Shown here piece after piece: positions 1 to 64,000 of a stretch of 64,000 bases of DNA. The stretch is taken from the IMG/VR virus record IMGVR_UViG_3300045988_164457, positions 69,216 to 133,215 of that record. One strand, 5' to 3'. Position numbers and translations under genes: made by a program. Source of the DNA: a virus. The notes beneath the pieces were generated by a model. The model had not been told where the DNA came from. It saw only the letters and a list, made by a program, of their open reading frames with translations, and ran no database searches. Position 1 is the stretch's first letter, and the number at the start of each line of letters is the position of its first letter.

Positions 1-56
1 CAGCAGTCAACAACATAATAATCCATATTATCACCTACTTTTATTTTGCAAATTAT

Positions 57-620
57 TTAATCGTGAATATCTAAAATAGTAGCAAACATACCCTTGCTAT
101 TTTCTTTGATTTTAGCAAGTTTTTCATCAAACTGTTTATCTTCAATAAGGTTATGTCCGTCCCAAGTTTCACGCACTATGACATTTTCATTTGAGTCAAT
201 ACATATAAAACAGTTTACGTCATCAAAATTAAGCAAATCGTCTATCTTTGCTCCGTCCACATATAAGAAACCATCTCTTGAACCCATAGAAGAATAATAA
301 TCTTCTTCAAAAAATATTGCTCCTTTTGTTTTTTGTAATTCAGATAACAGTTTTGAATAGAAAAGTCTTTTATTTCGTCCTCCATTTGAAATAAAATTCC
401 AATTATAATATTCGTTGTTTTTATCAATCTTTAACTTTAATGACCCTGTGTATCTACCACCAATACAAAACCAGTCATATGTAAATATGGGACATGGCTT
501 AATCAATTCGCCAGTCTCTTCATCATATTTTATATCCTCGTAATTATAAGGCTGTAAGATTTTTTCTATCTTACTTTCAGAGGGCAATTTCTTAGTAATC
601 AATAAAACACAATAATGCAA
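57..620 (-). CDS. hypothetical protein
   Basis: 187-aa ORF co-oriented with the leftward block. No motif recognised. Confidence 0.5.
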   Translation of the reverse strand: MHYCVLLITKKLPSESKIEKILQPYNYEDIKYDEETGELIKPCPIFTYDWFCIGGRYTGSLKLKIDKNNEYYNWNFISNGGRNKRLFYSKLLSELQKTKGAIFFEEDYYSSMGSRDGFLYVDGAKIDDLLNFDDVNCFICIDSNENVIVRETWDGHNLIEDKQFDEKLAKIKENSKGMFATILDIHD

Positions 621-749
621 AAAATAATGCTCCTTTCTAAACTTAATAAAAAATCTGTTTTGTGATAGTTCAATGATTCTGTCTTTAGTCTAAAATGGAA
701 TTATTTTAGACTAAAACTTATCACGAAATTTCACTTTCATTAACTAACA

Positions 750-1148
750 TTAACTAAATAGCCTATCTATAATACCTTTACTTACTAACTTAGGATAAAA
801 GTTTTTAAGATATTTAATATATTCATTTGAAACATCTGACATTTTAGAATTTAATATCTTATCAAAATCATTTTTCCATCTATCAGGAACTTTAAACTCA
901 TAAGTGGCATATGTTTCGTCAAATTCGTCATCATATGTTTTGATAAAATTTTCATCATCATACAATGCCTCTTCACCAAACCCACAGTTTCTATTTCCAC
1001 CACCCACTCTTGTATAGATAGCGATGTTGTTTTCATCTGTTACATAACAATCTCTAAATCTCGGATAATCTTCTTGCTTTCTGCCCAACATCGGCAATAT
1101 CAGTAAGCAAGCTGGATTATAACCATTTATCATATTGTACAAACTCAT
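750..1148 (-). CDS. hypothetical protein
   Basis: 132-aa ORF. Its start abuts the stop of the upstream gene (1148/1149). Confidence 0.55.
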   Translation of the reverse strand: MSLYNMINGYNPACLLILPMLGRKQEDYPRFRDCYVTDENNIAIYTRVGGGNRNCGFGEEALYDDENFIKTYDDEFDETYATYEFKVPDRWKNDFDKILNSKMSDVSNEYIKYLKNFYPKLVSKGIIDRLFS

Positions 1149-1346
1149 TTAAATATTCTCCTTATAAACACCATTTATGCGGTCACGATGCATTTGAGCA
1201 TATTGCAAAACAATATCATGTAAACCGTTAACCCTTTTATCAATTTCTTCTAAATCATGTGTAACAGCAATACGATTTAGCAATCCATCAATCATATCTC
1301 TGATATTGCGTTGCTTATTGTACTGTTCCTGATTTACATAGGGCAT
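1149..1346 (-). CDS. hypothetical small protein
   Basis: 65-aa ORF tightly packed in the operon. Confidence 0.5.
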   Translation of the reverse strand: MPYVNQEQYNKQRNIRDMIDGLLNRIAVTHDLEEIDKRVNGLHDIVLQYAQMHRDRINGVYKENI

Positions 1347-1358
1347 ATTATTATCTCC

Positions 1359-2288
1359 TTATCTTTCACTTGCAATATTTCTTGCTAATTTCATAGCGAT
1401 GCCATTAGCAACCTTGCCGAAATTATCAATCTGCTTTACTGTTTCAGGCTCTTCCTTAACACAATCCTCGTAAACAGCCTTAGCCAAGTTCTTTGCAATA
1501 ATAGGCATTTCCTCTAAAGACCAATTCTCAGGGAGAATATCTTCATCAACAAACTTATTAAGAAGTTTCCTTACTCTTGCTTCTGTAACGATAGTTTCGG
1601 CAAGCTTCTGGACTTCTTCTCTCTTTTTCATTGTTGCTGGGTCAACAACCTTTGCTTCTTTATGAGTATGTGCTTCCTGAAACTTTTCAGCTACAATCTT
1701 GATGTAGAACGGCTGACGGGTATTAGGATTATTAAGCATTGTCTGATTTTTAATTACAATTCCTTCGCCGTGTTCACCGCCAAGGTCAGTCTTACCTACA
1801 AAACTCATACAATGTTCCCAAGAGATAAATTCACCCTCATAAAATGTAGGAACATAAGTAAGATTAAGTTTGTTTACAATAGCCTGAACTGTACTCTGAG
1901 GAAGATACTTTTCTGTGTTGGCATCATACACGTCATAACAATAAGCGTGATTATAACGCTCTTCCGGATAAGACAGCGTGTGTGGCACAAGCCATTCCAT
2001 AAACAATACAAGGTTGTCGCCGAGAACAGATTTTACGAGTTCCTTATTGAGCTTCTGCGACCACTCATAAAATCCTCTGAGATTATTGCCAACGCCAAGA
2101 ATATTATTTCTTGATTGGGCGACTATCGTATCAGTTTCAGAATCATATCTAATAGCTGCATTACAGCCATCAATCTTTTCTTGAATAACTATGTAATCAC
2201 CAACGCTAAACCCGTTAGCATACTCAGGTTTAATCCTCTGAATATCCATAAACTTCTTATGTATCATTTTAACATCTCCTTTAATCAT
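1359..2288 (-). CDS. ATP-dependent RNA ligase-like nucleotidyltransferase (Rnl2/RNA_ligase type)
   Basis: Motif I lysine in QEKIDGCNAAIRY (KxDGxN), GEGIVIK (motif IV-like) and FYIKIVAEKF (motif V-like). Size is about 300 aa. Confidence 0.65.
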   Translation of the reverse strand: MIKGDVKMIHKKFMDIQRIKPEYANGFSVGDYIVIQEKIDGCNAAIRYDSETDTIVAQSRNNILGVGNNLRGFYEWSQKLNKELVKSVLGDNLVLFMEWLVPHTLSYPEERYNHAYCYDVYDANTEKYLPQSTVQAIVNKLNLTYVPTFYEGEFISWEHCMSFVGKTDLGGEHGEGIVIKNQTMLNNPNTRQPFYIKIVAEKFQEAHTHKEAKVVDPATMKKREEVQKLAETIVTEARVRKLLNKFVDEDILPENWSLEEMPIIAKNLAKAVYEDCVKEEPETVKQIDNFGKVANGIAMKLARNIASER

Positions 2289-2296
2289 ATTGTATT

Positions 2297-2650
2297 TTAC
2301 TTGTTATTTTCTACCCAAGCCATAAACTCATACTTGTTGTTTTCTACCCAAGCCATAAACTCATTAATCGTAGTTTTCTGAATGTCTTTTACCATATTAT
2401 CATAGTCGAAACAGGAAATAAAGAGGGTAATAACATTTATAACAGGAATAGCAAAATATACATACATAGAAACACCAGCCCAATATTTTGAGTTTTTAAT
2501 ATTATATCTTTCAAACTCATGAGATAAATATTTGAACTTAGCAAACCTTTCAAGATTAAGATATACTTCTTTAGTAATACGATTCATATAGACTATATTA
2601 GCTATAAAGATTATTACATTTACTATTACCGCAAATATTATTACTCTCAT
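2297..2650 (-). CDS. small membrane protein with duplicated C-terminal 11-aa segment
   Basis: Hydrophobic N-terminus. The C-terminus reads NEFMAWVENNKYEFMAWVENNK, encoded by a 2x33-bp tandem repeat. Confidence 0.5.
   Translation of the reverse strand: MRVIIFAVIVNVIIFIANIVYMNRITKEVYLNLERFAKFKYLSHEFERYNIKNSKYWAGVSMYVYFAIPVINVITLFISCFDYDNMVKDIQKTTINEFMAWVENNKYEFMAWVENNK
2298..2363. repeat. 2 x 33-bp tandem duplication inside the 3' end of a CDS
   Basis: tacttgtt[a/g]ttttctacccaagccataaactca occurs at 2298-2330 and 2331-2363 with one mismatch. Confidence 0.9.
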
Positions 2651-2669
2651 CTTATTATCTCCTCAATAT

Positions 2670-3224
2670 TTACTTTTCAGCCCAATCAGCCGGAACTCCA
2701 TACTTTTCTTCGGCAAGTTTAGCTGCTTCGTAAGCTTCCTTACGTCTGATTACTTCCATACGGATTCTATACTTTTCGCGTCTTTTCTTGTCACGTTCTG
2801 CAAGTCTCTGTTCCTCTGCCCTCTGAATTTCAGCCTTTGCACGAGCCTCGGCTTCTCTCTTAGGCTTAGTAATGAGCCAGTAATCAGCCATATCCGAAAT
2901 ATTCTTGTTGAGGAGCTTCTTTGCTATATGCTTTGCATAACAGGTTGTGAAACCATAATAAGCATCTGCCTTATCAGCAGAACACTCTACTGATTCCTTA
3001 GAACCGTCTGCAAAAGTAAGAACTGTCCTTATGTATGTAGTATTGTACTTAGTGAACTGTTCTGCGTGATAGTCTACAACCTTGCAACGCACATCATCTA
3101 TATTAGAGTCTTTAATCATAAAATTAGGTAAATCAGACATTGTTCCAAATATGAGAGGTATTGTTGCATCATCCCTCTTTACCATTACTGCTTTTACAAC
3201 ATTATTCAGGTCTTTGTAAGCCAT
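2670..3224 (-). CDS. hypothetical protein with K/E/R-rich C-terminal helix
   Basis: 184-aa ORF. The C-terminal third is charged and coiled-coil-like. Confidence 0.55.
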   Translation of the reverse strand: MAYKDLNNVVKAVMVKRDDATIPLIFGTMSDLPNFMIKDSNIDDVRCKVVDYHAEQFTKYNTTYIRTVLTFADGSKESVECSADKADAYYGFTTCYAKHIAKKLLNKNISDMADYWLITKPKREAEARAKAEIQRAEEQRLAERDKKRREKYRIRMEVIRRKEAYEAAKLAEEKYGVPADWAEK

Positions 3225-3266
3225 TCTTATATTCTCCTTTAGTTTATTATATTTTGTGTAACCATA

Positions 3267-3285
3267 TTATTATTTACTTATAATT
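3267..3285. promoter_or_regulatory. 19-bp box TTATTATTTACTTATAATT (copy 1), operator candidate
   Basis: Exact copy also at 3355-3373, and the pair flanks a minus-strand promoter. Diverged copies lie at 17250, 21190 and 21268. Confidence 0.45.
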
Positions 3286-3298
3286 TGATTACATACTT

Positions 3299-3326
3299 AT
3301 TATACCATATATAATAGAAATGTCAA
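3299..3326 (-). promoter_or_regulatory. sigmaA-type promoter (minus strand)
   Basis: Reverse complement reads TTGACA-16-TATAAT preceded by TGG. Confidence 0.6.
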
Positions 3327-3354
3327 GTGATTTTTCGAATTATTTTGTTCATTT

Positions 3355-3373
3355 TTATTATTTACTTATAATT
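3355..3373. promoter_or_regulatory. 19-bp box TTATTATTTACTTATAATT (copy 2)
   Basis: Identical to 3267-3285. Confidence 0.45.
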
Positions 3374-4652
3374 ATATATTTGGCTCTGTCTTATCGAATC
3401 TTACTGTTTGAAACACTGGAAACTGCAAAGAACAACTACCGTCCTTGTTCTTAGTTTCTTCCTTATACTTAACCGTGACTATCTTGCCGATAATTTCATT
3501 AGGGTTATTCCAATAATAGCTTCTTTGTTCATCGGTAAAACCAGAACCAACTTTTACAATGTTGTTTTTATACTCGCAAAGGATTGAGCCAAGAGTATTT
3601 ACGTTCTTACCTGTGCCTTGCTCAATATCAATACACTTTAGGTCACAATCATAAAAACACTTTACTTTGATTAACTCCTTTGTTCTCTTGCACTTGTATG
3701 TTGTATCAAACTGAACCATACAACCTTCCTTATCTGTGCTTTCGGCATATTCAAGCCATTTCTGTATCTGCAAATGGTCTGTACCCTCATACCACATTGG
3801 AACGATTCTAAGATTTTTAATATCGTTGTTCTTTATCTTTTTTGCGATTATATCAGTAAGATACTTCTTACGTTCTCCATATTTTAATAGGCTCTCACCA
3901 GCCATAAACTCATTTTTAGGAAGGCAGTCAAAAATCACATATTCAAGGCAAGACTTATCTATATCTTTACTATTTGCAATTCCTGTACCTATTTGAAAGT
4001 TTTCGCTGTCTGATTTACCGTCTGTATTTTTACGAATAAGTTCACCGTCAAATACAAGGTCAGGAAGATTGAATTTCTGAATATCGGAAATTATATGGTC
4101 AAGACCTGTAAATTCTTTACCTGAACGACTATATAGCCTACCATTATAATAAACACATCTTGTTCCGTTCATTTTTTGACTTATGTAAATATATTCATCA
4201 CCTTTAAGCTTAACCTTATCAATAGGAGTGCCAAGTTGCACATCAAACACAGGAATAAATCCTTTACCATATATACTATTTACTGTCTTAGCATCTATAC
4301 CAAGCTTCAGAGACTTCGTTACAAGCTGTCTATAATATTCCTTATATTCTTCAGGCTGTAAACTGATAAAACCCTGTACAATAGCAATATCTGCATCTTT
4401 TCCCGTGTTATTGGTTTCAAGATAAATCATCAAATCTTGCCAAGTCTGAATTGGAGTTGTATCATACTTAACTGATTTATTAAGCTTTTTGGTGCTGATT
4501 CCTGTTATCACAAACGGATTTAAAAGCCATTTTAATGTATCAGTAAATAAAATGTTTCTTTTATTAACTTTCAGAATTTCAATCTTTTCAGTTTTTTTGC
4601 TTGTTGACTGGAGCTGATTGAATATTTTGAATACGTTAATCATTTCATTCAT
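3372..4652 (-). CDS. ATP-dependent DNA ligase
   Basis: Adenylation motif I-like ISQKMNGTRCV, FDGEL (motif III), EGCMVQF (motif IV) and LIKVK (motif V). 426 aa. Confidence 0.75.
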   Translation of the reverse strand: MNEMINVFKIFNQLQSTSKKTEKIEILKVNKRNILFTDTLKWLLNPFVITGISTKKLNKSVKYDTTPIQTWQDLMIYLETNNTGKDADIAIVQGFISLQPEEYKEYYRQLVTKSLKLGIDAKTVNSIYGKGFIPVFDVQLGTPIDKVKLKGDEYIYISQKMNGTRCVYYNGRLYSRSGKEFTGLDHIISDIQKFNLPDLVFDGELIRKNTDGKSDSENFQIGTGIANSKDIDKSCLEYVIFDCLPKNEFMAGESLLKYGERKKYLTDIIAKKIKNNDIKNLRIVPMWYEGTDHLQIQKWLEYAESTDKEGCMVQFDTTYKCKRTKELIKVKCFYDCDLKCIDIEQGTGKNVNTLGSILCEYKNNIVKVGSGFTDEQRSYYWNNPNEIIGKIVTVKYKEETKNKDGSCSLQFPVFQTVRFDKTEPNI

Positions 4653-5283
4653 TTGTGGAATCTCCTTTCAGTTCTTCATCGTAAACATCAAAATCAAAAA
4701 TAAGATGCTTTCTACTTGCAATATAATCACACAGATGAACACATTTCTGAATGTCTGTTTCGGGAGTAGGAAGTATATCATCTGAATATTTTGATGTATT
4801 CCACTTACCCATATGAGAAGCCACTGCGTCAGAAATTGTCAATACTCTTGTACCAAAATAAAGGTCTAAGGCATTAGTCATACAGTTCATATCATTCTTA
4901 TTAACATATTCTGCGTATTTTTCTAAAATAAAGTATTTCATAAGTATAGGATGATTGAAAACTGTATGATCTTCCCACATACCACACTTTAGCCCATCAT
5001 GAAGAATGAGTGCCGATGTTACAATATCTTTATCGACATCATTGAAATTATAAAAATCTGCCCTAAATAAATCCTGTGCCATTGCAACAGCAGCTTTAGT
5101 GTGTCTGATAAGTCCTCCTTCTCCTATTGTATATGACGGATGATACTTACCACTCGTACTTGCACCAATATGTCTAAAATAATCTGGAAGGTCATCAAGA
5201 ACAAAAGCTGTGAAATCTTTAATTTTACTATCCTTGATAAAACTTAATTCTCTTGTAAAATTTTCTGAATTTGTCATATTCAT
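4645..5283 (-). CDS. HD-domain phosphohydrolase
   Basis: GKYHPS...IRHT and ILHDGLK form an H...HD...D pattern. Confidence 0.7.
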   Translation of the reverse strand: MNMTNSENFTRELSFIKDSKIKDFTAFVLDDLPDYFRHIGASTSGKYHPSYTIGEGGLIRHTKAAVAMAQDLFRADFYNFNDVDKDIVTSALILHDGLKCGMWEDHTVFNHPILMKYFILEKYAEYVNKNDMNCMTNALDLYFGTRVLTISDAVASHMGKWNTSKYSDDILPTPETDIQKCVHLCDYIASRKHLIFDFDVYDEELKGDSTNE

Positions 5284-7556
5284 TCTCCTTCAATTAATAA
5301 ATTATATAACCAAGTTTGACGTGTAAAATTTTCTTTTTTCTTAATTGCTCTACCGAATGTGTTTAAATCACTAAGCAAATAACATCTTTCTTTTGCTCTT
5401 GTAATTGCTACATATAGTAAATTTGAATTAAGCATAAATGTATGTGAATTTGGTGCAAAAACAATAACAATTCTTGCTTGACCACCTTGACTCTTATGAA
5501 TCGAAATTGCATAAGCCAATTTAATGTTGGAAAACTTATCTTTTGGAATATAAATTTTATAATCATCAAAATCAACTATAATGCCATTATAAGTAATGTC
5601 TGAAATAATTCCTATATCTCCATTTGGAATAAGTGTTGTTATATCTTCTTCAGCATTATAATAGTCAGCGTGATTTTCTTGATATATAAATGACTGATAA
5701 TCATTTTTACATTGAATAATAGGATCGCCTATTCTATATTCAACATCTCCAAAAGAAGTTTTCTTTGTAACGTTAGTATTTATCACTGATTGGATTTGAT
5801 TGTTTATTTTTTCTGTACCATAATCACCTTTGTTTTGAGCTACTACAATTAGAATATCCTTTAAGGGAATATTGTTATCTAAGAGTTTTTTATACATTTT
5901 TATAATGTAATCGACTGCTCGTTCAGGTGCAATAGGAATGTAAGTACAGCCTTTATCTTCTCCAACCGTCTGAGTACCTGTTACATTCTGAAAAGTTAAT
6001 TTACTTTCTCTTATATCCGTGGCTACTGTACTCAATCCACCCTTTCCATAACGGAATACTTTTGAAAGCCACACCGTTGGAACAATATTACTATTTAAAA
6101 TATCGTGTAATACATTTCCACAAGATACTGATGGTATTTGAGCATTATCTCCTATGATTAAAAGTTTTGTCCTACTGAAATCAATAGATTCAAGTAAATG
6201 TTTAAATAAAAACACATCTACCATAGAAGTTTCATCAAGAATAACAATATCTTGAGGTAACTTATTCTTTTCATTGTAACACCATTCATTAGGTGGCATA
6301 AATCCTAATCCTCTATGAATAGTGCTTGCCATATGATTGGTATATTTCTGCAATACCTTTGCAGCTCTGCCAGTTGGAGCAAGCAAAATTGCAGTCAAAT
6401 TATTATCATAAAGCATATTCATTAATGCCAATACTGAAAAACTTTTACCACTGCCTGCAAATCCCTGTAAGACAGTTATAGTATTTTCACATACAGATTT
6501 CATAGTTTGCATTTGTTCATCTGTGAGTAACGAATTGTTTATAACACGATATTTCTCTATATCTACATTCCATTTGCGATTAACCTTTAAAGCATTTTTA
6601 AGTGTATCAGCAATATATTTTTCTGTTTCAAATGTATTTGTTTTAGAGATTCTACCCTGTTTCTTATCAAATATTATAGTATCAGATGAATTGATTGCAT
6701 CTGCAAGTTTATCCTTTGCTTCAAGGGCATAAGTCAAACATTCTTTTTGAAACTGTTTGATACTCATATAAGTATTTCCGTTATTTTCATTTTCATCAAG
6801 AACATAAAAGCAACAAGCTTTCATTCTTTCGACAGATGTTAGAAGATCAAATTTAAAATCTATAATTGGCTTCTCTCCATTTTTTACACGTTCTTTAGAT
6901 AATTCATCTATTCGGAGCAAGAGTGCATCTGCTGTTTTAAACCCTATACCTCCTAATTTACATAGACACTCATAAGGTTTAGTATGAAGATTTTCTTTAA
7001 TTTTTTCAATAGATGAATAGGTGTCATATAATTTCTTTATGATAGAAAAACTAAATACTCCTGAAAATTCATCTACTAATTCTGCAAGTTTAAAATTTTC
7101 AATTACCTTTTTCTTTATCTTGGCAAAGGTAACTTCTTTTATGCCTTTAGTTTTATTCAAATCAATATCATTAAGACGATTATTCATTATTCTGTCTATA
7201 ATATCGGGATATACAGCAAGCAGTGTGCTTGCTTGCTGATAAGTTAATATCTCCTGCAAAAAAGCCCTGCTGTTTTCAAGAGTTACTGGCTTTTCGCTTC
7301 TGATATTTATAACTTTATATCCTATACCATATTTATCTTTTTCTTCATCTGCTTTTATGATATATTCACAGTCAAGATTAAGTTCTTGTATATCTCCTTT
7401 TATTGTAACTGTTCCATATTTAGAGACTGCAATATTAGGATATTTAAAACTGTCTATAGTACAACCATAGATTTTAAAATTTTCAGAATTATAAAGACAT
7501 CTTATTGGGATTGCTTTAAATTCTTTTATTTTAGTTAATTTTTCAGAACTTCCCAA
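5280..7556 (-). CDS. RecD-like SF1 helicase
   Basis: Walker A GFAGSGKS, APTGRAAKVL, Walker B ILDETSMVD, IIGDNAQIPSV, SIHKSQGGQ and AITRAKERCYLL. Confidence 0.85.
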   Translation of the reverse strand: MGSSEKLTKIKEFKAIPIRCLYNSENFKIYGCTIDSFKYPNIAVSKYGTVTIKGDIQELNLDCEYIIKADEEKDKYGIGYKVINIRSEKPVTLENSRAFLQEILTYQQASTLLAVYPDIIDRIMNNRLNDIDLNKTKGIKEVTFAKIKKKVIENFKLAELVDEFSGVFSFSIIKKLYDTYSSIEKIKENLHTKPYECLCKLGGIGFKTADALLLRIDELSKERVKNGEKPIIDFKFDLLTSVERMKACCFYVLDENENNGNTYMSIKQFQKECLTYALEAKDKLADAINSSDTIIFDKKQGRISKTNTFETEKYIADTLKNALKVNRKWNVDIEKYRVINNSLLTDEQMQTMKSVCENTITVLQGFAGSGKSFSVLALMNMLYDNNLTAILLAPTGRAAKVLQKYTNHMASTIHRGLGFMPPNEWCYNEKNKLPQDIVILDETSMVDVFLFKHLLESIDFSRTKLLIIGDNAQIPSVSCGNVLHDILNSNIVPTVWLSKVFRYGKGGLSTVATDIRESKLTFQNVTGTQTVGEDKGCTYIPIAPERAVDYIIKMYKKLLDNNIPLKDILIVVAQNKGDYGTEKINNQIQSVINTNVTKKTSFGDVEYRIGDPIIQCKNDYQSFIYQENHADYYNAEEDITTLIPNGDIGIISDITYNGIIVDFDDYKIYIPKDKFSNIKLAYAISIHKSQGGQARIVIVFAPNSHTFMLNSNLLYVAITRAKERCYLLSDLNTFGRAIKKKENFTRQTWLYNLLIEGE

Positions 7557-10500
7557 TGTATCATCACCTTTTCTTTTTCATTTGTTTTTACCCATTTGCC
7601 ATCAATTAATTTGCTTTTATATTTATCATCAAACCAAATATTAAGAATGCTGTTTTCTCTAAATGGTATTGAAGCATATTCATTTGCAGATATTACCTTT
7701 GATTTCATAGTTATGCCTGTTTTTAGATGATAAAGCATAACATAAGGCTTGCATTTGTCCTTATAGACTTTCATTTCAAGAACATAATACAAACTCTCTG
7801 GAGCTTTGGGATTGGCATAATCTATGTATCCAAGTATTTCCTTTTGATATTGAATAGTTTTTATGAGAGAATTTTTTATGTTAGACAAAGAATCCCAATA
7901 CTCATATAATGCTGTATCATAATCAAATTCTCTATATTGCTTTTCAGTTTCCTTAGAATGATTTTTTATTATTTCAGCTATTTCAAAATAGACAGAATTT
8001 TTACTAAACTGTGTTCTTTCATATAAACTGTCAGTCATTTCAATAAACCTGAGTATTCTTTCATTGTTGCCAAAATCAGAGAAATAATTGATTTTTGCCA
8101 AGATTTCAATATGACCTTTATTTATAACAGATGATTTTTTTAATGCTTTCCATATATCATAGAAATTATCAAATTTCATTTGACCTATTGTATATAGTTC
8201 ATCTGCTACCTTTTGGCTCAATCCTTTAATTGATAACAATGAGGGATAGATACAATGATTGTTCTGATCTGCTTTAAATCGTCTATTATCCTCTCCAAAC
8301 TTATATTTCCCCTCTTCAATCTTAAAGCCTTCACGCATTTCTTGTTTCAGCAACATTACTTTATCTTTGTTTCCTTTATCAGAATAATGTTGCAAAAGAA
8401 CTTCGTAAAACTCATAGGGATAATGGGCTTTAAGATAAGCACAGTAAAGAGAATCCAATGCCATACAATAAGCATGAGCTGAATTAAATCCATATCCGCA
8501 AGAATCTGAAATAATTTGCCATACTTTATTGCTCATCTCTATAGCAGTATTTTCATCAACCTTATCATCTGCAATAATTCTTGCCTTAAATCCATCTATA
8601 AACCTGCTTTTTAAAGGTTTAACCTTTTCAGGATGCTTTTTTGCGATAGCTTTGATAATTCCATAACATTCATCAAGAGGAAATCCAGCATAGTTTAATG
8701 TATTCATTGTCTGTTCCTGATAAAGAATAAACGATTGTGGAAATTCAGGTGTCTGCAAAATATTATCAAATGCCTTAATTCCATATTCAAAATGCTCTCT
8801 TGTTTCAAATTTTGAATACATTGATTTAAAAGCTGGACGTATCGCTGCAATAAAAGCTGCTAACTCAGATATATTCTGAGGCTTGAATTTCATTGCTTTT
8901 TTAGTAGTAGATTGTTTTTCACACTGATTTATTCCAATCGTCAAGCCCGATGAATAAATATTCCATACCTTTTCATCATTTTTTACAAGTTCGGTAAGTT
9001 CATTTACAGTATGATGTTTAATGCCTATTCTTTTGTAAAGATTATTTATTAACAAAACCACATCTACTTTAAGCAGGTCATTTTTGAGAAATTTATATTT
9101 TTCAGCTATTGCACCATCAATTACAGTAGTTATATATTCTTTCTTTGTAGTATCACTTTTACACTTTATAAGTCCTACTTCAGAACGAATATCTCCTTGA
9201 TATAATAAATATGCACAGGGTGCTTTCTTTTTATCTGAAATAATTCCCCAATATTTTTTGCTTTGGTCAAGATAGTTATGATAATTTTTATCTACATAAT
9301 CATAAATATCAATCATATCCTTATCTTCATCGTCAGCATTTTTATATGCTTCTTCATAATCTCCAATTTGCTTGGAAATGTTATTTGCTAATTCAGCTTC
9401 CATATTCATTGCTCTTGAATACATCTTAAAAGCAGCTTTCTTTTTCAAAGTTCCAAAAGCAATCATAGGGTATGCGTGACCTTTACCGAGAATTTCTTCT
9501 TGCGCTTCTGCAAATATTTCAGGATTGCCACAGTTCAGATCAAGATCGGGAAGTGATCTCGTTTCAAGAATACGGCTTTCAGAAATAAATCTTTCAGGAT
9601 AAAGTTTTATAGGAGACTTAAATCTATCTACTTTACTGAATCCACAAAGAGTATTTGTAAAATAGCCAACTCCAGAACCTCTTCCCGTATCTGTAATAAG
9701 TCCACCCTTTTCAATAGCTCTTTTTACTATCTGATAATCTATCAAAGGATAGTCCACCATTTTTGTTTTTTTATAAACATCAACTTCTTGCTGAACGCTT
9801 GTGATATACTTTTTCTTTTCTTCAACCGAAAAATCTTTTATATATTCTTTAAGTTTTGAAGCAATAAGTTTTGTATAAAGTTTGTTGCGTTCTTCTTGTG
9901 TTTTATTTGGATATATTGTAGGTAACTTTATATCATCAGTTAAAATTATATCATCAAAAGTTAGACAAATATCAGTATTATCCATAGCAGTTTGAATTTC
10001 TTCTTTGGTAAAAACACCTTGTTCAAGAAATCTCTGCATTATTGTATTGTCATCAGGATAATCCATATACCAGCCTTCTTCATCCTCATAAAAGACTTTA
10101 TTGGCTTCAAGCAGATTTTGTCTATCTTCTGACTGTTCAGGATAGATATAATGACTATCAAGCCCCACAATCATTTGAATATCATTGTTATAAGCAATTT
10201 TCTTTATCTTTTTATTTAAGGCAATTTGTTGTGGTGTATTATGATATTGAATTTCAAGCATTAAATTATTCTGAAAGTGTTCTTTTAATTTTAATACAAT
10301 TTCTTCAATGTCATCATACTTCCAAAAGGCTATACAAGCTGTTGTAATAAACACATCATTAGATGGTAAAGAAAAGAGTAAATCTAAATCAAGGCGAGGT
10401 CTAAAATAATATCCTGTTTCATTGGCTTCAGATAGAACTTCGTTAATTGCTCTTCTGCCATTTTCATTTTTAGCAAGAATAATTATATGACAATTTGTCT

Positions 10501-10744
10501 TATCTTTTTCAGCCCTATCTTTTACCCAATACGCTTCTGCACCAAATACAAACTTTAAATTGTATTTTTTTGCAAGTTCAAATGTTTGATAATAATATCC
10601 TTGCCAACCGTGTTCAACACTTGATATTATTTTATGACCTACTTCTACTGCTCTTTTTGCATAATCTTCATTCATTACTGCACTATCTGCAATATAAATA
10701 TTGCTATAAGAAGAATGTCTATGATAGTTCTGCAATTTATTCAC
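7535..10744 (-). CDS. DNA polymerase III alpha-type (DnaE-like) replicase with N-terminal PHP domain
   Basis: YHRHSSYS PHP start, TGRGSGVGYF and LPDLDLNC palm motifs. 1069 aa. Confidence 0.85.
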   Translation of the reverse strand: MNKLQNYHRHSSYSNIYIADSAVMNEDYAKRAVEVGHKIISSVEHGWQGYYYQTFELAKKYNLKFVFGAEAYWVKDRAEKDKTNCHIIILAKNENGRRAINEVLSEANETGYYFRPRLDLDLLFSLPSNDVFITTACIAFWKYDDIEEIVLKLKEHFQNNLMLEIQYHNTPQQIALNKKIKKIAYNNDIQMIVGLDSHYIYPEQSEDRQNLLEANKVFYEDEEGWYMDYPDDNTIMQRFLEQGVFTKEEIQTAMDNTDICLTFDDIILTDDIKLPTIYPNKTQEERNKLYTKLIASKLKEYIKDFSVEEKKKYITSVQQEVDVYKKTKMVDYPLIDYQIVKRAIEKGGLITDTGRGSGVGYFTNTLCGFSKVDRFKSPIKLYPERFISESRILETRSLPDLDLNCGNPEIFAEAQEEILGKGHAYPMIAFGTLKKKAAFKMYSRAMNMEAELANNISKQIGDYEEAYKNADDEDKDMIDIYDYVDKNYHNYLDQSKKYWGIISDKKKAPCAYLLYQGDIRSEVGLIKCKSDTTKKEYITTVIDGAIAEKYKFLKNDLLKVDVVLLINNLYKRIGIKHHTVNELTELVKNDEKVWNIYSSGLTIGINQCEKQSTTKKAMKFKPQNISELAAFIAAIRPAFKSMYSKFETREHFEYGIKAFDNILQTPEFPQSFILYQEQTMNTLNYAGFPLDECYGIIKAIAKKHPEKVKPLKSRFIDGFKARIIADDKVDENTAIEMSNKVWQIISDSCGYGFNSAHAYCMALDSLYCAYLKAHYPYEFYEVLLQHYSDKGNKDKVMLLKQEMREGFKIEEGKYKFGEDNRRFKADQNNHCIYPSLLSIKGLSQKVADELYTIGQMKFDNFYDIWKALKKSSVINKGHIEILAKINYFSDFGNNERILRFIEMTDSLYERTQFSKNSVYFEIAEIIKNHSKETEKQYREFDYDTALYEYWDSLSNIKNSLIKTIQYQKEILGYIDYANPKAPESLYYVLEMKVYKDKCKPYVMLYHLKTGITMKSKVISANEYASIPFRENSILNIWFDDKYKSKLIDGKWVKTNEKEKVMIHWEVLKN

Positions 10745-11891
10745 CGCCTAAATCTTTTAATAACTCAGATATCTCATCATCTTCGTTATGGGTTTCGGTA
10801 TTAAACATTTCCTTTGATTCAAGATATTCATTAAAAGGCTTATGCACTTCTCTTGAATACCCTGAAAGCACTGCTAAATAATATTCATTTTTTTCATTTA
10901 CTTCACTCCAGAAGATATGGTCATCTTGTGTATCTTCATATTCCACGGTTTTCTCTTTAATTTCATTTATAATCTTAATTATATCTGCTTTAAGAGAATC
11001 AATATTCTCCTGTTCTAAAGGAAGATATACATAACAATCACTAATGATTATCTTTTCTTTTACGTCATCAGGAAGATTATCAATAGAATTACAAAGGACA
11101 ATATCATCAATATAATCATCAGGATTATATCCTAACTTCTTTAACCACATTTTAGCAATACTGGAAAGTTTACTGCCAATTTGATTTCTTTCAATTTGAC
11201 GTTCTTTCCAAGTTCCGTTTGCTTGTAAATACTTAACATTTACATATTTTAAGAATAAATATCTGATTGAAATATGGTCAAGAGGAATATTAATTTTCTG
11301 CCTTATTCCCTCTGCATATAAATATAACTGTCCACTTTCCTTTTCAAGTTTCTCTCCCTTATAAATTGTAGATGTCTTATAGTCAGTAATTATTATTCTT
11401 TTTTCACCATTTTCATCTTTATAAACTCCACAATTATCTATATATCCCTGAAATATAATATCATCAGTAATTTTGATTGTACAAAACATTTCAAGAAGCA
11501 TATTCAAGTTTGTTGGTTTTGTATGATTTCTAAAGAAATGCCTTATACAGTTCTCATATTTATCAGCAATAACAGAATTTTTATCTTCATCATTTCTATC
11601 ATATTTATATTCAGCAATATTCATAGTCATAAGACTATCTTCATATTCTTCTATCATTTGATTCTGGTGAATAGAACCATTATAATACTTTTCAATAATA
11701 TCATGGCAATATCCACCGCTTACAGCGTAAATAGAATCTCGCCTATCTTCCTTTACATTCTTTATGTATTTAAGAAAATAAGAATAATGGTCAATCTTAT
11801 ATAAATTATATCTTGACCAAGACCACATAAATGGAACTTTATATTTCTTGCATATTGAATTTAATTCTGCTTTTGTTTTTCTTTCAGCCAT
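10737..11891 (-). CDS. PD-(D/E)XK (RecB/Cas4-like) nuclease
   Basis: GYIDN...IITDYKTS core, with an AAGGAG RBS 8 nt upstream of the ATG. Confidence 0.6.
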   Translation of the reverse strand: MAERKTKAELNSICKKYKVPFMWSWSRYNLYKIDHYSYFLKYIKNVKEDRRDSIYAVSGGYCHDIIEKYYNGSIHQNQMIEEYEDSLMTMNIAEYKYDRNDEDKNSVIADKYENCIRHFFRNHTKPTNLNMLLEMFCTIKITDDIIFQGYIDNCGVYKDENGEKRIIITDYKTSTIYKGEKLEKESGQLYLYAEGIRQKINIPLDHISIRYLFLKYVNVKYLQANGTWKERQIERNQIGSKLSSIAKMWLKKLGYNPDDYIDDIVLCNSIDNLPDDVKEKIIISDCYVYLPLEQENIDSLKADIIKIINEIKEKTVEYEDTQDDHIFWSEVNEKNEYYLAVLSGYSREVHKPFNEYLESKEMFNTETHNEDDEISELLKDLGGE

Positions 11892-12931
11892 TTCAGTAAC
11901 TCCTTATGTTCTGTTTCATCATACTTAATTTTATATTTCAGCATAAATTCATATTGTTTATTAGGACGATCAGCAGGACTTTCTTTTTTATCTAAAATTC
12001 CCCACTTATCATAAATATAATAAACGTTTCTTATGTCATAGAATTTTTCACATTCTTTTCGGACTTCATTTTGGCTAACATCTTTATCAAAAGCAATTAT
12101 AATATCAACATTTAGTCCAATAAGAATTTTGACTTGTTCATCAGATAATGTATGTGAGCCTATTGATACGCCTGTACCATCTTTTCGGCTATATCGTTTT
12201 AAAGTTGATTTTTCGCTCTCAAATACTACTACATATCTTTTTTCTTGAATTGTTTGATAATTTTCATAAAGCCCATAAATGTTCATTCCTTTTGAAAAAG
12301 GCTTTATTCCAAAATACTTTGGTATGTCCAAATCATCATAATTTGGAATTGTTGTCCTGCCAACTATTCCAACATATTGATTCTCACTTCCACACCAATA
12401 ATGCCACGGAATAATAATTCGCTTTTTATCATATGAATATCCGATATTGAATTTCTTACAAGCGAAAGGCATTATACCTTCTCTTACCCAAGTTATATAT
12501 GGAAGATTGGTGTATTCTTTTAAAATGCTATCATCATAAATTTCAATATCTTTATTTACAACGCAATAAGTTCTTTTTACTTTCTTAAAGACATCAAGAA
12601 CGTCTGTGATTTTCTGCTTTTGTTTTTCTTTTTTATAATTATAATCTAAATTAAGATATTCGTGAATCATTCTATTTGCTTTACCAAATGAAATATTATT
12701 TAACTTCATTATAAGAACAAATATATCTCCGACAAAACTTAAATCAGATGAATTAACTGTTGTAAATAAATTGTCTTTTTTTACTGTTACCGCAGTTGGA
12801 TTTGTCTTATCGGGCAAAGCTGCACGATATTCAGAATGATATTCTTTAATATCGTGACAGCCTACCTTTTCTAAGACAAGCGAAATTTTGTTATTTTTTA
12901 TTATATATTCCTTTAATTCGTTTGCATTCAC
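11861..12931 (-). CDS. TOPRIM-type DNA primase
   Basis: VVFESEKS (TOPRIM Glu) and IIAFDKDV (DxD). It sits next to the helicase gene. Confidence 0.65.
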   Translation of the reverse strand: MNANELKEYIIKNNKISLVLEKVGCHDIKEYHSEYRAALPDKTNPTAVTVKKDNLFTTVNSSDLSFVGDIFVLIMKLNNISFGKANRMIHEYLNLDYNYKKEKQKQKITDVLDVFKKVKRTYCVVNKDIEIYDDSILKEYTNLPYITWVREGIMPFACKKFNIGYSYDKKRIIIPWHYWCGSENQYVGIVGRTTIPNYDDLDIPKYFGIKPFSKGMNIYGLYENYQTIQEKRYVVVFESEKSTLKRYSRKDGTGVSIGSHTLSDEQVKILIGLNVDIIIAFDKDVSQNEVRKECEKFYDIRNVYYIYDKWGILDKKESPADRPNKQYEFMLKYKIKYDETEHKELLKWLKEKQKQN

Positions 12932-12946
12932 AAAATTTCACTCCTA

Positions 12947-14455
12947 TTAGAAGTCTTGTGTTACATAAGTAATACCAACTTCCTTCATAATATTTCTTGA
13001 CATATCGTGTTCAACAACAATCTGGAACTGATTTGCTGAACCTTCACGATTTTTTACAATAAAGATTATCTGATAATGCTTATCTGGATTAAGTTGAACT
13101 GGTATTTTACTTTTACCATTCTTACCTTCAAGACGGAAAACCTTTAGTGGATTCTTACCTCCCGATTTTTCATCATCAAACAAATCTCTTATCATTATAT
13201 TGGTGCTTGCAACATCGGTTATATTCTTTGCTATACCTGTATTATCTTGTGTATAATATCTTTGCTTTGCTGAACCTTTCGCAAGCTGAAATGTAATTAA
13301 AATATGTACATCTTTATTAGCTTCTTTAATGGTATCTTGAATATCTACCATTGCCTGAGACATCGCCATTGCATTAGCCGAGCTTTCAAAGACTTTACTT
13401 CCTGCATCAGCCTTAAAAGTATCAAGCATAAAATACTTAACACCCATTCCAGCGTATTTTTTTATTATTTTAATTGCTGAATCGGTCTTATATCTTTGGA
13501 AAGGAATAATTGTAATAGTATGATTTTGAGAAATTTCCTTTATCCATCCAGTACATTTTTTTAGCAAAATCCATATATCATCTGAATACTTACCATTACG
13601 AAGTACAAATTTCTGCAAATCTTCTTTAAAAATATTATTTGCACACCAAATAATCATTTCTCTCTGCCATTTGCTAAGACCATCCTCGTTTACCATTATT
13701 ACAATCTTTTCGTTATTTTCAATAATACTTGGTAAAGTAGAACTTCTTGCAAAAGTGGACTTACCTACATTTGAAAGACCACCTACAAGAGTTATATTTC
13801 CATGTAGCTGACCTCCTGTTTCGGCTGTAAGCATTGGCATATTATGATATGGTAAACCTACTGCCTGCCCTTCATTCAAATCGTCAAGTAATTCATCAAT
13901 CTTATAATCAAGAGAATAACTATTGACATCTCCATTAATGTTTACAAATGTATGATTAAGAAAAGTTTCAAGTTCTGAATAAATTTCATCTGCTGACATA
14001 TCAGAATAATCAGACAATTTATCAGACACTGGAAAACCGTATTTAATTAATCGTAATACAACATTCCACTTATTAAGGTCTTGAATGTATCCATCAATAT
14101 TATTTACCTTAACATAACTTGTGGCATCAACAATTTTTTGCCAACCGCCATATTCGTCATATTTTTCTTTTAATTTATCGTGCTTTTCAAGATAAAACCC
14201 TACTGTTATTTCATCAAGCGATGGTTTCTTTTCTTTGACAACTATATCGTGTGCAATCTGATAATATACCTTCCACGCATTTTCAGAAATATCTTCAAGT
14301 TTTACTTCATAATCAAACAGCAATTCGGGGTTTTTATAAAAAATTGAAACAATATTTGCTTCACACGACAATTTATATTCTTTAACCCTTTTGGCTACTT
14401 TTAATTGTTCTTCTTGAAAAGGCGTAAGTTTAGTTTTTTCCTTACCACAGCTCAT
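12947..14455 (-). CDS. DnaB-like replicative helicase
   Basis: Walker A GGLSNVGKSTFA and a RecA-like C-terminal half. Start moved to the ATG at 14455 (AAAGGA RBS), which removes the overlap with the upstream gene; the ORF track starts at 14521. Confidence 0.75.
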   Translation of the reverse strand: MSCGKEKTKLTPFQEEQLKVAKRVKEYKLSCEANIVSIFYKNPELLFDYEVKLEDISENAWKVYYQIAHDIVVKEKKPSLDEITVGFYLEKHDKLKEKYDEYGGWQKIVDATSYVKVNNIDGYIQDLNKWNVVLRLIKYGFPVSDKLSDYSDMSADEIYSELETFLNHTFVNINGDVNSYSLDYKIDELLDDLNEGQAVGLPYHNMPMLTAETGGQLHGNITLVGGLSNVGKSTFARSSTLPSIIENNEKIVIMVNEDGLSKWQREMIIWCANNIFKEDLQKFVLRNGKYSDDIWILLKKCTGWIKEISQNHTITIIPFQRYKTDSAIKIIKKYAGMGVKYFMLDTFKADAGSKVFESSANAMAMSQAMVDIQDTIKEANKDVHILITFQLAKGSAKQRYYTQDNTGIAKNITDVASTNIMIRDLFDDEKSGGKNPLKVFRLEGKNGKSKIPVQLNPDKHYQIIFIVKNREGSANQFQIVVEHDMSRNIMKEVGITYVTQDF

Positions 14456-14894
14456 TAAACTTATCCTTTGCTTCTGTTGTTTCTGACTTATATTCTGCTT
14501 TATCATTTGTATGGCTTTCAAAAGAAAGTTTATTTATTTCCTGTGTAGCCTTTTCACGTTCTTTCATCTTGATAACGACATTATTTATTTCTTGTTCAAT
14601 AAACATCATAATCAGATTTATTTTATGTCGTTCATCAGTGATCTTAGCAGAATTGTTGTAAAAATAATTCTTTATTTTAGGACTACACAATTTACTTGCT
14701 ATAAGAATTTGCTCATATGTATAAGAAGCATTGGGGTTTTGACGTTTATTTGATATAAAATTTCCTTCTGCAAGTCCTTTAAATCTCAATGCAAGAAACT
14801 TTGGAAATTTCATATCAGAAGAATAACCAAGTAATTCATACTTAGCATAATCACATAACATATGCCAATCATTTTTTTCTTTTTCAGTCATCAA
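14442..14894 (-). CDS. hypothetical protein (position suggests helicase-loader/replication accessory)
   Basis: 150-aa ORF immediately upstream of the helicase. No motif recognised. Confidence 0.5.
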   Translation of the reverse strand: MMTEKEKNDWHMLCDYAKYELLGYSSDMKFPKFLALRFKGLAEGNFISNKRQNPNASYTYEQILIASKLCSPKIKNYFYNNSAKITDERHKINLIMMFIEQEINNVVIKMKEREKATQEINKLSFESHTNDKAEYKSETTEAKDKFNELW

Positions 14895-14974
14895 TTCACC
14901 GCCTGTACCAAACCTGTACCAAATAAGAGGACAGAACTAATTCCTCTGCCCTCTGTCTAAACTCAATACGACTT

Positions 14975-15967
14975 TTACCTCAGAGACTTTGTAAGATCAA
15001 GAAGTTCCTTGAGTACGTCTGGGTCTTCTGCTGTCATATTCTTTACATTCAGATTATTTTCCTTGATAAAGGTGTTAATCTGCTTAATAGCACTTGTGTT
15101 TTTATTATCAGTAATTGACTTCATAATTGATTTCCATTCAATAACAATAGCTTCTGCTTTATCGTCCTTATCAATCATATCCTCAGTTGACTTATCAAGA
15201 TCATTACGATAAGAAGTCTTAAGGGTATCAAGCTTGGAAATACCATCAAAGAAATCCTTCCACATATCATAACAAGGATTTTCGATAACGCTGCCTACCT
15301 TAGTAACTCCTGTTCTATCCTTAATTACTTCTGCATAATAAGTACAACCATCGTCATCCTTGTTCTTCTTTTTAAAGAAGCGAAGCACAACATCATAGTC
15401 AAAACCTACACTCTTATGCATATCAGGCTTATATCCGATTACCTTTTCGCCCTTATCATCCTTAATTTCTACCTGCTGTGCAATAGAAACAATGTGCATA
15501 CCCTTTGATGAAAGGTCAATCTTTGCCTGCTGGAACTTCATATTGATAAGCTTAATTCTGCCCCACTGTTTAACAGAAATACCAGCATCATCAATATCTC
15601 CACCCTTGCGTCTCGCTCTGCGTTCTTCTACTTCAAGAGCTGAAATCTGCATAGTAGAATAAAACTTTGTTTCAGAGTCGATTGAAAGAGTGCTGATTTT
15701 GCCTTCATACTCACCATCAAGAAAAGCATCAAGGTCTTCTTCGAGAGTATCAAGGTCGGATGTGTTATCTACAAGCTTTAAATTATTATATGTCTTACCA
15801 TTATTAAGGGTAATAGCTTTGCCTTCATAAAAGCCAATACCTGCCTCACTGTCAATGCAAGCTACATTAGGGAAAGTCAACTGAAACCATGACTTTCCAG
15901 AGCCTGTTTCACCATATGCGAGGAACTTGCCACCTATTTTATTTGCTTTCGCTTCTCTAAATCCCAT
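14975..15967 (-). CDS. RecA-fold ATPase (AAA_24/Sak4-like)
   Basis: P-loop AYGETGSGKSW close to the N-terminus, in a replication/recombination context. Confidence 0.6.
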   Translation of the reverse strand: MGFREAKANKIGGKFLAYGETGSGKSWFQLTFPNVACIDSEAGIGFYEGKAITLNNGKTYNNLKLVDNTSDLDTLEEDLDAFLDGEYEGKISTLSIDSETKFYSTMQISALEVEERRARRKGGDIDDAGISVKQWGRIKLINMKFQQAKIDLSSKGMHIVSIAQQVEIKDDKGEKVIGYKPDMHKSVGFDYDVVLRFFKKKNKDDDGCTYYAEVIKDRTGVTKVGSVIENPCYDMWKDFFDGISKLDTLKTSYRNDLDKSTEDMIDKDDKAEAIVIEWKSIMKSITDNKNTSAIKQINTFIKENNLNVKNMTAEDPDVLKELLDLTKSLR

Positions 15968-15990
15968 ATTATGTACCTACCTTTCTCAAA

Positions 15991-17199
15991 TTACGCAAGA
16001 TCGTTAAGAAGATTAAGAAGATCATCATCCTCATCTTCAGTATCAGTTGTTACGCCTGTATCATCTGTTGTTTCTTCTGCTTCTGCATCATCAAGATTAA
16101 GGGTTGCAAGATATGCTTCAAAGAACGAAAGATCATTAGGTTTATATTTCTTAGTATCACGAGATGCTGTAGGCTTTCTTGTTTCTCCTTCTCCAACATA
16201 TGTAATAGCAGGCTTTGTAATAATCATTCTCTTTTCTTTGCTTGTATTTCCAACAGCACACTTAGCAAGTGCTTCTTCCTCAGTATAAAGATCAAGTTCA
16301 ATAAGTTCCTTAATATCATCAGGAATATCATCTGCTGTAATATTAACTATTGAACCTCCTTCAACAAGATTACCTTCGACAGTAATTTCAATTATCTCAT
16401 TCTTCTTTGCCTTGTAAAGCTTTGCAATTTGTCTTGCCGTCAGTTCGGGATTTTCATTTATTTCAAGTTCATATGTAACAGGGATTGTAAAATTCTGCTT
16501 GACCTCTATCTTTTTACCGTTAATCTTTGGCTTACCGATATAATCAATAACATATGCAGAAACAGGAATTGTATTCTTTGTCTTATCAGGCTTTCCAATG
16601 CTTCCATCATCAAGAAGAATTGTTTGTGTAAATGTTGCCTTATACTTATCAGGCTCGCACTTAGAAAGAACAAAACTTGTTATCTTCTTCTTAATATAAA
16701 CTCTTTCGCCATCAGTTTCATATATGATATTTCCCTTAACATTTACAACTGTTTCATCTGTAAGATGTTCATTAAGATATTCAACAGCATCATAAGCAGT
16801 AATAAAGCTCTTATAAAATGTATTACCCTTTTCATCCTTTTCAATACCAACAGTAATAAAATCACCTCTTGCTATTGTTTCAAGAATATCCTTATCATTT
16901 CTATCTTCCCAATCAATAGTAAATTTATTATCATAATCGTCAACAGTCTTATTATTTTCATCCTGCTTAACACCATGAACATTAATCTTATTTTCTTTAT
17001 TTGGGAAATATCCACTTGACATTTCTACAAATACTATATTTCCATTTCCACAGTCAATGCCAATATTCATTATATTGGAAGTCCAACCACTATCATATGT
17101 ATGGTCAAGATCAAAAGTATAATCATTTACCTTTGCTTTGCCAATAAGATTAAAAGTTGCCTTACCCTTTTTAAGTGCAGTAGTGTTCTTTTCTGCCAT
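15991..17199 (-). CDS. putative ssDNA-binding protein
   Basis: 402-aa ORF with a strongly acidic C-terminal tail (TDTEDEDDDLLNLLNDLA), as in SSB tails. The function is inferred only. Confidence 0.4.
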   Translation of the reverse strand: MAEKNTTALKKGKATFNLIGKAKVNDYTFDLDHTYDSGWTSNIMNIGIDCGNGNIVFVEMSSGYFPNKENKINVHGVKQDENNKTVDDYDNKFTIDWEDRNDKDILETIARGDFITVGIEKDEKGNTFYKSFITAYDAVEYLNEHLTDETVVNVKGNIIYETDGERVYIKKKITSFVLSKCEPDKYKATFTQTILLDDGSIGKPDKTKNTIPVSAYVIDYIGKPKINGKKIEVKQNFTIPVTYELEINENPELTARQIAKLYKAKKNEIIEITVEGNLVEGGSIVNITADDIPDDIKELIELDLYTEEEALAKCAVGNTSKEKRMIITKPAITYVGEGETRKPTASRDTKKYKPNDLSFFEAYLATLNLDDAEAEETTDDTGVTTDTEDEDDDLLNLLNDLA

Positions 17200-17249
17200 A
17201 AATTCAAAATCCTTTCAATATGTATAATTTAATAATTTTAACGCTTATA

Positions 17250-17268
17250 TTATTATTTACTCACAATT
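17250..17268. promoter_or_regulatory. 19-bp box variant TTATTATTTACTCACAATT
   Basis: Matches the 3267 box at 17 of 19 positions. Intergenic. Confidence 0.35.
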
Positions 17269-17328
17269 TTAAAATTCAATAAAATCTTGGTTTAGTTGCG
17301 TTCTGTCTCTCGCCCTATAACCCATAAC

Positions 17329-17598
17329 TCAATTCCCTCCTCGGTAAAATATGGGTGTCATTATTGTATAGCCACAATCTTCGCAAGAGTAATAATATTC
17401 ATCACTACTATTCTTAATGTGAGAAGAACTTACAAATTTATAATGACCGCCACATTCAGAACAAATGCCGTTATTATATTCTTCTTCGGACTGATTTGTT
17501 TCAATCATTCCACAAATGATACCTAATGCTATCGGAATAATAAAGAAAAACAAAATAACGTTTATAATCTCCTTTATTAGTTCTTTAGCATTACCCAT
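17329..17598 (-). CDS. small membrane protein with CxxC...CxxC zinc ribbon
   Basis: TM segment followed by CSECGG...CEDCGY. Confidence 0.5.
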   Translation of the reverse strand: MGNAKELIKEIINVILFFFIIPIALGIICGMIETNQSEEEYNNGICSECGGHYKFVSSSHIKNSSDEYYYSCEDCGYTIMTPIFYRGGN

Positions 17599-17923
17599 AA
17601 ATTCTATTTATTCCATATTCAACAGCACACTGGTGTTCTATCTTACAACCTCTTGCCGTATCCCAACCAAAGCAGAAATAAGCAACGTCAGCATCTGCAA
17701 GAAGTTCAACAGCCTTAGAAAGATACTTTAAAGGAATACTCCCACCTGTTGGGTTATAGTCCTCAAAATAACTATCAATAATCTCAACTTCTCTGTTAGG
17801 GAAAATCTTCTTGACCTTATCAATAGCAAGATTTCTTTCTGTAAGAATTTCTTCCTCTGTCTTATCTCTCATTACCTGAGAAATAAATACCTTAATTGGC
17901 TTTGTCTCAGCCATTTTGACCAC
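17591..17923 (-). CDS. nucleoside 2-deoxyribosyltransferase-like (DUF4406-like) protein
   Basis: KVFISQ...ADADVAYFCFGWDTARGCKIEHQCAVEYGI pattern. Confidence 0.5.
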   Translation of the reverse strand: MVKMAETKPIKVFISQVMRDKTEEEILTERNLAIDKVKKIFPNREVEIIDSYFEDYNPTGGSIPLKYLSKAVELLADADVAYFCFGWDTARGCKIEHQCAVEYGINRIYG

Positions 17924-17943
17924 TCCTTTTACAAAATAAAAAT

Positions 17944-17967
17944 ATCTATATAAACGTCCTTTCGGAC
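17944..17967 (-). terminator. short GC hairpin plus TTTATATAGAT (tandem terminator copy 2)
   Basis: Minus sense reads gtcc-gaaa-ggac followed by tttatatagat. Same design as 17982-18005. Confidence 0.45.
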
Positions 17968-17981
17968 GGAATTAAGATGAA

Positions 17982-18005
17982 ATCTATATAAACAGCTTAG
18001 AGCTG
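17982..18005 (-). terminator. short GC hairpin plus TTTATATAGAT (tandem terminator copy 1)
   Basis: Minus sense reads cagct-ctaa-gctg followed by tttatatagat. Confidence 0.45.
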
Positions 18006-18016
18006 ATTAATAATAT

Positions 18017-18766
18017 TTAATAATCTGATGATTCAAATAAATCACCAATCATATCAGGATTGTTTGTTTTATTTCCCATTATTTCAAAATGCCTACACAT
18101 TTTAGGATTAAGATAATATAATTCATCACGATTAAGCAATACAAAACATTTCTCACTGCTCTCATATGTCACAACACCTTTTATATCACAATATGAAGAA
18201 TTACTCATTCCATATAGTATGTCTCCTTCTTGAATCTTTATATTATAAGTATCATAACATTTTGTAAGATTATTGACTTTTTCATTGCTTTGTTTTTTAT
18301 ATCTATATCTATATCTATCTCTATTTACAGACCTAAACATCATAAGCAACATTTCTGAGATAGGACGTTCTCGATCGAAGCGTTTAGCCTTTTTAATAAT
18401 TTTCATTACTTCATTATCATCGAGTATCATAACACCAATTTTATAAGGAATTTCATCTTTAACTTTTTCATAAACTTGATTGAGCATAACATAGTAATTA
18501 TAATCGCCAATAAAATTATGCCCATTCTTAGAATAAAAATCCTCTACAGATGATTTTATTTCATAACAATAAAAATCACCTTTTTCTATTCCCGAAATAG
18601 TGTTATTTACGGGGACAAATCGCATATAATCCACTCTGATTTGATTAAGTGTTCCATAGTCAAATGTAACTTCTTTAGACCAATAAATACGAGGGTCATT
18701 CTTAGGATTTATGTAATGTTCTAATGCTTTAAATAAAAGTTGTGTTATCTCTTTTCTATCAGACAC
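18017..18766 (-). CDS. PD-(D/E)XK-fold protein (MmcB-like)
   Basis: VDYMRF...CYEIKSSVEDF forms a D...ExK...DF pattern. Start set at the GTG 5 nt after GGGAGGTGA; the ORF track starts at 18784. Confidence 0.5.
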   Translation of the reverse strand: MSDRKEITQLLFKALEHYINPKNDPRIYWSKEVTFDYGTLNQIRVDYMRFVPVNNTISGIEKGDFYCYEIKSSVEDFYSKNGHNFIGDYNYYVMLNQVYEKVKDEIPYKIGVMILDDNEVMKIIKKAKRFDRERPISEMLLMMFRSVNRDRYRYRYKKQSNEKVNNLTKCYDTYNIKIQEGDILYGMSNSSYCDIKGVVTYESSEKCFVLLNRDELYYLNPKMCRHFEIMGNKTNNPDMIGDLFESSDY

Positions 18767-18804
18767 ATTTTCACCTCCCACCACAAAACATTTCTTTTAT
18801 TGTA

Positions 18805-19314
18805 TTATGCATTTTCCATCATAAATTTCTCTCGGTTAAGAATTTCACAAGCTTTTTCTGCCGCTTCTTCGGTGAAATAAACAACTAAATAACTATACGT
18901 ATAACACTGTACGTATATAAAACGCTTACTTACATTGTCATAAACCACAACCCATTTACATTCATCTTCATCCCCCCAATTAGGAAAATAATCAGGACAC
19001 AACAGCTCGTGAAGCTGCATTAATTTATTTTGAACTTTGAGAACGTTGTTACTATACCATTCGAGATGTTTTTGTGTTTTGTTATTTAATTGATATACAT
19101 TGTTGAAATCCATTCTCTGTTTTTCTACTAACGCATCTTCCAAATATGTATTACAAACACAGCCAAACGAATCAATGTAGTTATACGCTTCATAATGCTT
19201 AGGTATCCATATAGTTTCATTCTTTTCAGCAAGTTCAACCTTGAGCTTTTCAATTTCTTCCGTCATTGCTTTACAGTTGGCTTCAAGTTCTGCAATTCTT
19301 TCTTCTGGTGTCAT
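18805..19314 (-). CDS. hypothetical protein (N-terminal coiled coil)
   Basis: 169-aa ORF. Confidence 0.55.
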   Translation of the reverse strand: MTPEERIAELEANCKAMTEEIEKLKVELAEKNETIWIPKHYEAYNYIDSFGCVCNTYLEDALVEKQRMDFNNVYQLNNKTQKHLEWYSNNVLKVQNKLMQLHELLCPDYFPNWGDEDECKWVVVYDNVSKRFIYVQCYTYSYLVVYFTEEAAEKACEILNREKFMMENA

Positions 19315-19330
19315 TATTAATTACCTCCGT

Positions 19331-19678
19331 TTAAAATGAAATATTTTCAGGATTATAAATTTGCTGAAGTTTATAGAAAACATCACAGCTTTCTATTAAA
19401 GCTCTACTATAATCATTATGATAAGTAGTTAAAATCACCTTACAGCCATCATAAAAAGGTACAATTCGCTTACATTTCCAAAGTTTTTTATTGTCATCAT
19501 ATTTTATTTTAAACCAATGACCGTTTTTATCGAAAGGACTATTAAGTGTTCTTACAGCATATTCAATATCTTCGTCATCTTCATTATTTGTGTTGCTACT
19601 CATTTTAATTATTTTTAGGGTGTCATCTAATTCAAAATGAGTCCAATCACTATCAATATGAATATCAATCTCTATCAT
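19331..19678 (-). CDS. hypothetical protein
   Basis: 115-aa ORF. Confidence 0.55.
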   Translation of the reverse strand: MIEIDIHIDSDWTHFELDDTLKIIKMSSNTNNEDDEDIEYAVRTLNSPFDKNGHWFKIKYDDNKKLWKCKRIVPFYDGCKVILTTYHNDYSRALIESCDVFYKLQQIYNPENISF

Positions 19679-19690
19679 TTATTCACTTCC

Positions 19691-19852
19691 TTATTTATTA
19701 TTCTTTATTCCTTTCAAAAGTCTATATTGTCTTTCAGAGCAATAACCACCCTTATACAAACGTTCTAAATTAATTGTATTGCGTAATACTTTAGTCTGAA
19801 AAAGATACCACGGAACAAATGTTAAACGTTCTAAAAGTTGCTTTGTCTTCAT
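19691..19852 (-). CDS. hypothetical small protein (53 aa, below ORF-track cutoff)
   Basis: ATG preceded by AGGTGA. Fills an otherwise empty gap in the operon. Confidence 0.4.
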   Translation of the reverse strand: MKTKQLLERLTFVPWYLFQTKVLRNTINLERLYKGGYCSERQYRLLKGIKNNK

Positions 19853-19883
19853 TTATTATCACCTACACAAAATCAGAATTTTA

Positions 19884-20147
19884 TTAAGTTCTTTCCCATT
19901 CATCATATGTAAACTTACCAACAACATAAGCAGTAGGTTCATCTATACCAAAAGCATTGAAGATACTCTTCATCTTTTCCTTATCTGTTACATCTACTGC
20001 AAAACTATCACACAGACAGGTCGCAAGTGTTTTGCCACGCTTTGTATTTGTCTTGACTAAATCCCCAGCTTTGAGCGTTTTGTCTTCAGGAACAAGGAAT
20101 ACATATTTTGCTCCACAGTTTTCGTGTTTTACTATTACAACGTTCAT
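19884..20147 (-). CDS. hypothetical protein
   Basis: 87-aa ORF. Confidence 0.55.
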   Translation of the reverse strand: MNVVIVKHENCGAKYVFLVPEDKTLKAGDLVKTNTKRGKTLATCLCDSFAVDVTDKEKMKSIFNAFGIDEPTAYVVGKFTYDEWERT

Positions 20148-20203
20148 TATTCGTCACCTCTCAATAACCAATCTATACTTGTGGCTTCCGTATCCTTATA
20201 AGA

Positions 20204-20234
20204 ATTTCAACTCACACACCCGTGAGGGTGTGAC
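20204..20234 (-). CRISPR. solitary CRISPR-repeat-like unit C (type I-C-like architecture)
   Basis: Minus sense reads GTCACACCCTCACGGGTGTGTGAGTTGAAAT: a 7-bp stem, 4-nt loop and 11-nt tail TGAGTTGAAAT identical to units A and B. Confidence 0.6.
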
Positions 20235-20417
20235 TCTCAACTTTAGCATCAGGCGTTCCGCAAAAATAACAGATAAGACAACATGCTATTGAAAGAAGAA
20301 CACTTTGCAATTCACGCAAAAATGAAAGAGTGAGCGTATTGTATGAGGGTAAGCTTAACGAGATCAATATTTATATGGGTATTGACACAATATTGCATAG
20401 TATCGTCTTATCTGTTT

Positions 20418-20502
20418 TGGTACTCCCAGACGGATTCCAACCGTCACACCTTTCGGTACTTGATTTTGAGTCAAGCGTGTCTTGCAATTTCACCATAGGA
20501 GC
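20418..20502 (-). tRNA. tRNA-Leu (anticodon CAA), class II with long variable arm
   Basis: Hand-folded cloverleaf of 85 nt with encoded CCA. The T-loop is TTGGAAT and the D-loop lacks GG. Confidence 0.8.
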
Positions 20503-20661
20503 AGATGAGTGCCTGATTATCCTCACAGGCTTTTGGGCGGTTCATTCTAAAGTTTATCCTCATCCGCTAAAACCACAAAGTCGCTATCCGTCTCGTGAAC
20601 TACTCGCCTACTCTTGTTCTACAAACAACCCTAATGTTGCTGTTTTCTCCAATTTCAGATT

Positions 20662-20738
20662 TGGTCTCCCAAGTGGAACTCGAATCCACACTGTCAGAAT
20701 TTTAAGTTCTGTGTCTCTGCCGATTGGACTATTGGGAG
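20662..20738 (-). tRNA. tRNA with anticodon TAA but class I (short variable loop) structure
   Basis: Hand-folded, 77 nt: acceptor CTCCCAA/TTGGGAG, anticodon loop CTTAAAA, T-loop TTCGAGT, A73 and CCA encoded. Confidence 0.7.
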
Positions 20739-20948
20739 ATATTTAAACCACTTAGCAGGTTTTTCATCCGCTCAAAGTCGCTATTTGTTAATATGAAACC
20801 TCATATTCGATTTTTAGTGCCAACAGAATACGACTTGTTATTACTGTTCAGACACTTAATACATATTTAATGAAATATCAGCGCCAACTGATACGACAAA
20901 ATATGTATTAGGTTGGAGACACCTTGACGGTATCAATCCTCGCACCAA

Positions 20949-21022
20949 TGGTACACCATATCGGTTCTGCCCCGATGTTTAACGATTAAAAGTCGTTTGT
21001 TCTACTATTGAACTAATGGTGC
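20949..21022 (-). tRNA. tRNA-Lys (anticodon TTT), non-canonical D and T loops
   Basis: Hand-folded, 74 nt with CCA encoded. The T-loop is GGCAGAA (no TTC) and the D-loop is AATAGTA (no GG). Confidence 0.55.
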
Positions 21023-21093
21023 TTATTCCTGACTTTTTATACGGAAGTCAGTGAAACCGTTTATGGAGGTTATACCAGAATGAAACTAACATT

Positions 21094-21167
21094 TGGTTGG
21101 GACACTCTGATTTGAACAGAGGATCACGGAGTCAAATTCCGATGCCTTACCACTTGGCTATGCCCCA
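21094..21167 (-). tRNA. tRNA-Gln (anticodon TTG)
   Basis: Hand-folded, 74 nt: D-arm GCCAAGTGGTAAGGC, T-loop TTCAAAT, CCA encoded. Confidence 0.85.
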
Positions 21168-21221
21168 ATATTTATTTTAAAGCCTAATTTTATCATTTAC
21201 TTATCATTTGATTACATATAT

Positions 21222-21250
21222 ATGATACTCGATGATTCTGCATTTGTCAA
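21222..21250 (-). promoter_or_regulatory. promoter of the tRNA array
   Basis: Reverse complement reads TTGACA-17-TATCAT, about 50 nt upstream of tRNA-Gln. Confidence 0.6.
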
Positions 21251-21321
21251 GTGCTTTTGCAAATATTTTATTATTTACTTTGTTTTATGTATTGGAAGTG
21301 AAAATCACTTCCATATTTCTC

Positions 21322-22290
21322 TTAATCTTCTGCCTTCTCAATACTCTGTCTGAACTTATTGTATTCGCTCACCATACGATATGCTTTGGTCACTGAAGTA
21401 TTGAATGTCCGAGCATATGTTTCTGCACTATTCATGTCTCCAGAAAAGACATAATCATTTTTTCTTTCATACTGATACATTTTATTGAACATACCTGCTT
21501 TTTTAACATTGGGAGCTTCCAGTCGCACATCCTGTATAGATGCCCCCATTGCGTTCCACTTTAAATTTACGAAACTTGATTTCTTTTCGGAATTAAATAA
21601 ATTATCATATGTCCAATTCTTTGTTTTTCTTTTATACTGTCTTTTTACGCTATTTTGCTCATCTGCCTGCAATTCTAATATTTCCGAATACAGGTCATCA
21701 ATAAACTGAATTTCCTCATCTGAAAGTTCAATAGACTTTCCATTGACGGTCAGCTGTTTGGTACTGATTATATTCCTTGCATCAGACAATGTAATAGAAA
21801 TCATATCATCTGTTGTAAGTTGCTCCCAAAGAAATACATTAAATACATTGAATTTCTTTTGTCGCACAACTAAACTTTTATACATTTTTTCGGATAATTC
21901 AGATTCTTGCAGAATAAGATACTCCTCTTCTGCTTGAGTTAACGCCTGTTTCAATTCTGAAAAAGTAGCAAAGTATTCATCTTTACCGCTTTCGGTTTTT
22001 ATATTGGATACTATACTTTTAAGTCTATTGACTTCGTAAAAACTATCCTTTATGGATAAATCATAAGTCTTATTTACCCATCTATAATAATTACACAGAA
22101 CGCCGTATAAAGCGTTTAAGGTAGTAATTTTCTTCTTGTCGGCTTCTATTACATCGGCGATTTCCTCAGCTGACATATCAAATATATTTTTATCTACTTT
22201 ATTCAAAGCAGATATTCTTAGTGCGTAATTACCAAAACTGGGATTCTTTTCAATAATATGCTGACAATATTCTTCAAAGTATGGTACCAT
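21322..22290 (-). CDS. hypothetical protein
   Basis: 322-aa ORF with its own TTGACA-17-TAAAAT promoter at about 22315-22345. No catalytic motif recognised. Confidence 0.6.
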   Translation of the reverse strand: MVPYFEEYCQHIIEKNPSFGNYALRISALNKVDKNIFDMSAEEIADVIEADKKKITTLNALYGVLCNYYRWVNKTYDLSIKDSFYEVNRLKSIVSNIKTESGKDEYFATFSELKQALTQAEEEYLILQESELSEKMYKSLVVRQKKFNVFNVFLWEQLTTDDMISITLSDARNIISTKQLTVNGKSIELSDEEIQFIDDLYSEILELQADEQNSVKRQYKRKTKNWTYDNLFNSEKKSSFVNLKWNAMGASIQDVRLEAPNVKKAGMFNKMYQYERKNDYVFSGDMNSAETYARTFNTSVTKAYRMVSEYNKFRQSIEKAED

Positions 22291-22355
22291 ATAATCGTCC
22301 TTTCTATATTCACTAAATCAATTTTATCATCTTCTTTCTGATTTGTCAAGATAAA

Positions 22356-22781
22356 TTATACAGAATACGCAGAATTATTTTCCAGACCAAAGCTTGCAGC
22401 GATGGCTCTATCGATACAAGTCATCATTCTTTCCCCAAGCTTTCCTGCCCAGCTCAGAACTCGGCTCTTATCAATAGTTCTTATCTGCTCCGTCATTACA
22501 GTAGTAGGCTTTGTTAATCCTGTCTCTACAGATGGGTTTATACTTACGTGTGTTACCATTGGCTTTTTCTCCTTACTGGTCATGATAGCCACTATAAGGC
22601 ATGGTGAGTGTTTATTTCCTACTTCATTTTGTATTATTACGGCTGGACGGATATCACCTTGTTCTGAGCCGACCGTATCTCCAAAATCAACCCAGACAAT
22701 ATCGCCACGGTGATATTCCATCACAGTTGAATGATACTTATTATCATAATGTCTAAAATTAGTTGAGCTATTAGCAATCAT
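22356..22781 (-). CDS. MazF/PemK-family endoribonuclease toxin (no cognate antitoxin seen)
   Basis: GDIVWVDFGDTVGSEQGDIRPAVIIQNE...IVAIMTSK signature, with an AAGGAG RBS upstream of the ATG at 22781. Confidence 0.8.
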   Translation of the reverse strand: MIANSSTNFRHYDNKYHSTVMEYHRGDIVWVDFGDTVGSEQGDIRPAVIIQNEVGNKHSPCLIVAIMTSKEKKPMVTHVSINPSVETGLTKPTTVMTEQIRTIDKSRVLSWAGKLGERMMTCIDRAIAASFGLENNSAYSV

Positions 22782-22886
22782 TTTTTATTTTCTCCTTTCA
22801 TTCAGATTAGCAGTAATTCCGTTGTTCCTCGTTTTATTATCTATATTTTATCATTTACATATTTTTATTTATACTATATTTTGTGT

Positions 22887-23306
22887 CTAAATTGCAAATT
22901 CTATCATTTCAGAGAGATTGTTAAAAAGCAATATTCCGTCTTCTCTGACTTGACAATAATCTGTTCCTGTTAATTCATCGGATCTTATCTCCCCTTCCAG
23001 TTCGTATTTATCTTTGACAATATTTCTTAAAATTGGCTTGAACCACTGTGTAAAGGCTATTCCAAGGATATTATCATATGTATCTTCTATAATATATACT
23101 ATATTATTACCTTTCATCAATTCAAATTCCACCTTCTCTTTGTGAGGTGTGATATTGAGATGAGTTTCTTCGCTGGTGTCGGTATCGATATTTTTTATAT
23201 TTGTATAAATGCGTTTGACTTTTTTACCATCTATAAATGTGAGAAATTCAATTTTTCCGTTTTTAAAATATTGGGACAACTGATTTTTTATGTCTTCTGT
23301 ATTCAT
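22887..23306 (-). CDS. hypothetical protein
   Basis: Start set at the second ATG, 9 nt after an AAAGGA RBS. The ORF track starts at 23324. Confidence 0.55.
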   Translation of the reverse strand: MNTEDIKNQLSQYFKNGKIEFLTFIDGKKVKRIYTNIKNIDTDTSEETHLNITPHKEKVEFELMKGNNIVYIIEDTYDNILGIAFTQWFKPILRNIVKDKYELEGEIRSDELTGTDYCQVREDGILLFNNLSEMIEFAI

Positions 23307-23464
23307 TTTTATCGATCCTTTCATATCATTTACAAAACTTTCGCTTAAATTGCCACACTATTCCCTTATATACGGACTTGCCATAAGGGAACGAGAAAAC
23401 ATTCCCATTGGCATTTATCCATATTTGATGGCTTCCGTTACCGTTTCTGAAAAATGTAAAACCA

Positions 23465-23881
23465 TTATCCGTTAGCATTGCGAGAAACTTTCTGATATCC
23501 ATTCTGCATTCCTCTCAACATATTTTTAGCTTTATTTGTCGCAAGATTGTGTTCATACTCCTTTAATGCAATAAATAACTCCACTTCATCTCCATATGAG
23601 TCAACATTGCAAACATAACATTCGACAGGATATGGATTTTCATCATAAATCTTATCGAGTGCTGCTTTCATTTCCACATCATCAACTATATAATATTTAC
23701 CGCCACGATGACATACAATGAAGGGCTTTAATTTTATCTTATCAAAATCACGAACATATTGTTCCACCCAATATTTACATGGGTTTTGATGATAACCGCC
23801 ATTTTCCATAGTCATTATAAAAAGTTCATTTGACATTAAGGTACGTTTGGTAAAATCATAAGGAAGATTGTATATTTTCAT
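23465..23881 (-). CDS. hypothetical protein (weak ParB-N-like segment)
   Basis: PFIVCHRGGKYYIVDDVEMKAAL resembles a degenerate ParB N-domain core. Confidence 0.45.
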   Translation of the reverse strand: MKIYNLPYDFTKRTLMSNELFIMTMENGGYHQNPCKYWVEQYVRDFDKIKLKPFIVCHRGGKYYIVDDVEMKAALDKIYDENPYPVECYVCNVDSYGDEVELFIALKEYEHNLATNKAKNMLRGMQNGYQKVSRNANG

Positions 23882-23893
23882 TTTAGACCTCCA

Positions 23894-24274
23894 TTACTTC
23901 AAGCACAGAATATCTGCTACTTCGTCAATAGTTATTTCCCTGTATGTATTATCTCTAAGGTCAATTATAAAGCAGATGCAAGGCTTCTCTTCCTTATACT
24001 TATAAAACTGTTCTATTATCATTGAATCCCAATCTGTTCCCCTTCGAGTTAATCCCTCGGTCTTATAAGCACAACTTTCATTATAGCCAAGGAAGATAGT
24101 TCTTCCGTATTTTTCTGTATTTCTTGATTTAATTTCAGAGAGTGTATTCTCAGCTATCATAATACTTGACAGCTTTTCTACTTCATCTCGAAGATACTTT
24201 TCGTCTGCCTTTACTTTACCATTATAACCAATAAACTGGGCATATTTGTTGAGCATCTCATCATATATATTCAT
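23894..24274 (-). CDS. hypothetical protein
   Basis: Start at the ATG 8 nt after GGAGG. The ORF track uses an upstream TTG at 24289. Confidence 0.5.
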   Translation of the reverse strand: MNIYDEMLNKYAQFIGYNGKVKADEKYLRDEVEKLSSIMIAENTLSEIKSRNTEKYGRTIFLGYNESCAYKTEGLTRRGTDWDSMIIEQFYKYKEEKPCICFIIDLRDNTYREITIDEVADILCLK

Positions 24275-24296
24275 TTCAAATTCCTCCAATCAGGCT

Positions 24297-24551
24297 TTAA
24301 GCCAATGATATTGTTGTCTGTGTACGATCTGCGAGAGTGTCAATAACGATATTTCCGCAAACGGTGGGAAATATAGCTGTTACTCTCTCGCCTTTTTTTA
24401 CTTCATCGTAATGCTTAGAAACATTTTCAGCCCACATACCTTTTATATGTGCATAAAGAGCCATAGCAACATCTTTTGCAAGCATAGGATTTTCCTTCTG
24501 CTTTGTCTTGAGGTCATCGCTGACCTTGTATTTTCCTATCTGTAACACCAT
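24297..24551 (-). CDS. hypothetical small protein
   Basis: 84-aa ORF. Its start shares position 24551 with the upstream gene's stop codon. Confidence 0.5.
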   Translation of the reverse strand: MVLQIGKYKVSDDLKTKQKENPMLAKDVAMALYAHIKGMWAENVSKHYDEVKKGERVTAIFPTVCGNIVIDTLADRTQTTISLA

Positions 24552-25108
24552 TATCGATCCTTTCTTATTACTGGAAATTTGCCTTTATATCCGATAGTTT
24601 TAAGAGCTATATATCTCGTATATCCATCTTGCAGAACATTATCTTTATTTACCTTAATTGGTTTCCCATCGAGATAATCCGACAATGTATATTTCTCAAC
24701 AGCTGTCTTTATCTGCTCAATACACTTGTCAATTTTTTCTTTTTTAGGTGGACTAACTTCAAAGATTTTAGGAACTGATATTTCATCAACACTCAACCAA
24801 TCTGCTGTAGCTGAGAGCCTATGAAGAAATTCTTCTCGGTTTGTTTCTTCCACCAAAACAGCCTTGACTTCTTTTATACCGTCTCTCACGGCTATGGTAT
24901 AATCCTTCCATCCGGTTATAAGGTTATATGTACCGTTATCATTCTTATGGACGATAACAAGGAGATTTTTAACTGATTTCTGCAATCCAAAGATTGTTGA
25001 AGAATCATTCTTGGTATGAATATCAGATATCATTCTGATCTGGCTCACAGGTATGAGTTCATAATTTTTTCTTTTTCGAGATAATGCTCTAAATTCTTTA
25101 ATGGTCAT
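24551..25108 (-). CDS. ParB-N-like domain protein (two degenerate copies)
   Basis: YNLITGWKDYTIAVRDGIKEVKAVLV and VLQDGYTRYIALKTIGYKGKFPV. Confidence 0.5.
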   Translation of the reverse strand: MTIKEFRALSRKRKNYELIPVSQIRMISDIHTKNDSSTIFGLQKSVKNLLVIVHKNDNGTYNLITGWKDYTIAVRDGIKEVKAVLVEETNREEFLHRLSATADWLSVDEISVPKIFEVSPPKKEKIDKCIEQIKTAVEKYTLSDYLDGKPIKVNKDNVLQDGYTRYIALKTIGYKGKFPVIRKDR

Positions 25109-25122
25109 TTAAATCATTCCTT

Positions 25123-25965
25123 TCAAATCTTATATCCAGATAATCTTTCAAATTCTTCCAATCCAAGGTTGAGGTCAAGCCATTTCTGACGAAGCTTCAA
25201 AGGGTTTACTGTCATATAATATTTTAATGTTGTATTAAGGTCGGCGTGAGCTACGGCTATAGAAGCAACTGCTGCATTTCTATCGTCCTCCCAGCCTCGT
25301 GATATAAACTCGCAAAAAGTTTTCCGCATAGCATGAGACGAATAATGCCCCATGATGCCAAGCTTTTGAGTTATTGCTTTAAGCCATCTGCCGATTGATG
25401 ATACAGTCATAGGGGCAATTTCCCTCTCACTTCCTTTTTCATCGTACCTCTCCCCTGTTGTGATTACATCTGCGATTTCTCCGTATTCATCATATATAAA
25501 TTCATCGAAATATGTTCTACGGTTTCCATCACCTCTAAAAAGATAATTTTCAGAAGTTAATCCCTTACGATCAATAAGGTACTTGAGAACAGTCTTTACT
25601 GCTTTATTAAAATACACAGGTCTTGCTTTATCTGTCTTCTGTTCAGCGATATACTTAATATCAAGAATGTTTCCTTTCTCATCTGTCACATCTTTCACTC
25701 TGAATGAAAGAATGTCGCCACAACGATAGCCTGTATTTATTCCGAAAACAAACATTGCTGCTTTATGGTATGCTTTTTCTTCAAAACACTGACGGATAAC
25801 AGCGTTGATATCGTTCTCGTACATAAATGCGTCCGCAGAATGTTTGGTGGGTGCTTCTACATCGGTAACAACAACTTGTCTATGTGCTACTTTACGCCTA
25901 TTTTTTCGAGATGATATATCAATAATATTGGCTGTTCCGTTGTTATAGGCTATCGCTGCGTTCAT
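25123..25965 (-). CDS. tyrosine recombinase (Xer/phage-integrase catalytic domain)
   Basis: GYRCGD (Arg I), SSHAMRKTF (HxxR) and HADLNTTLKYY (His/Tyr). Confidence 0.75.
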   Translation of the reverse strand: MNAAIAYNNGTANIIDISSRKNRRKVAHRQVVVTDVEAPTKHSADAFMYENDINAVIRQCFEEKAYHKAAMFVFGINTGYRCGDILSFRVKDVTDEKGNILDIKYIAEQKTDKARPVYFNKAVKTVLKYLIDRKGLTSENYLFRGDGNRRTYFDEFIYDEYGEIADVITTGERYDEKGSEREIAPMTVSSIGRWLKAITQKLGIMGHYSSHAMRKTFCEFISRGWEDDRNAAVASIAVAHADLNTTLKYYMTVNPLKLRQKWLDLNLGLEEFERLSGYKI

Positions 25966-25996
25966 AGTGATTTTCCCTCCGTATCAAAGTATGTAA

Positions 25997-26779
25997 TCAA
26001 ACGCTGTATATCGGCTTTATTTTACCTCTTTTAGACATCTCATTATACTTATCCCTAAGAGTTTCCGTCCAGTTGATAGGATAAGACATTTTGAGGTTCT
26101 TAGCTGTGTTTGTAAGTGTCTGAGGAGTGTATTTTGCAAGAGCATTGACAAGTCTTGATGTAACGATATTATTTCCATAGAGTTTGAGAAACTCTGTTGT
26201 TCCAGCGATAATATCGCCCTGCAAACTGGATTCTCTGCCGTTATAAGCTTCAACAAGACACTTTATGGCAAGAATAGTATCATCAGAATCCTTCTTATAT
26301 AGCATTTCCACCTTTTTAACAGCATTGATTCTCATTCCGGTAGTCGTGTTTTTATCATAAGGCAATCTTCCGCCAACACGGGAGACTTCTAATGCAAGTT
26401 CACATGGAAGCTTTCTGCCTGCTTCATAAGATGCAAGCGTCATCTCATTAAATGTATGCCGATGTTTCTTTTCGTACTGGTCAACATAATAATCCGCTTC
26501 ATCGGTATAAGTCATTCCCTTATGTACAATACACTGTATATCAACAGGTCTATTCTCATTAACGGCTTCGAGAATAATCACCGTATGCTGTCCATCAATC
26601 ACATAATATATTCCGTCACGATAGGAAACGTGGACAGGATCAACTTTATTGGGATCAAATTTTTTAACACACTCAGCGATAAATTTCATATCAATTTTAC
26701 GCTGATACGGCTGTTTACTTTTAAGCTGAGATGAATTTATCATTCTTATTGTCCAGCTGGGCGATGTATTGATTTCCAT
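25997..26779 (-). CDS. ParB-like nuclease-domain protein
   Basis: PYQRKID...VHVSYRDGIYYVIDGQHTVI. Confidence 0.55.
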   Translation of the reverse strand: MEINTSPSWTIRMINSSQLKSKQPYQRKIDMKFIAECVKKFDPNKVDPVHVSYRDGIYYVIDGQHTVIILEAVNENRPVDIQCIVHKGMTYTDEADYYVDQYEKKHRHTFNEMTLASYEAGRKLPCELALEVSRVGGRLPYDKNTTTGMRINAVKKVEMLYKKDSDDTILAIKCLVEAYNGRESSLQGDIIAGTTEFLKLYGNNIVTSRLVNALAKYTPQTLTNTAKNLKMSYPINWTETLRDKYNEMSKRGKIKPIYSV

Positions 26780-26783
26780 AATT

Positions 26784-27521
26784 TCATTCCTCCATTATTG
26801 TATCTGATTTATTTATAATCGCTTCTTTAAAAGAAGTAATTGCTGTAACAACCTCATCGAGAATAATAGTTATATCATTTAGAGCTTCGTCTCTTGTATA
26901 ACGTTTATCCGTTACAGTTTCTACCATACCAGTATAATCATCAAGTGCTTCCAAATAGTTGCTTGTCTGTGCTTGAAACATACTTGTTATCATAGCAAAA
27001 GTCAACTGTGTTTCCGTATCGTCCTTTAACCGTTTGGCACGTTCTTCAAGAGATATAGCATTAGTAGTTACAACAGTAGCATTACGCCTTTTATATAATT
27101 CAGTTGAGGATATATCACCATTAAAATACAGATGCTTGTCCTCATCTTTACAGTAGTTTAAGGCACTTATGACCTTACTCGCTTGTGCAATAGATTTTTC
27201 AGCAATGACCTTATTTACACAATTACGATTAATTTCACTAGCTATAAGCCTATCATAGCAAAAAAGTATGGTTTTACAATCTTTAATTGCCCGATCAGGC
27301 AGAAGTAATGATCGGCTCACGTCCCGATAAACAGTCTGTATCTTTTTGTTCTTCGTATCCAATGTCGCTTGCTTGTCCGCAACTTCCACCAGCTGACGGC
27401 ACAGCTCCAACGTCATTGGTTTCTTCGTTAAGAGAGGTTTCAGTTTCATTATCTGTGCAGTTACTGCTTTCTGCTCGTTCTTCCTCATAAGCAATGCTTC
27501 CTTTTTCTGTGCTGTACTCAT
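26784..27521 (-). CDS. hypothetical protein (start uncertain)
   Basis: The ORF is open from 27578. Every candidate start overlaps the 3' end of the upstream DUF262 gene by more than 100 nt. Confidence 0.45.
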   Translation of the reverse strand: MSTAQKKEALLMRKNEQKAVTAQIMKLKPLLTKKPMTLELCRQLVEVADKQATLDTKNKKIQTVYRDVSRSLLLPDRAIKDCKTILFCYDRLIASEINRNCVNKVIAEKSIAQASKVISALNYCKDEDKHLYFNGDISSTELYKRRNATVVTTNAISLEERAKRLKDDTETQLTFAMITSMFQAQTSNYLEALDDYTGMVETVTDKRYTRDEALNDITIILDEVVTAITSFKEAIINKSDTIMEE

Positions 27522-28680
27522 CCTCATCATCCCCATTATCATTTTCAGCTGTATCAAGATATTCGTCAACAAAATCATAAATTATATTTTGTCTTTCTTC
27601 TACACATTCGGAAGAATAAAAAGAACTGCCACCGTCTTTCGCATTGCACTCATCAACAAATCTCTTATAACAATCACTCTGCCAAAATGCACGAAGAAAA
27701 TCAATAAACGATTTTCCATTCTTGTTGTTTGCATTAAATGCTTTGAAATTATCAAGACCTAAAATGTAATGAGGGATCGTAATAGAGTCAAATCTTTCAA
27801 TTTCTTCACCTGTAAGATTATTTTTGTTTTCAGCAAGTTCATTTACAAGATTGAAAAGCTTATGTTTTGTATGGTCATTAACATATTCATCAAAATCATT
27901 ATCAGCAAACTTAGTCATAGCAGAAGAACCGAGATTTGTATAGTTATAACGTGTCATCATCATAAAGATTCTGATTACACAACAAAGAATACTATCGTTC
28001 TTTGCCTTACAGCCCTTACTGTCGTTCCACAGTTCACTGTCACAAATGGGCTGTACATTACGCATATTTTCTGAACCAAGAAGGAAACGCATCTTCTGAT
28101 AAGAATTAGGCGTTTTACCGTTATTCATACAGAACACAATATCATCGAGTTCTTCGTCCGTAAAGCCTTCGTGTATATATGTTGTAAGCCGATATTTATC
28201 TAAGAAAACCTTAATGGCATCTGGAAGTTGAGAATATTTCTTATTGGCAATTTCGATTTCTATCTTCATTTCATTACCTTCCTTGTCTATACCCCTGCAC
28301 GCAACGGACTTTGCTCTTTTATCAAGAGCAAATTTATCATGGTAAAAATCCACAAGGGCGGTTGTTCTCTGTAAGCCGTCCAGCAATGACGTTACAGCAT
28401 AACTTTTACTTTCAGCACGTCCTTTGGCAAGAGCTATGCTTCCAATTGGTCTATTGTGGAGAGCTGCTTCGATAAGTTTAGATTTTTGCTTCCTTGTCCA
28501 CTGGTCATCAGTACGCTGGATAAGCGGATCACGGCAAATTTCTCCGTTATCTACTTCTTCCACATACATTTTTACAGAATAAGGTATCATCCGTACATCG
28601 GATTCTTCACGCACACGCTCTGCAATGGTATAGGTAGTTCCATCGATTTCTATAACATTGAAATCTTTTTTCTTTGCCAT
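27295..28680 (-). CDS. DUF262 (ParB-fold) protein with acidic C-terminal tail
   Basis: DPLIQRTDDQWTRKQKSKLIEA and LLDGLQRTTAL. Confidence 0.65.
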   Translation of the reverse strand: MAKKKDFNVIEIDGTTYTIAERVREESDVRMIPYSVKMYVEEVDNGEICRDPLIQRTDDQWTRKQKSKLIEAALHNRPIGSIALAKGRAESKSYAVTSLLDGLQRTTALVDFYHDKFALDKRAKSVACRGIDKEGNEMKIEIEIANKKYSQLPDAIKVFLDKYRLTTYIHEGFTDEELDDIVFCMNNGKTPNSYQKMRFLLGSENMRNVQPICDSELWNDSKGCKAKNDSILCCVIRIFMMMTRYNYTNLGSSAMTKFADNDFDEYVNDHTKHKLFNLVNELAENKNNLTGEEIERFDSITIPHYILGLDNFKAFNANNKNGKSFIDFLRAFWQSDCYKRFVDECNAKDGGSSFYSSECVEERQNIIYDFVDEYLDTAENDNGDDEDEYSTEKGSIAYEEERAESSNCTDNETETSLNEETNDVGAVPSAGGSCGQASDIGYEEQKDTDCLSGREPIITSA

Positions 28681-28683
28681 AAT

Positions 28684-28872
28684 TTATTCCTCCTTTATAT
28701 ACTTATTCCGATAAACTCGCACTGCTTCTTCAATAAATGCATTAAGACTTAATCCTTGTTTATCTGCTTCAGACTTCCATTCATCTTTTACACCTTTTTT
28801 GACTGTAACAGATATTCTGTCATATACTTTCGCATTATATTTGTTCTTTGCCTTTGTTGATGATTTTCCCAT
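28684..28872 (-). CDS. ribbon-helix-helix (Arc/CopG-like) protein
   Basis: RISVTVKKGVKDEW...GLSLNAFIEEAV, with a GGAGG RBS. Confidence 0.55.
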   Translation of the reverse strand: MGKSSTKAKNKYNAKVYDRISVTVKKGVKDEWKSEADKQGLSLNAFIEEAVRVYRNKYIKEE

Positions 28873-29019
28873 TATTTAAACCTCCAATTTTAAACTTTGA
28901 AATTGTCTTGAATAATCAAAAGACTTTACTAATCTATTCATCCCTAAATAGAAAACTTTGTAGTACATATGTAATCACTCTTTTTTCACTTAATTATTCA
29001 AAACAATTTTTGACCGCTC

Positions 29020-29048
29020 TTGACAAATTCAAAAACATATGTTATGAT
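29020..29048 (+). promoter_or_regulatory. module M1 rightward promoter
   Basis: TTGACA-17-TATGAT with upstream TG. Confidence 0.65.
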
Positions 29049-29093
29049 ATAAAACTAAGGTTTTATTTTACTTTATTGGTTGACCTTGGTATA

Positions 29094-29122
29094 ATAATAC
29101 CACATATTAGGGAACTTGTCAA
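29094..29122 (-). promoter_or_regulatory. module M1 leftward promoter (faces the rightward one)
   Basis: Reverse complement reads TTGACA-17-TATTAT. Its -10 lies 45 bp from the plus-strand -10. Confidence 0.6.
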
Positions 29123-29203
29123 TATATTTGTGGTATATTATTGTACAATTTTTTCTATCTTATTTTGTTAAATATTCCTATACCGAAAGGAGCATGAGCA
29201 TGT

Positions 29204-29410
29204 ATGAATCAATTTTCTTTACAAGTAAAAGAATATTTATTAAGAAATAATCTTAAACAGAAAGACATTGTTGAAAAGCTGGGGTTATCCAAAAATGCAA
29301 TCAGTCAATCACTTAATCGTGATAACATTTCTCTTGACAAAATGCTTCTCATTGCCGATGCTTTGGACTGCGACCTGGAGATTAAGCTTGTGCCGAGGTC
29401 TAAGTCTTAA
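29204..29410 (+). CDS. XRE-family HTH regulator (Aca-like candidate)
   Basis: LKQKDIVEKLGLSKNAISQSLN helix-turn-helix. Confidence 0.75.
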   Translation: MNQFSLQVKEYLLRNNLKQKDIVEKLGLSKNAISQSLNRDNISLDKMLLIADALDCDLEIKLVPRSKS

Positions 29411-29443
29411 CATAATTATAATGTAAAATAAGGAGTTGTTATT

Positions 29444-29773
29444 ATGAACAATAGTATCGCTTCCCAGCTCAAAGCTATTGAAAAGAAAATCCAAAAGGAA
29501 TCAGCAGAATACCAAGCTAAATTAAACAAAACATCAAAAAGAAATTGGTTTACGAATGATTTTATGAAAAGTATTCATTCTATATCAATTGAAGCATTAT
29601 TCGCCAAAGCTAATATTGATATATCTCACATCGATAATTTAACAGACGATGAGATTGCTGAATTAGAAAAAGTCATTCCTTCAAAGTTTAAATCGTGGGA
29701 AGATTTTTATAAAGAAGCATTTAAGTTTAATGTCAAGAAATTCATATTAGATTCTCAGTCTAACAGGCGTTAA
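29444..29773 (+). CDS. hypothetical protein
   Basis: 109-aa ORF 33 nt after the HTH gene, with an AAGGAG RBS. Confidence 0.55.
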   Translation: MNNSIASQLKAIEKKIQKESAEYQAKLNKTSKRNWFTNDFMKSIHSISIEALFAKANIDISHIDNLTDDEIAELEKVIPSKFKSWEDFYKEAFKFNVKKFILDSQSNRR

Positions 29774-29938
29774 AAGTATAGTATCTTCATTCAAACTGGA
29801 TGTAGCCCATTCAAAATTGTCACAGGTGAGATGAGTATCGCTTTTAATCACCCCATCGGCTATCCCCTGTTCTACCAAACGATAGAACTCCTTTTCATTG
29901 ACTTTTGTTTTAATATGTATTGTTAAATTTTTGCTCAT
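29747..29938 (-). CDS. hypothetical small protein (63 aa)
   Basis: Start at the ATG after AGAGAGG. The ORF track starts at 29989. Confidence 0.45.
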   Translation of the reverse strand: MSKNLTIHIKTKVNEKEFYRLVEQGIADGVIKSDTHLTCDNFEWATSSLNEDTILLTPVRLRI

Positions 29939-29957
29939 ATTAACAAACCTCTCTGAT

Positions 29958-30182
29958 TTAATAATCTTGAACAATGTAATTTGATCCACAAGGCATAGAA
30001 TTTATCTCATTCTCATATGGATCAATATGGGCAACCAAACGTCCGTCTGTAGTGAAATATTCAACAACTTCTCTAAGCGGTTCCTTAGATAAATTGTTAC
30101 TTGACTTTCCTCCCTCTTTAGATTTTACCTCAATAAGAGTAATCATTCTTACTCGTGTTGTAGACGTATAATTTTTTAACAT
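29958..30182 (-). CDS. hypothetical small protein (74 aa)
   Basis: GGAGG RBS upstream of the ATG. Confidence 0.5.
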   Translation of the reverse strand: MLKNYTSTTRVRMITLIEVKSKEGGKSSNNLSKEPLREVVEYFTTDGRLVAHIDPYENEINSMPCGSNYIVQDY

Positions 30183-30274
30183 TTTAATTGCCTCCTATTT
30201 CCGACACAATTAACAAAATATACAATAAAAATAGTGCGGTCTGACAATTTTTTCTATCAAACCGCACTATTTTC

Positions 30275-30303
30275 TTGATTTTTCGTAGATAATCTGATAC
30301 AAT
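30275..30303 (+). promoter_or_regulatory. promoter upstream of CRISPR-like unit A
   Basis: TTGATT-17-TACAAT. Confidence 0.5.
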
Positions 30304-30400
30304 CAAAAGTAATTGGAAGACTCATACACCCCTTTTCTACGTATTACTTACAGCAGTTTGACTACCTACAGAGGAGGGGATTTGTATAAAGGTTTTGATT

Positions 30401-30433
30401 GTCGCACCCCATGTGGGGCGTGTGAGTTGAAAT
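30401..30433 (+). CRISPR. solitary CRISPR-repeat-like unit A (type I-C-like architecture)
   Basis: GTCGCACCCCATGTGGGGCGTGTGAGTTGAAAT. No partner repeat within 200 bp on either side. Confidence 0.65.
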
Positions 30434-30594
30434 TTGATTATGTATCGGATTACCTACTATATCTATTATACTGCAATGCAGATAATAAATCAAGTCGATT
30501 TAGTGCGATTTTCAAATTTTATATATAACATGGGATAATACATTACATTGGCAACTATCCTTTCTATTTTTATTACTATAAATGAGGTGTTCTT

Positions 30595-32037
30595 ATGTTA
30601 GTCTTCACAACAACATTTCCCATTTCAAATAACTTATCTGTCGAAAGTTTTATAAATCTCGCTGTCGAATGGGTTTCAAATTCCAAATCCAAATACAATT
30701 TTGATGATTTTATATGGAATGGGTCAACAACTTTTTCAGTAACGGATATGTCTGGAAATGTTGAACTATCCATAAACACAATCAACGAAACACAGACCGT
30801 AGCTATCAGATTAAAAAATCTTGATGGGTCTATTGAATGGATAAGTGACTTTATTATGACAAACAATCATATTTCTGTTCAACTTCAACGAAATTCAACT
30901 GACAATGCAGATTATATTCCAAAATTTCATATTCCATATTTTTTAAGAATGATTTTAGGAAAAAACTATGGCGGATGCGATAATTGTTTAAACATCAGTA
31001 CCTCTCCTACTATTATAACAGAAAAAAATATATCTATAATTGTAGATATAATTAATTCAGGTAGTTTATATAAACTCCCGATTGTGTATATATCTCGACA
31101 AATGCCGGGAGATTATAGCATAGATGCTAATCAAATGGCACGTAAACTTGCTGGAATAGCACATATCTTAGTTGAAAACGATACGTCAGTATCAAGATTG
31201 CTTCAAGAAAAAACATCAAGTGCCAATCCATACAATGGAGCAATTCAAGTATATTACCCAAAGAATTTTACTAAAAGATTTATCCCTGAATATTTTTATT
31301 CTCGAAAAGAAATGCAAGATAGCATTATTAGTTTTATAAGTGAACGTAATCTTCAAATGAAAATTGATGAACAGTATCAATATTATTATGTAACGCAACG
31401 CATTCTTAACAATAAGCGATTAGAAGCGGAAAAGAAACATAAACAATCTGAAAACGATATTGACTCATTGACTGAAATGTATGATGCACTTGAAAAACAA
31501 TACCAAGCTCTCAAAGAGGAACAGGAACATTTAAGTTCTGAATTAAATGATTCCAAGGCCAAAACTATATTTTTGCAAGATCAAGTTATGGAATTAAAAG
31601 AAAAATTAGATCAACAAACCAATGACCAAAACACACCTTTAATATATCATGGTGATGAACCTGATTTATATACAGGTGAACAACACGATATTCTTTTAGC
31701 AGTACTTGCCGATGCTTTAAACAAAATTATTCCCAATGATACACCCTCCTCTCGCAGACACGATGTAATCAATTCTATTTTAAAACAAAACAAACCAATC
31801 GGTGTGTTAAATAACAAATTAGAAGTTGTTAATCAAGTTTTTAAACATTCCAAATTAACCAAACAAGATATTGTTGAATTACAAAAAATCGGATTATGTC
31901 TTACTTCGGACAAAAACCATTATAAATTTACATTTATGAACAAGCCATGTTATTATACTACAGTTTCTAAAACAGCAAGTGATATAGGACATGGAAACAA
32001 AAACACAGCTAATCAAATAAAGAGGTCATTCTTTTAA
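30595..32037 (+). CDS. hypothetical 480-aa protein: N-terminal globular domain, central coiled coil, C-terminal domain
   Basis: GAGGTG RBS. A heptad-rich QSENDIDSLTEMYDALEKQYQALKEEQEHLSSELNDSKAK segment. No catalytic motif recognised. Confidence 0.7.
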   Translation: MLVFTTTFPISNNLSVESFINLAVEWVSNSKSKYNFDDFIWNGSTTFSVTDMSGNVELSINTINETQTVAIRLKNLDGSIEWISDFIMTNNHISVQLQRNSTDNADYIPKFHIPYFLRMILGKNYGGCDNCLNISTSPTIITEKNISIIVDIINSGSLYKLPIVYISRQMPGDYSIDANQMARKLAGIAHILVENDTSVSRLLQEKTSSANPYNGAIQVYYPKNFTKRFIPEYFYSRKEMQDSIISFISERNLQMKIDEQYQYYYVTQRILNNKRLEAEKKHKQSENDIDSLTEMYDALEKQYQALKEEQEHLSSELNDSKAKTIFLQDQVMELKEKLDQQTNDQNTPLIYHGDEPDLYTGEQHDILLAVLADALNKIIPNDTPSSRRHDVINSILKQNKPIGVLNNKLEVVNQVFKHSKLTKQDIVELQKIGLCLTSDKNHYKFTFMNKPCYYTTVSKTASDIGHGNKNTANQIKRSFF

Positions 32038-32421
32038 TCTTACTAAGGTATCTCTTGCAAATTCTAAGTAAGGTCTTTCAAATATCCTATAACAAATGAT
32101 TGGGTTATCATATTCATTTGTACAGATATTAATCGCCCCGATTGTTAATGTATGATTAGATAATTCAAGCGGTATCCCCCATTTAGCTAAAATATCCACA
32201 TCGGTGGTCAGCTTTACATAACATCCAAATGGTAACAAGTCATCTTCGTTCATTATTAAGTCGTAGTTGGACGGAACACCTGTTAAGTCATAATATTTTT
32301 TAACGGCATCCGTTAAAGTTATATGCTTGTGTTCTGCGATTTTTGTGACGATCTCAAGATAATTCATACTCTTGGGGTCAACACTTAAATCAACTTCGTT
32401 GTTGAAATACGCTCTGTTCAT
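32026..32421 (-). CDS. hypothetical protein
   Basis: 131-aa ORF convergent with, and 12 nt overlapping, the 480-aa gene. Served by the M2 leftward promoter. Confidence 0.6.
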   Translation of the reverse strand: MNRAYFNNEVDLSVDPKSMNYLEIVTKIAEHKHITLTDAVKKYYDLTGVPSNYDLIMNEDDLLPFGCYVKLTTDVDILAKWGIPLELSNHTLTIGAINICTNEYDNPIICYRIFERPYLEFARDTLVRLKE

Positions 32422-32460
32422 GTGACACCTCTTTGACTATGTAAAGTTATAATAATTACT

Positions 32461-32499
32461 CACTAATATTTATATGTATTTGCATATTAAATATTAGTG
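32461..32499. promoter_or_regulatory. palindrome CACTAATATTTA-N15-TAAATATTAGTG (operator candidate)
   Basis: 12-bp perfect inverted arms in the leader of the 131-aa gene. Confidence 0.4.
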
Positions 32500-32524
32500 T
32501 TTAATATATTCTTTTCTATACTAC

Positions 32525-32552
32525 TTGACTTTTTATCGAAATATGTTATAAT
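32525..32552 (+). promoter_or_regulatory. module M2 rightward promoter
   Basis: TTGACT-16-TATAAT with TGt extension. Confidence 0.65.
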
Positions 32553-32597
32553 ATAATACTAAGGATTTGCGCTATCGCATTTCCTTGGTATGGTTAT

Positions 32598-32626
32598 AGT
32601 ATATCACGAATTTTGTGTAATGTCAA
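32598..32626 (-). promoter_or_regulatory. module M2 leftward promoter
   Basis: Reverse complement reads TTGACA-17-TATACT. Confidence 0.6.
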
Positions 32627-32710
32627 TACGATTTTCGTATATTTAGGTGAAAAACAATTTATAAATTTATCCATATTTTTTATTGGATTTGCACAAGAGG
32701 TGTAACCACT

Positions 32711-33319
32711 ATGATTAAATGCAATTTAAAATCTCTAAGATTTAACCATAATGACATATCTCAAAAAGAGTTATCCCAGAGCGTAAATATTAGAACACAA
32801 ACAATCTCTGATATGGAAATGGGGAAAACTAAATCTTACTCAGTTGAAAATTTGAATAAGTTATGCAACTATTTCAAATGCGACATATCAGATATCATTA
32901 GCTATGTTCCTGATGCACCAAACATCGTCTGCACATCTCATAGAATAACGTCAATACCTATCTCAGTAGTTGCAGCTGGTGCTGGTATATCCACTAAATT
33001 TACAATAGATAATTCATTTGAGAAGAAGGAATTTCCATCTGATGTTGTTCCCTCTAATGCTGATTGCGGTATTCGTATCAATGGTGACTCAATGTCCCCT
33101 GATTACCCCGATGGCTGTATTGTTTGGGTAAAACAAACCACTGAGGTCAAATATGGAGATGAGGTAATTGTCATTCTTAACGGTTCCCCCTATTTCAAAA
33201 TATACGAGAGAGACGGTCTTCAATCAATCAATCCTGATTATCCGGTTATAAAGATTTATGATGATGACAAAATCTCTGTATTTGGTAAAGTTATAGGAGC
33301 TTGTACTGACAACATCTAA
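32711..33319 (+). CDS. LexA/CI-like repressor (XRE HTH plus S24 self-cleaving peptidase)
   Basis: HTH ISQKELSQSVNIRTQTISDME, the catalytic Ser motif GDSMSP and a downstream Lys in YFKIY. Confidence 0.8.
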   Translation: MIKCNLKSLRFNHNDISQKELSQSVNIRTQTISDMEMGKTKSYSVENLNKLCNYFKCDISDIISYVPDAPNIVCTSHRITSIPISVVAAGAGISTKFTIDNSFEKKEFPSDVVPSNADCGIRINGDSMSPDYPDGCIVWVKQTTEVKYGDEVIVILNGSPYFKIYERDGLQSINPDYPVIKIYDDDKISVFGKVIGACTDNI

Positions 33320-33422
33320 TAATATGTATTAAACTGCAAAGAAATATTACGGCTGAATATGTATTTGATGTTTAACACCACCTTCCTCATATACAAGTAA
33401 TTATCAAATTCTTTTACCTTTT

Positions 33423-33462
33423 CCCTATTGCGTTTATGTTGATGCAATAGGGATTTTCTTTG
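33423..33462 (+). terminator. intrinsic terminator
   Basis: ccctattgc...gcaataggg followed by attttctttg. Confidence 0.65.
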
Positions 33463-33494
33463 TTGTAAAACTTTTAAGGCAGTAAATTCTAAAT

Positions 33495-33523
33495 TTGACA
33501 TTTCTCGTAATATGTGTTATAAT
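33495..33523 (+). promoter_or_regulatory. module M3 rightward promoter
   Basis: TTGACA-17-TATAAT with TGt extension. Confidence 0.65.
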
Positions 33524-33568
33524 GTAATACTAAGATTTTTTCTTTTATGTAATTCTTAGTATGGTTAT

Positions 33569-33597
33569 ATTATAGTACATTATTCTGTACTTGTCAA
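33569..33597 (-). promoter_or_regulatory. module M3 leftward promoter
   Basis: Reverse complement reads TTGACA-17-TATAAT. Confidence 0.6.
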
Positions 33598-33656
33598 GAC
33601 AAATGGTAAAATATTCAAAACTTTGTTGAATTTACACTATTTCAGGAGGGTATTTT

Positions 33657-34058
33657 ATGGGGTTTTATACAAATTTTGAAGAAATCTGTACCCAAAGACA
33701 TACATCCGTTAGTGCCGTATTGCTAAAATGTGGACTTACCAAAAGCCTTGGCACTGGTTGGAAAAAAGGTGTTTCCCCAAGTGGAGATAATATTATTAAA
33801 ATAGCTCAATATCTTAATGTATCAACTGATTATCTTTTAATGGATAAAGCAACAGTAGACAGCCTTTCCCACATTGAACAAGAACTAATCAATTCTTTTC
33901 GTAAGCTTTCGCCTAATGAACAGCAACGCATAATCGGGAGATGCGAGGAAATAGCTTCGTCAAAATCGACCGAAGATAATGCAGAACCTGAAATTATCGA
34001 GATTGCTGCGAGAAGTAAAAAAGGAAATACACCAAAGATTTCTACAGATGAGTTTTGA
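33657..34058 (+). CDS. XRE-family HTH protein (controller-protein candidate for the downstream R-M gene)
   Basis: HTH VSAVLLKCGLTKSLGTGWKKG. Its stop lies 9 nt before the R-M gene. Confidence 0.7.
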   Translation: MGFYTNFEEICTQRHTSVSAVLLKCGLTKSLGTGWKKGVSPSGDNIIKIAQYLNVSTDYLLMDKATVDSLSHIEQELINSFRKLSPNEQQRIIGRCEEIASSKSTEDNAEPEIIEIAARSKKGNTPKISTDEF

Positions 34059-34067
34059 GGTGAAAAT

Positions 34068-36341
34068 ATGTCAATATCTATTAATCCTAGCGAAGCAATA
34101 ACCGAAAGTATATTTAGAAATTTTTATGGAACTAACACTTTTTTAGAAAAAGCTTCTATTCCAGAAACATATGGATTCAAATCCAAAAAAGGGACTAGCA
34201 AAAGAGGTTATCCAGATTTCTTTTTAGATTCCTATAATGAATATTGTATTGTTGTTGAAATCAAAGCGTATATTGAAGACCATTCGATTGCACAAAAAGA
34301 AGTTAAACATTATATGAATAACAACAATATAACTAAAGACATAATTGGCATGGCTGTATCTGGACAGAATTTAAATGACTTGCGTGTGTCAATTTATTTT
34401 AAATTATCAAAAGGAAAAGTAAATTATATAGACACAAAAAAATTATTATCACTAAACGATATAAAAAAAGAATACGAAAAAAGAAATCCTCCTAATACAA
34501 TAAGTAATGATGAGCTAATTAAAGAATTAAAAAAACTAAACAAAGAATGGCACTCTATGAGTTTACAACCCGCTTATAGAAGTCTCTTGTTCTCAGCTAT
34601 AATGATTGCATTAAAAAACAGTAATTTTCGTAGCACATATAAATTTATTACCCCTCCATCTAAAAGTGATTCTACTAATGCAAATATTATTGTAGAGTCA
34701 TCCAATATGAACAAGGCTATTTTAACCGCAATAACAGAAGAATTACACGATAAAATTAGTAATAAATCTAAGAAATTTAGTTGGGAGGATCAATTTGCAT
34801 TCATTAATAATCTACCAATTCCGTTGCAAAAATATAAAGAGCAAATCGAGGAAATTGAGAAAAAATGTTTTTCACCTCAAAACAATAAGAAGCAAGACAT
34901 TCTCGGGAAAGCATATAAAATATTTTTAGAAAGAGCAGGCAAAACATTAGATAAAAACATAATACTCACTCCTTATCATATTATACATTTTATGGTGAAA
35001 TTAGCTCATCTCACCCCAGACGATGTCGTATTAGATACTTGTACTGGTTCAGGTGGATTTTTAATGGAAGCAATGGAACAAATGATACAAATTTCATATT
35101 TATCCCAGAAATTTTCTTCTCCAGAAAAGTGCGAAGAAAACATAAAAAAGCATCAGCTTATTGGATTTGAAAACGATTCAACATTATTTTCATTAGCCTG
35201 TTCTAATATGTTTTTACATGGAGACGGGAAAACAAACCTCATTTTTAGAAGTTCATTAATAAATGATATAAATGAAAATTTAATCAATGATAATGATGAT
35301 GACTTATTAGCATATATACACGCATTAAATCCTACTAAATGTATAATCAATCCACCATATGAAAACAATAAACCAATTGTTTTTACAAAACAGGCAATAG
35401 AATATCTTAATTCAGATTGTGGACGATTAGTAATTATTATGCCAACCGATACATTACAAAAAGATGTTGACACCACTAAAGAAATATTGACAACTTCAAA
35501 ATTAGAATGCGTTATTAAAATGCCTGACCAGTTATTTTCAGAACAGAAAAGAATCGTTGATACATCGATATTTATTTTTCAAAAGCCACATCCACATCAA
35601 ATTTCGGACGAAACATTATTTTACGATCTTGAGGATGACGGTCATGTTTCTGTACAACATAAAGGCAGGGTTGATAAAGATTCACGATGGGATAATATAG
35701 AAAAGGATGCACTTGATGTCATCAATAACTTCAAAGAAATTTCAAACAAAAGCCAAAAGACTAAAATATTTGATAAAGACGGTAATTTTATATTTAACCA
35801 AGATTTAAAAAAATTAAAAGCAACTAAGTTTAAACAGCTACCAATTGAAGATTTGTTTACAGTCAGCAAAGGCACTTTAGCAAGTCAAAAAAATGTTAAT
35901 GGTGATTATCCTTTTATTACAGCTGATAAAAATTGGAAAAAGCATAACACATATGACATTGATGACGAAGCTATTGTTTATGCCGTAGATTCAGCGGGGT
36001 CACTTGGCAGAACTCATTATGTTAATGGTAAATTTATAGCAAGTAATCTTTGCTTAGTATTAAGAAATAAAAATAATCCCGATTATCCAATTAATTTGAA
36101 ATTTTATAATTACTACTTTCAGTCTATAAGATCACAAATTGTAAAGTCTTTAAAAAGCGGAAAATCTAAAAAAACAATTAGTTCTAATTATTTTAAAAAG
36201 TTTAAGATTGATTATATTCCATACAAAAAGCAATTAGAATTTTTAGAACAAGTAGAATCCTTTAATGAAATAGAGCAAAAATATATTCAAGCACGTAAAG
36301 ATTTTGAAGAGAAAATAGAAAATTTAATTGATATTATTTAG
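34068..36341 (+). CDS. single-polypeptide restriction-modification enzyme (HSDR_N-type nuclease, gamma N6-adenine methyltransferase and HsdS-like TRD; Type IIG-like)
   Basis: N-terminus GYPDFFLD...CIVVEIKAY (PD...ExK), motif I VLDTCTGSGGFL, motif IV CIINPPYE, and a C-terminal TRD-like GDYPFITADKNW...ASNLCLVLR. Confidence 0.75.
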   Translation: MSISINPSEAITESIFRNFYGTNTFLEKASIPETYGFKSKKGTSKRGYPDFFLDSYNEYCIVVEIKAYIEDHSIAQKEVKHYMNNNNITKDIIGMAVSGQNLNDLRVSIYFKLSKGKVNYIDTKKLLSLNDIKKEYEKRNPPNTISNDELIKELKKLNKEWHSMSLQPAYRSLLFSAIMIALKNSNFRSTYKFITPPSKSDSTNANIIVESSNMNKAILTAITEELHDKISNKSKKFSWEDQFAFINNLPIPLQKYKEQIEEIEKKCFSPQNNKKQDILGKAYKIFLERAGKTLDKNIILTPYHIIHFMVKLAHLTPDDVVLDTCTGSGGFLMEAMEQMIQISYLSQKFSSPEKCEENIKKHQLIGFENDSTLFSLACSNMFLHGDGKTNLIFRSSLINDINENLINDNDDDLLAYIHALNPTKCIINPPYENNKPIVFTKQAIEYLNSDCGRLVIIMPTDTLQKDVDTTKEILTTSKLECVIKMPDQLFSEQKRIVDTSIFIFQKPHPHQISDETLFYDLEDDGHVSVQHKGRVDKDSRWDNIEKDALDVINNFKEISNKSQKTKIFDKDGNFIFNQDLKKLKATKFKQLPIEDLFTVSKGTLASQKNVNGDYPFITADKNWKKHNTYDIDDEAIVYAVDSAGSLGRTHYVNGKFIASNLCLVLRNKNNPDYPINLKFYNYYFQSIRSQIVKSLKSGKSKKTISSNYFKKFKIDYIPYKKQLEFLEQVESFNEIEQKYIQARKDFEEKIENLIDII

Positions 36342-36394
36342 TATATTATCTTATATACATATTTTTAATTTTATTCCCCTATAACTCATAACCC

Positions 36395-36433
36395 AAAGTC
36401 CTTCTTACCTCACCCGTAAGAAGGACTTTTTAT
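36395..36433 (+). terminator. intrinsic terminator
   Basis: aaagtccttcttac-ctcaccc-gtaagaaggacttt followed by a T-run. Confidence 0.8.
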
Positions 36434-36452
36434 TGTTTTCCACAAAGTCCTC

Positions 36453-36481
36453 TTGACAATTTTAAAGTTATTTTGTATAAT
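36453..36481 (+). promoter_or_regulatory. sigmaA-type promoter
   Basis: TTGACA-17-TATAAT. Confidence 0.7.
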
Positions 36482-36553
36482 ATAAACAAGCACTACACAT
36501 ACAAATCACAAAACATAAACAAAGCCAGATTTAACAAAAAAGGAGCTGATTTT

Positions 36554-36715
36554 ATGAGACGTTACCCACCACCAAGAAGTACACAACCTATCGTTGACAG
36601 TGCAGGATTATCCGTTATACTAACGATTATTACTGTATGTTGTCCACCATTAGGATTGGTCGCATACATTTTAGCAGGTATCTGTGAAGAGATCGGATTA
36701 AAGATAGGAAAATAG
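36554..36715 (+). CDS. 53-aa membrane peptide
   Basis: AAAGGAG RBS 7 nt before the ATG. Hydrophobic core LSVILTIITVCCPPLGLVAYILAGI. Confidence 0.45.
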   Translation: MRRYPPPRSTQPIVDSAGLSVILTIITVCCPPLGLVAYILAGICEEIGLKIGK

Positions 36716-36773
36716 GTTTAAAATCAGTAGTAAAAATACTATCAAATTTTTCTATAAATTTCCACAAAACCTC

Positions 36774-36802
36774 TTGACAAATCAGAATTAATCTGCTACA
36801 AT
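36774..36802 (+). promoter_or_regulatory. sigmaA-type promoter of the NYN cassette
   Basis: TTGACA-17-TACAAT. Confidence 0.7.
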
Positions 36803-36884
36803 ATAATTGTGAAATACAAGATATCTTGTATTATTTAACGCAAATTGAATTATTTAGATGTCCCTCATGTTGAGGAATGCGCGA

Positions 36885-36920
36885 CCTACGGTTAGTCCTC
36901 TAATCGTAGGTTATTTTATT
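36885..36920 (+). terminator. terminator-like hairpin inside the NYN leader (attenuator candidate)
   Basis: cctacg-N14-cgtagg followed by ttattttatt, ending 18 nt before the start codon. Confidence 0.4.
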
Positions 36921-36937
36921 GTAAGGATGTGCAAATT

Positions 36938-37543
36938 ATGTCAAAGTCTGTCATGATGATGTATATAGATTCTAATAATTTTTATAAAAATATTGCTGAT
37001 TTATATGATACAAAACCTATTAGACTTAATTGGCAATCATTATGTCTTGGGATAAGAGATGTCATCCAAGAAGATTATAGCTGTAATTTTTCAAAGGCGT
37101 TTTATTATTCAGCATTATCCGATAGGAGCGATAATCCTGATAAATATGATTCTCACAAAAAATTCTTAGATAACTTAAATCAATGCAAATACATAGATGT
37201 TGTGATTGGAAAACTTTCACGAGTACCGATTGACTCTGCTACCCCGATTAATAAGAACGATCCGTCAACTTATAAACACGTTGAAAAAACAACAGACGTA
37301 AATATATCTAATGGAATGTTGACCTCAACAGCTGATATTATTGTTCTTTTATCCGCTGACACAGATTTTGAAAGCACTATTAGATTATTAAAAAAACAAG
37401 GTAAAACTGTATTGGTGGTTGTTCCTATTGGCGCTAAAAGTTCGCATATCCAGCATATTGTCGGCGATGATAATGTGATTTTATTAGATAAAAACTTTTT
37501 TGATAAATATACTAAACCTCCTGTCGCATTAATTTCAAATTAA
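36938..37543 (+). CDS. NYN/LabA-like (PIN-like) ribonuclease-domain protein
   Basis: MMYIDSNNFY (N-terminal Asp), TTDVNISNGML and IVLLSADTDFESTIRLLKKQGKTVLVV. Start at the ATG 10 nt after AAGGA. Confidence 0.7.
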   Translation: MSKSVMMMYIDSNNFYKNIADLYDTKPIRLNWQSLCLGIRDVIQEDYSCNFSKAFYYSALSDRSDNPDKYDSHKKFLDNLNQCKYIDVVIGKLSRVPIDSATPINKNDPSTYKHVEKTTDVNISNGMLTSTADIIVLLSADTDFESTIRLLKKQGKTVLVVVPIGAKSSHIQHIVGDDNVILLDKNFFDKYTKPPVALISN

Positions 37544-37592
37544 TTTAGATAAGTTTAATTTATATATTTCAAAACGCATAATGTAATAAGCA

Positions 37593-37625
37593 AAGCCCTA
37601 CTCAATTAAGAGTAGGGCTTTCTAT
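37593..37625 (+). terminator. intrinsic terminator
   Basis: aaagccctactc-aattaa-gagtagggcttt. Confidence 0.8.
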
Positions 37626-37649
37626 ATATTGTATTTTGATAGCATAAAC

Positions 37650-37929
37650 AAAAGTCACCCACCTTATTCAGATGGGTGACTTCTTTTACGATAAAACAAC
37701 AAAGCGCATACAACTTTGCCACTCTAATCCTTGCTTTTGCAAGATAACCTAAACGGTTATATAGCCCGTGTTTTTTCACACCGATACTAAGTTGTCGTAT
37801 TCTATACAGTGAATATACTTTTCAATTACTTAGAAAATTATATATTCAAGGCTTAAATGCTCTTCTGTTTTAAAACAAATACGGTGCATCACTTGTCGTA
37901 TCATTTCAAATACAATTTGTATGCTTTAC
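37650..37929 (-). ncRNA. candidate ~280-nt non-coding transcript
   Basis: Bounded by the minus-strand promoter at 37936-37964 and the bidirectional terminator. No RBS-preceded ORF. Confidence 0.3.
37651..37687. terminator. bidirectional intrinsic terminator
   Basis: gtcaccca...tgggtgac flanked by an A-run and a T-run. Confidence 0.7.
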
Positions 37930-37935
37930 ATATAT

Positions 37936-37964
37936 ATAATACCATGAAAAATGGCATTTGTCAA
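37936..37964 (-). promoter_or_regulatory. orphan minus-strand promoter
   Basis: Reverse complement reads TTGACA-17-TATTAT preceded by TGG. Confidence 0.55.
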
Positions 37965-38103
37965 GTATTTTCTCATAAAAAATTTATTGTTTTATAAATC
38001 GGTGTACTATATAGTGTCATTTCTCAAACAACCAAAAATAAATGATTAAGCATTCTTCAAATCATCAAATAAGAATTTTGTTCTACTTTTTTCGACAATT
38101 CTC

Positions 38104-38132
38104 TTGACATTTCTTAAATCATTTTGTATAAT
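38104..38132 (+). promoter_or_regulatory. sigmaA-type promoter of the HD-GHKL gene
   Basis: TTGACA-17-TATAAT. Confidence 0.7.
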
Positions 38133-38258
38133 GTAAGCAAGTAATATATCTGATTTACCACATTGAATATTACATTTTGGTTCTACTAATTTAAACATAG
38201 TATGATAAGTATGTACAAAGTACAAATTAGTGACTATTATTTTACGGAGGAAAAAATT

Positions 38259-41200
38259 ATGGGACAATTTAATATGCAATTTACATTAGAGGAGCATTTT
38301 AAAAACTTAAGCGAATCCTATGAACAAGTTACTGATGTATACTGCCTTTGGAACTTATTAAAAAAAGACATTTCTGAAAAGCTTATAAATACATATCGTA
38401 ATTACCCTTATTTCAGTAAACATGATGCCTCACATTCAAAAACAATAATAACTAATATTGAACTTTTCTTAGGTAAGGAAAGGATACAAGCACTTTCAGC
38501 AACAGATACAATTATGTTGCTTATTTGTGCATATATGCACGATTACGGTATGGCATTAGATTTAGAAGAAATATTCAGCATTCTTAATGATTCAGAAGAT
38601 AAATTTAAAAATTTTTTAAAAGACAAAAAAAATGAAAATATTTACGCTAAACGAATATTAGACTATTATAACAAAGAAAAGTCCGATGGTAATTTAAAAG
38701 AATTATATTATTCAATATTAATTATGCTTCAAGATTTAAACAGACCATATCATTGGGTAGGTGTCGAAAAAATACGACATGATTACGAATGCTTGTTTGC
38801 AAAAAGAATTAAAGTGAGATTCGTCACAGCAATAATTGATATTTGTCAGATGCACGGTAAAAATGTGGAGGCAATTTCCACGTTAAGCCGTCGATCAAAT
38901 GGTATGTTTGCCGATGTTTTTCATCCTAGATTTATTGCTGCTATGATTCGTTTAGGTGATTTATTAGATTTAGACAATCATAGATTTAGTCAAGAATTTG
39001 AACGTGCTATGCAAAAAAACGATAATTTAATACCAGAGTTATCAAAAATTCATTATTTAAAGCATGAATCTATAACTAACTTTTTAATAACTCCAGAATA
39101 TATCGATATAGAAGCAATATGTAATGGAAATGATGCTTTAGCATTATCTGTCGCAAGAGAAATATATGATTGGTTACACTGGTTAGAAAATGACTGTATA
39201 TATTTAAAACAAGAATGGGATATGATTGCACAAAAAGATTTTGGAACTTCGCCTAAAATAAGAAATAAAAAAATTTTAGTAAACGGTATGGAATATCACC
39301 ATTTTGTATATAACTTAAGAATGGAACTTCCAAGTGATAGAATTTTTGAACTTCTTATCGGAAGTAATGTTTATGAGAATAAATATGTAGCATTTCGAGA
39401 AATTATTCAAAACGCCATTGATGCAACCTTATTGCAAATATGGGAAAATTTTTATAATAATTTACCACCTAATACTTTAAAAAGCTCATATTCATCAAAG
39501 TTAGCAGAGTATTGTTTATCATCAAATTTTGATAATGAATATAAAATACAAGTAAATGTAATTGAAAACATTAAAGAAAATGCTGTTTACGTTGAAGTAA
39601 TCGATAATGGAATTGGAATAGGTGATGAGGATTTACAATACATGTGTAGAATAGGAGAAAATAATATATGCAATCCTCAACGTCATAAATTCATAGACCA
39701 GATGCCAGATTGGTTTATTCCATCAGGCGTGTTTGGTATTGGATTACAAAGTGCCTTTCAATTAACAAATGAAATAGAATTTTTCACCAAAAAAGCTAAC
39801 AGAACTCCACGACATATACGCTTCTCTTCTTATTCTAGCAACCAAGGAAAAATTGAGGTTTCAAAATGCCCAAATTCATATTTAGAACAGTTTAATAAAT
39901 TATCGACACAAGGCACTTTAGTAAGATTAAAAATTAATCCTAAATTTTTTAGAAAGAACAAAGATTTTGATTATTTTGATTTAGCGTTTGAAAACGAAAA
40001 GCTTAACAGTCATGTCATATTTGTTGAAATCATTTATCAATTAAAAAAATATATAGAAACACAAAAAATTAATTATATGCCCATATTTTTTTCGAATTAT
40101 ATTATAGAAGATACAACTAATATTTCAAAGAAAGAAAAAATGAAACGTATAAGTAAAGATGAAAGCTTTTATTATGTTATGAATATGACTGAAACTGGTC
40201 AAAAAATAAAGTTGACCAAAAAGAATGATTTTATAATTTTAAATTATTGGAACAATGATAAAAATATTTTTTTAGAGGTGCAAATTCCTAAATGCAACAT
40301 TTTGAACCCCTCAGATGCAAAGAAAATTCTATTTTCATTACAATTTCTTGATAATGCTTTTTTAATTAAATACAAGCATAATATTATAAATAATTATGAG
40401 CAATTATTTGGATATCGTTCTAGTCAAACTGATACTCAAGTATATGATTTAAACAATAATATAATAAGATGTTTAGTTAATATTTTTGATAAGAACCCCG
40501 AAAATTATTTAAACATTGACAGAAATGTTTTAAAATATGGGAAAATAACTTATTCTGATATAGCAACTTGTGAGGAAGAAATGTTTTCCTTATTTTGCAG
40601 TAAGGTTTCCGAAAAAAAACTATTGGACGGTAAAAAGGCTTTTATTTCAAAAAATGATTATCTCCCGATTTTATCTATTTTATTTTTTCGATTTGCACGA
40701 AAGAAAGCTCTCAAATCATTTATTTTAAAATATGGCAAAGATTTACAAAATTATGAGATATCACTTAATAATGATGGTATATCTTATAATATACAATTAC
40801 AAAAAATTTTAGGTATAGAAAATAACAATTTTTTTGTTTATGATATTGTTGAAAGCAAATATGAATCTTTTTTTAATGTTGAAGATGTTAAAAATTTTGA
40901 GGAATCTCAAATAAAGCCAATTTATGTATCAGATCTATATAATTATTTCCCACGTCACTTTTTTATACCTGTTAAAATTACTATTCAAAAATACAATTCA
41001 AAATTATGTATAATTTATGAATGCCAAATAAGAATGAATACAAATCAAAATAATGAACAGTGTTTTATTGACATTGATGAAAATTATTGGAAACTAGATT
41101 GCATTAGTTTTAGCAATGCTAATAAAAGTTCCTCAAATAAAACTGTTTTAAAGCCAATATCTAAATATAAATGTTTAATTACAAAGTCATTTCCAAAACC

Positions 41201-41516
41201 ATTTTATAAAAGTACTATGTTTAGAAACGTGTTAGATCAAAACATTTCTACGTATATTATTTTCCCTTTAGAACAAAATTTAACACATCAATTATATAAA
41301 TGTAAAGAATGCAACTCAGAAAATGATTTAAAAACCATCTTAAAAGAAATAAACAATAGTATGGTCAAAGATCCTTACTTTAAAAAGTGTTTGAATTATG
41401 TTAGAAAGAATTCTTGTCAACCAAATACAACTGATGAACTTATTATAAATGATTACAAACAATTAATTCTTGATATCGGAAACGAATTTTTTTGTTTAAA
41501 TAACAAAAAGCAATAA
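38259..41516 (+). CDS. 1085-aa HD-domain plus GHKL (Hsp90/MORC/sacsin-like Bergerat) ATPase protein with ~500-aa uncharacterised C-terminal region
   Basis: HD: KHDASHSK, YMHDYGM, RLGDLLDLD. GHKL: N-box FREIIQNAIDA, G1 VIDNGIGIGDEDL, G2 SGVFGIGLQSAF. Start at the ATG 8 nt after GGAGG; the ORF track starts at 38202. Confidence 0.75.
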   Translation: MGQFNMQFTLEEHFKNLSESYEQVTDVYCLWNLLKKDISEKLINTYRNYPYFSKHDASHSKTIITNIELFLGKERIQALSATDTIMLLICAYMHDYGMALDLEEIFSILNDSEDKFKNFLKDKKNENIYAKRILDYYNKEKSDGNLKELYYSILIMLQDLNRPYHWVGVEKIRHDYECLFAKRIKVRFVTAIIDICQMHGKNVEAISTLSRRSNGMFADVFHPRFIAAMIRLGDLLDLDNHRFSQEFERAMQKNDNLIPELSKIHYLKHESITNFLITPEYIDIEAICNGNDALALSVAREIYDWLHWLENDCIYLKQEWDMIAQKDFGTSPKIRNKKILVNGMEYHHFVYNLRMELPSDRIFELLIGSNVYENKYVAFREIIQNAIDATLLQIWENFYNNLPPNTLKSSYSSKLAEYCLSSNFDNEYKIQVNVIENIKENAVYVEVIDNGIGIGDEDLQYMCRIGENNICNPQRHKFIDQMPDWFIPSGVFGIGLQSAFQLTNEIEFFTKKANRTPRHIRFSSYSSNQGKIEVSKCPNSYLEQFNKLSTQGTLVRLKINPKFFRKNKDFDYFDLAFENEKLNSHVIFVEIIYQLKKYIETQKINYMPIFFSNYIIEDTTNISKKEKMKRISKDESFYYVMNMTETGQKIKLTKKNDFIILNYWNNDKNIFLEVQIPKCNILNPSDAKKILFSLQFLDNAFLIKYKHNIINNYEQLFGYRSSQTDTQVYDLNNNIIRCLVNIFDKNPENYLNIDRNVLKYGKITYSDIATCEEEMFSLFCSKVSEKKLLDGKKAFISKNDYLPILSILFFRFARKKALKSFILKYGKDLQNYEISLNNDGISYNIQLQKILGIENNNFFVYDIVESKYESFFNVEDVKNFEESQIKPIYVSDLYNYFPRHFFIPVKITIQKYNSKLCIIYECQIRMNTNQNNEQCFIDIDENYWKLDCISFSNANKSSSNKTVLKPISKYKCLITKSFPKPFYKSTMFRNVLDQNISTYIIFPLEQNLTHQLYKCKECNSENDLKTILKEINNSMVKDPYFKKCLNYVRKNSCQPNTTDELIINDYKQLILDIGNEFFCLNNKKQ

Positions 41517-41771
41517 TTTTTATTTGAAGCCAAACCATATAAAAGATTAAAAATTACTATCAAATAATGAATATTCCGTTTATATGGTTTGGCTATTTTG
41601 ATTTCAAAAAAACAATGATTTTGCTTTAATTTAAGAAATAAGTATATTTAAATAGAACAGTTTGTCCATCGAATTTTTTAGCATTTTTATTCCATTTAGA
41701 CAACCCATATCTCATTAATTACCACTTATATATTTCTTTTAATCACTCAAACTATCTTTGGGTGATTATTT

Positions 41772-42311
41772 TTGTCTTATAATAATTATAAAAATGCGAG
41801 AGATGCTGCTTGGCGCTGTCTTATTGATTGTGGTATATCATTTCTTCCAACCAAGCTATCGGTAATATGTCATCATTACAATGTTGATATTATAAAAAAT
41901 TCCGACTTATCTGATCATGTAATGCGGTTATCTCAGGGTCAGAGAGGAAAGCTTATTTTTTCCAAAGGCAAGCATTATATCATTGTTGATGATTCTGAGA
42001 CGCATCAGGCGCAACGTTACACCATTGCTCATGAGCTGGGTCATTTGATTATTCCGACAAGTGATGAATATGAGGCTGAACGCTTTGCTATTGGCATTTT
42101 AGCGCCTGCTTGCGTTTTATGGGGCTGCAACATTCATTCCGCTGAAGACATTGCTATGATATGCAACATATCTCAGGCTTCTTCTATGATACGTGCTGAA
42201 CGCATGGAAACGCTCTATAAAAGAAACAAGTTTTTAACTTCTCCGTTGGAACGGCAAGTTTTTGACAAATTTTCCGAATTTATAAAGTCTATTTCTTCCG
42301 AAAAACATTAG
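41772..42311 (+). CDS. ImmA/IrrE-type (COG2856) zinc metallopeptidase
   Basis: HEXXH in YTIAHELGHLI plus downstream EAERFA. TTG start 7 nt after GGGTGA. No HTH domain fused. Confidence 0.7.
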   Translation: MSYNNYKNARDAAWRCLIDCGISFLPTKLSVICHHYNVDIIKNSDLSDHVMRLSQGQRGKLIFSKGKHYIIVDDSETHQAQRYTIAHELGHLIIPTSDEYEAERFAIGILAPACVLWGCNIHSAEDIAMICNISQASSMIRAERMETLYKRNKFLTSPLERQVFDKFSEFIKSISSEKH

Positions 42312-42468
42312 CCTTTTACTCATGATGACATTTTTATTGGTAAAAATCCAAAAAATTTCCGCTTAGATTTGGGTAATAAAAAAGGACGTCTGAAACAAAC
42401 ATCCTTTTAGCATCTTTTTTATATTCCTTTTTTGTGCAGAAAAATCTATAAAAATACAGACTTTTCTC

Positions 42469-42497
42469 TTGACAAATTTGCGTATATACTGTATAAT
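42469..42497 (+). promoter_or_regulatory. promoter of candidate antitoxin sRNA
   Basis: TTGACA-17-TATAAT. Confidence 0.7.
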
Positions 42498-42503
42498 AAT
42501 AAA

Positions 42504-42600
42504 TGTAGGGAACACATTGGATAGACGATAGTTCCCGACGAATTAATGATTTTAAGTGTTAATAATCCGCCTAACTGGTACTTAGGCGGATTACTTCTTT
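42504..42600 (+). ncRNA. candidate ~95-nt sRNA (type I antitoxin-like)
   Basis: Runs from a consensus promoter to an intrinsic terminator with no ORF. Internal hairpin gggaac...gttccc. Confidence 0.45.
42564..42592. terminator. bidirectional terminator shared by convergent transcripts
   Basis: aatccgcctaa-ctggtac-ttaggcggatt. Confidence 0.75.
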
Positions 42601-42680
42601 ATACGACTAAAGATAAAATCAACCAGTGTAATAACACAGCTGATAATATTTATAATAGTATCAATAGAAATAATTTCCAC
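42591..42680 (-). CDS. candidate 29-aa hydrophobic toxin peptide (VEIISIDTIINIISCVITLVDFIFSRIKK)
   Basis: Lies after a ~130-nt leader from the 42820-42848 promoter. Its stop abuts the terminator stem. Caveat: the GTG sits only 1 nt after GGAG. Confidence 0.35.
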   Translation of the reverse strand: MEIISIDTIINIISCVITLVDFIFSRIKK

Positions 42681-42819
42681 TCTCCTTTGCAGTTATTCCA
42701 CAAAGGTTTGTGAATTTCGACCTCCTTTCCAACCAATGTGGTGATGGTCGGGAGGTTTACCGCCTACTCTATACGTCCAAACTCTTCAAAACAACGCCAA
42801 TGTATTCCCTACTGCTTGT

Positions 42820-42848
42820 ATTATACCATGCTTTTCCAAATATGTCAA
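42820..42848 (-). promoter_or_regulatory. promoter of candidate toxin mRNA
   Basis: Reverse complement reads TTGACA-17-TATAAT preceded by TGG. Confidence 0.65.
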
Positions 42849-42874
42849 TATATTTATTGTTCCGACAAATAAAA

Positions 42875-42906
42875 ATAATCGTCACCTGATCAAAGATGAC
42901 GATTAT
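42875..42906. terminator. bidirectional terminator
   Basis: ataatcgtc...gacgattat flanked by an A-run and a T-run. Confidence 0.65.
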
Positions 42907-42929
42907 TTTTTATATTTTTTATATTGATA

Positions 42930-43943
42930 TTATTTTCCGAGGAACTCATTGACTGATTTTTCTATAAGTTCTCTTCTTGCCTTTATACTTGAAGGGCTGG
43001 TTGTATGCTCACGGACAAGCGATGCGTATGCTTCAGGCATATTTCCAAAGAACTTTTCCACCCACTTTGCAAACTGCTCGGGTGTATCGAATTTTTCCAG
43101 GTATGGCAGGTATCCGATGAAATGTGTGGGCTTGAACATCAGTTTGATCACGTCTGAATTTTCCTTCTCTATTGACATGTTCTTATATGTTTCAAACATA
43201 AAGTCGTATGATGTTTTAAGCTGTTCCCTTTCGTCTGTGTCGATGCTCAGTACCTTCATGACCTCGTTGACGTGGGCTGGGGTAAGATTTGGCGATTCCT
43301 CAAAGAGAGCTATCCACGATCTAATTATAATTTCCTGCTGTTTGAGTGCTTTTCTTTCCGTTGAGGTAAGCATTACGTTGAACAGCTCGTGGTTAGTAAG
43401 TTCCTTGATATCTTCCATTCCCTGCTTATAGGAACGTGCGATATCGAATTTGCTCATGGATTTTCCGTTATTAAGTCTGCGGAAAATAAGTGATTCCTGC
43501 TCGGGAGTTGCATTTTCCATGATAGAAATATTCAAAGTTGTATCTAATATCCAGCTTTGGAGTTTGGGAGGAAGCTGCTTGAAACGCTTGCCCTGAAGCT
43601 TGACGGGTTCTCCGTTAAGGTATATATCAGGCTCGTTTGTAAGTCCTGTAAGGGCAAAATCTCCGTCTATATAATGGATTATGGTTGTTCCTCTTTGCTT
43701 TCCGTCAAAGATTTTCAGGAGAGTATTTCCGTTGGGGAGTTCCCTTACACCTGCTATAAACGGGGACTGTGCATCGGTAATCTTCAGTAAGATCGAATGA
43801 ATATAGAGGGATTTTCGGGTATTGCTCCACACCTCTCCACGCTGCATATCGTCCGTGAAGTCAACCTCGGGAATATCCTCATAATACATATTATAAAGGG
43901 ATTTAATGCTGATACCTTTTTGGTACATCTTAAATTTATCCAT
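42930..43943 (-). CDS. DUF262 (ParB-fold) protein, stand-alone cassette
   Basis: DFTDDMQRGEVWS and IFDGKQRGTTII. Start at the ATG after AGGAGG; the ORF track starts at 43985. Confidence 0.65.
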   Translation of the reverse strand: MDKFKMYQKGISIKSLYNMYYEDIPEVDFTDDMQRGEVWSNTRKSLYIHSILLKITDAQSPFIAGVRELPNGNTLLKIFDGKQRGTTIIHYIDGDFALTGLTNEPDIYLNGEPVKLQGKRFKQLPPKLQSWILDTTLNISIMENATPEQESLIFRRLNNGKSMSKFDIARSYKQGMEDIKELTNHELFNVMLTSTERKALKQQEIIIRSWIALFEESPNLTPAHVNEVMKVLSIDTDEREQLKTSYDFMFETYKNMSIEKENSDVIKLMFKPTHFIGYLPYLEKFDTPEQFAKWVEKFFGNMPEAYASLVREHTTSPSSIKARRELIEKSVNEFLGK

Positions 43944-44004
43944 AAAAATCCTCCTGACAAAATTAAAAGTAATGATAATTCGCAATCATCATTTCGATGA
44001 TTTA

Positions 44005-44033
44005 ATAATATCATACTTTTTTATATTTGTCAA
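44005..44033 (-). promoter_or_regulatory. promoter of the DUF262 cassette
   Basis: Reverse complement reads TTGACA-17-TATTAT. Confidence 0.6.
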
Positions 44034-44086
44034 GAGGATAGCTTTATTTTATTATTTGCTCGCAAATTCATAGAACTTGCGTTTTA

Positions 44087-44530
44087 TTATATCTTAGTTA
44101 CTGAAATAATATTCTTTCCGTCCTTTCTTGAATATGTTGTTCTTGCAATAGTATTTATACTATATGCTCTTGCTTCTTTATCAGCTTGTTCAATAAGTTC
44201 TTTATAACGTTTTTCTCCAATTTCATCCTTAACAAGCTGTTTGAACCATTCATAGATATTCATATTCATTTCAATATTATATTGAGATTTTATATCTTTA
44301 AGCTCTTTCAACTGTTTAAGTTTTATATTTTTTGCTTCAATAGCACTTTTTTCCCACTCCTTATTTCTTTTGCATTCTGGAAGCTTTTTATTTTTTGAAA
44401 TTTGATTATTTATTTCTTCAATGTCATGTCCTAATTGTTTTATTTTCTGAGAATAATAGTTTCCGCTATAACTCCACTCGTGATGGCAATTTGGACACGA
44501 TATTTGATATACTCTATTTTCATTTGACAT
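44087..44530 (-). CDS. hypothetical protein (N-terminal CxxC/HH zinc-ribbon-like, then K/E-rich helix)
   Basis: Start at the ATG after AAGGTGG. CPNCHHEW near the N-terminus. Confidence 0.55.
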   Translation of the reverse strand: MSNENRVYQISCPNCHHEWSYSGNYYSQKIKQLGHDIEEINNQISKNKKLPECKRNKEWEKSAIEAKNIKLKQLKELKDIKSQYNIEMNMNIYEWFKQLVKDEIGEKRYKELIEQADKEARAYSINTIARTTYSRKDGKNIISVTKI

Positions 44531-44553
44531 AATAAAATCCACCTTTCATTAAA

Positions 44554-44790
44554 CTATTCCAGTTCCTCAATCATCTTCTTGACACGCTCAATTTCTTCCG
44601 ATGTATGAGGTGTTCCACCTACGTTCATATCAATATACCATTGTAAAACTTCCTTTTCGGTTTTCAGATCATTGACATTAAACCTTAATGTATGTCTCAT
44701 TCTTGGCTTATCTTCAAAGTCTTTATAATAACGTCCAAAGATAGGAATTTCATTATTAGCAAACCTCAGACAAGCTGTAATTCGCTGCAA
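44554..44790 (-). pseudogene. 5'-truncated DUF262/ParB-like gene remnant
   Basis: The reading frame opens just after a stop next to the 3x10-bp repeat and reads ...YVCVDGLQRITACLRF (the DGxQR core) with no ATG or RBS. The usual N-terminal half is missing. Confidence 0.4.
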
Positions 44791-44854
44791 TCCGTCAACG
44801 CAGACATATTCATTATATGCTCCCTCGGGAACGTGAACATTCCAATCAGGCTTA

Positions 44855-44884
44855 CTTCATACGGCTTCATACGGCTTCATACGG
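44855..44884. repeat. 3 x 10-bp perfect tandem repeat (cttcatacgg)
   Basis: Read directly from the sequence. Intergenic, immediately upstream of the truncated gene. Confidence 0.9.
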
Positions 44885-44963
44885 TATGTAAAAACCGTAA
44901 TCATTCCTTGTGGTGGTTATTCGGCAAACCACTTAATGGACTGTTTATAGCTGCCCGGACAGC

Positions 44964-45158
44964 TTAATTGATGTTTAACGTAATAATATCGTTATTATCA
45001 TAAACATTGTCCATAGAAGAAACTTCCTCATCCAGAAGTTCATCGGGTATTTCACTTCCAGATCCGTCAAATATAATTTCCTCCTTTTCGTTATCGTAAA
45101 TATTAAAATGCTGTGAGTCACCGTCAATAAGTAATTCCATAAAATCCTGTATAGTCAT
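44964..45158 (-). CDS. 64-aa highly acidic protein
   Basis: D/E-rich throughout (DELLDEEVSSMDNVYDNND). GGAGG RBS. Driven by the promoter fused to CRISPR-like unit B. Confidence 0.6.
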   Translation of the reverse strand: MTIQDFMELLIDGDSQHFNIYDNEKEEIIFDGSGSEIPDELLDEEVSSMDNVYDNNDIITLNIN

Positions 45159-45195
45159 AATATTTTCCTCCTGTTAAATGTACTTTTTTATATTT

Positions 45196-45224
45196 AATCT
45201 ATCATAATATCCGTGTGATTTCAA
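45196..45224 (-). promoter_or_regulatory. promoter whose -35 (TTGAAA) is the 3' end of CRISPR-like unit B
   Basis: Reverse complement reads TTGAAA-17-TAGATT. Confidence 0.5.
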
Positions 45225-45250
45225 CTCACACACCCCACACGAGGTGCGAC
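45218..45250 (-). CRISPR. solitary CRISPR-repeat-like unit B (type I-C-like architecture)
   Basis: Minus sense reads GTCGCACCTCGTGTGGGGTGTGTGAGTTGAAAT, beginning 12 nt after a -10 box. Confidence 0.7.
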
Positions 45251-45262
45251 CCGATTACCCCT

Positions 45263-45291
45263 ATTCTATCATAATATCCATGCGAAGTCAA
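45263..45291 (-). promoter_or_regulatory. promoter driving CRISPR-like unit B
   Basis: Reverse complement reads TTGACT-17-TAGAAT. Confidence 0.6.
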
Positions 45292-45309
45292 TCGATTTTT
45301 ATTGCTTTG

Positions 45310-45513
45310 CTAATGAATTGTTACGCCCTCAAAATACTTTTTCAGCCTCAGAGCTTCATAATTAGCCCGACACTGTTTTTGGCGTTCAAATTCTTCCGAC
45401 AGACTGAATGTGTTATCATACTTGATAACTTCCGCTGCCTGCTGTGCTTCTCCCCTATTGCCATTATATAAGCTTGTAAGAATTTCCGTAAAGCTTGTGA
45501 ATGTTGTGTTCAT
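45310..45513 (-). CDS. hypothetical small protein
   Basis: 67-aa ORF with an AGAGGA RBS. Confidence 0.5.
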   Translation of the reverse strand: MNTTFTSFTEILTSLYNGNRGEAQQAAEVIKYDNTFSLSEEFERQKQCRANYEALRLKKYFEGVTIH

Positions 45514-45528
45514 TATGGTTGTTCCTCT

Positions 45529-45714
45529 TCAATTATTTTCCATAGCCTGGCTTAACAGACTAAATGCGTTATATGGATTTTCCAATGGATCGGCATCAAG
45601 TCTATTATGTATATTGACCTCAAAGAAGCTTCCGAGGATATACAATAATATTATAGTGCTCAAAAGGTTTATAATATTTATTTTCCGTTTTGTTATTCTT
45701 GCTTTTGCTTTCAT
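45529..45714 (-). CDS. small membrane protein
   Basis: Basic N-terminus followed by a TM segment LLSTIILLYILGSFF. GGAGG RBS. Confidence 0.5.
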   Translation of the reverse strand: MKAKARITKRKINIINLLSTIILLYILGSFFEVNIHNRLDADPLENPYNAFSLLSQAMENN

Positions 45715-45732
45715 TTTATTTTTTCCTCCGTG

Positions 45733-45807
45733 TTATTTTTTGATCTGAAGCCATATATCTTCACATACGCCAGCGAAAAGATAGAGCATTAAAACTATTA
45801 TGAACAT
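45733..45807 (-). CDS. candidate 24-aa hydrophobic peptide (MFIIVLMLYLFAGVCEDIWLQIKK)
   Basis: ATG 8 nt after GGAGG. Below the ORF-track cutoff. Confidence 0.3.
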   Translation of the reverse strand: MFIIVLMLYLFAGVCEDIWLQIKK

Positions 45808-45847
45808 TGAATTTTCCTCCTTTTATCAAAATCATCAAAGTATTGTT

Positions 45848-46138
45848 TTATTCTTCTTCAAAAATTATGTACTGCTCAATATCTGATTTTTTGATTATTT
45901 CCGTGGGAGTCTCTAACATACCCATACTAACATCATAATTATAATATTTACCATCATTGAACGCACCGACCGCCCTAAGTACATGTATTGCAGAAAGTAC
46001 TTTCTTGTGATCTATACAGCGTTTTGCAAATTCCAAAAGATTGTTATAACTATGAATATGGTCGCATTCATTAACAGCCTTTTCCATTAACTCATCAAAT
46101 GACATTTCGTCATATTCTTTTCTTGTTATACTTAACAT
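45848..46138 (-). CDS. hypothetical protein
   Basis: Start at the ATG 8 nt after GGAGG. The ORF track starts at 46162. Confidence 0.55.
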   Translation of the reverse strand: MLSITRKEYDEMSFDELMEKAVNECDHIHSYNNLLEFAKRCIDHKKVLSAIHVLRAVGAFNDGKYYNYDVSMGMLETPTEIIKKSDIEQYIIFEEE

Positions 46139-46268
46139 TTTTAATACCTCCATCAAATACACGTTTTATTTGTTTAGCTGTCTCCCACCATTGCAAGAGA
46201 CTAACAGTTATACAGCCGTTTAACCGTGCTATTTTTAACATTTGCTTATAGTTTATGGTTTGATTGTG

Positions 46269-46652
46269 TTATTCTTCCTCTGCAAATTCGAGATCGTCTT
46301 CTATTTCGTCAAGAGCTTCCGAAATAGCCCAACCTAAAAGATAACATCTGATTGTTACGTCAAAATATTCCCAGTCTTCATTAAGAAACTTTTCGCCTAC
46401 TGTTTCATTATTGACACCAAATTCTTTACAAGCTTCAGCGAGCAAGTCTATATTATCATCAACATATCCGAAAGCTTCAGCACAATTAAACGTGTAACTT
46501 CCGCTTGCGTTGCCTGTTACGCTGTCTTCGTTCCAAAGGATATCATTCAGATCGTTTTCGAGTTCCTCACGGTCGGAATAGTTTGAAGTGTTGACCTCGT
46601 TTTTGATATAATCCTTTATATCGGATTTCATTGCTTCAAGATAATTATACAT
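46269..46652 (-). CDS. acidic hypothetical protein
   Basis: 127-aa ORF, D/E-rich, with C-terminus EDDLEFAEEE. Confidence 0.6.
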   Translation of the reverse strand: MYNYLEAMKSDIKDYIKNEVNTSNYSDREELENDLNDILWNEDSVTGNASGSYTFNCAEAFGYVDDNIDLLAEACKEFGVNNETVGEKFLNEDWEYFDVTIRCYLLGWAISEALDEIEDDLEFAEEE

Positions 46653-46676
46653 GATATTTAACCTCCAAATTATTAT

Positions 46677-46856
46677 TTACTTGTATTCTCTATGCTTTTC
46701 AAGTTTTACGCTTGCGTTAGTGTTTTCTTTGTATTCTTTGTAACGCTCTTTAGCTTCTTTGTATGTATATTCAGAACATTCACACTCCCAACCGTAACCG
46801 TAATTTGTCATTATATCCCATCTGTCAATGGTTTTTCTTTTATTAGTGTTTTTCAT
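46677..46856 (-). CDS. hypothetical small protein
   Basis: Start at the ATG 8 nt after GGAGG. The ORF track starts at 46886. Confidence 0.5.
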   Translation of the reverse strand: MKNTNKRKTIDRWDIMTNYGYGWECECSEYTYKEAKERYKEYKENTNASVKLEKHREYK

Positions 46857-47104
46857 TTGTTTAACCTCCATAAAATTGCATAGCATATTATCAATTACTT
46901 TATATTGATTGCATTGTGCAGGTTTTTACCTCTATTCTCCGCTTGTTACGGCGGAAGAATTCGGAAAGTCTGAAGCGGATCACCTGGATGAATGTTGCTT
47001 TTATAGTGTTCATGATTATTAGCTCCTTTATTATTATATTTTTTTAGTACCCGATTTGTCAAGCCGTTTTATTGGCTTGACTTTTTCGGGATTTTGTGTT
47101 ATGA

Positions 47105-47245
47105 TTAGTTATTATCTAATTTGGTTGATGTGTTGTTTTTAGGGTCGTTTAACTCAACGTACTTGATAATTTCAATTATCTTTGTATCGTCAAGTCCTTC
47201 AGATCTGAGCTTGTCAATCAAATTAACAACTTCTCTTCCAGTCAT
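47105..47245 (-). CDS. hypothetical 46-aa protein, first gene of the leftward block
   Basis: ATG 8 nt after AAGGTGG, downstream of the 47293-47322 promoter. Confidence 0.4.
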   Translation of the reverse strand: MTGREVVNLIDKLRSEGLDDTKIIEIIKYVELNDPKNNTSTKLDNN

Positions 47246-47292
47246 TTCATACACCACCTTTTCACCACCTTTATAATATAATTGGTACTTAT

Positions 47293-47322
47293 ATTATATC
47301 GGATTTTTATTTTACAGTCAAG
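47293..47322 (-). promoter_or_regulatory. leftward promoter
   Basis: Reverse complement reads TTGACT-18-TATAAT. Confidence 0.55.
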
Positions 47323-47449
47323 GGATTTTCTTTTCGTTTTTGTTCTTTCCTTTACTGTAATTATATTATAACATAGTCTAGACTATTTGTCAATGAATAT
47401 ATTGTATTTATAATATCAAACATTTATGAATTATAGGAGCTTTGAATTT

Positions 47450-47653
47450 ATGGATAAAAATAATATTGAACGTGAAAAAATATTTAACAAAAAAGAATAT
47501 GACAAAAACTATAAAAAAGAACATTATAAGCAATTTAATACAAATATATCAATAGAATTAAATGAACAAATAACAAATTATTGCAAGGATAACGGCATAA
47601 CAAAAGCCGACTTTTTAAGGCTTGCAATAGACAAGATAATAAATAACCTATAA
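47450..47653 (+). CDS. ribbon-helix-helix (CopG/Arc-like) protein
   Basis: QFNTNISIELNEQI...GITKADFLRLAIDK. ATG 9 nt after AGGAG; the ORF track starts at 47426. Confidence 0.55.
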   Translation: MDKNNIEREKIFNKKEYDKNYKKEHYKQFNTNISIELNEQITNYCKDNGITKADFLRLAIDKIINNL

Positions 47654-49434
47654 TGCACTATAATCATAGCAATATAGTATATTTTAATGCAATAAGTGTA
47701 TTATGTATTATAGAAGCACCGGAGCTAATAGTCAAATATAATTAGAACGTGTAAATTATATTTGTCAATAGGCATAATATATAAATATAATAATAGTACA
47801 TTGTATATATTGCATAACCAAACCGAAAGTGAATAAAACCGCCGTGACTGCTGCTATAATGCGTTATACGGCATTTTGTTTATAGTGGTATAATTACCCT
47901 AACAGGTGTATTAAAATAGCGTGTGCGTGATTTATTGTTATTTGATATAATTTTATTGTAATTTGATATTTTATTATTGATATTCAATAATCGACGTTTA
48001 TAGAGTGTTAATAATTATGATGTGTTTTAGATATATTTATGTTGTAATATTGCATAGTTTTAAGGTGTGAAATTTGGCTATTTTGCAAAATGTGAGAGTG
48101 CCTGAGCTGAAGCGGTTAAGTGACAGAGTGGTTATATACCAATGTTGTATATTTTAATGTAGTAAAGTTTAGTTGGTTAAAGTATAGTAATACAGTAGGA
48201 ATATAAGGATACCCGAAGAGCATATTTGAAGATAATTATTTGTGTACCGTTTAGGTATAGTTATATATGGTTATGTGGTGTAATTTATAGTAATGTGGTA
48301 TAGTTTAATGCTGTTATGGATTAGCGATTAGGAAAATAGGCTTATGTATTATGATATATTATGATGTATTTTTTAAAATATCTCTTGTATGCTTTGATTT
48401 TCTTTTGTTTTCTCTTGTTTTCTTTATTATGCTTTGATTTGGTTTTAATTTATTTAACAGTGTTAAATAAATTAACAATGTTAACGAACCGCTAATAATG
48501 ACTATTGGTCATTATTTTTAATGCTGCCAACAACAATATTTATATAACAAATTCAAGAAATGTTAATAAAATTAGCTCTAAAATTCATTAAGAAATGTTA
48601 GTAGAAATATTTCTAAAATATGTCTGTCTATGTTGCTTTTGGGGGAAAAATAACATAGAATCGGCAGTACAACCGGGAGGGTACGTTTACATTTAAAAGT
48701 TTGTTAACATTTGCTTATAGTCCTATAGTAGTTCCACTCAACTCACACGTCTAAAAATCCAAATTGACACTCACCCATAATTTCTCTCATAATCCAAAAA
48801 ACAAAAAAATACTCCAAAAATATTCCAAAAATCATTCGATGCTACCTTTCGATAAACTTCCCTATTTATCCCACTTCCAGACCAACAAAAATAGTTCTAA
48901 AACACATCTATCTCAAGAACTCAAAATCCATATCCACACTGCACTTTCAGACAAACTACAGAACACTCTACACCCACTTTACCATCTCAAACAATAAATT
49001 ACCCTATCCACGCAAACAGCTCTCAAATCTAATCACAGAGCCTAATGTAAGTATCTCAAAAATAACATTTCAATACTATATATCTATTCAGAATCAACTT
49101 AAAGATATAATTCATTCACTTCAAATCACACGTCAAACATTTCAAAAACCAACATAAAATCTAAATCGCTCAAATACTAATAAAATCTATACTTTCTCCG
49201 AATACTACAAAAAACAATCAAAAGTATCAGAAATTAAACCTGTATTTAATGTATCAGAAGTATCTCAAATCAAGTAAACATCATAAATTCATAGAAATAA
49301 ATCGAAGATCATAAAAATTACAGATTGTTTTTTGTGTTCTTATGAAAAATTTATAAACTTTTATAAGCTACAGGTCATTGTATGCACCATATTTAAGATA
49401 TTTAAGTAAAAGATAAAATTCAATCAAAAAGCAC

Positions 49435-49462
49435 TTGACATTTTTATGAAACATGATATAAT
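49435..49462 (+). promoter_or_regulatory. rightward promoter
   Basis: TTGACA-16-TATAAT with TGa extension. Confidence 0.65.
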
Positions 49463-49512
49463 AGTATTGTAGATATATTATAAGTAAGTAATAATATAAT
49501 AATGTTCAAAAT

Positions 49513-49626
49513 CTACTTTTCTTTTTTGCTGACAAACTCGTCCATTTCACGTTTTATGGTCTTTGCTACGCAAAGCCTCATAAAACTATGTGAAATAGCC
49601 GACTATCGCCCAAAAAAGAAAAGTAG
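49513..49626 (+). promoter_or_regulatory. 114-nt rod-like imperfect hairpin in the leader of the rightward block
   Basis: Outer 16-bp perfect arms ctacttttcttttttg/caaaaaagaaaagtag. Inner paired segments catttcac-gttttatg/cataaaac-gtgaaatag and ctttgc/gcaaag. Confidence 0.5.
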
Positions 49627-49847
49627 CAAAAGAAAAAAGGGCGAATTATAACTTTTACTAATAATAAAGGAGATGATAAAAACGAATAATAAAAATTATC
49701 CAAATTTAAAATAATAGTATATTATAGTATATATATAAAACATATAATTGGACAATTTTTATACTTATAAGTTTCACAAAGTAATAAGTTAAGTATGGAC
49801 TAACGGGTTTGTACAAATTTAACAGACAAAAGTGAGGTAGATATAAA

Positions 49848-51050
49848 ATGATATATACAGATTATAATAAGAATACTTTGGATATTACTAAATTCAAAGA
49901 ATATATAAAAAACAATGTGGAAGAAAAAGAAGATAATACTATAAAGAATTATAAAATTATGTGTCAACTCATTGGAGAAGAAGAGTGTACAGGAAATTCA
50001 AAAAAAGCACAGGTTAATCGTTGGAAAAGATATTTTGAGTTTCATAAGGAAGGACAGAAATTTGTTATTGATGAGATATACGATGAACCATTTCCCACCG
50101 ATGATGCTCGTAAACGCAGAGAAGGTCTTTATGTAAAGTACATAGAATTGCTGCTTTTAGAGTTTCTTTCAAAACAGGTTGATTACAAAGTAACATTGGG
50201 TAACAAGGAAATGTATCGTATTCTCGGTATGACAAATGACCGTTATGATATTAGAAACAGAATGGGTTCTGCTAAGGCAAATGAGATATTAAGACAGACT
50301 ATTATGAATAATGAGGATAAATTTGCTTTTACAAATACCCCCAAGGTTTCTAATTTTGATATAAACAACTTTTATTTCAGAGCAGAACAGAAGCTTAACA
50401 GGATACTTTATTCAGCTCTTAGGAGTATGAAAGATAGATTTCTCATTGATTATAAGAAAGTCAATATTATAGCTGAGTATGATGATGAAGATTCTCAGCA
50501 CCTTGATTATAGAGAGTCAAATGCTTATGAGGATAAGATAATACTTGAAGTTAAAAATAAAATTATCAAGGAAATGGGATATGATAATCTGACCGAGATA
50601 ATGCTTCGTTATAAATGTGATATTTTTTATGAAAAATTCAATGAGTATATTAAAGAAGAATATGGATGGGACAAATGTTATCCTCAACTTAGAGTTGTTT
50701 ACATTGATGATATTGCTAAACAGATACCACTTAAAGCAGAAGAGATAAAAAAGCTTTCTATTGAAGACAAAAGAACTCAACTCAATGAAGAGATAATTAA
50801 ATGTCTTAATACACAAGCAGAAAAGAAATATAAAGAAGCTGAAACAAGGTTCTTTGAATATGAATGTGATAAAACTGAAGCAGAAGAAAGTGGTGAATGG
50901 GGTAAATATAATCCTTTTGAAAAAGAACCATTTATGTATAAGTCTGATTACGTGGAGATTCAAATGGCATTAACTGATTATCTTTTGAATATTCGTTTTG
51001 AGGAATTAGAGGTAAACCCTAAGAAGAACGATGATAAAAGTGCTGAATAA
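49848..51050 (+). CDS. hypothetical 400-aa protein
   Basis: GAGGTAG RBS. First gene of the rightward block. No motif recognised. Confidence 0.65.
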   Translation: MIYTDYNKNTLDITKFKEYIKNNVEEKEDNTIKNYKIMCQLIGEEECTGNSKKAQVNRWKRYFEFHKEGQKFVIDEIYDEPFPTDDARKRREGLYVKYIELLLLEFLSKQVDYKVTLGNKEMYRILGMTNDRYDIRNRMGSAKANEILRQTIMNNEDKFAFTNTPKVSNFDINNFYFRAEQKLNRILYSALRSMKDRFLIDYKKVNIIAEYDDEDSQHLDYRESNAYEDKIILEVKNKIIKEMGYDNLTEIMLRYKCDIFYEKFNEYIKEEYGWDKCYPQLRVVYIDDIAKQIPLKAEEIKKLSIEDKRTQLNEEIIKCLNTQAEKKYKEAETRFFEYECDKTEAEESGEWGKYNPFEKEPFMYKSDYVEIQMALTDYLLNIRFEELEVNPKKNDDKSAE

Positions 51051-51237
51051 CCTATTCATCAAATATACTACAGGCAGTTGTTATATAGACGGTGAACCGA
51101 GGAATGTTCCTAATATATATGTACTTCCCGATGACCAAACTGAGAATAACATTAAGGCTTTGCTGGAAGAACTAAAGCAAAGATATGGAGTTGATGAATT
51201 TGCTCCTGTACTTATTTCTTCTGAAAATAATAAGTAA
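51031..51237 (+). CDS. hypothetical small protein
   Basis: 68-aa ORF overlapping the upstream stop by 20 nt. Confidence 0.45.
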   Translation: MIKVLNNLFIKYTTGSCYIDGEPRNVPNIYVLPDDQTENNIKALLEELKQRYGVDEFAPVLISSENNK

Positions 51238-51263
51238 ATAATAATATTTGTTGCAAAAAATAC

Positions 51264-51292
51264 TTGACAAATTAAAATTTCCAGTATATACT
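51264..51292 (+). promoter_or_regulatory. sigmaA-type promoter
   Basis: TTGACA-17-TATACT. Confidence 0.6.
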
Positions 51293-51352
51293 ATACTTAG
51301 GAGCAGTAAAAGGCTCAGAATTTATAATACTTATATTAAAGGAGATGTTAAA

Positions 51353-51664
51353 ATGGCAAGTAAAATTAAAATCACAGATAATTTCTATTTTACAGCTGAT
51401 TCAGACCAGTATATTCTTATGGAATGTGGTGAGCGTGAAAAGATTGATCGTAAGACAAGAAAACCTACTGGTGAAATTGGGCAGTATGAAGATATTATCG
51501 GATACTATTCATCTATAGAAGCTCTTATTAGAGGTTGTCGTAAGATTATGGTTAGAGAAAAGGTATCAGAAGGCAGTCTTACTACTATTGACGATATTAT
51601 TGACTATATGAATAACATCAATGATAGACTCGATAATATTCTGTCCAAAGTAGAAGATTATTAA
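51353..51664 (+). CDS. hypothetical protein
   Basis: Start at the ATG after AAGGAG. The ORF track starts at 51248, inside the promoter. Confidence 0.55.
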   Translation: MASKIKITDNFYFTADSDQYILMECGEREKIDRKTRKPTGEIGQYEDIIGYYSSIEALIRGCRKIMVREKVSEGSLTTIDDIIDYMNNINDRLDNILSKVEDY

Positions 51665-51953
51665 CACGATACTCAAATACTCAACTCTGCACACGATACA
51701 GACACTTTACACCTTTATAGGTGAAATTATACTATCAAAGTTAAAGTGGCTGAAATCAGTTCAGATTAGCTCAGAACAGTATGCTTATATTTTACTGACA
51801 GCTTAAAATATGTTTGTTAAAATGGGACTTGACTCAGAGGATATAGGAGATGTGGTTCTGAGCGAGATGCAAGTGGCAATACTATTATAAATCATAAGGA
51901 CGTAAGGAGATGATAACATAAAAGCTAACAATGTTGTAAGAAATGATAATATT

Positions 51954-52166
51954 GTGTTTACTGGGAATGATGCTTTGGAATATATAAAAATATGTGATGG
52001 AAGCTACGATAATACCAAGTATAAAGAGTTTAAAGCTTGGGGGAAGAAACATATTCACAGCAAACACAATTATGAAACTGGTGAAGAGATAATAACATCA
52101 GATGTTATTGATTGGAATGGGATATATAAGACAATAGAACAAGAAAAGGAGAATAATAAAAAATGA
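51954..52166 (+). CDS. hypothetical small protein (weak)
   Basis: 70-aa ORF with a GTG start and no clear RBS. Confidence 0.3.
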   Translation: MFTGNDALEYIKICDGSYDNTKYKEFKAWGKKHIHSKHNYETGEEIITSDVIDWNGIYKTIEQEKENNKK

Positions 52167-53065
52167 AGTCTAAAAATAAGATTACAATGGATTATAACAT
52201 AAAAGATAGTGATATTGAAAAAATTATAAAAGAATATGAGGATAATCACACAAATCATTTGTTAAATAACCTTAATCGTGTTGGATATATATATTTGGCG
52301 TTAGACCCAGATAACAATTTTGTAAAAATCGGAAAGACTTCAAAAAAAGTGTCTCAGCGTATTGGAAATTTAAATACAGGAAGAACAAATCCAATTATTA
52401 CCTATAAATCATTTGATTGTTGTAATATTCACGAAGCTGAAGCAATAGCCCATAAGATTTTTGCTCAACATAATGTTATAAGGGAATGGTTTGATATTAA
52501 TTTTGATAATGCAACAAAAATAGTTAGTAGTATTGTTCAGAAAGTTAATGAACACCCTATTCCTATTAAAGATGATTCAAATTCGTCTTTACTGGCAAAA
52601 GACTATTTACAATATTTATCTGATTGTTATGACAATACAGTAATGATTCCAAAAGAACAATTTGAGTGTTTAATGAATACCTGTCAAGAATCAATAAAAT
52701 TATGCGACCAAGTTATAGATTTAGTTAATGATGTTAATGAAGCTGTTAAACGTTATCAACATTCATCGCAACCAAATTTTGATCTTTGGATAACCGCCGT
52801 TGCAGATAAGCATATTGCCACGATTGCAACGGCGTTTGGTATATCGCATGACGAGGCTTATGAAATAGTTTTTAAATCAATGAGAGAAAAATATTCATAT
52901 TTTTGGTATGACTCGGCTACTTGGCTTTTCAAAGACGAATATCATCTTGATGAATATGAAAATGTTAGGTTTATTGATGTTATTGCTGATAAACCCATAT
53001 ATCAGCATTGTTTCATTGAAACGGTTAATGCTCTCCTCATAGAAAGTGAGGTGACTACAAAATGA
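52163..53065 (+). CDS. T5orf172/GIY-YIG-like (MUG113-type) domain protein
   Basis: GYIYLALDPDNNFVKIGKTSKKVSQRIGNLNTGRTNP...REWFDI. Confidence 0.65.
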   Translation: MKSKNKITMDYNIKDSDIEKIIKEYEDNHTNHLLNNLNRVGYIYLALDPDNNFVKIGKTSKKVSQRIGNLNTGRTNPIITYKSFDCCNIHEAEAIAHKIFAQHNVIREWFDINFDNATKIVSSIVQKVNEHPIPIKDDSNSSLLAKDYLQYLSDCYDNTVMIPKEQFECLMNTCQESIKLCDQVIDLVNDVNEAVKRYQHSSQPNFDLWITAVADKHIATIATAFGISHDEAYEIVFKSMREKYSYFWYDSATWLFKDEYHLDEYENVRFIDVIADKPIYQHCFIETVNALLIESEVTTK

Positions 53066-53187
53066 ATATTAATCACAACATAATTTATCAGTGCAGTCAA
53101 AGTACTATGAGCCATAGACGTGATTTTGTCAAGGCTGTAAATCAGCTTATGAAAACTGGCAATGTGGAAGTAGGTGGTGTAGTATGA
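53062..53187 (+). CDS. 41-aa protein, translationally coupled on both sides
   Basis: ATGA overlaps at both the start (53062) and the stop (53184-53187). Confidence 0.4.
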   Translation: MNINHNIIYQCSQSTMSHRRDFVKAVNQLMKTGNVEVGGVV

Positions 53188-53609
53188 ACTTTGCCAAGGA
53201 ATTTGCTTCCGTAGGGTTACATTACGATTGTTCTACTTGCGGATTTAGAAACTGTTCAAGCCGAGGTCTTCCCTACTGTTGTACAAATTATTTCCCTAAG
53301 AATATGAGTAAAATTATGGATAGTATTTCGTTCAATCTTCGAATGAATACTGGTAAATCACACGATAAGAGACTTATAAGAAGACCTGTTGATAACAGAC
53401 ACAAGATGACTTGTGACGGTGATACTTTAGACAAGTATTATGTTGGTATGATAAATGATACGTTGTCTGAAATCAGGAAGGGCAAAATTGCTTATTTATT
53501 TCATCTGTCACAGATACAGGAAGTTATGAAATTTGAGAATATTGATTTTACATATGATGTTGTGGGTGGTAATTTTGCGGTTAGGTTAAGAAAGGAAGAT
53601 AATAAATGA
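53184..53609 (+). CDS. Cys-rich hypothetical protein
   Basis: CSTCGFRNCSSRGLPYCC near the N-terminus. Confidence 0.55.
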   Translation: MNFAKEFASVGLHYDCSTCGFRNCSSRGLPYCCTNYFPKNMSKIMDSISFNLRMNTGKSHDKRLIRRPVDNRHKMTCDGDTLDKYYVGMINDTLSEIRKGKIAYLFHLSQIQEVMKFENIDFTYDVVGGNFAVRLRKEDNK

Positions 53610-53932
53610 CTAAAGAACAATTTATAAAACTTATGACAGTTGTAAAGGAAAGATACTACTCGTTGGAAAGCATATACGACAAATTCAATGAGTTATTCGG
53701 AGATGTTGGCGATAAATTTATTAATAACACATCATTATTCCCTATTATAAAGACTATTTCTGAAATTATCGGTGATGATGAGAGTTGGATAGAATGGTAC
53801 ATATACGAGAAAGAATGGGGAACTAAGGAAGATATGGAAGTTACTGATGTAAATAACAATGTTGTACCTTCTGAAACGTTGGAGGATTTGTGGAAACTGA
53901 TACAGAGTAGTAAGGAAGGTGACAAAATTTGA
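53606..53932 (+). CDS. hypothetical protein
   Basis: 108-aa ORF with 4-nt overlaps to its neighbours. Confidence 0.55.
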   Translation: MTKEQFIKLMTVVKERYYSLESIYDKFNELFGDVGDKFINNTSLFPIIKTISEIIGDDESWIEWYIYEKEWGTKEDMEVTDVNNNVVPSETLEDLWKLIQSSKEGDKI

Positions 53933-54711
53933 ATGATATAGAACTTTGGCACGGTGATTGCCTTGAACTTATGAAAGATATACCTGATAAGTCGATAGAT
54001 ATGATATTGTGTGACTTGCCTTATGGTACTACTGCTTGTAAGTGGGATACTGTAATTCCTTTTGATAATATGTGGAAGCAACTAAGACGCATAGTAAAAT
54101 CCAATGCACCAATTATACTGTTTGGTACACAACCATTTACGTCAAAGATTATTACAAGTAATATAAGTTGGTTCAGAGAAGAACTAATTTGGCTAAAAAA
54201 CAAACCTGCGAGTGGTATGCAGTGTAATCAAAAGCATATGAAAATTCACGAAAATATATGTGTGTTCAGTGAAAATGCCAAATATACATATAATCCACAA
54301 AAGTGGCTTATTTCCGAAAAAGAGTTTATAACGCAAAGAAAGACCTTTAAAGAAAATGAATATATAGGTAATCAGATTTATGGTGCAACACACAGAACCC
54401 GCAAGCCTGACACTGGAGAAAGAAATCCAATTTCAATATTGAGTTGCCGTGTACCGTTTACACCACAAAACAATAAGTCTTATTCTGATAATATAGATTT
54501 GAGGTATCATCCAACTCAAAAACCTGTTAAACTACTTGAATACCTCATCAAGACCTTTTGTAATGAAGAAGATGTTGTACTTGATTTTACAATGGGTTCA
54601 GGTAGTACAGGTGTAGCTTGTAAAAATCTTAATCGTAAATTTATCGGTATTGAGCTTGATGATACATATTTTGAGATAGCTAAAGAAAGAATTGAGAATG
54701 CAAATGTATGA
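53929..54711 (+). CDS. DNA methyltransferase (beta-class N6A/N4C, N6_N4_Mtase type), orphan
   Basis: Motif IV CDLPYGT precedes HPTQKPVKLLEYLI and motif I FTMGSGSTGVAC. No adjacent endonuclease. Confidence 0.8.
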   Translation: MNDIELWHGDCLELMKDIPDKSIDMILCDLPYGTTACKWDTVIPFDNMWKQLRRIVKSNAPIILFGTQPFTSKIITSNISWFREELIWLKNKPASGMQCNQKHMKIHENICVFSENAKYTYNPQKWLISEKEFITQRKTFKENEYIGNQIYGATHRTRKPDTGERNPISILSCRVPFTPQNNKSYSDNIDLRYHPTQKPVKLLEYLIKTFCNEEDVVLDFTMGSGSTGVACKNLNRKFIGIELDDTYFEIAKERIENANV

Positions 54712-54751
54712 TAAAAACAGATTTTTATTAAATTTAAGGAGATGATAAGAT

Positions 54752-57547
54752 ATGAGACAGATATATACACTGAAATTTAAATCTTCGCTTCTGAAGGAAT
54801 TTGGGTATAAAATTAATATGGAATTTGATGAAGCTAAAAAATTAAAATGTGTAATTGCATTGGCTGATAGTCAGATGCTTCGTACAATAAGAGAAGTCCG
54901 TGGGCAGGTTATTGATTTTGATAAGGTTGAGGGATTATATACAGACAGAGAAATTTATAATAAAAAGCTTTCAAATTCAAAATCTCTTGGAAAAGATGAC
55001 ATTGAAAAGATTGTTGCTAACAGAAACAAAGTACAATCTGAAATAGACGATATGCTATATGTAAAAGATTATGTAACTATCGTTATGGAAAGCACAAAAG
55101 ATTATGATTATATTTGTGAAAATGGCGTTGAAATAAACGGCAAGGTTTATCACAGGTTGAGTTGTTCTGCTGGACAAGCTCGTAAATCAACTATTGTGGT
55201 TTGTCCAGATGATATTATTGATGAAGTAATTCACAGACTTGATAATGACAGAAACAAGAATATTCCTCTCGCTGCAAGTAAATATAATGCCTATTTTGGA
55301 CTTAGCAGTTCTGCAACTCAGGTTGTAAGTGAACCAAAGTTTATTGTAGTTAAAGATTTTGAAAATACCGATACCTTTGACGTACATTTTGTAACTGAGA
55401 TAGCAGGAAACACCGATGATTTAGTAGAAGATAAGACCGTTACACAGACTTTTAACAGAACTGACGGAATGGGACTTATATCTCCAAGACAGGCTAAGAA
55501 ATGGGCTAATGAGTTAGGATTAGATTATATACCCTCACAATTTGGATTAAGGCAAAGCTTTATAAAGGGTATGCTTTGTACGTTCCCCATTCACGAATTT
55601 TGTGAAGAAATAAACGGTGGCAATTACATAGTAGATACGATTTATAAAGATGAAAGTGGAAATTATATAAAAGTTGATCTTCGAGATTACGACATTATTA
55701 TTTCTGAATCGCAGTTTAAGCTTTGGAATTGTTATAATGGTGTCGATGATTACCTTGAAAAATGCCACAAAAACGGTTTGAAATGGGGTATTCCCCAGTA
55801 TGCACCTAAAGAGTGTAAAAACATTCTAAAGATGAATTACCAGTTCTTACAGACTTTGAACTTGAACGAAACTGACATAAAGGAACTATGCAAGCCTTTT
55901 GTTGATTGGATAACGGGTGTTTCATATGATAACTTTGAATATATGTTACTGTTTTTACTTGGAGTAAATAATACAGAAGAAAGCATAAACAATTTTTTGA
56001 GAAGCAGTGATAATTATTGGTTAAAGTCACTTGTAGTAAATCCCGATTTGAAGAATGATAAATTTATTCGTACAAAAATAAGGGATTTGATAAAGAACAA
56101 AATAAAAAAAGGCTGTATGGGTGATATTTATGTTAAGGGTAATTTTCAGACTTTAGTATCTGACCCATATGCTTATATGCAACACGTTTGTGGTATTGAA
56201 CCCGCAGGATTGCTTGATAAAGATGAATTTTATTCAAACTATTGGAATGAACGTAATGTAGCACAAGTAGACGGTATGAGGTCTCCCCTTACTTTCAGAT
56301 CGGAACACGTTGTTATGAATTTAAAAAAGAATGCTGAAACCGAGAAATGGTACAGGTATTGCAAAACTGGCATTATAATAAATTGGTTTGGTCATACAGT
56401 GCAGAATTTCGGGGGTGCAGATTTTGACCTTGATATTTTAGCAACAACGTCTGACCCTACAATTATTAAGGGTGTTTACAGAAATGAATTAACAATGACG
56501 TATGATGCTCCAAAGCCTGAAAAGAAAATTTTTTCAAAAGAAGATATTCAGAATGCCGACAAGTTTGGTTTTGGTTCAATTATTGGTCAAATAACAAATA
56601 AGAGTAGTAATGCTTACGCTTTACTTAAAGAAATTGAAGATAAATATGGCAAAGATAATGATATGTGGAGAATTACATATTCAAGGTTAATCCAGTGCTG
56701 TAAAGCACAGAGCTGTCAGATTGATAAGACTAAACTGGGACGAGAGGTTAAGGGTATTCCAAAATTATGGGTTGAATATCGAAAAACTGATGATAAAACG
56801 GCTGAAAAGAACAGCTATACGCCAGAGGATATAGAGAAAATAAGGTTTTATAATAGTATTCTTCTTGACAAATATCCATATTTCTTTAGATACAGATACC
56901 CTGATTGTAAGAAGAAGTATGATAAATATGTTGATAGCAATGAAACAGCTTGCAAACAGCGTTTTGGTATTTCCTTAAAGTCTTTAATTGATTTAAGTCA
57001 AAAGACCCCAGAACAAATGACTTTCTTAGATAATTATTATAAGTATATGCCTGTTACAATGAGCGATAGTTCAATGAATTTGCTTTGTAAATACATAGAG
57101 GGTGTCAACTTTGAAATTTCAAAAAAAATCAAAGAAGAAACACTAAGCGAGTTCCTTCCAACATTAAAATATGATGTAGAATATAATAAATCTGAATATA
57201 ATACTGTATCAGATATTATAGATGAATGTTTGCTCTTATATAGAGAAGTACAATTTGAAAACGCTGAGAAGGACAAGGATAACCGAGAAATTTTTGATTT
57301 TTCAAAATACACCTCAGAAATCATACTTGCAATAGGAAGTGTTGAGAAGGCTTTAAACTATGTGATTGATTATTTTTACATCAATAATCCAAAAAAGAGT
57401 AAAGACATTATGTGGGAAATGTTTGGCAGATACATTTACACAAGAATAAAAAAAGATATTTCTACTGTAATATTTCCGATGCCTGATAAAAATGGTAATA
57501 TTACATATTTGGGTGAAAACTATTCTGTACAGGAGGTTGAAATATGA
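54752..57547 (+). CDS. candidate single-subunit two-barrel RNA polymerase (SPbeta YonO-like)
   Basis: 931 aa. GGADFDLDIL resembles the NADFDGD/DxDxD catalytic loop of two-barrel RNAPs. HU-like gene lies downstream, as with yonN-yonO in SPbeta. Confidence 0.55.
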   Translation: MRQIYTLKFKSSLLKEFGYKINMEFDEAKKLKCVIALADSQMLRTIREVRGQVIDFDKVEGLYTDREIYNKKLSNSKSLGKDDIEKIVANRNKVQSEIDDMLYVKDYVTIVMESTKDYDYICENGVEINGKVYHRLSCSAGQARKSTIVVCPDDIIDEVIHRLDNDRNKNIPLAASKYNAYFGLSSSATQVVSEPKFIVVKDFENTDTFDVHFVTEIAGNTDDLVEDKTVTQTFNRTDGMGLISPRQAKKWANELGLDYIPSQFGLRQSFIKGMLCTFPIHEFCEEINGGNYIVDTIYKDESGNYIKVDLRDYDIIISESQFKLWNCYNGVDDYLEKCHKNGLKWGIPQYAPKECKNILKMNYQFLQTLNLNETDIKELCKPFVDWITGVSYDNFEYMLLFLLGVNNTEESINNFLRSSDNYWLKSLVVNPDLKNDKFIRTKIRDLIKNKIKKGCMGDIYVKGNFQTLVSDPYAYMQHVCGIEPAGLLDKDEFYSNYWNERNVAQVDGMRSPLTFRSEHVVMNLKKNAETEKWYRYCKTGIIINWFGHTVQNFGGADFDLDILATTSDPTIIKGVYRNELTMTYDAPKPEKKIFSKEDIQNADKFGFGSIIGQITNKSSNAYALLKEIEDKYGKDNDMWRITYSRLIQCCKAQSCQIDKTKLGREVKGIPKLWVEYRKTDDKTAEKNSYTPEDIEKIRFYNSILLDKYPYFFRYRYPDCKKKYDKYVDSNETACKQRFGISLKSLIDLSQKTPEQMTFLDNYYKYMPVTMSDSSMNLLCKYIEGVNFEISKKIKEETLSEFLPTLKYDVEYNKSEYNTVSDIIDECLLLYREVQFENAEKDKDNREIFDFSKYTSEIILAIGSVEKALNYVIDYFYINNPKKSKDIMWEMFGRYIYTRIKKDISTVIFPMPDKNGNITYLGENYSVQEVEI

Positions 57548-58455
57548 ACGAGTTTAAATATAAAGACTTAGATTATGCTAAAAATATAATTGAACACGGA
57601 TTTTCTAAAAAGTATTTTAACACAGAAATTAAACTTGTAGCACTCTATCTTCGTGACGTTCTTGATATAAGAAAAAAGGAAGAGAGAAAAAATGAGTTAC
57701 ATAATATTTGTAAGAAATATCTTAAAGATTATCACAGAATGAGATACTACAAGGTGGTTAATAAGGCAATAGATTACTCTACTTGTAAAAAAAATCAATT
57801 AATCACAATAGAAAGTATTCCTGTTTTAAAGTGTGAGGTTGATTATTTCAATAAGGCAGAACTGACCCTTGATGAAAAGAAACTGTTATTTGCGTTGCTT
57901 ATGGTACATAAACTTAATAAAGAATACTTTGAAATCAAGAATCCAAACGAGCCTTATAATAACATTTATTTTAAAGGTGGGACATCAAGATACTCCGACT
58001 TGAAGAAAGTAAGTAATATTTCAAATAAGGTGGATATAAACATAGACCTTATTTCCAAACTTGCTAAGAGAGGTTATTTACAGCTTTATAGCCGTGGATG
58101 TATCAGAATGAACTTTATAGAACAGATTGATTATGACGATAATGCTGGTGAGGTTGCGTTCGAGATAACTAATTATAATAATATTGGATATTGGTTTGAA
58201 TGGTATAACGGTAATAAGAGAATTAGCAAATGTAATAAGTGCGGTAATGTATTTTATAAGAAATCTAATCATCAGGTTTATTGTGATAAGTGTCAAGGAT
58301 ATGAGAAACAAAATGTTAAAACTATTGTTTGTTGTGATTGTGGCAAGAAATTTGAAACAAATAGCCTTAGTAGAAAGTTAAGATGTCCTACCTGTAACAA
58401 GCTTGAGCGTAGTAGAATCAATGCTCAATATAGAAAAACTCATAAAAAAGACTAA
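57544..58455 (+). CDS. hypothetical protein with two C-terminal zinc ribbons
   Basis: CNKCGN...CDKC and CCDCGK...CPTCNK. 4-nt overlap with the RNAP candidate. Confidence 0.6.
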   Translation: MNEFKYKDLDYAKNIIEHGFSKKYFNTEIKLVALYLRDVLDIRKKEERKNELHNICKKYLKDYHRMRYYKVVNKAIDYSTCKKNQLITIESIPVLKCEVDYFNKAELTLDEKKLLFALLMVHKLNKEYFEIKNPNEPYNNIYFKGGTSRYSDLKKVSNISNKVDINIDLISKLAKRGYLQLYSRGCIRMNFIEQIDYDDNAGEVAFEITNYNNIGYWFEWYNGNKRISKCNKCGNVFYKKSNHQVYCDKCQGYEKQNVKTIVCCDCGKKFETNSLSRKLRCPTCNKLERSRINAQYRKTHKKD

Positions 58456-58470
58456 CTCATTTAATATAGA

Positions 58471-58516
58471 AAACACCCACAAATGACGTATTTATGCGGT
58501 TTGTGGGTGTTTTTAA
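58471..58516 (+). terminator. intrinsic terminator
   Basis: aaacacccacaa...ttgtgggtgttt followed by a T-run. Confidence 0.7.
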
Positions 58517-58623
58517 TTTTCTTTATTATATGATATGATAAAATGGTTAAAATACTCTATTTTATACTATATCACACAATAAGTCAAATGTAAATTGACA
58601 AATTAAACAAAAATTTATTATGA

Positions 58624-58818
58624 ATGGTGGTTAAAAATTTGATCGCAATTTCAAAAGCCGAAGCGCAGGAACTCAGAAAAATACTTTCTAATGTAGAAAT
58701 CCACAAGACCCTCAGAACTAAATCAGGTCGTGGAAAGTATTATCTTGTTGAAGAAAAGAGAAATCTTATTGCTTTGGCGAAGCTCAGAAATACTGATGTT
58801 AGGTCAATTACTGAGTAA
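58624..58818 (+). CDS. hypothetical small basic protein
   Basis: 64-aa ORF. Confidence 0.45.
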   Translation: MVVKNLIAISKAEAQELRKILSNVEIHKTLRTKSGRGKYYLVEEKRNLIALAKLRNTDVRSITE

Positions 58819-58828
58819 CTAACTATCC

Positions 58829-58968
58829 CTACTGTCCCAGAACCCTACCTACTATATCCACAAGCCACTGTGGTTCATCTCCTTTTACAAACTCTTTTCA
58901 TAAATATATACCTCCTGAAAATATATTTTATCTCCTTTTCTTATAGTAGGTACGGCTGTGGGACAGTA
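58829..58968. promoter_or_regulatory. long-range inverted repeat (about 28-nt arms, about 85-nt spacer)
   Basis: actgtccca/tgggacagt and tacctactata/tatagtaggta pair. The distal arm motif ggctgt(c)ggg(tg)acagtaac recurs at 59001-59020. Confidence 0.45.
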
Positions 58969-59042
58969 ACAAAAAATCAAATATCCTATGTAAAACATAG
59001 GGCTGTCGGGTGACAGTAACTTATTTTAAGGAAAATTTTAAT

Positions 59043-59666
59043 ATGATTGACGTTAAGAAGCCTCTGGAAAATGCAAATCTCACTGTAAATTGTGAATATA
59101 TGGACTTGCTTGATATGAGTTCACACTCGGAGAGAAAAATCTATCTCAATGATGAAATCGAAGCTATCTCAGCTCACGATGTAATTTATGAAATTTTGAG
59201 ATTCAATGTTGAAGATAAGGATATTGGTGTAGCTGATAGAAAGCCTATTTTTCTGTATTGTACGTCTGTTGGAGGGTCTGTTATAGATGGGTTTGGAATT
59301 ATAGATGCCATTACAAACAGTAAAACTCCAGTGTATACGATAAACCTTGCATATCAGTACAGTATGGGATTTCTTATTGGTCTTGCAGGACATAAACGTT
59401 ATGCTATGCCAAATGCAACTTTTCTTCTTCACGATGGACAGAATTTTGTGTGGGATAGCTCTGCAAAGTGTAAAGACCAGCTTAAATTTCAAGAGAAACG
59501 TGAGCAGAGAATTAAGGAATATGTTCTTGAACACAGTAACCTTACTGAAAAGGAATATGACGAAAATTATCGTGTAGAATTTTACACTTATGCTGATGAA
59601 GCAAAGAAATATGGTTTTACTGACTATATTATTGGTGTAGATTGTTCCTTGGACGAGGTGCTTTGA
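59043..59666 (+). CDS. ClpP-family (S14) serine protease
   Basis: GGSVIDGFGIIDAI, the catalytic Ser context QYSMGFLIGLAG and His in FLLHDG. ATG at 59043 after AAGGA. Confidence 0.7.
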   Translation: MIDVKKPLENANLTVNCEYMDLLDMSSHSERKIYLNDEIEAISAHDVIYEILRFNVEDKDIGVADRKPIFLYCTSVGGSVIDGFGIIDAITNSKTPVYTINLAYQYSMGFLIGLAGHKRYAMPNATFLLHDGQNFVWDSSAKCKDQLKFQEKREQRIKEYVLEHSNLTEKEYDENYRVEFYTYADEAKKYGFTDYIIGVDCSLDEVL

Positions 59667-59667
59667 T

Positions 59668-60369
59668 ATGGGAAGAAAATCAATTTCTATTACATATGAT
59701 AATCCACCGGAAACATTAGAAGATAATCCTTTCTTTGGATTAACACTTGATGATGAGCAAAAGGCGTTTAGAGATGCTATTTGGAACAAAGATAAACTTA
59801 TAGTATTTTGTAATGCAAGAGCAGGAACGGGTAAAACAACAATAGCAACTGCAACAGCAGATCTTCTTGTTAAATTTGGAAGGTATAATGGCATTGTATT
59901 TATTGCTGCTCCTACACAAGAACAGAAACAGGGTTTTCTTAAAGGCTCGATTGAAGAAAAAAGTGAACCCTATTTTGAGCCTTTTTATCAGGCTTTAGAA
60001 AAGATAGGTGTAAATCTAAATACAGCTATGTATTCAGACATAATGAACGAAAAGAATGGCACTGCATATATAGAATGCATGACACACACGTTTTTGCGTG
60101 GTTGTAATTTTGAAAATAAAATTGTTATTGTTGATGAGGCACAGAATTATTACACCGATGAGTTAAAAAAGGTGCTTACAAGAATACACGATAATTGTAA
60201 GGTGATCGTTATAGGTCACTCAGGACAGATTGATTTATATAGTAACCCTCAGAACAGTGGTTTTGTACGTTATCTTAATCATTTTGCAAAAGATGAAAGG
60301 TGTGCTGTGTGTCAGCTCACGCATAATTATCGTGGTTGGATAAGTAACTATGCAGATGAATTAGAATAA
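59668..60369 (+). CDS. PhoH-like ATPase
   Basis: Walker A ARAGTGKTT, Walker B IVIVDEAQN and IGHSGQIDL. Confidence 0.8.
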   Translation: MGRKSISITYDNPPETLEDNPFFGLTLDDEQKAFRDAIWNKDKLIVFCNARAGTGKTTIATATADLLVKFGRYNGIVFIAAPTQEQKQGFLKGSIEEKSEPYFEPFYQALEKIGVNLNTAMYSDIMNEKNGTAYIECMTHTFLRGCNFENKIVIVDEAQNYYTDELKKVLTRIHDNCKVIVIGHSGQIDLYSNPQNSGFVRYLNHFAKDERCAVCQLTHNYRGWISNYADELE

Positions 60370-60387
60370 TGCAAGGAGAATAAATAA

Positions 60388-60570
60388 ATGGCTTCAAAAA
60401 TTAACAGAAAATATAGTTGTGACGTAAAGGGTCTTATTTCTACTGATGACGGTATAATTACTATCGAGGTAGAAGATATGGAAGAGCCTGTTGTACTTGC
60501 TGACTTTATTAAGGATTTTGTAGGCAAGCCCGATGTTAAGATTTCAGTTTCTTATGGTGAGGGACTGTAA
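60388..60570 (+). CDS. hypothetical small protein
   Basis: 60-aa ORF with a GGAG RBS. Confidence 0.5.
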   Translation: MASKINRKYSCDVKGLISTDDGIITIEVEDMEEPVVLADFIKDFVGKPDVKISVSYGEGL

Positions 60571-60582
60571 TAAGAGGTATAA

Positions 60583-61752
60583 ATGATTGAATATAAAAGA
60601 TTTGATGGCGAAACAGATGATGCTTTGATTCTGAGAATTTGCCGAGATAAAGATATTATTGGTAGTTGGGAAGATGTTTGTGAAATTCTAAACAATTTGC
60701 TTGGCGCAAATTATCGTCCTAATACATATAGAAATAGATTTCAGAATTATGATAAATTTCGTCAGGCTGATTTAGGAACAACTGAAAGTTCTTTACTTGA
60801 AGAAATTAAGGAACAGAGAAAAGAACTTGAAAAAGAACGTATTAAGTTTCGTGATGAACGTAATGAATATAATCGCATTATAAGAGAGGAAGCAAGAAAA
60901 GAATCGTATATTGATATGGTAAAGCGTATGTTATCTGATTACGCTCCCAAGTCATTAAATTACACTACTCCTCCGTCTTATAAATCTGATACAGACATGG
61001 TTCTTGTAGTTTCTGATCTACATTGTGGAATTGAAATAAATCATTATTTAAACCATTTTAATTCTGATATTTTGGCTGATAGATTTGTTACTTGTATTAG
61101 CAAGGTTATAGAAATACAGAACAGGCATCAGTCTGAAAATATTACTGTGCTTATTTCAGAAGTAATAAGTGGTCTTATTCACGAGAATTTAAGATGTGAA
61201 AATAATGAAAATATAATTGAGCAGTTTCTTACTGTGACACAGTATCTTAGTGACCTCCTAACTGAGTTTTCTAAACATTTCAACAATGTTGAAGTGCTTG
61301 TTATGCCGGGAAATCACAGTCGGGTCACACCTAAGAAGGAAAGTAGTTTAAAGGGTGAAAACATAGATAATCTGCTTGTCCCCTATTTGAGTGCTGTTTT
61401 ACAGAATATAAGCAATATTCATTTTCATAAAAACAATATTGATGAAAGTATTGCTATGTTTTCTGTAAGAAATAATACTATTTATGCTGTACACGGAGAT
61501 AAAGATACGCCAAATAATGTAGTTCAAAATCTCACAATGCAGTATGGTATTTGCCCCAAACTTATTTATATGGGTCATCGTCACAAGAATAGTATGGAAA
61601 CTGTTTATAATACAAAGGTCATTTCAGCAGGTTGTTGGTCTGGCGTAGATAACTATGCTATTGATAATAGATATAACACACGTCCTGAGACGGTGCTGTC
61701 TGTTATTAATGAAAATGGTCTTGTATGTAACTATGATATTAAGTTAAATTAA
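60583..61752 (+). CDS. calcineurin-like metallophosphoesterase
   Basis: VVSDLHCG, GNHS, VHGD and GHRH motifs in the canonical order. Confidence 0.75.
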   Translation: MIEYKRFDGETDDALILRICRDKDIIGSWEDVCEILNNLLGANYRPNTYRNRFQNYDKFRQADLGTTESSLLEEIKEQRKELEKERIKFRDERNEYNRIIREEARKESYIDMVKRMLSDYAPKSLNYTTPPSYKSDTDMVLVVSDLHCGIEINHYLNHFNSDILADRFVTCISKVIEIQNRHQSENITVLISEVISGLIHENLRCENNENIIEQFLTVTQYLSDLLTEFSKHFNNVEVLVMPGNHSRVTPKKESSLKGENIDNLLVPYLSAVLQNISNIHFHKNNIDESIAMFSVRNNTIYAVHGDKDTPNNVVQNLTMQYGICPKLIYMGHRHKNSMETVYNTKVISAGCWSGVDNYAIDNRYNTRPETVLSVINENGLVCNYDIKLN

Positions 61753-61777
61753 TTGATTTGAAAGGAATATAAAATAT

Positions 61778-62059
61778 ATGACAAAGGCTGAATTTATTAC
61801 AAAGGTTAGAGAGAACTCAGAGCTTTCTAAGGCACAGATTGATGAGGTACTTACAGTGATTCTTGATACTATTGTTGATAGTGTTGCAGCTGGCGAGAAG
61901 GTCAATTTCGTTGGCTTTGGTTCTTTTGAAAAGCACAAGAGAGCCGCAAGAACAGGCGTAAATCCCTCTACAGGAAAGCCTATTGAGATAGCAGAGAAGA
62001 ATGTACCTGCTTTTAAGGCAGGTAAGATGTTCAAGGATACAGTTGCTGAAAGTAAGTAA
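61778..62059 (+). CDS. HU/IHF-family DNA-binding protein
   Basis: MTKAEFI...VNFVGFGSFEKHKRAARTGVNPSTGKPIEI...PAFKAGK. 93 aa. Confidence 0.85.
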   Translation: MTKAEFITKVRENSELSKAQIDEVLTVILDTIVDSVAAGEKVNFVGFGSFEKHKRAARTGVNPSTGKPIEIAEKNVPAFKAGKMFKDTVAESK

Positions 62060-62075
62060 TATTTGAGGTGATTTT

Positions 62076-62459
62076 ATGTTAAAGGTAAAGTCTCATAATA
62101 CATATCTTACAACGGAAATGCTGATTGGTGATATTATTAATGATGTCAAACGCAAGCTAAACGTGTCTGTAGTAGTACAGGGAGATATTGTGAAGCCGAT
62201 TATAAAGGCAATGATGAATATTGACGACATTGATATTCAGCTTCTTGACTATGATTTTTACGATTATGGCGGTGAATATTATATTGATGTCATTTGGCAC
62301 GATAATATTCCTGAACTTTGGGTCGAGAAGGCTTGGAATGATGAAACAAAGAGATATCTTGGCGGTGAAGCCGATTTTTATTATGTAGCTTCTGATATTA
62401 GCACGAATATGTATAATTATCTTGATGGTCTTGGAACTGTTTTCTCTATCGAAGAATAA
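62076..62459 (+). CDS. hypothetical protein
   Basis: 127-aa ORF with a GAGGTG RBS. Confidence 0.55.
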   Translation: MLKVKSHNTYLTTEMLIGDIINDVKRKLNVSVVVQGDIVKPIIKAMMNIDDIDIQLLDYDFYDYGGEYYIDVIWHDNIPELWVEKAWNDETKRYLGGEADFYYVASDISTNMYNYLDGLGTVFSIEE

Positions 62460-62470
62460 TTAAATGTTAA

Positions 62471-62506
62471 GACGGTGGGTTGCAATAGTAACTCACTGTC
62501 TTTTTT
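62471..62506 (+). terminator. intrinsic terminator
   Basis: gacggtgggtt...aactcactgtc (two G-U pairs) followed by tttttt. Confidence 0.65.
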
Positions 62507-62538
62507 ATTTATGCCTTACAAGAAGTCAACCAACCTTA

Positions 62539-62566
62539 TTGGACGTCTGGGGCAGACGTTTATAAT
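62539..62566 (+). promoter_or_regulatory. promoter upstream of tRNA(CAT) and the long non-coding region
   Basis: TTGGAC-16-TATAAT. Confidence 0.55.
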
Positions 62567-62697
62567 TACGTCTATAAATAATATGTCAGGTTTTTATATC
62601 GCTTAGTAGGCATATCAGCGAAGCGGTCACATTTTATAATGTGTGATTGGTGGGCTTGGTTTAGAGTTATCCAAGTGATATGACAAAACTCTTTTAT

Positions 62698-62771
62698 GGC
62701 GAGTTGGTCTAATGGTAGGATTAGGGTCTCATAAACCTTAGATTTACGTTCAAGTCGTAAGCTCGCACCCA
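62698..62771 (+). tRNA. tRNA with anticodon CAT (Met, fMet or Ile2 identity unresolved)
   Basis: Hand-folded, 74 nt: D-arm GTCTAATGGTAGGAT, anticodon loop CTCATAA, T-loop TTCAAGT, CCA encoded. Position 1-72 is a G-A mismatch. Confidence 0.75.
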
Positions 62772-64000
62772 ATAGTAAAAATCACTGTCAATGAAGGTTT
62801 TTGTAATAACCATCGTGAGTGTACGATTATATTATGGTCAAATTTAATCAGATGCCTCAAATTATGATGATTATAGTTTTTGGCGTTATACATAGCTATG
62901 AGCATTTGTATTAACAATAGTTGACAAAGTGTTTGACCAACACTATTCGTCTGATGACAAGGATAAGAGTAAATGGATATGATGCCTTGTAAAAACTTTA
63001 TTCTAACGTGTGCAATAAACCTATTAAGATTATCCATTCGAGATAGTACGAATAGAATAGACATACTGAAGTAATTGGATTCTGATTTATCAGAATGGGC
63101 GTTTATAAGTATGTTATATGTAAACACAGATTTAATACGTTTGTGTTTACACCAAGTAGGCAGTTCTCGATAATCTGCTGTTAGTAGCTCTGTCTGCGGA
63201 CAACTGAGGTCAAAGTAGATATGCGTATCAAAATGACTAAATCAAATATGAAGTGAAACCAACACTCTTTAAATAAATGGTAAAAACGGAAAATATAAAA
63301 CAATAATAAACTTGTTTGTAAGAAAGATGCTTGCATTTTCCCATTTTCACTACCGTTTGTGAAGTTTATTCGTCCAGTCGAGGGTGGAATGACGTTAAAC
63401 TCTACCCTACCATAATGGTTCTGAGAAAATAATTATCAGAATTATGTTTACAATAACCCCGATGAAAACGGTTGTCAACCTTTCGGGACACGATTATAAT
63501 GAATGTTTATGGAATGATAGTTTTATAAGCAAGTCAACTTTGTATTATGAAAGTATGCAAGATGAGAGGAAAATCCTCAAATTTAGTTGTGGTGCTAAGA
63601 GTTATCGCTTCAAAAAGCACAGAACTTATCGCTGTGGTAATAGACGCTTCTGTGAAGAATAAGCCTTATACTAACGAGTGGAATCGCAAAGTCACTAAGG
63701 TAATCCAAAAGAACACAGTCTGTTTTGATGCTTGAGAAATCAAGCTATAAGGTAAGTCGCTGGTAAAAGTAGCCATATGACAGTATTGGGAACAAATCTT
63801 TTTTTTGTAATGATTTTAAAGAAAATTTCAAATGCTGAATGACTGGTGAAATTTGTGTATAACCAATTACACGCAAGCTTTGAGAGTAATCTACGGTAAG
63901 AAGCTATAGGGTCGCTACCTATAGTTCAGCCTTATCGTCTTGGTGGCTGAATATTGAAGAAGATAATGGAGGTACGGCGAAGGTCGTATTGCAGGCATAA
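62772..64000 (+). ncRNA. candidate large structured non-coding RNA (truncated by window end)
   Basis: More than 1.2 kb without an RBS-supported ORF, visibly more GC-rich than its surroundings. Many local hairpins, e.g. 63079-63096, 63120-63150, 63904-63924 and 63925-63951. Directly downstream of a tRNA. Confidence 0.35.

Follow-up and report, generated by a model that had tools for sequence, protein, structure and literature searches.

Unit A, a 33-nt element of a temperate phage, is a candidate RNA anti-CRISPR (Racr) against the type I-C systems of gut Clostridia, a reading to which we give somewhat better than an even chance on the comparative evidence set out here. The element is a solitary repeat that is near-identical to cas-linked type I-C repeats and folds like them, it lies in phage DNA behind a conserved promoter on the same strand, and it is conserved in related phages. 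According to the Racr reading, the phage would use the promoter at 30275–30303 to make an untranslated RNA of leader, repeat and tail, in which the repeat has its crRNA sense. Host Cas5c would then recognise the hairpin and the 11-nt handle of unit A and, by analogy with Cas5c/Cas5d processing, would possibly cut the RNA between 30422 and 30423. Cas5c, together with Cas7 and Cas8c assembling on the handle-bearing fragment, would be tied up on an RNA that guides nothing, and this decoy would compete with genuine crRNAs and lower interference against the phage or prophage. Cas5c is both the processing nuclease of type I-C systems and the protein that binds the 5′ handle, and cleavage of I-C repeats by Cas5c/Cas5d falls at the 3′ base of the stem, giving a handle of 11 nt. 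Transcription of unit A, its binding and cleavage by Cas5c, the titration of Cas subunits and the effect on immunity are steps that we infer from the analysis.

The features discussed below are collected in Table 1, where the window is the whole 64-kb stretch of DNA that was analysed.

Table 1. Positions of the repeat units, the predicted signals around unit A and selected genes in the window.
Feature	Position	Strand	Description
Unit C, solitary type I-C-type repeat	20204–20236	−	31-nt core GTCACACCCTCACGGGTGTGTGAGTTGAAAT; covariance match 20204–20234, 36.7 bits
Tyrosine integrase	25123–25965		Family match; 4.4 kb from unit A
XRE-type HTH gene	29204–29410	+	68 aa; Pfam HTH_3, E 7e-8
74-aa gene	29958–30182	−	Divergent from the promoter of the repeat; 8 homologous clusters, 73–97% identity
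Terminator-like hairpin	30227–30274	−	20-bp stem, complete in minus-strand RNA only (G.U pairs)
Sigma-70-type promoter, rightward (predicted)	30275–30303	+	TTGATT-17-TACAAT with TG extension; consensus match
Leader	30304–30400	+	97 nt, conserved, upstream of the repeat
Left flanking direct repeat	30393–30400	+	TTTTGATT, end of leader
Unit A, solitary type I-C-like repeat	30401–30433	+	33 nt, GTCGCACCCCATGTGGGGCGTGTGAGTTGAAAT
Unit A stem	30403–30410 with 30415–30422		Loop 30411–30414
Unit A 5′ handle	30423–30433	+	11 nt, TGAGTTGAAAT
Tail	30434–30510	+	77 nt, conserved; right flanking direct repeat (TTGATT) at its start
Promoter-like site, leftward	30465–30493	−	TTGATT-17-TATAAT, 10/12 match, inside the tail
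Promoter-like site of the 480-aa gene	30511–30539		Consensus match
480-aa gene	30595–32037	+	PADLOC candidate defence family HEC-07, E 6e-14
CI-like repressor	32711–33319		S24 peptidase domain; family matches
Unit B, solitary I-C repeat	45218–45250	−	49.5 bits; 30/33 identical to unit A

Unit A compared with genuine type I-C repeats

A sequence-only reading of this DNA had reported an I-C-like repeat without a partner at the position of unit A, and the sequence was found there. The consensus repeats of 28 real type I-C arrays served to train a covariance model, with which we scanned the whole window, filters off. The 64 kb gave three significant matches, namely units B, A and C, with unit A scoring 47.7 bits (E 7e-9), and the fourth-ranked match in the window reached only 11 bits and was the antisense of unit A itself. 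With only three significant matches and such a drop to the next one, we regard unit A as real, far beyond chance, and solitary. The absence of a partner, even a degenerate one, extends to the entire window by the covariance model, and a Hamming scan agrees. In 100 shuffles of the window the expected number of matches to the 33-mer was 0. At 58% G+C, unit A stands out as an island from the window, which has 32%, and its RNA stem-loop has a predicted energy of −12.7 kcal/mol (z = −2.6 against shuffles). A search of Rfam returned no match to a CRISPR-DR family, only chance-level matches to the hairpin 30214–30285.

Other ways of parsing this stretch were rejected. A mini-array with a degenerate second repeat (GTCG...TTCAAAT) at 30494–30517 was discarded, as no covariance match is present there and the 3′ end of the supposed repeat is not kept in relatives. 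A plus-strand ORF running across the repeat (30313–30528, TTG start) was likewise rejected as coding, with all five of the differences in one relative (L001) being non-synonymous.

The assignment to type I-C was examined on genuine arrays. Scanning one genome per prokaryotic species for GTCGC-N16-GTGAGTTGAAAT gave at least 120 loci, many of which are arrays with a 33-nt repeat and spacers of 33–36 nt, mostly in MAGs of gut Clostridia. The closest array repeat among the matches listed, GTCGCACCCCGTGTGGGGTGTGTGAGTTGAAAT, has two mismatches to unit A and one to unit B and is found in a Ruminococcaceae MAG (L040) and a Huintestinicola MAG (L085). In the latter the array adjoins genes for Cas3, Cas5c, Cas8c/Csd1, Cas7/Csd2, Cas4, Cas1c and Cas2 in the canonical I-C order, the Cas matches mostly exceeding the curated NCBIfam cut-offs. 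Since an array with this repeat adjoins a full type I-C cas operon, the subtype proposed for unit A from its letters holds. Unit A shares its stem register, loop size and 11-nt handle with the Huintestinicola array and differs from it at 2 of 33 repeat positions. Unlike that array, unit A is a single copy without spacers, leader similarity or cas genes, and it sits on a phage of much lower G+C content (32%, against 45% in the closest array-bearing MAGs), a difference that we count against the Racr reading. Matching type I-C systems are present in MAGs of gut Oscillospiraceae/Ruminococcaceae, and no prophage copies were found among the bacterial loci fetched. We also considered capture of a CRISPR leader and rejected it, the flanks of units A, B and C being unlike the leaders of the nine closest arrays.

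Among the 28 array consensus repeats each stem position forms a standard pair, and double compensatory changes occur in five of the eight pairs. Pair 6-19 is AU in 12 of these repeats, GC in 12, CG in 3 and UA in 1. Unit A departs from the repeat family at this pair and nowhere else, with an A.C mismatch at 30406/30419, the other seven of eight pairs and the handle being intact. We count a mismatch at a pair that is standard in 28/28 array consensus repeats against the Racr reading. In the predicted minimum-energy fold of this C19 allele the register shifts by one base, C19 is bulged, and the shifted stem extends over the expected cleavage site. The mismatch may impair recognition of unit A. 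By favouring the shifted stem over the cleavage site it could also, judging from the predicted fold, turn unit A into a trap that is not cleavable. The T19 allele, found in two related contigs (L001 and L155), has a fully paired stem.

Unit B has a fully paired stem and is flanked by two copies of a same-strand promoter, of which the one at 45291 to 45263 precedes it by 12 nt. A search with its flanks for alleles without the unit gave one relative only. Unit C was not listed in the sequence-only reading; it shares the handle of unit A, and the bases of its stem differ in a fully compensated way. All three units have an identical handle and a promoter-like site on their own strand within about 130 nt. 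Units B and C appear, from their sequences, to copy other I-C repeat variants, and the phage would then carry a small panel of decoys. Units B and C, as well as a unit in another contig (L011), also lie just upstream of ORFs.

A 146-kb viral contig has an orphan array whose repeat is identical to unit C; this array sits beside genes for NrdD, NrdG and dUTPase with no cas genes within about 10 kb. One spacer of this array matches the window at 1165–1195, at 29 of 31 aligned bases and with a 5′ flank of CTC. I-C guides against this phage lineage therefore exist, and a decoy would have something to counter. In the cellular arrays with the 33-nt repeat GTCGC-N16-GTGAGTTGAAAT among the matches listed, none of 1228 spacers had a match of at least 24 nt in the window, a result that counts against the Racr reading.

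The promoter-leader-tail frame and its variable cassette

The TTGATT-17-TACAAT promoter noted upstream of the repeat in the sequence-only reading is located as described, a predicted same-strand promoter within 250 bp of unit A whose −10 hexamer ends 97 nt before it. Its hexamers are kept in relatives, the −10 reading TATAAT in several, and in two distant relatives (L145 and L146) the equivalent promoter drives a protein gene directly. As it is both kept and used in this manner, it is very probably a working rightward promoter, and it follows that unit A is probably transcribed in the crRNA sense, as had been suggested. The leader holds a long hairpin (30317–30396), one arm of which has a pyrimidine tract and the other the GGAGG-containing AGAGGAGGGG. 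In six pairs of this hairpin one side varies between contigs with the pairing kept by exchange of G.U and G-C, and no double compensatory change was seen in the related contigs compared. The changes are compatible with pairing in the plus-strand RNA only, and we count this for the Racr reading.

The promoter-like site and the terminator-like hairpin on the minus strand count against the Racr reading and leave room for transcription of the other strand. Read from 30493 to 30465, the former would yield an RNA antisense to the repeat. Its sequence is invariant in 25/25 contigs, a figure that holds partly by construction, as 11 of the 25 were collected with a pattern that includes the site. The hairpin at 30227–30274 is followed by a T-run on the minus strand and forms part of a conserved backbone beside the 74-aa gene, being kept in L144–L151 and partly in L145/L146. 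It could instead be an operator.

Twenty-five contigs, the window included, share the module; they come from pattern scans of viral and metagenome contigs and from contigs that encode homologues of the 74-aa protein. Close relatives of the window were found in IMG/VR and in gut metagenomes, and the phage records of INPHARED gave no match to 28600–32500. The order of the module is the hairpin, the promoter, the 97-nt leader ending in TTTTGATT, a variable cassette, TTGATT and the 77-nt tail. The cassette is the 33-nt repeat in 15 of the contigs (13 with C19 and 2 with T19), where it is invariant except for this one position while the flanking genes differ. The remaining 10 contigs carry a cassette of ~205 nt with a 49-aa ORF and have no repeat at the exact site. 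This ORF (LIALLSILGTIVIPITLVIIVKMCLNDKKHRFSIRLGKNGFKVDIRPID, TTG start) encodes a hydrophobic peptide between the same leader and tail, and we read the stem-loop and T-run that follow it as a terminator. Across the 10 contigs it shows four synonymous and two non-synonymous changes, with one further synonymous change in a partial copy. Codon changes that are mostly synonymous suggest a real gene for a small hydrophobic peptide, which has no Pfam or PHROG match.

The repeat and peptide alleles are found on differing flanking backgrounds, and one contig (L156) combines the peptide allele with the downstream sequence of the window. Homology with the relatives always ends at 30599, the start of the 480-aa gene. 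In L145/L146 the homologue of the 74-aa protein is 78% identical and the hairpin and promoter are kept without the leader or the repeat. The tail is equally conserved in the relatives that have no repeat before it, so it is not a spacer made for the repeat. Comparison of the relatives leads us to view the repeat as accessory cargo that was dropped into an existing expression frame. The sequence-only reading had named absence of the repeat from related phages with conserved neighbours as evidence against its proposal, and this is the state of the 10 contigs with the peptide cassette, the repeat being present in the other 15. Absence from the exact site in 10 of the 25 counts against the Racr reading; however, presence and absence of this sort is usual for accessory counter-defence cargo, and we do not take it as a refutation.

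Other explanations for the repeat

The main rival to the Racr reading is that unit A is an inert relic, a repeat left by recombination with a CRISPR array of a host or a phage that is now carried as neutral cargo and inhibits no CRISPR system. We consider this unlikely, while noting that several observations agree with it. The locus is a point of exchange, with either the 33-nt repeat or the ~205-nt peptide cassette sitting between the TTTTGATT/TTGATT direct repeats, and orphan arrays on related large phages could donate repeats. The stem mismatch of unit A is never seen in the 28 array consensus repeats. All copies are also too alike to show purifying selection, a point we count against the Racr reading, and with copies this near to identical constraint is not demonstrable. 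A relic fits poorly, however, with three separate solitary units in one genome, each complete from the start of the stem through to the end of the handle and each sense-oriented behind a promoter-like site. Moreover, the unit is kept in 15 contigs with shuffled flanks, and the covariance scan found no spacer or partial-repeat debris adjoining unit A.

It is also conceivable, at a low probability, that unit A is a switch in a 5′ UTR. Cleavage or binding by host Cas5c would here alter the stability or translation of the downstream message and allow the phage to sense a host with a I-C system, the message proposed being the HEC-07-like 480-aa gene in the window and the DUF6173 gene in relatives. 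No terminator-like site lies between the repeat and the downstream gene, and the placing of units B, C and the L011 unit just ahead of ORFs agrees with the idea. The downstream gene nevertheless has its own promoter-like site (30511–30539) and varies between relatives while the repeat module is constant, and a switch of this type is without precedent. We assign a similarly low probability to the wider notion that unit A belongs to an RNA device operated by Cas5c. Such a device would either cut the leader off the message as a means of host sensing or take the form of a minus-strand anti-repeat RNA, pairing with the repeats of host pre-crRNA and blocking their processing. In sister phages the frame would then serve a small toxin-like peptide, accompanied by a convergent antisense promoter.

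An antisense RNA is more doubtful again. It would run for ~230 nt from the minus-strand promoter-like site at 30493–30465 to the hairpin at 30274–30227, carry an anti-repeat, and either control the sense transcript in the style of a type I toxin-antitoxin system or pair with host pre-crRNA repeats. The promoter-like site agrees with the consensus at 10/12 positions, the hairpin is complete on the minus strand only through its G.U pairs, and both are conserved. A hydrophobic-peptide gene in the same frame of sister phages is reminiscent of type I toxin-antitoxin loci, and the hairpin, minus-strand promoter and peptide allele taken together would resemble such a system with convergent transcripts. 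These signals are, however, consensus matches, and the hairpin may be an operator as noted above. In addition, L145/L146 keep the hairpin and have no tail, hence no copy of the minus-strand promoter, in the stretch read, and units B and C are without such an antisense arrangement.

Viral crRNA-like regulators known as Cracr have been reported for type I-C (Liu et al., bioRxiv 10.1101/2024.10.29.618823). Unit A is similar in being a repeat-like unit on a phage whose handle is followed by unique sequence, in principle a guide. If it were of the Cracr type, the repeat and the next ~30 nt would direct host Cascade to silence the promoter of cas genes or of a CRISPR-guarding toxin, which we judge to be as improbable as the antisense RNA. 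A Cracr is expected to have at least nine PAM-proximal matches between its spacer-like part and a host cas or creT promoter. For the 10 nt that directly follow each of units A, B and C, we saw no TTC-flanked match in the set of at least 120 array loci, most of which stop short of the cas3 promoter, and the sequence downstream of unit A had no match there to a cas or toxin promoter. Unlike in a Cracr, this downstream sequence is conserved equally in the 10 contigs without the repeat, and no second repeat and no terminator come after the would-be spacer.

Least probable by our estimate is a recombination or attachment site for integration of the phage into host CRISPR arrays or for exchange of DNA between the two: a tyrosine integrase is encoded 4.4 kb away and prophage integration into a CRISPR repeat has been described, but phage DNA reads straight through on both sides in 25/25 contigs, recombination with arrays would be destructive with three units present in two orientations, and unit A is not adjacent to the integrase gene.

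Neighbouring genes and comparison with known systems

The window is from a temperate phage, with a lysogeny-control and accessory region around unit A. Its left third encodes a DNA polymerase, helicases, a ligase and exonucleases. Closer to unit A are genes for a DUF6551 protein, a GmrSD_N/NsnA-like protein and an Arc-like protein of 62 aa, then strong divergent promoters at 29020–29122 and the 68-aa XRE HTH gene. Right of unit A, in addition to the CI-like repressor, are another XRE protein and a protein resembling type IIG restriction-methylases. No Cas families were detected among the window proteins scanned.

The sequence-only reading had proposed a composite anti-CRISPR locus, in which the repeat RNA would be accompanied by protein Acr candidates among three small ORFs (109, 63 and 74 aa) and by the HTH gene as an Aca. 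The HTH gene is indeed at its reported place with a Pfam match, and the three ORFs exist, though two of them (63/80 aa and 74 aa) are on the minus strand, opposite to the 109-aa ORF, which had not been mentioned. As in acr-aca operons, a stretch of about 1.2 kb holds small ORFs together with an HTH gene. Unlike in acr-aca operons, the HTH gene is not downstream of small acr-like genes but heads its own rightward operon behind the strong divergent promoters, in a lysogeny-control region with an integrase and a CI-like S24 repressor, and no homology to known Acr or Aca proteins was found in the family and structure comparisons given below. The 109-aa and 63/80-aa ORFs are present in L001 and are swapped for a 234-aa gene in L002, L003, L006 and L010.

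The 74-aa ORF is, judging from its homologues, a real conserved gene, and it stays beside the promoter in contigs with the repeat cassette, with the peptide cassette and with neither. Among protein families (Pfam, PHROGs and PADLOC) it has only a weak match to a PHROG of unknown function, and none of the three small ORFs has a significant match in these collections. An AlphaFold model of the 74-aa protein is all-beta and of low confidence (pLDDT 64), and its best hit in the Foldseek PDB library has an E of 0.6, the row for AcrIF9 (TM 0.25) being meaningless. Compared with PDB sequences, the 74-, 109- and 480-aa proteins gave nothing significant. The 480-aa gene begins 162 nt after the repeat, in line with the ~160 nt first stated, and in most relatives a 128-aa DUF6173 gene takes its place; its own promoter-like site and HEC-07 match also speak against its membership of an acr/aca locus. 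No significant match bearing on anti-CRISPR function was found among the proteins scanned (all of them against Pfam and PHROGs, most of them against PADLOC). Protein Acrs or an Aca at this locus are thus not supported, and the absence of matches does not exclude them.

The part of the earlier proposal that fared better is the repeat RNA itself, as solitary repeats are established RNA anti-CRISPR candidates (PMC10651486). Racrs are phage-borne solitary repeats behind promoters that form aberrant Cas subcomplexes and compete with crRNAs (PMC10651486), and experiments on one of them, RacrIC1, showed rescue of a phage that faced a type I-C system (Camara-Wilpert et al., Nature 2023, PMC10651486). 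Like Racrs, unit A is a lone phage-borne repeat mimic, it has neither an array nor cas genes in its vicinity, a predicted promoter lies within 250 bp upstream, its subtype matches that of real arrays, and the I-C handle is intact along with seven of eight stem pairs. RacrIC1 sits 11 nt downstream of an acrIC5 homologue (PMC10651486), whereas unit A has no recognisable acr gene nearby and is preceded by 97 nt of structured leader and followed by a gene. Unit A also differs from RacrIC1 in its A.C stem mismatch, in being allelic with a hydrophobic-peptide gene and in being one of three units per genome. Finally, RacrIC1 has been validated experimentally and unit A is known here from its sequence.

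If active, unit A would be another RNA anti-CRISPR against type I-C, from phages of human-gut Clostridia, and the presence of three different decoys in one genome would point to a repertoire of repeat mimics in phages, adapted to whichever repeat variants they encounter. As far as we have seen, the allelic swap of a repeat with a small peptide gene in a shared promoter-leader-tail frame is undescribed, as are the stem mismatch of the common C19 allele and the link to a phage-borne orphan array that targets the phage lineage. The swap shows that a 33-nt element can drop into a ready-made promoter-leader frame, which bears on the origin and spread of RNA anti-CRISPRs. The current picture of the field is unchanged by this and gains one case.

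Unit A itself is a candidate, identified from sequence, of a kind that has already been catalogued (SRU). The exact C19 allele was not among the rows of the SRUFinder table that were compared (PMC10651486), perhaps as a result of its four mismatches to the reference repeat, which would place it below the cut-off of the tool. In the rows compared, the table lists type I-C SRUs in gut virus genomes that include GTCGCACCCCATGTGGGGTGTGTGAGTTGAAAT, which is the T19 allele of unit A, as well as GTCGCACCTCGTGTGGGGTGTGTGAGTTGAAAT and GTCACACCCTCACGGGTGTGTGAGTTGAAAT, which are exactly units B and C (PMC10651486). The latter two are about 25–26 kb apart in the same genomes of those rows, as they are in the window (PMC10651486).

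Solitary repeats beyond unit A

Two further solitary type I-C-like repeats, units B and C, are found in the window in addition to unit A, the repeat near the lysogeny region that is a candidate RNA anti-CRISPR. Unit C, which does not figure in the sequence-only reading, has a stem of different sequence that is fully compensated, while its handle (the 11-nt 3′ part of the repeat) is unchanged. The tRNA cluster ends just upstream of unit C and a small ORF starts about 60 nt downstream of it. Unit B is flanked on both sides by copies of one promoter; in the downstream copy, the repeat's own last six bases but one make up the −35 box. The arrangement looks as if insertion of the repeat was accompanied by promoter duplication. 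Different I-C-like solitary units with an identical handle were also located on two further viral contigs, L008 and L011.

Features of the window and of other viral contigs
Feature	Location	Strand	Details
Unit B promoter copies	window 45196-45291	-	upstream TTGACT-17-TAGAAT; downstream TTGAAA-17-TAGATT
Unit C, solitary I-C-type repeat	window 20204-20236	-	GTCACACCCTCACGGGTGTGTGAGTTGAAAT
L008 solitary units	L008:5756-5788, another about 60 nt upstream		two different units, 58 nt apart
L011 solitary unit	L011:13374-13406		gene start codon 20 nt after unit
Peptide-gene allele	L148:2529-2678		equivalent site in L144, L147, L149-L152, L156, L160-L162
GmrSD_N/NsnA-like protein gene	window 27295-28680	-	
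HEC-07-like protein gene	window 30595-32037	+	
Type IIG restriction-methylase-like protein gene	window 34068-36341	+	
HD-CE plus HATPase_c_3 protein gene	window 38202-41516	+	1104 aa
tRNA cluster	window 20418-21167	-	Leu-CAA, Leu-TAA, Gln-TTG; ARAGORN
ROOL RNA, full-length	window 63439-64000	+	Rfam RF03087, 313 bits, E 4e-71

An orphan array with a spacer matching the window

Repeats of the unit-C type also make up an orphan I-C-type array of at least 19 repeats on a 146-kb viral contig (IMGVR_UViG_3300045988_158063), where it adjoins NrdD, NrdG and dUTPase genes. One of its spacers (L137:184-218) shares 29 of 31 aligned bases with window positions 1165-1195, the protospacer lying on the minus strand with a 5′ flank of CTC. 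The roughly 10 kb around the array is free of cas genes. These features suggest phage-versus-phage targeting that would use borrowed host type I-C proteins.

The unit A site and the surrounding defence-like genes

In 10 related contigs a 49-aa hydrophobic-peptide gene takes the place of the unit A repeat, with the promoter-leader-tail frame unchanged. The gene has its own terminator-like stem-loop and, taken with a convergent promoter-like site in the tail, the arrangement resembles that of type I toxin-antitoxin loci. Around the lysogeny region, four defence-like genes form a run (27295-41516). This part of the window resembles a defence island carried by a prophage, whose swap points lie at 29397/29962 and 30599/33381. 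The 461-aa minus-strand ORF at the start of this run overlaps a 264-aa ORF (26784-27578, minus strand) by about 280 nt, which may reflect a frameshift, a mis-called start or a true overlap; gene calls at this site in relatives are shorter (87-189 aa).

tRNA and ROOL RNA genes

An additional tRNA at 20952-21022 was called by Rfam and is missing from the ARAGORN output. The ROOL RNA is neighboured by a tRNA-Met gene (62698-62771).

What the first reader, a model, noticed from the sequence alone, without database searches (positions are those of the whole stretch)
38104..42311. Stand-alone cassette: 1085-aa HD + GHKL-ATPase protein followed by an HTH-less ImmA-type metallopeptidase
Seen: a consensus promoter (38104-38132) and a 120-nt leader precede one very large ORF. 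Its N-terminal HD domain shows KHDASHSK, YMHDYGM and RLGDLLDLD. Its central Bergerat-fold ATPase shows FREIIQNAIDA, VIDNGIGIGDEDL and SGVFGIGLQSAF. About 500 further residues have no motif I recognise. After a long-loop hairpin without a clean T-run, a 179-aa HEXXH peptidase (IAHELGH) follows with no obvious promoter of its own. Known: Hsp90/MORC-type GHKL modules and HD nucleases or phosphohydrolases recur as sensor and effector parts of prokaryotic conflict systems. COG2856/ImmA peptidases act as signal-responsive switches, as in ImmR/ImmA and the Rosmer-type antitoxin. Inference: this looks like a two-gene conflict module carried as a prophage moron in a region packed with R-M, NYN and TA cassettes. 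I cannot match the HD-GHKL plus peptidase pairing to a named defence system from memory.
Basis: partly seen in the sequence, partly recalled or inferred. Interest (0 to 1): 0.7.

Follow-up and report, generated by a model that had tools for sequence, protein, structure and literature searches.

The report
Phage-borne HD–Hsp90-like defence candidate gene
A large gut phage carries, in a slot where its relatives carry restriction enzymes and other anti-phage genes, a single 1085-residue protein that joins a metal-dependent phosphohydrolase to an Hsp90-type ATPase; it is probably an uncharacterised one-protein defence gene, and the small peptidase next to it is an unrelated fixed gene of the phage.

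Summary
These are the 12/12 promoter, the ~120-nt leader, the 1085-aa ORF with intact HD and Bergerat motifs, the long-loop hairpin and the 179-aa HEXXH peptidase.

The two-gene cassette is not supported. The peptidase lies next to an HD-GHKL gene only in two 99%-identical copies of this same element. It is absent beside HD-GHKL homologues of 49-69% identity and in the genome loci, apart from one unrelated M78 fusion. Ten related phage contigs keep the peptidase (60-94% identity) without the HD-GHKL gene. Backbone DNA identity resumes at 41759, 13 nt before the peptidase start. In more distant relatives the peptidase directly follows the CI-like repressor.

The HD-GHKL gene is therefore a self-promoted single-gene cargo in a swap slot (~38178-41759). 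That slot sits inside a cargo region that holds Type III or IIG R-M, Tiamat or AbiL-like genes in related phages.

Its family is large (949 clusters at E≤1e-30). It has no PADLOC model, and I found no paper on it. The C-terminal half is confidently predicted but matches no solved fold. In a Lachnospiraceae-dominated clade of full-length homologues the gene pairs with a SLATT/DUF4231 membrane protein.

Best reading: an ATP-gated, single-protein anti-phage effector. The defence role and the mechanism are inferred, not shown.

The parts
38100..38136 (+). Promoter of the HD-GHKL cassette (TTGACA-N17-TATAAT at 38104-38132). It is one copy of a repeated promoter family in the cargo region.
   Evidence: 12/12 match. 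Repeat family D1/D3 has copies at 29016, 33495, 36449, 36770, 38100 and 42465. The stretch 38081-38178 is 84% identical to the stretch that precedes a different cargo gene in related phage L104.
38139..38258 (+). 5' leader of about 120 nt, ending in the GGAGG ribosome-binding site at 38248-38252.
   Evidence: Sequence read. No fold beyond chance: z = +1.14, with 177 of 200 shuffles folding at least as well.
38259..41516 (+). HD-CE + Hsp90-type GHKL ATPase + conserved C-terminal region: one 1085-aa protein, the cargo gene.
   Evidence: ORF. Full-length homologues of 30-71% identity. The family has 949 50%-identity clusters at E≤1e-30. DNA similarity to homologues in other contexts covers only 38255/38264 to 41479/41492, which is the ORF alone.
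38406..39191 (+). HD-CE phosphohydrolase domain (residues 50-311). The wider predicted unit is residues 1-345.
   Evidence: PF24391 at 115 bits, E 6e-33. H55, H59, H94, D95, H165, H199, H222, D234, D237 and D239 are invariant in 102 sequences. AF2 pLDDT 93.9. The best Foldseek matches are class I cyclic-nucleotide phosphodiesterases, but they are not significant (E 0.098, TM 0.32).
39387..39911 (+). Bergerat-fold ATPase of the Hsp90 type (residues 377-551).
   Evidence: PF13589 at 31.4 bits. The profile hits Hsp90 N-domains in the PDB (3ied, E 3e-10). hhalign against E. coli HtpG residues 23-154 gives probability 94%, E 1.4e-7. E381, N385, D388, D449, G451, G493, G495 and T553 are invariant.
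39921..41513 (+). C-terminal region (residues 555-1085), conserved across the family and of unmatched fold. It holds the invariant K706 and the near-invariant YLNIDRxxL motif (R755; DNA 40509-40535).
   Evidence: AF2 pLDDT 90.1, pTM 0.88. No Foldseek match in the PDB (best E 0.36) or BFVD (best E 0.13). No Pfam family in 21 members. Distant members align over the whole profile. The motif aligns to the HtpG catalytic-Arg loop LNVSREILQ (332-360), but only at E 0.24.
41528..41594 (+). Long-loop hairpin after the stop codon, followed by AUUUUGAUUU. It is a possible leaky terminator.
   Evidence: MFE -23.4 kcal/mol, z = -4.8, 0 of 200 shuffles as stable.
41740..41773 (+). Second hairpin (12-bp stem, 5-nt loop) plus a T-run that overlaps the peptidase start codon. 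The cargo/backbone junction (41759) lies in its 3' arm.
   Evidence: Terminator scan. Fold z = -3.74. Related phages L088, L095 and L097 resume 96-98% identity at 41759.
41772..42311 (+). Stand-alone ImmA/IrrE-type (M78) metallopeptidase of 179 aa. It is a phage backbone gene and not part of the HD-GHKL unit.
   Evidence: Pfam, PADLOC and PHROG hits. 2908 homologues. It keeps its position next to the GmrSD_N gene in related phages that lack HD-GHKL. It lies directly after a CI-like HTH+S24 repressor gene in L093/L094 and L100-L103; the gap is 58 nt in L093/L094.
32711..34058 (+). CI-like repressor (32711-33319, HTH + Peptidase_S24) and a 133-aa HTH protein (33657-34058). They form the left edge of the cargo region and are the likely functional partners of the peptidase.
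   Evidence: Pfam. Homologues lie immediately upstream of the peptidase in L093/L094 and L100-L103, and about 6.7 kb upstream in L097-L099.

Best explanation
Two independent things sit side by side.

(1) The HD-GHKL gene (38259-41516) is a single-gene cargo ('moron') with its own consensus promoter. It occupies an exchangeable slot (~38178-41759) inside the immunity and defence region of a large temperate-type gut phage. It most likely acts as a one-protein anti-phage or anti-mobile-element effector. In this model the Hsp90-type GHKL ATPase works as an ATP-driven conformational or dimerisation switch. The family-specific C-terminal ~530 residues would complete that switch and probably sense the trigger. 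The switch would then license the N-terminal HD metal-dependent phosphohydrolase to hydrolyse nucleic acid or nucleotides, stopping the infection.

(2) The M78 peptidase (41772-42311) is a fixed backbone gene of this phage lineage. Its ancestral neighbour is the CI/XRE-type repressor, an ImmR/ImmA-like arrangement. Cargo genes have been inserted between the two.

Shown here: the domain identities, the conserved catalytic residues, the independent assortment of the two genes, the breakpoints, and the defence content of the region. Inferred: the defence function, the ATP gating, the HD substrate and the peptidase's target. The confidence figure is for the whole statement: independence of the two genes about 0.9, a defence role about 0.55, the specific ATP-gated HD mechanism about 0.3.
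For: Independence of the two genes:
- The peptidase was found beside HD-GHKL only in L001/L002, which are 99% identical to the window.
- It is absent beside homologues of 69, 68, 64, 55 and 49% identity in L003, L082, L004, L084 and L086. L083 ends at the HD-GHKL gene, so its downstream side cannot be judged.
- Ten IMG/VR phage contigs carry the peptidase at 60-94% identity. None of them has HD-GHKL within the 7 kb flanks.
- Backbone identity of 96-98% resumes at 41759.
- DNA similarity to HD-GHKL homologues elsewhere covers the ORF only.

The region holds defence genes:
- Related phages carry Type III R-M (L095, L096), Type IIG R-M (L097, L098, L104), a DUF4325/DrmA-like gene, an AbiL/AriA-like ATPase and Tiamat TmtA (L088).
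- The window's own neighbours match PADLOC REase_MTase_IIG (3e-37), HEC-09/NYN (3.5e-11) and NsnA-like GmrSD_N (7e-26).
- Others lie on conjugative-element-like stretches with MobL and TraG.

Enzymatic competence:
- The HD histidines and aspartates are invariant in 102 sequences.
- All four Bergerat motifs are invariant in the same 102 sequences.

Other support:
- SLATT/DUF4231 lies adjacent on the same strand in 15 loci of the Lachnospiraceae-dominated full-length clade.
- A validated precedent exists for a GHKL ATPase gating a fused nuclease in one protein: VcSduA needs both activities for defence (PMC12137116).
Against: - There is no experimental evidence for this family. No PADLOC model hits it, and I found no paper on it.
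- The HD domain has no significant structural neighbour. The best matches are cyclic-nucleotide phosphodiesterases at E 0.098, so nuclease versus nucleotide hydrolase is open.
- The Hsp90 middle-domain interpretation rests on one motif aligned at E 0.24. Foldseek did not return Hsp90 middle domains.
- Across 54 genome loci the flanking genes are mostly unrelated to defence. Integrases appear 4 times and AbiEii-like ATPases 3 times among 148 neighbours, next to plainly housekeeping genes. I did not measure defence-island enrichment against a background.
- In this phage the peptidase has no recognisable promoter of its own. Some read-through coupling to the upstream gene cannot be excluded.
Confidence: 0.55

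Rival explanations
1. One reading: HD-GHKL and the ImmA-type peptidase form one two-gene conflict module, with the peptidase acting as a signal-responsive switch or antitoxin for the large protein.
For: The two genes are adjacent on the same strand, 255 nt apart. No promoter-like site precedes the peptidase. The peptidase hits PADLOC capP (E 7e-11) and weakly hits RmrA models.
Against: - The two genes are not co-conserved.
- M78 appears in 2 of 148 flanking proteins. One of these is this same element. The other is presumably the 385-aa M78 protein of L031.
- The backbone/cargo breakpoint at 41759 lies between the genes.
- Two terminator-like hairpins lie between them.
- The peptidase family has 2908 detected members, far more than its pairing with HD-GHKL could explain. 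In relatives the peptidase follows the CI-like repressor.
Confidence: 0.04
2. The HD domain does not degrade nucleic acid. It acts on nucleotides, either depleting a nucleotide pool or making or destroying a nucleotide signal. In the Lachnospiraceae-dominated clade the adjacent SLATT pore would be the killing effector. The SLATT-less window clade would act by nucleotide hydrolysis alone.
For: - SLATT/DUF4231 lies adjacent on the same strand in 15 loci.
- SLATT was predicted to be a pore that responds to nucleotide signals and co-occurs with nucleotide-processing effectors (PMC7159879).
- The top-ranked Foldseek matches of the HD model are cyclic-nucleotide phosphodiesterases.
Against: The Foldseek matches are not significant (E≥0.098, TM≤0.33). 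The window clade has no SLATT partner. No nucleotide-binding sensor domain was identified.
Confidence: 0.25
3. Counter-defence: the phage uses the protein against host immunity, for example by hydrolysing immune signalling nucleotides, rather than to exclude competing phages.
For: The gene is phage-encoded. The HD fold ranks nearest to cyclic-nucleotide phosphodiesterases.
Against: - Most family members lie in bacterial chromosomes and conjugative elements, not phages. The phage collections gave only weak or partial hits, at most 36% identity.
- The gene pairs with a suicide-type SLATT protein in one clade.
- Related phages fill the same region with R-M, Tiamat and AbiL-like defence genes.
- A 1085-aa ATPase is unlike the known small signal-degrading anti-defence enzymes (my own knowledge).
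Confidence: 0.08
4. Housekeeping or stress chaperone: a divergent Hsp90/HtpG paralogue with an accessory HD domain.
For: The GHKL domain is closest to Hsp90 N-domains.
Against: - It scores 40.5 bits against the 455-bit cut-off of the NCBIfam HSP90 model.
- Its distribution is patchy, on mobile elements and in variable contexts.
- No Hsp90 middle or C-terminal domain is detectable.
- It has its own moron-type promoter inside a phage.
Confidence: 0.03

Closest known systems
VcSduA / paraMORC3-type Shedu (type I-D): an N-terminal GHKL ATPase fused to a DUF4263 PD-(D/E)xK nuclease. It is a single-protein anti-phage system from Vibrio cholerae (PMC12137116).
   Same: One large protein joins a GHKL ATPase with intact motifs I-IV to a hydrolytic effector domain. 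It is carried on a mobile island. In VcSduA both the ATPase and the nuclease are required for defence, which is the working model proposed here.
   Different: - The effector here is an HD phosphohydrolase at the N-terminus, not a C-terminal DUF4263 nuclease.
- The GHKL domain is of the Hsp90 type (HATPase_c_3, nearest to HtpG and Hsp90), not the MORC/MutL type.
- The protein has no PADLOC hit of any kind, Shedu models included, and no DUF4263 hit in Pfam.
- No experiment exists for this family.
Tiamat (TmtA): a sacsin/Hsp90-like ATPase with a NOV_C nuclease-like domain. It is a single-gene defence system.
   Same: It is an Hsp90/sacsin-like GHKL module in a very large single-gene defence protein. 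A TmtA homologue (PADLOC E 3.8e-34) lies in the same phage region in relative L088. Two of 21 family members give weak Pfam SACS hits.
   Different: No TmtA model hits the window protein at E≤1. The window protein has an HD domain instead of NOV_C. Its length is about 1.1 kaa, whereas the TmtA models span 1.3-1.8 kaa.
Hsp90/HtpG chaperones
   Same: The N-terminal ATPase domain is similar (hhalign 94%, E 1.4e-7; PDB 3ied E 3e-10). A YLNIDRxxL motif with invariant R755 followed by a long helix resembles the Hsp90 middle-domain catalytic loop LN(L/V)SRExLQ (AF2 secondary structure).
   Different: - The score is far below the family cut-off (40.5 against 455 bits).
- The loop alignment is not significant (E 0.24).
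- No Hsp90 middle or C-terminal domain was found by Pfam or Foldseek.
- There is an added N-terminal HD domain, and the gene has a mobile, patchy distribution.
ImmR/ImmA (ICEBs1, Bacillus phages) and CapH/CapP regulators, as comparators for the peptidase only.
   Same: It is a stand-alone M78 HEXXH peptidase. In more distant relatives it is encoded directly after an HTH repressor gene. It hits the capP model at E 7e-11.
   Different: - In this window the repressor genes lie 7.7-9 kb upstream, with cargo in between.
- The repressor also carries its own S24 self-cleavage domain.
- The capP match covers only 83 of 242 profile positions.
- Cleavage of any repressor is untested.

Membership tests
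Pfam HD-CE (PF24391), HD superfamily | Score above the curated gathering threshold over nearly the whole model, with the metal-binding H...HD...D residues present. | tested here: met
   115 bits against a 27-bit cut-off, model positions 2-259 of 263. 21 of 21 family members match. H55, H59, H94, D95, H199, H222, D234 and D237 are invariant.
GHKL / Bergerat-fold ATPases | Motifs I (ExxxNxxD), II (DxGxG), III (GxxGxG) and IV (GT). | tested here: met
   E381, N385, D388; D449, G451 (G453 invariant in A1 only); G493, G495; G552, T553. These are invariant in 102 sequences. HATPase_c_3 scores 31.4 bits against a 25-bit cut-off.
Hsp90/HtpG chaperone family | Full-length match including the middle domain with the catalytic Arg loop and the C-terminal dimerisation domain. 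| tested here: not met
   NCBIfam HSP90 equivalog: 40.5 bits against a 455-bit cut-off, N-domain only. PDB profile hits cover N-domains only. The catalytic-loop motif aligns at E 0.24. Foldseek returns no Hsp90 middle or C-terminal domains.
Tiamat (TmtA) | Match to PADLOC TmtA models, and a NOV_C domain. | tested here: not met
   The protein has zero PADLOC families at E≤1 and no NOV_C hit in Pfam. The same models do find a true TmtA in L088.
Shedu type I-D / paraMORC3 (VcSduA-like) | DUF4263 PD-(D/E)xK nuclease domain. | tested here: not met
   No DUF4263 or Shedu hit in Pfam or PADLOC.
Two-gene HD-GHKL + M78 peptidase module (the finding's proposal) | Co-conservation of the two genes across homologues. 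| tested here: not met
   The peptidase is adjacent only in 99%-identical copies. Ten phage contigs with the peptidase have no HD-GHKL within the flanks. The breakpoint at 41759 lies between the genes.
ImmR/ImmA-type repressor-protease pair (peptidase) | M78 HEXXH peptidase encoded next to, and cleaving, an HTH repressor. | tested here: inconclusive
   HEXXH and M78 are met. Adjacency to an HTH+S24 repressor is seen in L093/L094 and L100-L103 but not in the window. Cleavage cannot be tested with these tools.
RosmerTA antitoxin RmrA | Fusion of about 370 aa joining an HTH domain to an M78 peptidase, next to the RmrT toxin. | tested here: not met
   The protein has 179 aa and no HTH. Only partial RmrA hits appear, confined to the HEXXH region (best E 3e-6, residues 63-130).
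CapH/CapP defence regulators | CapP peptidase with an adjacent capH HTH gene, divergent from a defence operon. | tested here: inconclusive
   capP scores E 7e-11 but covers only profile positions 6-83 of 242. There is no adjacent HTH gene. The nearest HTH genes are at 32711-34058.
SLATT-coupled conflict systems | Adjacent 2TM SLATT/DUF4231 gene. | tested here: not met
   SLATT is present in 15 loci of the Lachnospiraceae-dominated full-length clade. It is absent from the loci of the window's clade (L001-L004). The gene calls of L082-L087 show only a SLATT_4 gene in L082, paired with SMODS on the opposite strand. The window itself was not scanned with the SLATT HMM; the ORFs flanking the gene there are NYN and the peptidase.

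The most novel reading that the evidence does not exclude
HD-CE-Hsp90-like proteins may be a widespread, so far unnamed family of single-protein immune effectors, with at least 949 clusters at 50% identity spread across Bacillota, Bacteroidota, Pseudomonadota and Myxococcota. In this reading a genuine Hsp90-style split ATPase (N-domain plus a middle-domain-like catalytic-arginine loop) serves as the sensor and switch, perhaps by engaging a phage protein as a 'client'. The switch licenses an HD phosphohydrolase. In one clade the protein also couples to a SLATT membrane pore.
Probability: 0.3. Interest if true: 0.75.

Novelty: new variant of a known kind. Interest (0 to 1): 0.45.

Why it matters
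If the HD-GHKL protein is a defence gene, it adds a large family absent from PADLOC to the set of GHKL-gated one-protein immune effectors. That set currently includes VcSduA-type Shedu and Tiamat. The new family would differ in its effector chemistry (HD) and in having about 530 residues of confidently predicted but unmatched fold. It would also give a second test of whether Hsp90-type ATPases act as immune switches in bacteria.

The locus itself is useful. It shows a well-delimited cargo region in a family of 69-146 kb gut phages, bounded by the repressor genes and a fixed peptidase gene, with a repeated consensus promoter in front of the cargo genes. Such anchors can be used to mine further unknown defence genes.

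The correction also matters in practice. Cloning '38.1-42.3 kb with and without the peptidase' would test a pairing that the comparative data already reject.

Tried and rejected
Searches that gave no useful result:
- Seven literature searches for HD-CE, PF24391, PRTase-CE, SLATT+Hsp90, GHKL+anti-phage and HATPase_c_3+defence found no paper on this family.
- Three candidate papers contained nothing relevant. Burroughs 2015 is not held in the library.
- PADLOC and PHROGs have no model for the large protein.
- Megablast of 36-44 kb against deposited phages found nothing.
- Protein searches of phages and plasmids gave only a few partial hits, unannotated or labelled 'ATP-binding protein' or 'hypothetical protein'.
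- Foldseek gave no significant match for the HD model against the PDB, or for the C-terminal model against the PDB and BFVD.
- Weak, repeated hits to type II topoisomerase ATPase subunits (E 0.13-2) hint at a transducer-like element, but I do not rely on them.
- Rfam found nothing credible in 41500-42950.
- The leader is not structured.

Ideas considered and set aside:
- Hsp90 middle domain. hhalign of residues 575-900 against HtpG found nothing. The loop-only profile picked the catalytic loop, but at E 0.24. I keep this as a hypothesis only.
- A conserved partner other than SLATT. All-against-all clustering of the flanking ORFs and a Pfam census of 148 neighbours found none.

Full report
**1. 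The observation**

The ORF listed as 38202..41516 has a GGAGG at 38248-38252, seven bases before the ATG at 38259. All six quoted motifs are in the translation.

- Pfam places HD-CE (PF24391) on residues 50-311 (115 bits, E 6e-33).
- Pfam places HATPase_c_3 on residues 377-551 (31.4 bits, cut-off 25).
- The promoter at 38104-38132 is a perfect TTGACA-N17-TATAAT.
- The long-loop hairpin is at 41528-41594 (z = -4.8).
- The 179-aa IAHELGH peptidase at 41772..42311 matches Peptidase_M78, PADLOC capP (7e-11) and phrog_1914 (3e-31).

A second hairpin at 41740-41768 looks like a terminator and has a T-run that overlaps the peptidase's TTG start. The promoter is one copy of a repeated YCTCTTGACA-N17-TATAAT element, found six times on the + strand between 29 and 42.5 kb.

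**2. Setting**

The window is a large phage genome. It encodes a DNA polymerase, a DnaB-like helicase, an ExoV/Dda-like helicase, an exonuclease and an integrase-like protein. It also carries five tRNAs and a ROOL RNA.

Between about 29 and 42 kb, + strand genes include:
- a CI-like HTH+S24 repressor (32711-33319) and a 133-aa HTH protein;
- a Type IIG R-M enzyme (PADLOC 3e-37) and a NYN protein (HEC-09, 3.5e-11);
- the HD-GHKL gene and the peptidase.

A convergent block of - strand genes follows, starting with a GmrSD_N/NsnA-like gene.

**3. Are the two genes a unit? No.**

(a) The 99%-identical copies L001/L002 have both genes. Homologues of 69, 68, 64, 55 and 49% identity lack the peptidase (L003, L082, L004, L084, L086-L087). 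L083 ends at the HD-GHKL gene, so its downstream side is uninformative.
- L003 and L082 also carry a Metallophos-TIR gene or SMODS+SLATT_4 nearby.
- In L084 it lies beside PemK and a helicase.
- In L086 it lies beside MobL and TraG.

(b) I ran phmmer with the window peptidase, and an HMM of 120 peptidase homologues, against every ORF of the first 81 loci. Both found the peptidase only in L001/L002. The one other hit was a weak match to an unrelated 385-aa M78 protein in L031. A Pfam census of 148 flanking proteins from 54 loci gave M78 twice and DUF4231 thirteen times.

(c) The peptidase family is very large, with 2908 hits. Ten IMG/VR phage contigs of 69-146 kb carry it at 60-94% identity. 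Most of them also carry the window's neighbouring GmrSD_N, p64 and p127 genes. None has HD-GHKL within the 7 kb flanks. The scan of viral contigs for HD-GHKL relatives found only hits of at most 36% identity, on other contigs.

(d) At the DNA level, L088, L095 and L097 resume 96-98% identity with the window exactly at 41759, which is 13 nt before the peptidase start. Homologues of the large gene in other contexts share only 38255/38264 to 41479/41492. The stretch 38081-38178 (promoter and early leader) is 84% identical to the stretch that precedes a different cargo pair in L104, a 383-aa unknown and a 440-aa DUF4325 protein.

The exchangeable slot is therefore about 38178-41759, and it holds one gene.

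(e) In the more distant relatives L093/L094 and L100-L103, the peptidase gene lies directly after a 256-aa HTH+S24 repressor gene. The gap is 58 nt in L093/L094. This looks like the cargo-free arrangement, but I did not reconstruct the ancestral state.

**4. What fills the region elsewhere**

Related phages carry the following between the repressor genes and the peptidase:
- Type III R-M (L095, L096);
- Type IIG R-M (L097, L098, L104);
- a DUF4325/DrmA-like gene;
- an AbiL/AriA-like ATPase and Tiamat TmtA (L088).

This is a defence (superinfection-exclusion) hotspot. The HD-GHKL gene is one of its alternative cargoes.

**5. The protein**

*Family.* A profile search of 1.84 billion representatives found 4427 relatives: 2719 at E≤1e-10 and 949 at E≤1e-30. 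Most are 950-1200 aa long, and many distant ones align over the whole profile. Genome hits span Bacillota, Bacteroidota, Pseudomonadota and Myxococcota.

*Conserved residues.* In 102 aligned sequences the following are invariant:
- in the HD domain: H55, H59, H94, D95, H165, H199, H222, D234, D237 and D239;
- in the ATPase: E381, N385, D388, D449, G451, G493, G495 and T553;
- in the C-terminal half: K706, Y750, R755, P966, P979, P1003 and C1044.

*ATPase type.* The ATPase is of the Hsp90 type. PDB profile hits are Hsp90 N-domains only (3ied, E 3e-10). hhalign against E. coli HtpG residues 23-154 gives 94% probability. It falls far below the HSP90 family cut-off, at 40.5 bits against 455.

*Predicted structures.* AF2 models are confident: residues 1-345 reach pLDDT 93.9 and residues 555-1085 reach pLDDT 90.1. 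Foldseek gives nothing significant.
- The HD model ranks class I cyclic-nucleotide phosphodiesterases first (E 0.098, TM 0.32).
- The C-terminal model has no match in the PDB or BFVD.

*A possible Hsp90-like catalytic loop.* From my own recollection of Hsp90 sequences, I noticed that the near-invariant YLNIDRxxL (R755) resembles the middle-domain catalytic loop LN(L/V)SRExLQ. A profile of residues 690-800 does pick HtpG 332-360 as its single best local match. The E-value is only 0.24, so this remains a hypothesis. The AF2 model has a long helix right after the motif, as I recall Hsp90 has.

**6. A partner in another clade**

Fifteen loci of the clade of full-length homologues at about 30% identity carry a gene of roughly 160-300 aa encoding a DUF4231/SLATT 2TM protein. 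Most of these loci are from Lachnospiraceae. The gene lies directly adjacent on the same strand, upstream in eleven loci and downstream in four. SLATT has been predicted to be a pore that responds to nucleotide signals and accompanies nucleotide-processing effectors (PMC7159879). The loci of the window's clade have no such adjacent partner.

**7. Mechanism**

The best-supported reading is a single-protein, ATP-gated effector. The GHKL module, with the C-terminal region, switches conformation or dimerises on a trigger and licenses the HD hydrolase. The validated analogue is VcSduA, a GHKL ATPase fused to a DUF4263 nuclease in which both activities are required for defence (PMC12137116). Tiamat is a second, sacsin/Hsp90-like analogue.

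Whether the HD domain cuts nucleic acids or nucleotides is open. The SLATT pairing and the ranking of phosphodiesterases favour nucleotides, but weakly.

The peptidase most likely belongs to the phage's repressor circuitry, in an ImmR/ImmA-like way. This rests only on gene order in relatives.

**8. Verdict**

The large protein is an uncharacterised member of a recognised Pfam domain family. It has an architecture not represented among named defence systems, so I rate it a new variant of the known kind 'GHKL-gated single-protein effector'. Interest is moderate, because the defence role is still only contextual.

Noticed in passing
window 29016-29052, 33495-33527, 36449-36485, 36770-36806, 38100-38136, 42465-42501 (+): Six copies of a near-consensus promoter element, YCTCTTGACA-N17-TATAAT, each ahead of a gene or cassette in the cargo region. 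The copy at 38081-38178 is shared (84%) with a related phage in which it drives a different cargo. The repeats may drive cargo expression in the lysogen and may also serve as recombination points for cassette exchange.
   Followed up: partly
window 42311-42930: This gap is 96-98% conserved in related phages. It has perfect 12/12 promoters facing each other (+ at 42469-42497, - at 42848-42820) and a strong hairpin at 42563-42593. No convincing ORF and no Rfam match were found. It could encode a small RNA or a type I toxin-antitoxin-like pair.
   Followed up: partly
window 63439-64000 (+): A full-length ROOL RNA (Rfam RF03087, 313 bits, model positions 1-574) sits at the end of the window. A tRNA lies at 62699-62767 and a cluster of four tRNAs at 20421-21167 on the - strand.
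   Followed up: no
window 36473-36715 (+): An 80-aa ORF with a hydrophobic, Cys-rich C-terminal segment (…LSVILTIITVCCPPLGLVAYILAGICEEIGL…). Its DNA is 93-95% conserved in related phages L088 and L097, downstream of one of the repeated promoters. Its function is unknown.
   Followed up: no
L005, L007-L010, L012-L014, L016, L022, L028 (upstream); L018, L026, L029, L030 (downstream): A DUF4231/SLATT 2TM protein is encoded directly next to the HD-GHKL homologue on the same strand in 15 loci, mostly from Lachnospiraceae. This is a real two-gene pairing, unlike the peptidase pairing in the window.
   Followed up: yes
L088 1-4683 (- strand): In a related phage the same region holds a Tiamat TmtA homologue (PADLOC 3.8e-34; Pfam SACS + NOV_C) and an AbiL/AriA-like AAA_15/AAA_21 ATPase with two small unknown genes.
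   Followed up: partly
L095-L098, L104 (about 4190-6720 in each locus): A conserved pair fills the slot taken by HD-GHKL in the window: a 383-aa protein with no Pfam or PADLOC hit, and a convergent 440-aa DUF4325 (STAS-like) protein that matches the N-terminal part of the DISARM DrmA model (1.6e-28). L095 and L096 have only the 440-aa gene. This may be another uncharacterised defence candidate.
   Followed up: partly
L104 7001-7518: The peptidase gene appears frameshifted in this related phage. tblastn splits it into residues 1-130 and 136-179, so the peptidase may be dispensable in at least one relative.
   Followed up: no
[not shown]
   Followed up: partly

What the first reader, a model, noticed from the sequence alone, without database searches (positions are those of the whole stretch)
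45196..45291. Promoter-driven solitary type I-C-like CRISPR repeat wired into a duplicated promoter (RNA anti-CRISPR candidate)
Seen: minus strand 45250..45218 reads GTCGCACCTCGTGTGGGGTGTGTGAGTTGAAAT. That is a 5' GTCGC, an 8-bp GC-rich stem with a 4-nt loop, and an 11-nt tail ending in TTGAAAT. Known: this is the architecture of type I-C repeats, for example GTCGCACTCTACATGAGTGCGTGGATTGAAAT, where Cas5c cuts at the hairpin base and leaves an 11-nt handle. Seen: there is no second repeat, spacer array or cas gene in the window. The unit starts 12 nt after the -10 of a near-consensus promoter (TTGACT-17-TAGAAT), so a very short RNA consisting of little more than the repeat is predicted. A 15-bp direct duplication TCTATCATAATATCC (45198-45212 and 45265-45279) brackets it. 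The repeat's own TTGAAA lies exactly 17 nt from the duplicated -10 (TAGATT), creating a second promoter for the acidic 64-aa gene. Two further copies (30401-30433 and 20204-20234) keep the 11-nt tail identical while the stem varies with largely pair-preserving changes, and the flanks are unrelated. Inference: selection acts on the repeat RNA itself, as expected for phage solitary repeat units or RNA anti-CRISPRs that load Cas proteins into dead-end complexes.
Basis: partly seen in the sequence, partly recalled or inferred. Interest (0 to 1): 0.85.

Follow-up and report, generated by a model that had tools for sequence, protein, structure and literature searches.

The report
Solitary type I-C CRISPR repeats in phage
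An uncultured human-gut phage carries three isolated copies of the CRISPR repeat used by type I-C immune systems of gut Clostridia, which are most likely RNA decoys that disarm that immunity, a trick already described in other phages.

Summary
Three 31-33-nt units (45218-45250 -, 30401-30433 +, 20204-20234 -) share the tail GTGTGAGTTGAAAT and fold as type I-C repeats.

They are genuine I-C repeats. The unit at 20204 is identical to the repeat of a 32-repeat array beside cas3-cas5c-cas8c-cas7-cas4-cas1-cas2 in Huintestinicola butyrica. The unit at 45218 is 1 nt, and the unit at 30401 is 2 nt, from a repeat found in 10- to 25-repeat arrays. Of 120 host loci with this repeat family, 62 have I-C cas genes alongside.

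The window is the replication and accessory region of a large gut Firmicutes phage. It has no cas genes and no partner repeats, so the units are truly solitary.

Sibling phages preserve the empty site. The flagged unit arrived in a 67-nt insertion that duplicated the whole 30-nt promoter, and the repeat's TTGAAA tail serves as the new -35.

Best explanation: RNA anti-CRISPR (Racr) candidates, a known class with a validated I-C example. Function is inferred, not shown.

A crRNA-like regulatory guide is not excluded for the 30401 unit.

Novelty: new member of a known kind. Interest: moderate.

The parts
45218..45250 (-). c1: solitary type I-C repeat GTCGCACCTCGTGTGGGGTGTGTGAGTTGAAAT (8-bp stem, 4-nt loop, 11-nt tail)
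   Evidence: It is 1 nt from the repeat GTCGCACCCCGTGTGGGGTGTGTGAGTTGAAAT of arrays L118 (10 copies), L196 (25) and L203 (17).
45263..45291 (-). P1: promoter-like site TTGACT-17-TAGAAT with a TG before the -10; its -10 ends 12 nt before c1
   Evidence: It is the left copy of the 30-nt promoter duplication.
45196..45224 (-). P2: promoter-like site TTGAAA-17-TAGATT; its -35 is the tail of c1; it drives orf64
   Evidence: In sibling phages the single promoter at this position is TTGACT-17-TAGATT.
45219..45285 (-). 67-nt insertion relative to sibling phages: a diverged copy of the promoter spacer and -10, then AGGGGTAATCGG, then c1
   Evidence: Alignment A1 against the empty sites L210, L211 and L212. 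The exact boundaries are ambiguous because of the duplication.
44964..45158 (-). orf64: 64-aa very acidic protein (pI 4.05) starting 59 nt downstream of c1; function unknown; anti-CRISPR candidate by position only
   Evidence: No Pfam, PHROG or PDB sequence hit. The AlphaFold2 model (pLDDT 82) has no PDB fold match and matches only uncharacterised phage proteins.
30401..30433 (+). c2: solitary type I-C repeat GTCGCACCCCATGTGGGGCGTGTGAGTTGAAAT with an A.C stem mismatch; the copy conserved across related phages
   Evidence: The same unit in the same context occurs in more than 13 related contigs. It is 2 nt from the L118-type array repeat.
30275..30303 (+). Promoter-like site TTGATT-17-TACAAT (TG before the -10) that would transcribe c2 in sense, about 90 nt upstream
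30465..30493 (-). Opposing promoter-like site TTGATT-17-TATAAT that would transcribe c2 in antisense, towards the hairpin terminator at 30227-30274 and orf74
30464..30487 (+). Hairpin TATTATACTGCAATGCAGATAATA starting 30 nt after c2; a possible 3' end structure if c2 makes a crRNA-like RNA
   Evidence: Compared with the I-C crRNA-like RNA architecture in bioRxiv 10.1101/2024.12.27.630466.
20204..20234 (-). c3: solitary type I-C repeat GTCACACCCTCACGGGTGTGTGAGTTGAAAT, identical to the Huintestinicola butyrica I-C array repeat
   Evidence: It is also identical to the repeat of an orphan array carried by another phage (L040/L052).
20338..20367 (-). Promoter-like site TTGATC-18-TACAAT about 100 nt upstream of c3, downstream of the tRNA cluster (20418-21167, minus)
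19884..20147 (-). orf87: small gene starting 56 nt downstream of c3; function unknown
   Evidence: Its homologues in L213 and L215 lack c3 upstream.

Best explanation
The three units are phage-borne solitary repeat units copied from the CRISPR repeats of type I-C systems of gut Oscillospiraceae/Ruminococcaceae-like Clostridia. They most likely act as RNA anti-CRISPRs (Racrs).

Proposed steps:
1. The phage transcribes each unit in sense. c1 is transcribed from a promoter directly upstream. c2 and c3 are transcribed from promoter-like sites about 90-100 nt upstream, and c3 possibly also with the tRNA cluster.
2. The RNA folds into the I-C hairpin with its 11-nt 3' tail.
3. Host Cas5c recognises the hairpin base and tail and cuts there.
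4. There is no spacer and no second repeat. The products, a hairpin fragment and a handle-tagged phage mRNA, therefore tie up Cas5c, and probably Cas7 and Cas8c, in complexes that carry no anti-phage guide. They compete with real crRNAs.
5. Carrying two repeat subtypes (c3 versus c1/c2) would widen the range of I-C systems covered.

What is shown: the units are I-C repeats, they are solitary, they lie between genes in a phage, c1 has a promoter-like site directly upstream, and c1 arose by a recent insertion.

What is inferred: transcription, Cas5c binding and cleavage, and inhibition. These rest on analogy with RacrIF1 and RacrIC1 (PMC10651486) and on Cas5c biochemistry (PMC8524198).
For: Repeat identity
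- c3 equals the repeat of the H. butyrica array (29+3 copies). That array sits next to cas3-cas5c-cas8c-cas7-cas4-cas1c-cas2, with NCBIfam hits to Cas5c 5e-45, Cas8c 3e-108, Csd2 6e-98 and Cas1c 8e-115.
- 62 of 120 host loci with this repeat family have I-C cas genes within the fetched 8-kb block.
- c1 is 1 nt, and c2 is 2 nt, from the repeat of arrays L118, L196 and L203.

Solitary state and phage setting
- No partner repeat and no cas gene are in the window.
- The window carries phage replication genes, an integrase-family recombinase and a methyltransferase.
- All three units lie between genes and point the same way as the gene downstream.
- c1 is 12 nt behind a 10/12 promoter match with a TG before the -10.
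- c1 and c3 fold canonically, alone and (c3) in context.

Gain of the units
- Siblings L210-L212 have the c1 site empty. Homologues of orf87 in L213 and L215 lack c3. c2 is present in all 8 relatives found through the neighbouring protein. SRUs therefore accumulated in this lineage.
- The filled c1 allele recurs in at least 15 metagenome contigs.

Exposure to I-C immunity
- A rival phage carries an orphan array with the c3-type repeat. One of its spacers matches this window at 31/34 positions (1162-1195).

Precedent
- Viral SRUs behind promoters are a described class, and a type I-C Racr was validated. The paper's supplement lists 46 viral I-C SRUs with the same GTGAGTTGAAAT tail.
Against: - There is no expression, binding or inhibition data.
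- The true host of this phage is unknown. The window is 31.7% GC, against 40-60% in the ten array-bearing loci checked.
- None of the 1,787 host and viral spacers sampled matches strongly, apart from the one from a phage-borne array.
- c2, the most conserved copy, has a stem mismatch that shifts the predicted hairpin. It also lies between face-to-face promoters, and the better consensus match (10/12) would transcribe it in antisense.
- c1's promoter leaves only about 5 nt upstream of the hairpin. In RacrIF1 the inhibitory part was the RNA upstream of the cut, so the I-F mechanism cannot simply be transferred.
- No known anti-CRISPR or Aca protein was recognised nearby.
- Conservation of c2 does not exceed that of its flanks.
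Confidence: 0.6

Rival explanations
1. crRNA-like regulatory guide (viral Cracr / crlRNA). The repeat supplies the 11-nt 5' handle. The phage sequence downstream acts as a pseudo-spacer. It directs host I-C Cascade to repress a promoter (cas genes, a CRISPR-guarded toxin or another defence system) rather than merely soaking up Cas proteins.
For: - In type I-C systems a single repeat-like unit followed by a 3' hairpin is enough to make a 48-50-nt guide with an 11-nt handle (bioRxiv 10.1101/2024.12.27.630466).
- Viral versions that target I-C loci are reported (bioRxiv 10.1101/2024.10.29.618823).
- c2 is followed 30 nt later by a conserved 10-bp hairpin (30464-30487). That would give a product of about 52-54 nt.
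Against: - No second repeat-like element exists near any unit.
- c1 and c3 lack a convincing 3' hairpin. The RNA downstream of c1 is unusually unstructured (z +1.7).
- No PAM-flanked, seed-matching target was found for any of the three downstream sequences in 764 kb of host I-C loci. Best hits were 10/12 to 11/12 seed positions, as expected by chance.
- The profile search found no repeat-like unit in the H. butyrica cas locus besides its array repeats, so there is no sign of a host crRNA-like RNA for the phage to mimic.
Confidence: 0.15
2. Non-functional scars. The units are remnants of recombination with host or phage CRISPR arrays, or phage-borne arrays that collapsed to one repeat. They hitch-hike without a role.
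For: - Related gut phages do carry orphan arrays and two-repeat mini-arrays of the same repeat family (L040/L052, L008, L020, L035).
- c1 and c3 are recent and lineage-specific.
- c2 carries a stem-breaking change.
- Conservation of c2 is no stronger than that of its flanks.
Against: - There were three independent acquisitions from two repeat subtypes in one lineage.
- All three are intergenic and co-oriented with downstream genes.
- The c1 insertion kept both a promoter for the repeat and a rebuilt promoter for orf64.
- c2 persists in more than 13 contigs, even where the neighbouring gene is only 47% identical.
- Published work shows that such units are usually active (PMC10651486).
Confidence: 0.12
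3. DNA-level recombination handle. The repeat copy serves as an attP-like or homology site that lets the phage integrate into, or exchange with, host CRISPR arrays, as described for Streptococcus pyogenes prophages.
For: - A tyrosine recombinase is encoded at 25123-25965.
- Integration of prophages into CRISPR repeats is documented (bioRxiv 10.1101/2020.10.09.333658).
- The orf64 family occurs on contigs up to 0.5 Mb, so an integrated form is possible.
Against: - The recombinase is 4.4-4.9 kb from the nearest units, not adjacent.
- There are three different units, while one att site would suffice.
- c1 is embedded in a duplicated promoter, which fits expression rather than recombination.
- In every contig examined the units are flanked by phage DNA on both sides.
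Confidence: 0.05

Closest known systems
Viral solitary repeat units / RNA anti-CRISPRs (Racrs), in particular RacrIC1 (Camara-Wilpert et al., Nature 2023, PMC10651486)
   Same: - A single CRISPR-repeat mimic sits in an intergenic region of a phage, without cas genes or partner repeats.
- A promoter lies directly upstream of c1.
- The unit is linked in an operon-like way to a small gene of unknown function.
- The subtype is I-C. The paper's supplement lists 46 viral SRUs with the same GTGAGTTGAAAT tail typed as I-C.
   Different: - There are three units of two repeat subtypes in one genome.
- c1 lies upstream of its partner gene, with almost no 5' leader, whereas RacrIC1 lies 11 nt downstream of acrIC5.
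- No recognisable anti-CRISPR protein is nearby.
- c2 has a stem mismatch and an ambiguous transcription direction.
- Activity is untested.
Type I-C crRNA-like regulatory RNAs of hosts (crlRNAs, 'CRISIS' regulation) and their viral mimics (Cracrs) (bioRxiv 10.1101/2024.12.27.630466 and 10.1101/2024.10.29.618823)
   Same: - A single I-C repeat-like unit gives an 11-nt handle.
- c2 is followed by a hairpin at about the distance seen at the 3' end of such RNAs.
   Different: - No target promoter with a PAM and seed match was found.
- c1 and c3 lack the 3' hairpin.
- The units are near-perfect repeats rather than degenerate pseudo-repeats.
Phage-borne orphan CRISPR arrays and mini-arrays that use host Cas proteins
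   Same: The repeat family is the same, and the gut-phage setting is the same. For example, the array of at least 18 repeats on IMGVR_UViG_3300045988_158063 uses a repeat identical to c3.
   Different: Here there is no spacer and no second repeat, so no canonical crRNA can be made.
CRISPR-repeat-like attP of Streptococcus pyogenes prophages (bioRxiv 10.1101/2020.10.09.333658)
   Same: A phage carries a copy of a host CRISPR repeat and encodes a tyrosine recombinase.
   Different: The units are kilobases from the recombinase, there are three of them, and one has its own promoter.

Membership tests
Type I-C CRISPR repeat | Architecture: 2-nt 5' overhang, 7-8-bp GC-rich stem, 4-5-nt loop, 11-nt 3' tail (the future 5' handle) ending in TTGAAAT/C | tested here: met
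   c1 and c3 fold exactly this way. c2 deviates through one A.C mismatch. The definition is taken from PMC8524198.
Type I-C CRISPR repeat | The same sequence is the repeat of arrays lying beside cas3-cas5c-cas8c-cas7-cas4-cas1-cas2 | tested here: met
   c3 is identical to the H. butyrica repeat, next to a complete I-C operon. 62 of 120 family loci have I-C cas genes adjacent. For c1 and c2 the match is only near: 1 nt and 2 nt from the L118/L196/L203 repeat. No I-C cas genes were found in the fetched 8-kb block holding the L118 array.
Solitary repeat unit / Racr candidate (SRUFinder criteria, PMC10651486) | Located on a virus or plasmid | tested here: met
   The window carries phage replication genes and an integrase-family recombinase. 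It is about 95% identical to IMG/VR viral contigs of 69-135 kb.
Solitary repeat unit / Racr candidate (SRUFinder criteria, PMC10651486) | Matches a known repeat but is not associated with other full or partial repeats or with cas genes | tested here: met
   An nhmmer profile search with filters off, and tblastn with I-C Cas proteins, find nothing further in the window.
Solitary repeat unit / Racr candidate (SRUFinder criteria, PMC10651486) | Lies in an intergenic region | tested here: met
   All three lie between credible genes. Only short ORFs that look spurious overlap them.
Solitary repeat unit / Racr candidate (SRUFinder criteria, PMC10651486) | The host carries a CRISPR-Cas system of the same subtype | tested here: inconclusive
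   Many gut Clostridia carry matching I-C systems. The host of this phage is not identified: GC content differs and only weak or indirect spacer links were found.
Racr (functional definition) | Expressed as a small RNA from its own promoter | not testable with these tools
   Only consensus promoter matches are available. No terminator follows c1.
Racr (functional definition) | Bound and processed by the cognate Cas endoribonuclease, and inhibits interference | not testable with these tools
   This needs Cas5c cleavage and interference assays.
Cracr / crRNA-like regulatory RNA | Repeat-like unit followed by a pseudo-spacer and a second repeat-like unit or a 3' hairpin | tested here: inconclusive
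   No second repeat-like unit exists. c2 has a hairpin 30 nt downstream, while c1 and c3 do not.
Cracr / crRNA-like regulatory RNA | The pseudo-spacer has at least 9 PAM-proximal matches to a cas, toxin or defence promoter | tested here: not met
   No such site was found in 764 kb of fetched host I-C loci. Whole host genomes were not searched.
CRISPR array / mini-array | At least two repeats separated by a spacer of about 33-36 nt | tested here: not met
   The nearest other copy is more than 10 kb away.
Repeat-like attP for integration into CRISPR arrays | The repeat copy adjoins the integrase, and the prophage is flanked by array repeats | tested here: not met
   The recombinase at 25123-25965 is 4.4-4.9 kb from c2 and c3. 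Prophage junctions could not be examined.

The most novel reading that the evidence does not exclude
c1 may be a one-repeat 'half array' used in competition between phages.

- After Cas5c cleavage, the orf64 transcript would start with the 11-nt I-C handle. It would continue with 37 nt that match perfectly the SRU-less allele of the same locus in sibling phages (L210, L212).
- The phage's own two copies would be spared. The right copy is preceded by the repeat tail instead of a PAM. The left copy differs at would-be seed positions 2 and 5.
- If I-C Cascade can load such a handle-only RNA, this phage would turn the host's immunity against close relatives while also soaking up Cas proteins.

A related untested idea is that the repeat in the 5' UTR makes expression of orf64 or orf87 respond to the presence of Cas5c.

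Caveats:
- The 5' flank of the target is CTT, not the canonical TTC.
- There is no 3' hairpin.
- The perfect match is an automatic consequence of the promoter duplication.
Probability: 0.05. Interest if true: 0.8.

Novelty: new member of a known kind. Interest (0 to 1): 0.4.

Why it matters
If active, these units would add type I-C RNA anti-CRISPRs aimed at abundant human-gut Clostridia (the Oscillospiraceae/Ruminococcaceae group), where CRISPR-phage conflict is hard to study.

The case offers three practical handles:
- An exact repeat match to a cultured strain, Huintestinicola butyrica Sanger_06, that has a complete I-C operon. Cognate Cas5c and Cascade can therefore be cloned and tested.
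- Natural filled and empty alleles. They show how such a gene is born: a 67-nt insertion that duplicates a promoter and reuses the repeat's TTGAAA tail as a -35.
- One genome carrying three variants: one canonical, one with a wobble pair, one with a bulge. Together they form a ready-made structure-function series.

It does not change the concept, which was published in 2019-2023.

Tried and rejected
- Megablast of 40-52 kb against GenBank phages and PLSDB plasmids found no match.
- Rfam has no CRISPR-DR family that recognises these repeats. At the gathering threshold only tRNAs and ROOL RNA were found. An E-value search around c1 gave only noise.
- The weak tail-like match at 49118-49131 has no hairpin and no GTCGC start. 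It is chance.
- A 17/18 match of the sequence downstream of c2 in a Ruminococcus contig (L112) is not preceded by a repeat. It was judged chance.
- I looked for the source array of c1 through its 12-nt left flank AGGGGTAATCGG, and likewise through the flanks of c2 and c3. None of the fetched arrays contains them.
- Anti-CRISPR identity of the neighbours: Pfam, PHROGs and PDB sequence searches of orf64, orf67, orf61, orf87 and others found nothing informative. The orf64 AlphaFold2 model (pLDDT 82) has no PDB fold match (best E 3.2). It matches only uncharacterised small phage proteins.
- There is no shared protein family downstream of I-C SRUs in other viral contigs.
- The idea that the repeat's TTGAAA is generally reused as a -35 fails. 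Among about 20 other viral SRU loci none has as good a -10 at the right spacing, so this is specific to c1.
- Host assignment through orf64-bearing contigs failed because the records were metagenomic and carried no organism names.
- The L118 array has a recombinase-like gene, not cas2, on its leader side.
- Two papers on Cas5d processing could not be opened, so PMC8524198 was used instead.
Full report
**1. The observation**

| Unit | Position | Sequence |
|---|---|---|
| c1 | 45250..45218, minus | GTCGCACCTCGTGTGGGGTGTGTGAGTTGAAAT |
| c2 | 30401-30433, plus | GTCGCACCCCATGTGGGGCGTGTGAGTTGAAAT |
| c3 | 20234..20204, minus | GTCACACCCTCACGGGTGTGTGAGTTGAAAT |

- The shared 14-nt tail occurs exactly three times.
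- A profile built from 49 host repeat variants finds only these three copies, even with filters off and E<=100.
- c1 folds as an 8-bp stem, 4-nt loop and 11-nt tail. c3 folds as a 7-bp stem, 4-nt loop and 11-nt tail.
- c2 has an A.C mismatch. Its best fold therefore shifts to 9 bp with a bulged C and an 8-nt tail.
- The two promoter-like sites around c1 are confirmed, each with a TG before the -10.
- No terminator-like site lies in 44800-45700. The predicted 'very short RNA' therefore does not follow from the sequence.

**2. They are real type I-C repeats**

Viral scan. A scan of viral contigs for the tail plus the GTCRC head returned 75 loci, some with arrays and many with single copies.

Genome scan. 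Nearly all were gut or rumen Clostridia (Ruminococcus, Ruminiclostridium, Oscillospiraceae, Monoglobus and others), with arrays of up to about 60 repeats.

c3 match. c3 is identical to the repeat of the array in Huintestinicola butyrica Sanger_06 (29 copies in L088 and 3 in L193). Directly upstream of that array lie cas3, cas5c, cas8c, cas7/csd2, cas4, cas1c and cas2, confirmed by NCBIfam (Cas5c 5e-45, Cas8c 3e-108, Csd2 6e-98, Cas1c 8e-115).

Family-wide check. Using those Cas proteins as tblastn queries, 62 of the 120 host loci have I-C cas genes inside the fetched 8-kb block.

c1 and c2 matches.
- c1 is 1 nt, and c2 is 2 nt, from GTCGCACCCCGTGTGGGGTGTGTGAGTTGAAAT. That is the repeat of a 10-repeat array in a Ruminococcaceae genome (L118) and of 25- and 17-repeat arrays in metagenomes (L196, L203).
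- In the metagenome scan, which allowed all eight c1/c2-like variants, only that one variant formed arrays. Exact c2 occurred only as a single copy in relatives of this phage, and exact c1 did not occur.

So c3 comes from one repeat subtype, and c1 and c2 are independent derivatives of another. The 'pair-preserving' differences between copies reflect this ancestry, not covariation inside the phage.

**3. Setting**

- The window is 31.7% GC.
- It encodes a PolIII-alpha-type polymerase, a DnaB-like helicase, a primase, a RecD-like helicase, ligases, a tyrosine recombinase, a methyltransferase and several DUF262/GmrSD-N-like proteins.
- The polymerase is 38-44% identical to those of an unannotated human faecal phage record, Geobacillus virus E3 and large Bacillus phages.
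- The window is about 95% identical, in mosaic blocks, to several IMG/VR contigs of 69-135 kb.
- It has no I-C cas homologue.
- All three units lie between genes and point the same way as the next gene. c1 is 59 nt before orf64, c3 is 56 nt before orf87, and c2 is 161 nt before a 480-aa gene.
- c3 lies 184 nt downstream of a cluster of four tRNA genes.

**4. How the copies arose**

c1. Searching viral contigs with orf64 found sibling phages with the c1 site empty. L210, L211 and L212 have a single promoter, TTGACT-TCACACGGATATTATGA-TAGATT, and no repeat.
- The alignment shows a 67-nt insertion in this window and in contig 168236.
- The insertion holds a diverged copy of the promoter spacer and -10, then 12 nt of unknown origin (AGGGGTAATCGG), then the 33-nt repeat.
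- The repeat's tail TTGAAAT takes the place of the -35 TTGACTT of the second promoter copy.
- The filled allele is identical in at least 15 metagenome contigs.

c3. It is likewise lineage-specific. Homologues of orf87 in L213 and L215 have other upstream sequences, and relative L058 lacks the whole 18.8-21.2 kb block.

c2. It is the old copy.
- It is present in all eight relatives found through the neighbouring protein, even where that protein is only 47% identical, and in six more metagenome contigs.
- Two contigs carry a T19 variant that restores the canonical stem.
- Variation in c2 (one site in 33) is no lower than in its flanks, so conservation alone does not prove selection.

**5. Details that complicate c2**

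- c2 sits at the inner edge of a pair of imperfect inverted arms (30285-30307 and 30433-30457). Each arm contains a -10-like element pointing inwards.
- The sense promoter-like site (30275-30303) scores 9/12 with a TG before the -10. An opposing site (30493..30465) scores 10/12. It would transcribe c2 in antisense, towards a strong hairpin terminator (30227-30274) and orf74.
- The minus-strand RNA across this region folds far better than shuffles (z -8.1), because of the inverted arms and the terminator. A DNA-level inverted repeat would give the same signal.
- On the sense strand a conserved 10-bp hairpin starts 30 nt after c2.

**6. What it most likely does**

Viral solitary repeat units behind promoters were described in 2019. 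In 2023 they were shown to act as RNA anti-CRISPRs that divert Cas proteins into aberrant complexes. A type I-C example (RacrIC1) restored infection by a targeted phage (PMC10651486). That paper's supplementary table lists 46 viral SRUs with the same GTGAGTTGAAAT tail, typed I-C.

[quoted passage not shown] The best-supported model is therefore this:
- The units are transcribed in sense.
- The RNAs are bound, and probably cut, by host Cas5c.
- The products compete with real crRNAs for Cas5c, Cas7 and Cas8c.

One piece of evidence suggests this phage family meets such systems. Another gut phage carries an orphan array of at least 18 repeats with the c3-type repeat, and no cas genes in the roughly 10-11 kb of flanking DNA fetched on each side of the array. 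One of its spacers matches this window at 1162-1195 in 31 of 34 positions, with 5' flank CTC.

Everything after 'transcribed' is inference.

**7. Rivals**

(a) A crRNA-like regulatory guide.
- In I-C systems one repeat-like unit plus a 3' hairpin is enough to make a working guide, and viral mimics exist.
- c2 has such a hairpin.
- Against this, c1 and c3 do not have one. No second repeat-like unit exists. No PAM-flanked seed match was found in 764 kb of host I-C loci.

(b) Neutral scars of recombination with arrays. This is possible. It fits poorly with three independent gains, the shared orientation, and the insertion that preserved both promoters.

(c) An attachment site for integration into arrays. 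The recombinase is 4-5 kb away, there are three units, and one has its own promoter.

**8. The neighbours**

orf64 is very acidic (pI 4.05) and its family is confined to close relatives. The AlphaFold2 model (pLDDT 82) matches no solved structure, only uncharacterised small phage proteins. orf67, orf61 and orf87 have no informative hits. Calling any of them an anti-CRISPR protein would rest on position alone.

**9. A curiosity**

Because of the duplication, the 37 nt after c1 match the SRU-less allele of sibling phages perfectly. The phage's own left copy differs at positions 2 and 5 of that stretch. A handle-tagged RNA could in principle guide Cascade against siblings. The flank is CTT rather than TTC, there is no 3' hairpin, and the match is an automatic by-product of the duplication. 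I rate this at about 5%.

**10. Verdict**

The units are type I-C solitary repeat units in a phage and good RNA anti-CRISPR candidates. Transcript size, selection on the RNA, and activity are not established.
- This is a new member of a known kind. Interest is moderate. Its value lies in the cultured host with an exact repeat match and in the preserved empty and filled alleles.

Noticed in passing
window 63439-64000 (+): A full-length ROOL RNA (Rfam RF03087, 313 bits, E 4e-71) runs to the end of the window. A tRNA-Met lies just upstream at 62698-62771.
   Followed up: no
window 20418-21167 (-): A cluster of four tRNA genes: Leu-CAA, Leu-TAA, one found by Rfam only at 20952-21022, and Gln-TTG. 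It lies directly upstream of c3. The whole block 18789-21168 is missing from relative L058.
   Followed up: partly
window 30227-30493: The c2 region has face-to-face promoter-like sites inside 23/25-nt inverted arms (30285-30307 and 30433-30457). A 17-20-bp bidirectional terminator hairpin lies at 30227-30274. The minus-strand RNA 30458..30220 folds with z = -8.1. It looks like a regulatory switch region, conserved even where the flanking genes differ.
   Followed up: partly
window 1162-1195 (-), within the 65-aa ORF 1149-1346: A protospacer matched in 31 of 34 positions by a spacer of a phage-borne orphan I-C array (L052:185-218). Its 5' flank is CTC rather than TTC.
   Followed up: partly
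L040:10907-11327 and L052:25-702 (IMGVR_UViG_3300045988_158063, 146 kb): A phage-borne CRISPR array of at least 18 repeats identical to c3 spans the contig ends. It is flanked on one side by an integrase, tail-fibre genes and a lysin. On the other side are a Band-7 protein, dUTPase, NrdG and NrdD. No cas genes lie in the roughly 10-11 kb of flanking DNA fetched on each side.
   Followed up: partly
L008, L020, L035 (viral contigs): Other gut phages carry two-repeat mini-arrays of the same I-C repeat family: a degenerate repeat, a spacer of about 34 nt, then an intact repeat. Many more carry single repeats 20-45 nt upstream of small genes.
   Followed up: no
window 42930-43985 (-), 27295-28680 (-), 44554-44790 (-): Several DUF262/GmrSD-N-like (ParB-type nuclease) genes and fragments are scattered through the accessory region. 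One lies about 1 kb downstream of the c1-orf64 locus.
   Followed up: no
window 38202-41516 (+): A 1104-aa ORF with no PHROG match lies in the lowest-GC stretch of the window (24-28% GC).
   Followed up: no
L108 (CAVGWF010000067.1): A contig labelled Escherichia coli carries a 20-repeat array of this Clostridia-type I-C repeat, with I-C cas genes alongside. This is probably a binning or contamination error in the public record.
   Followed up: no
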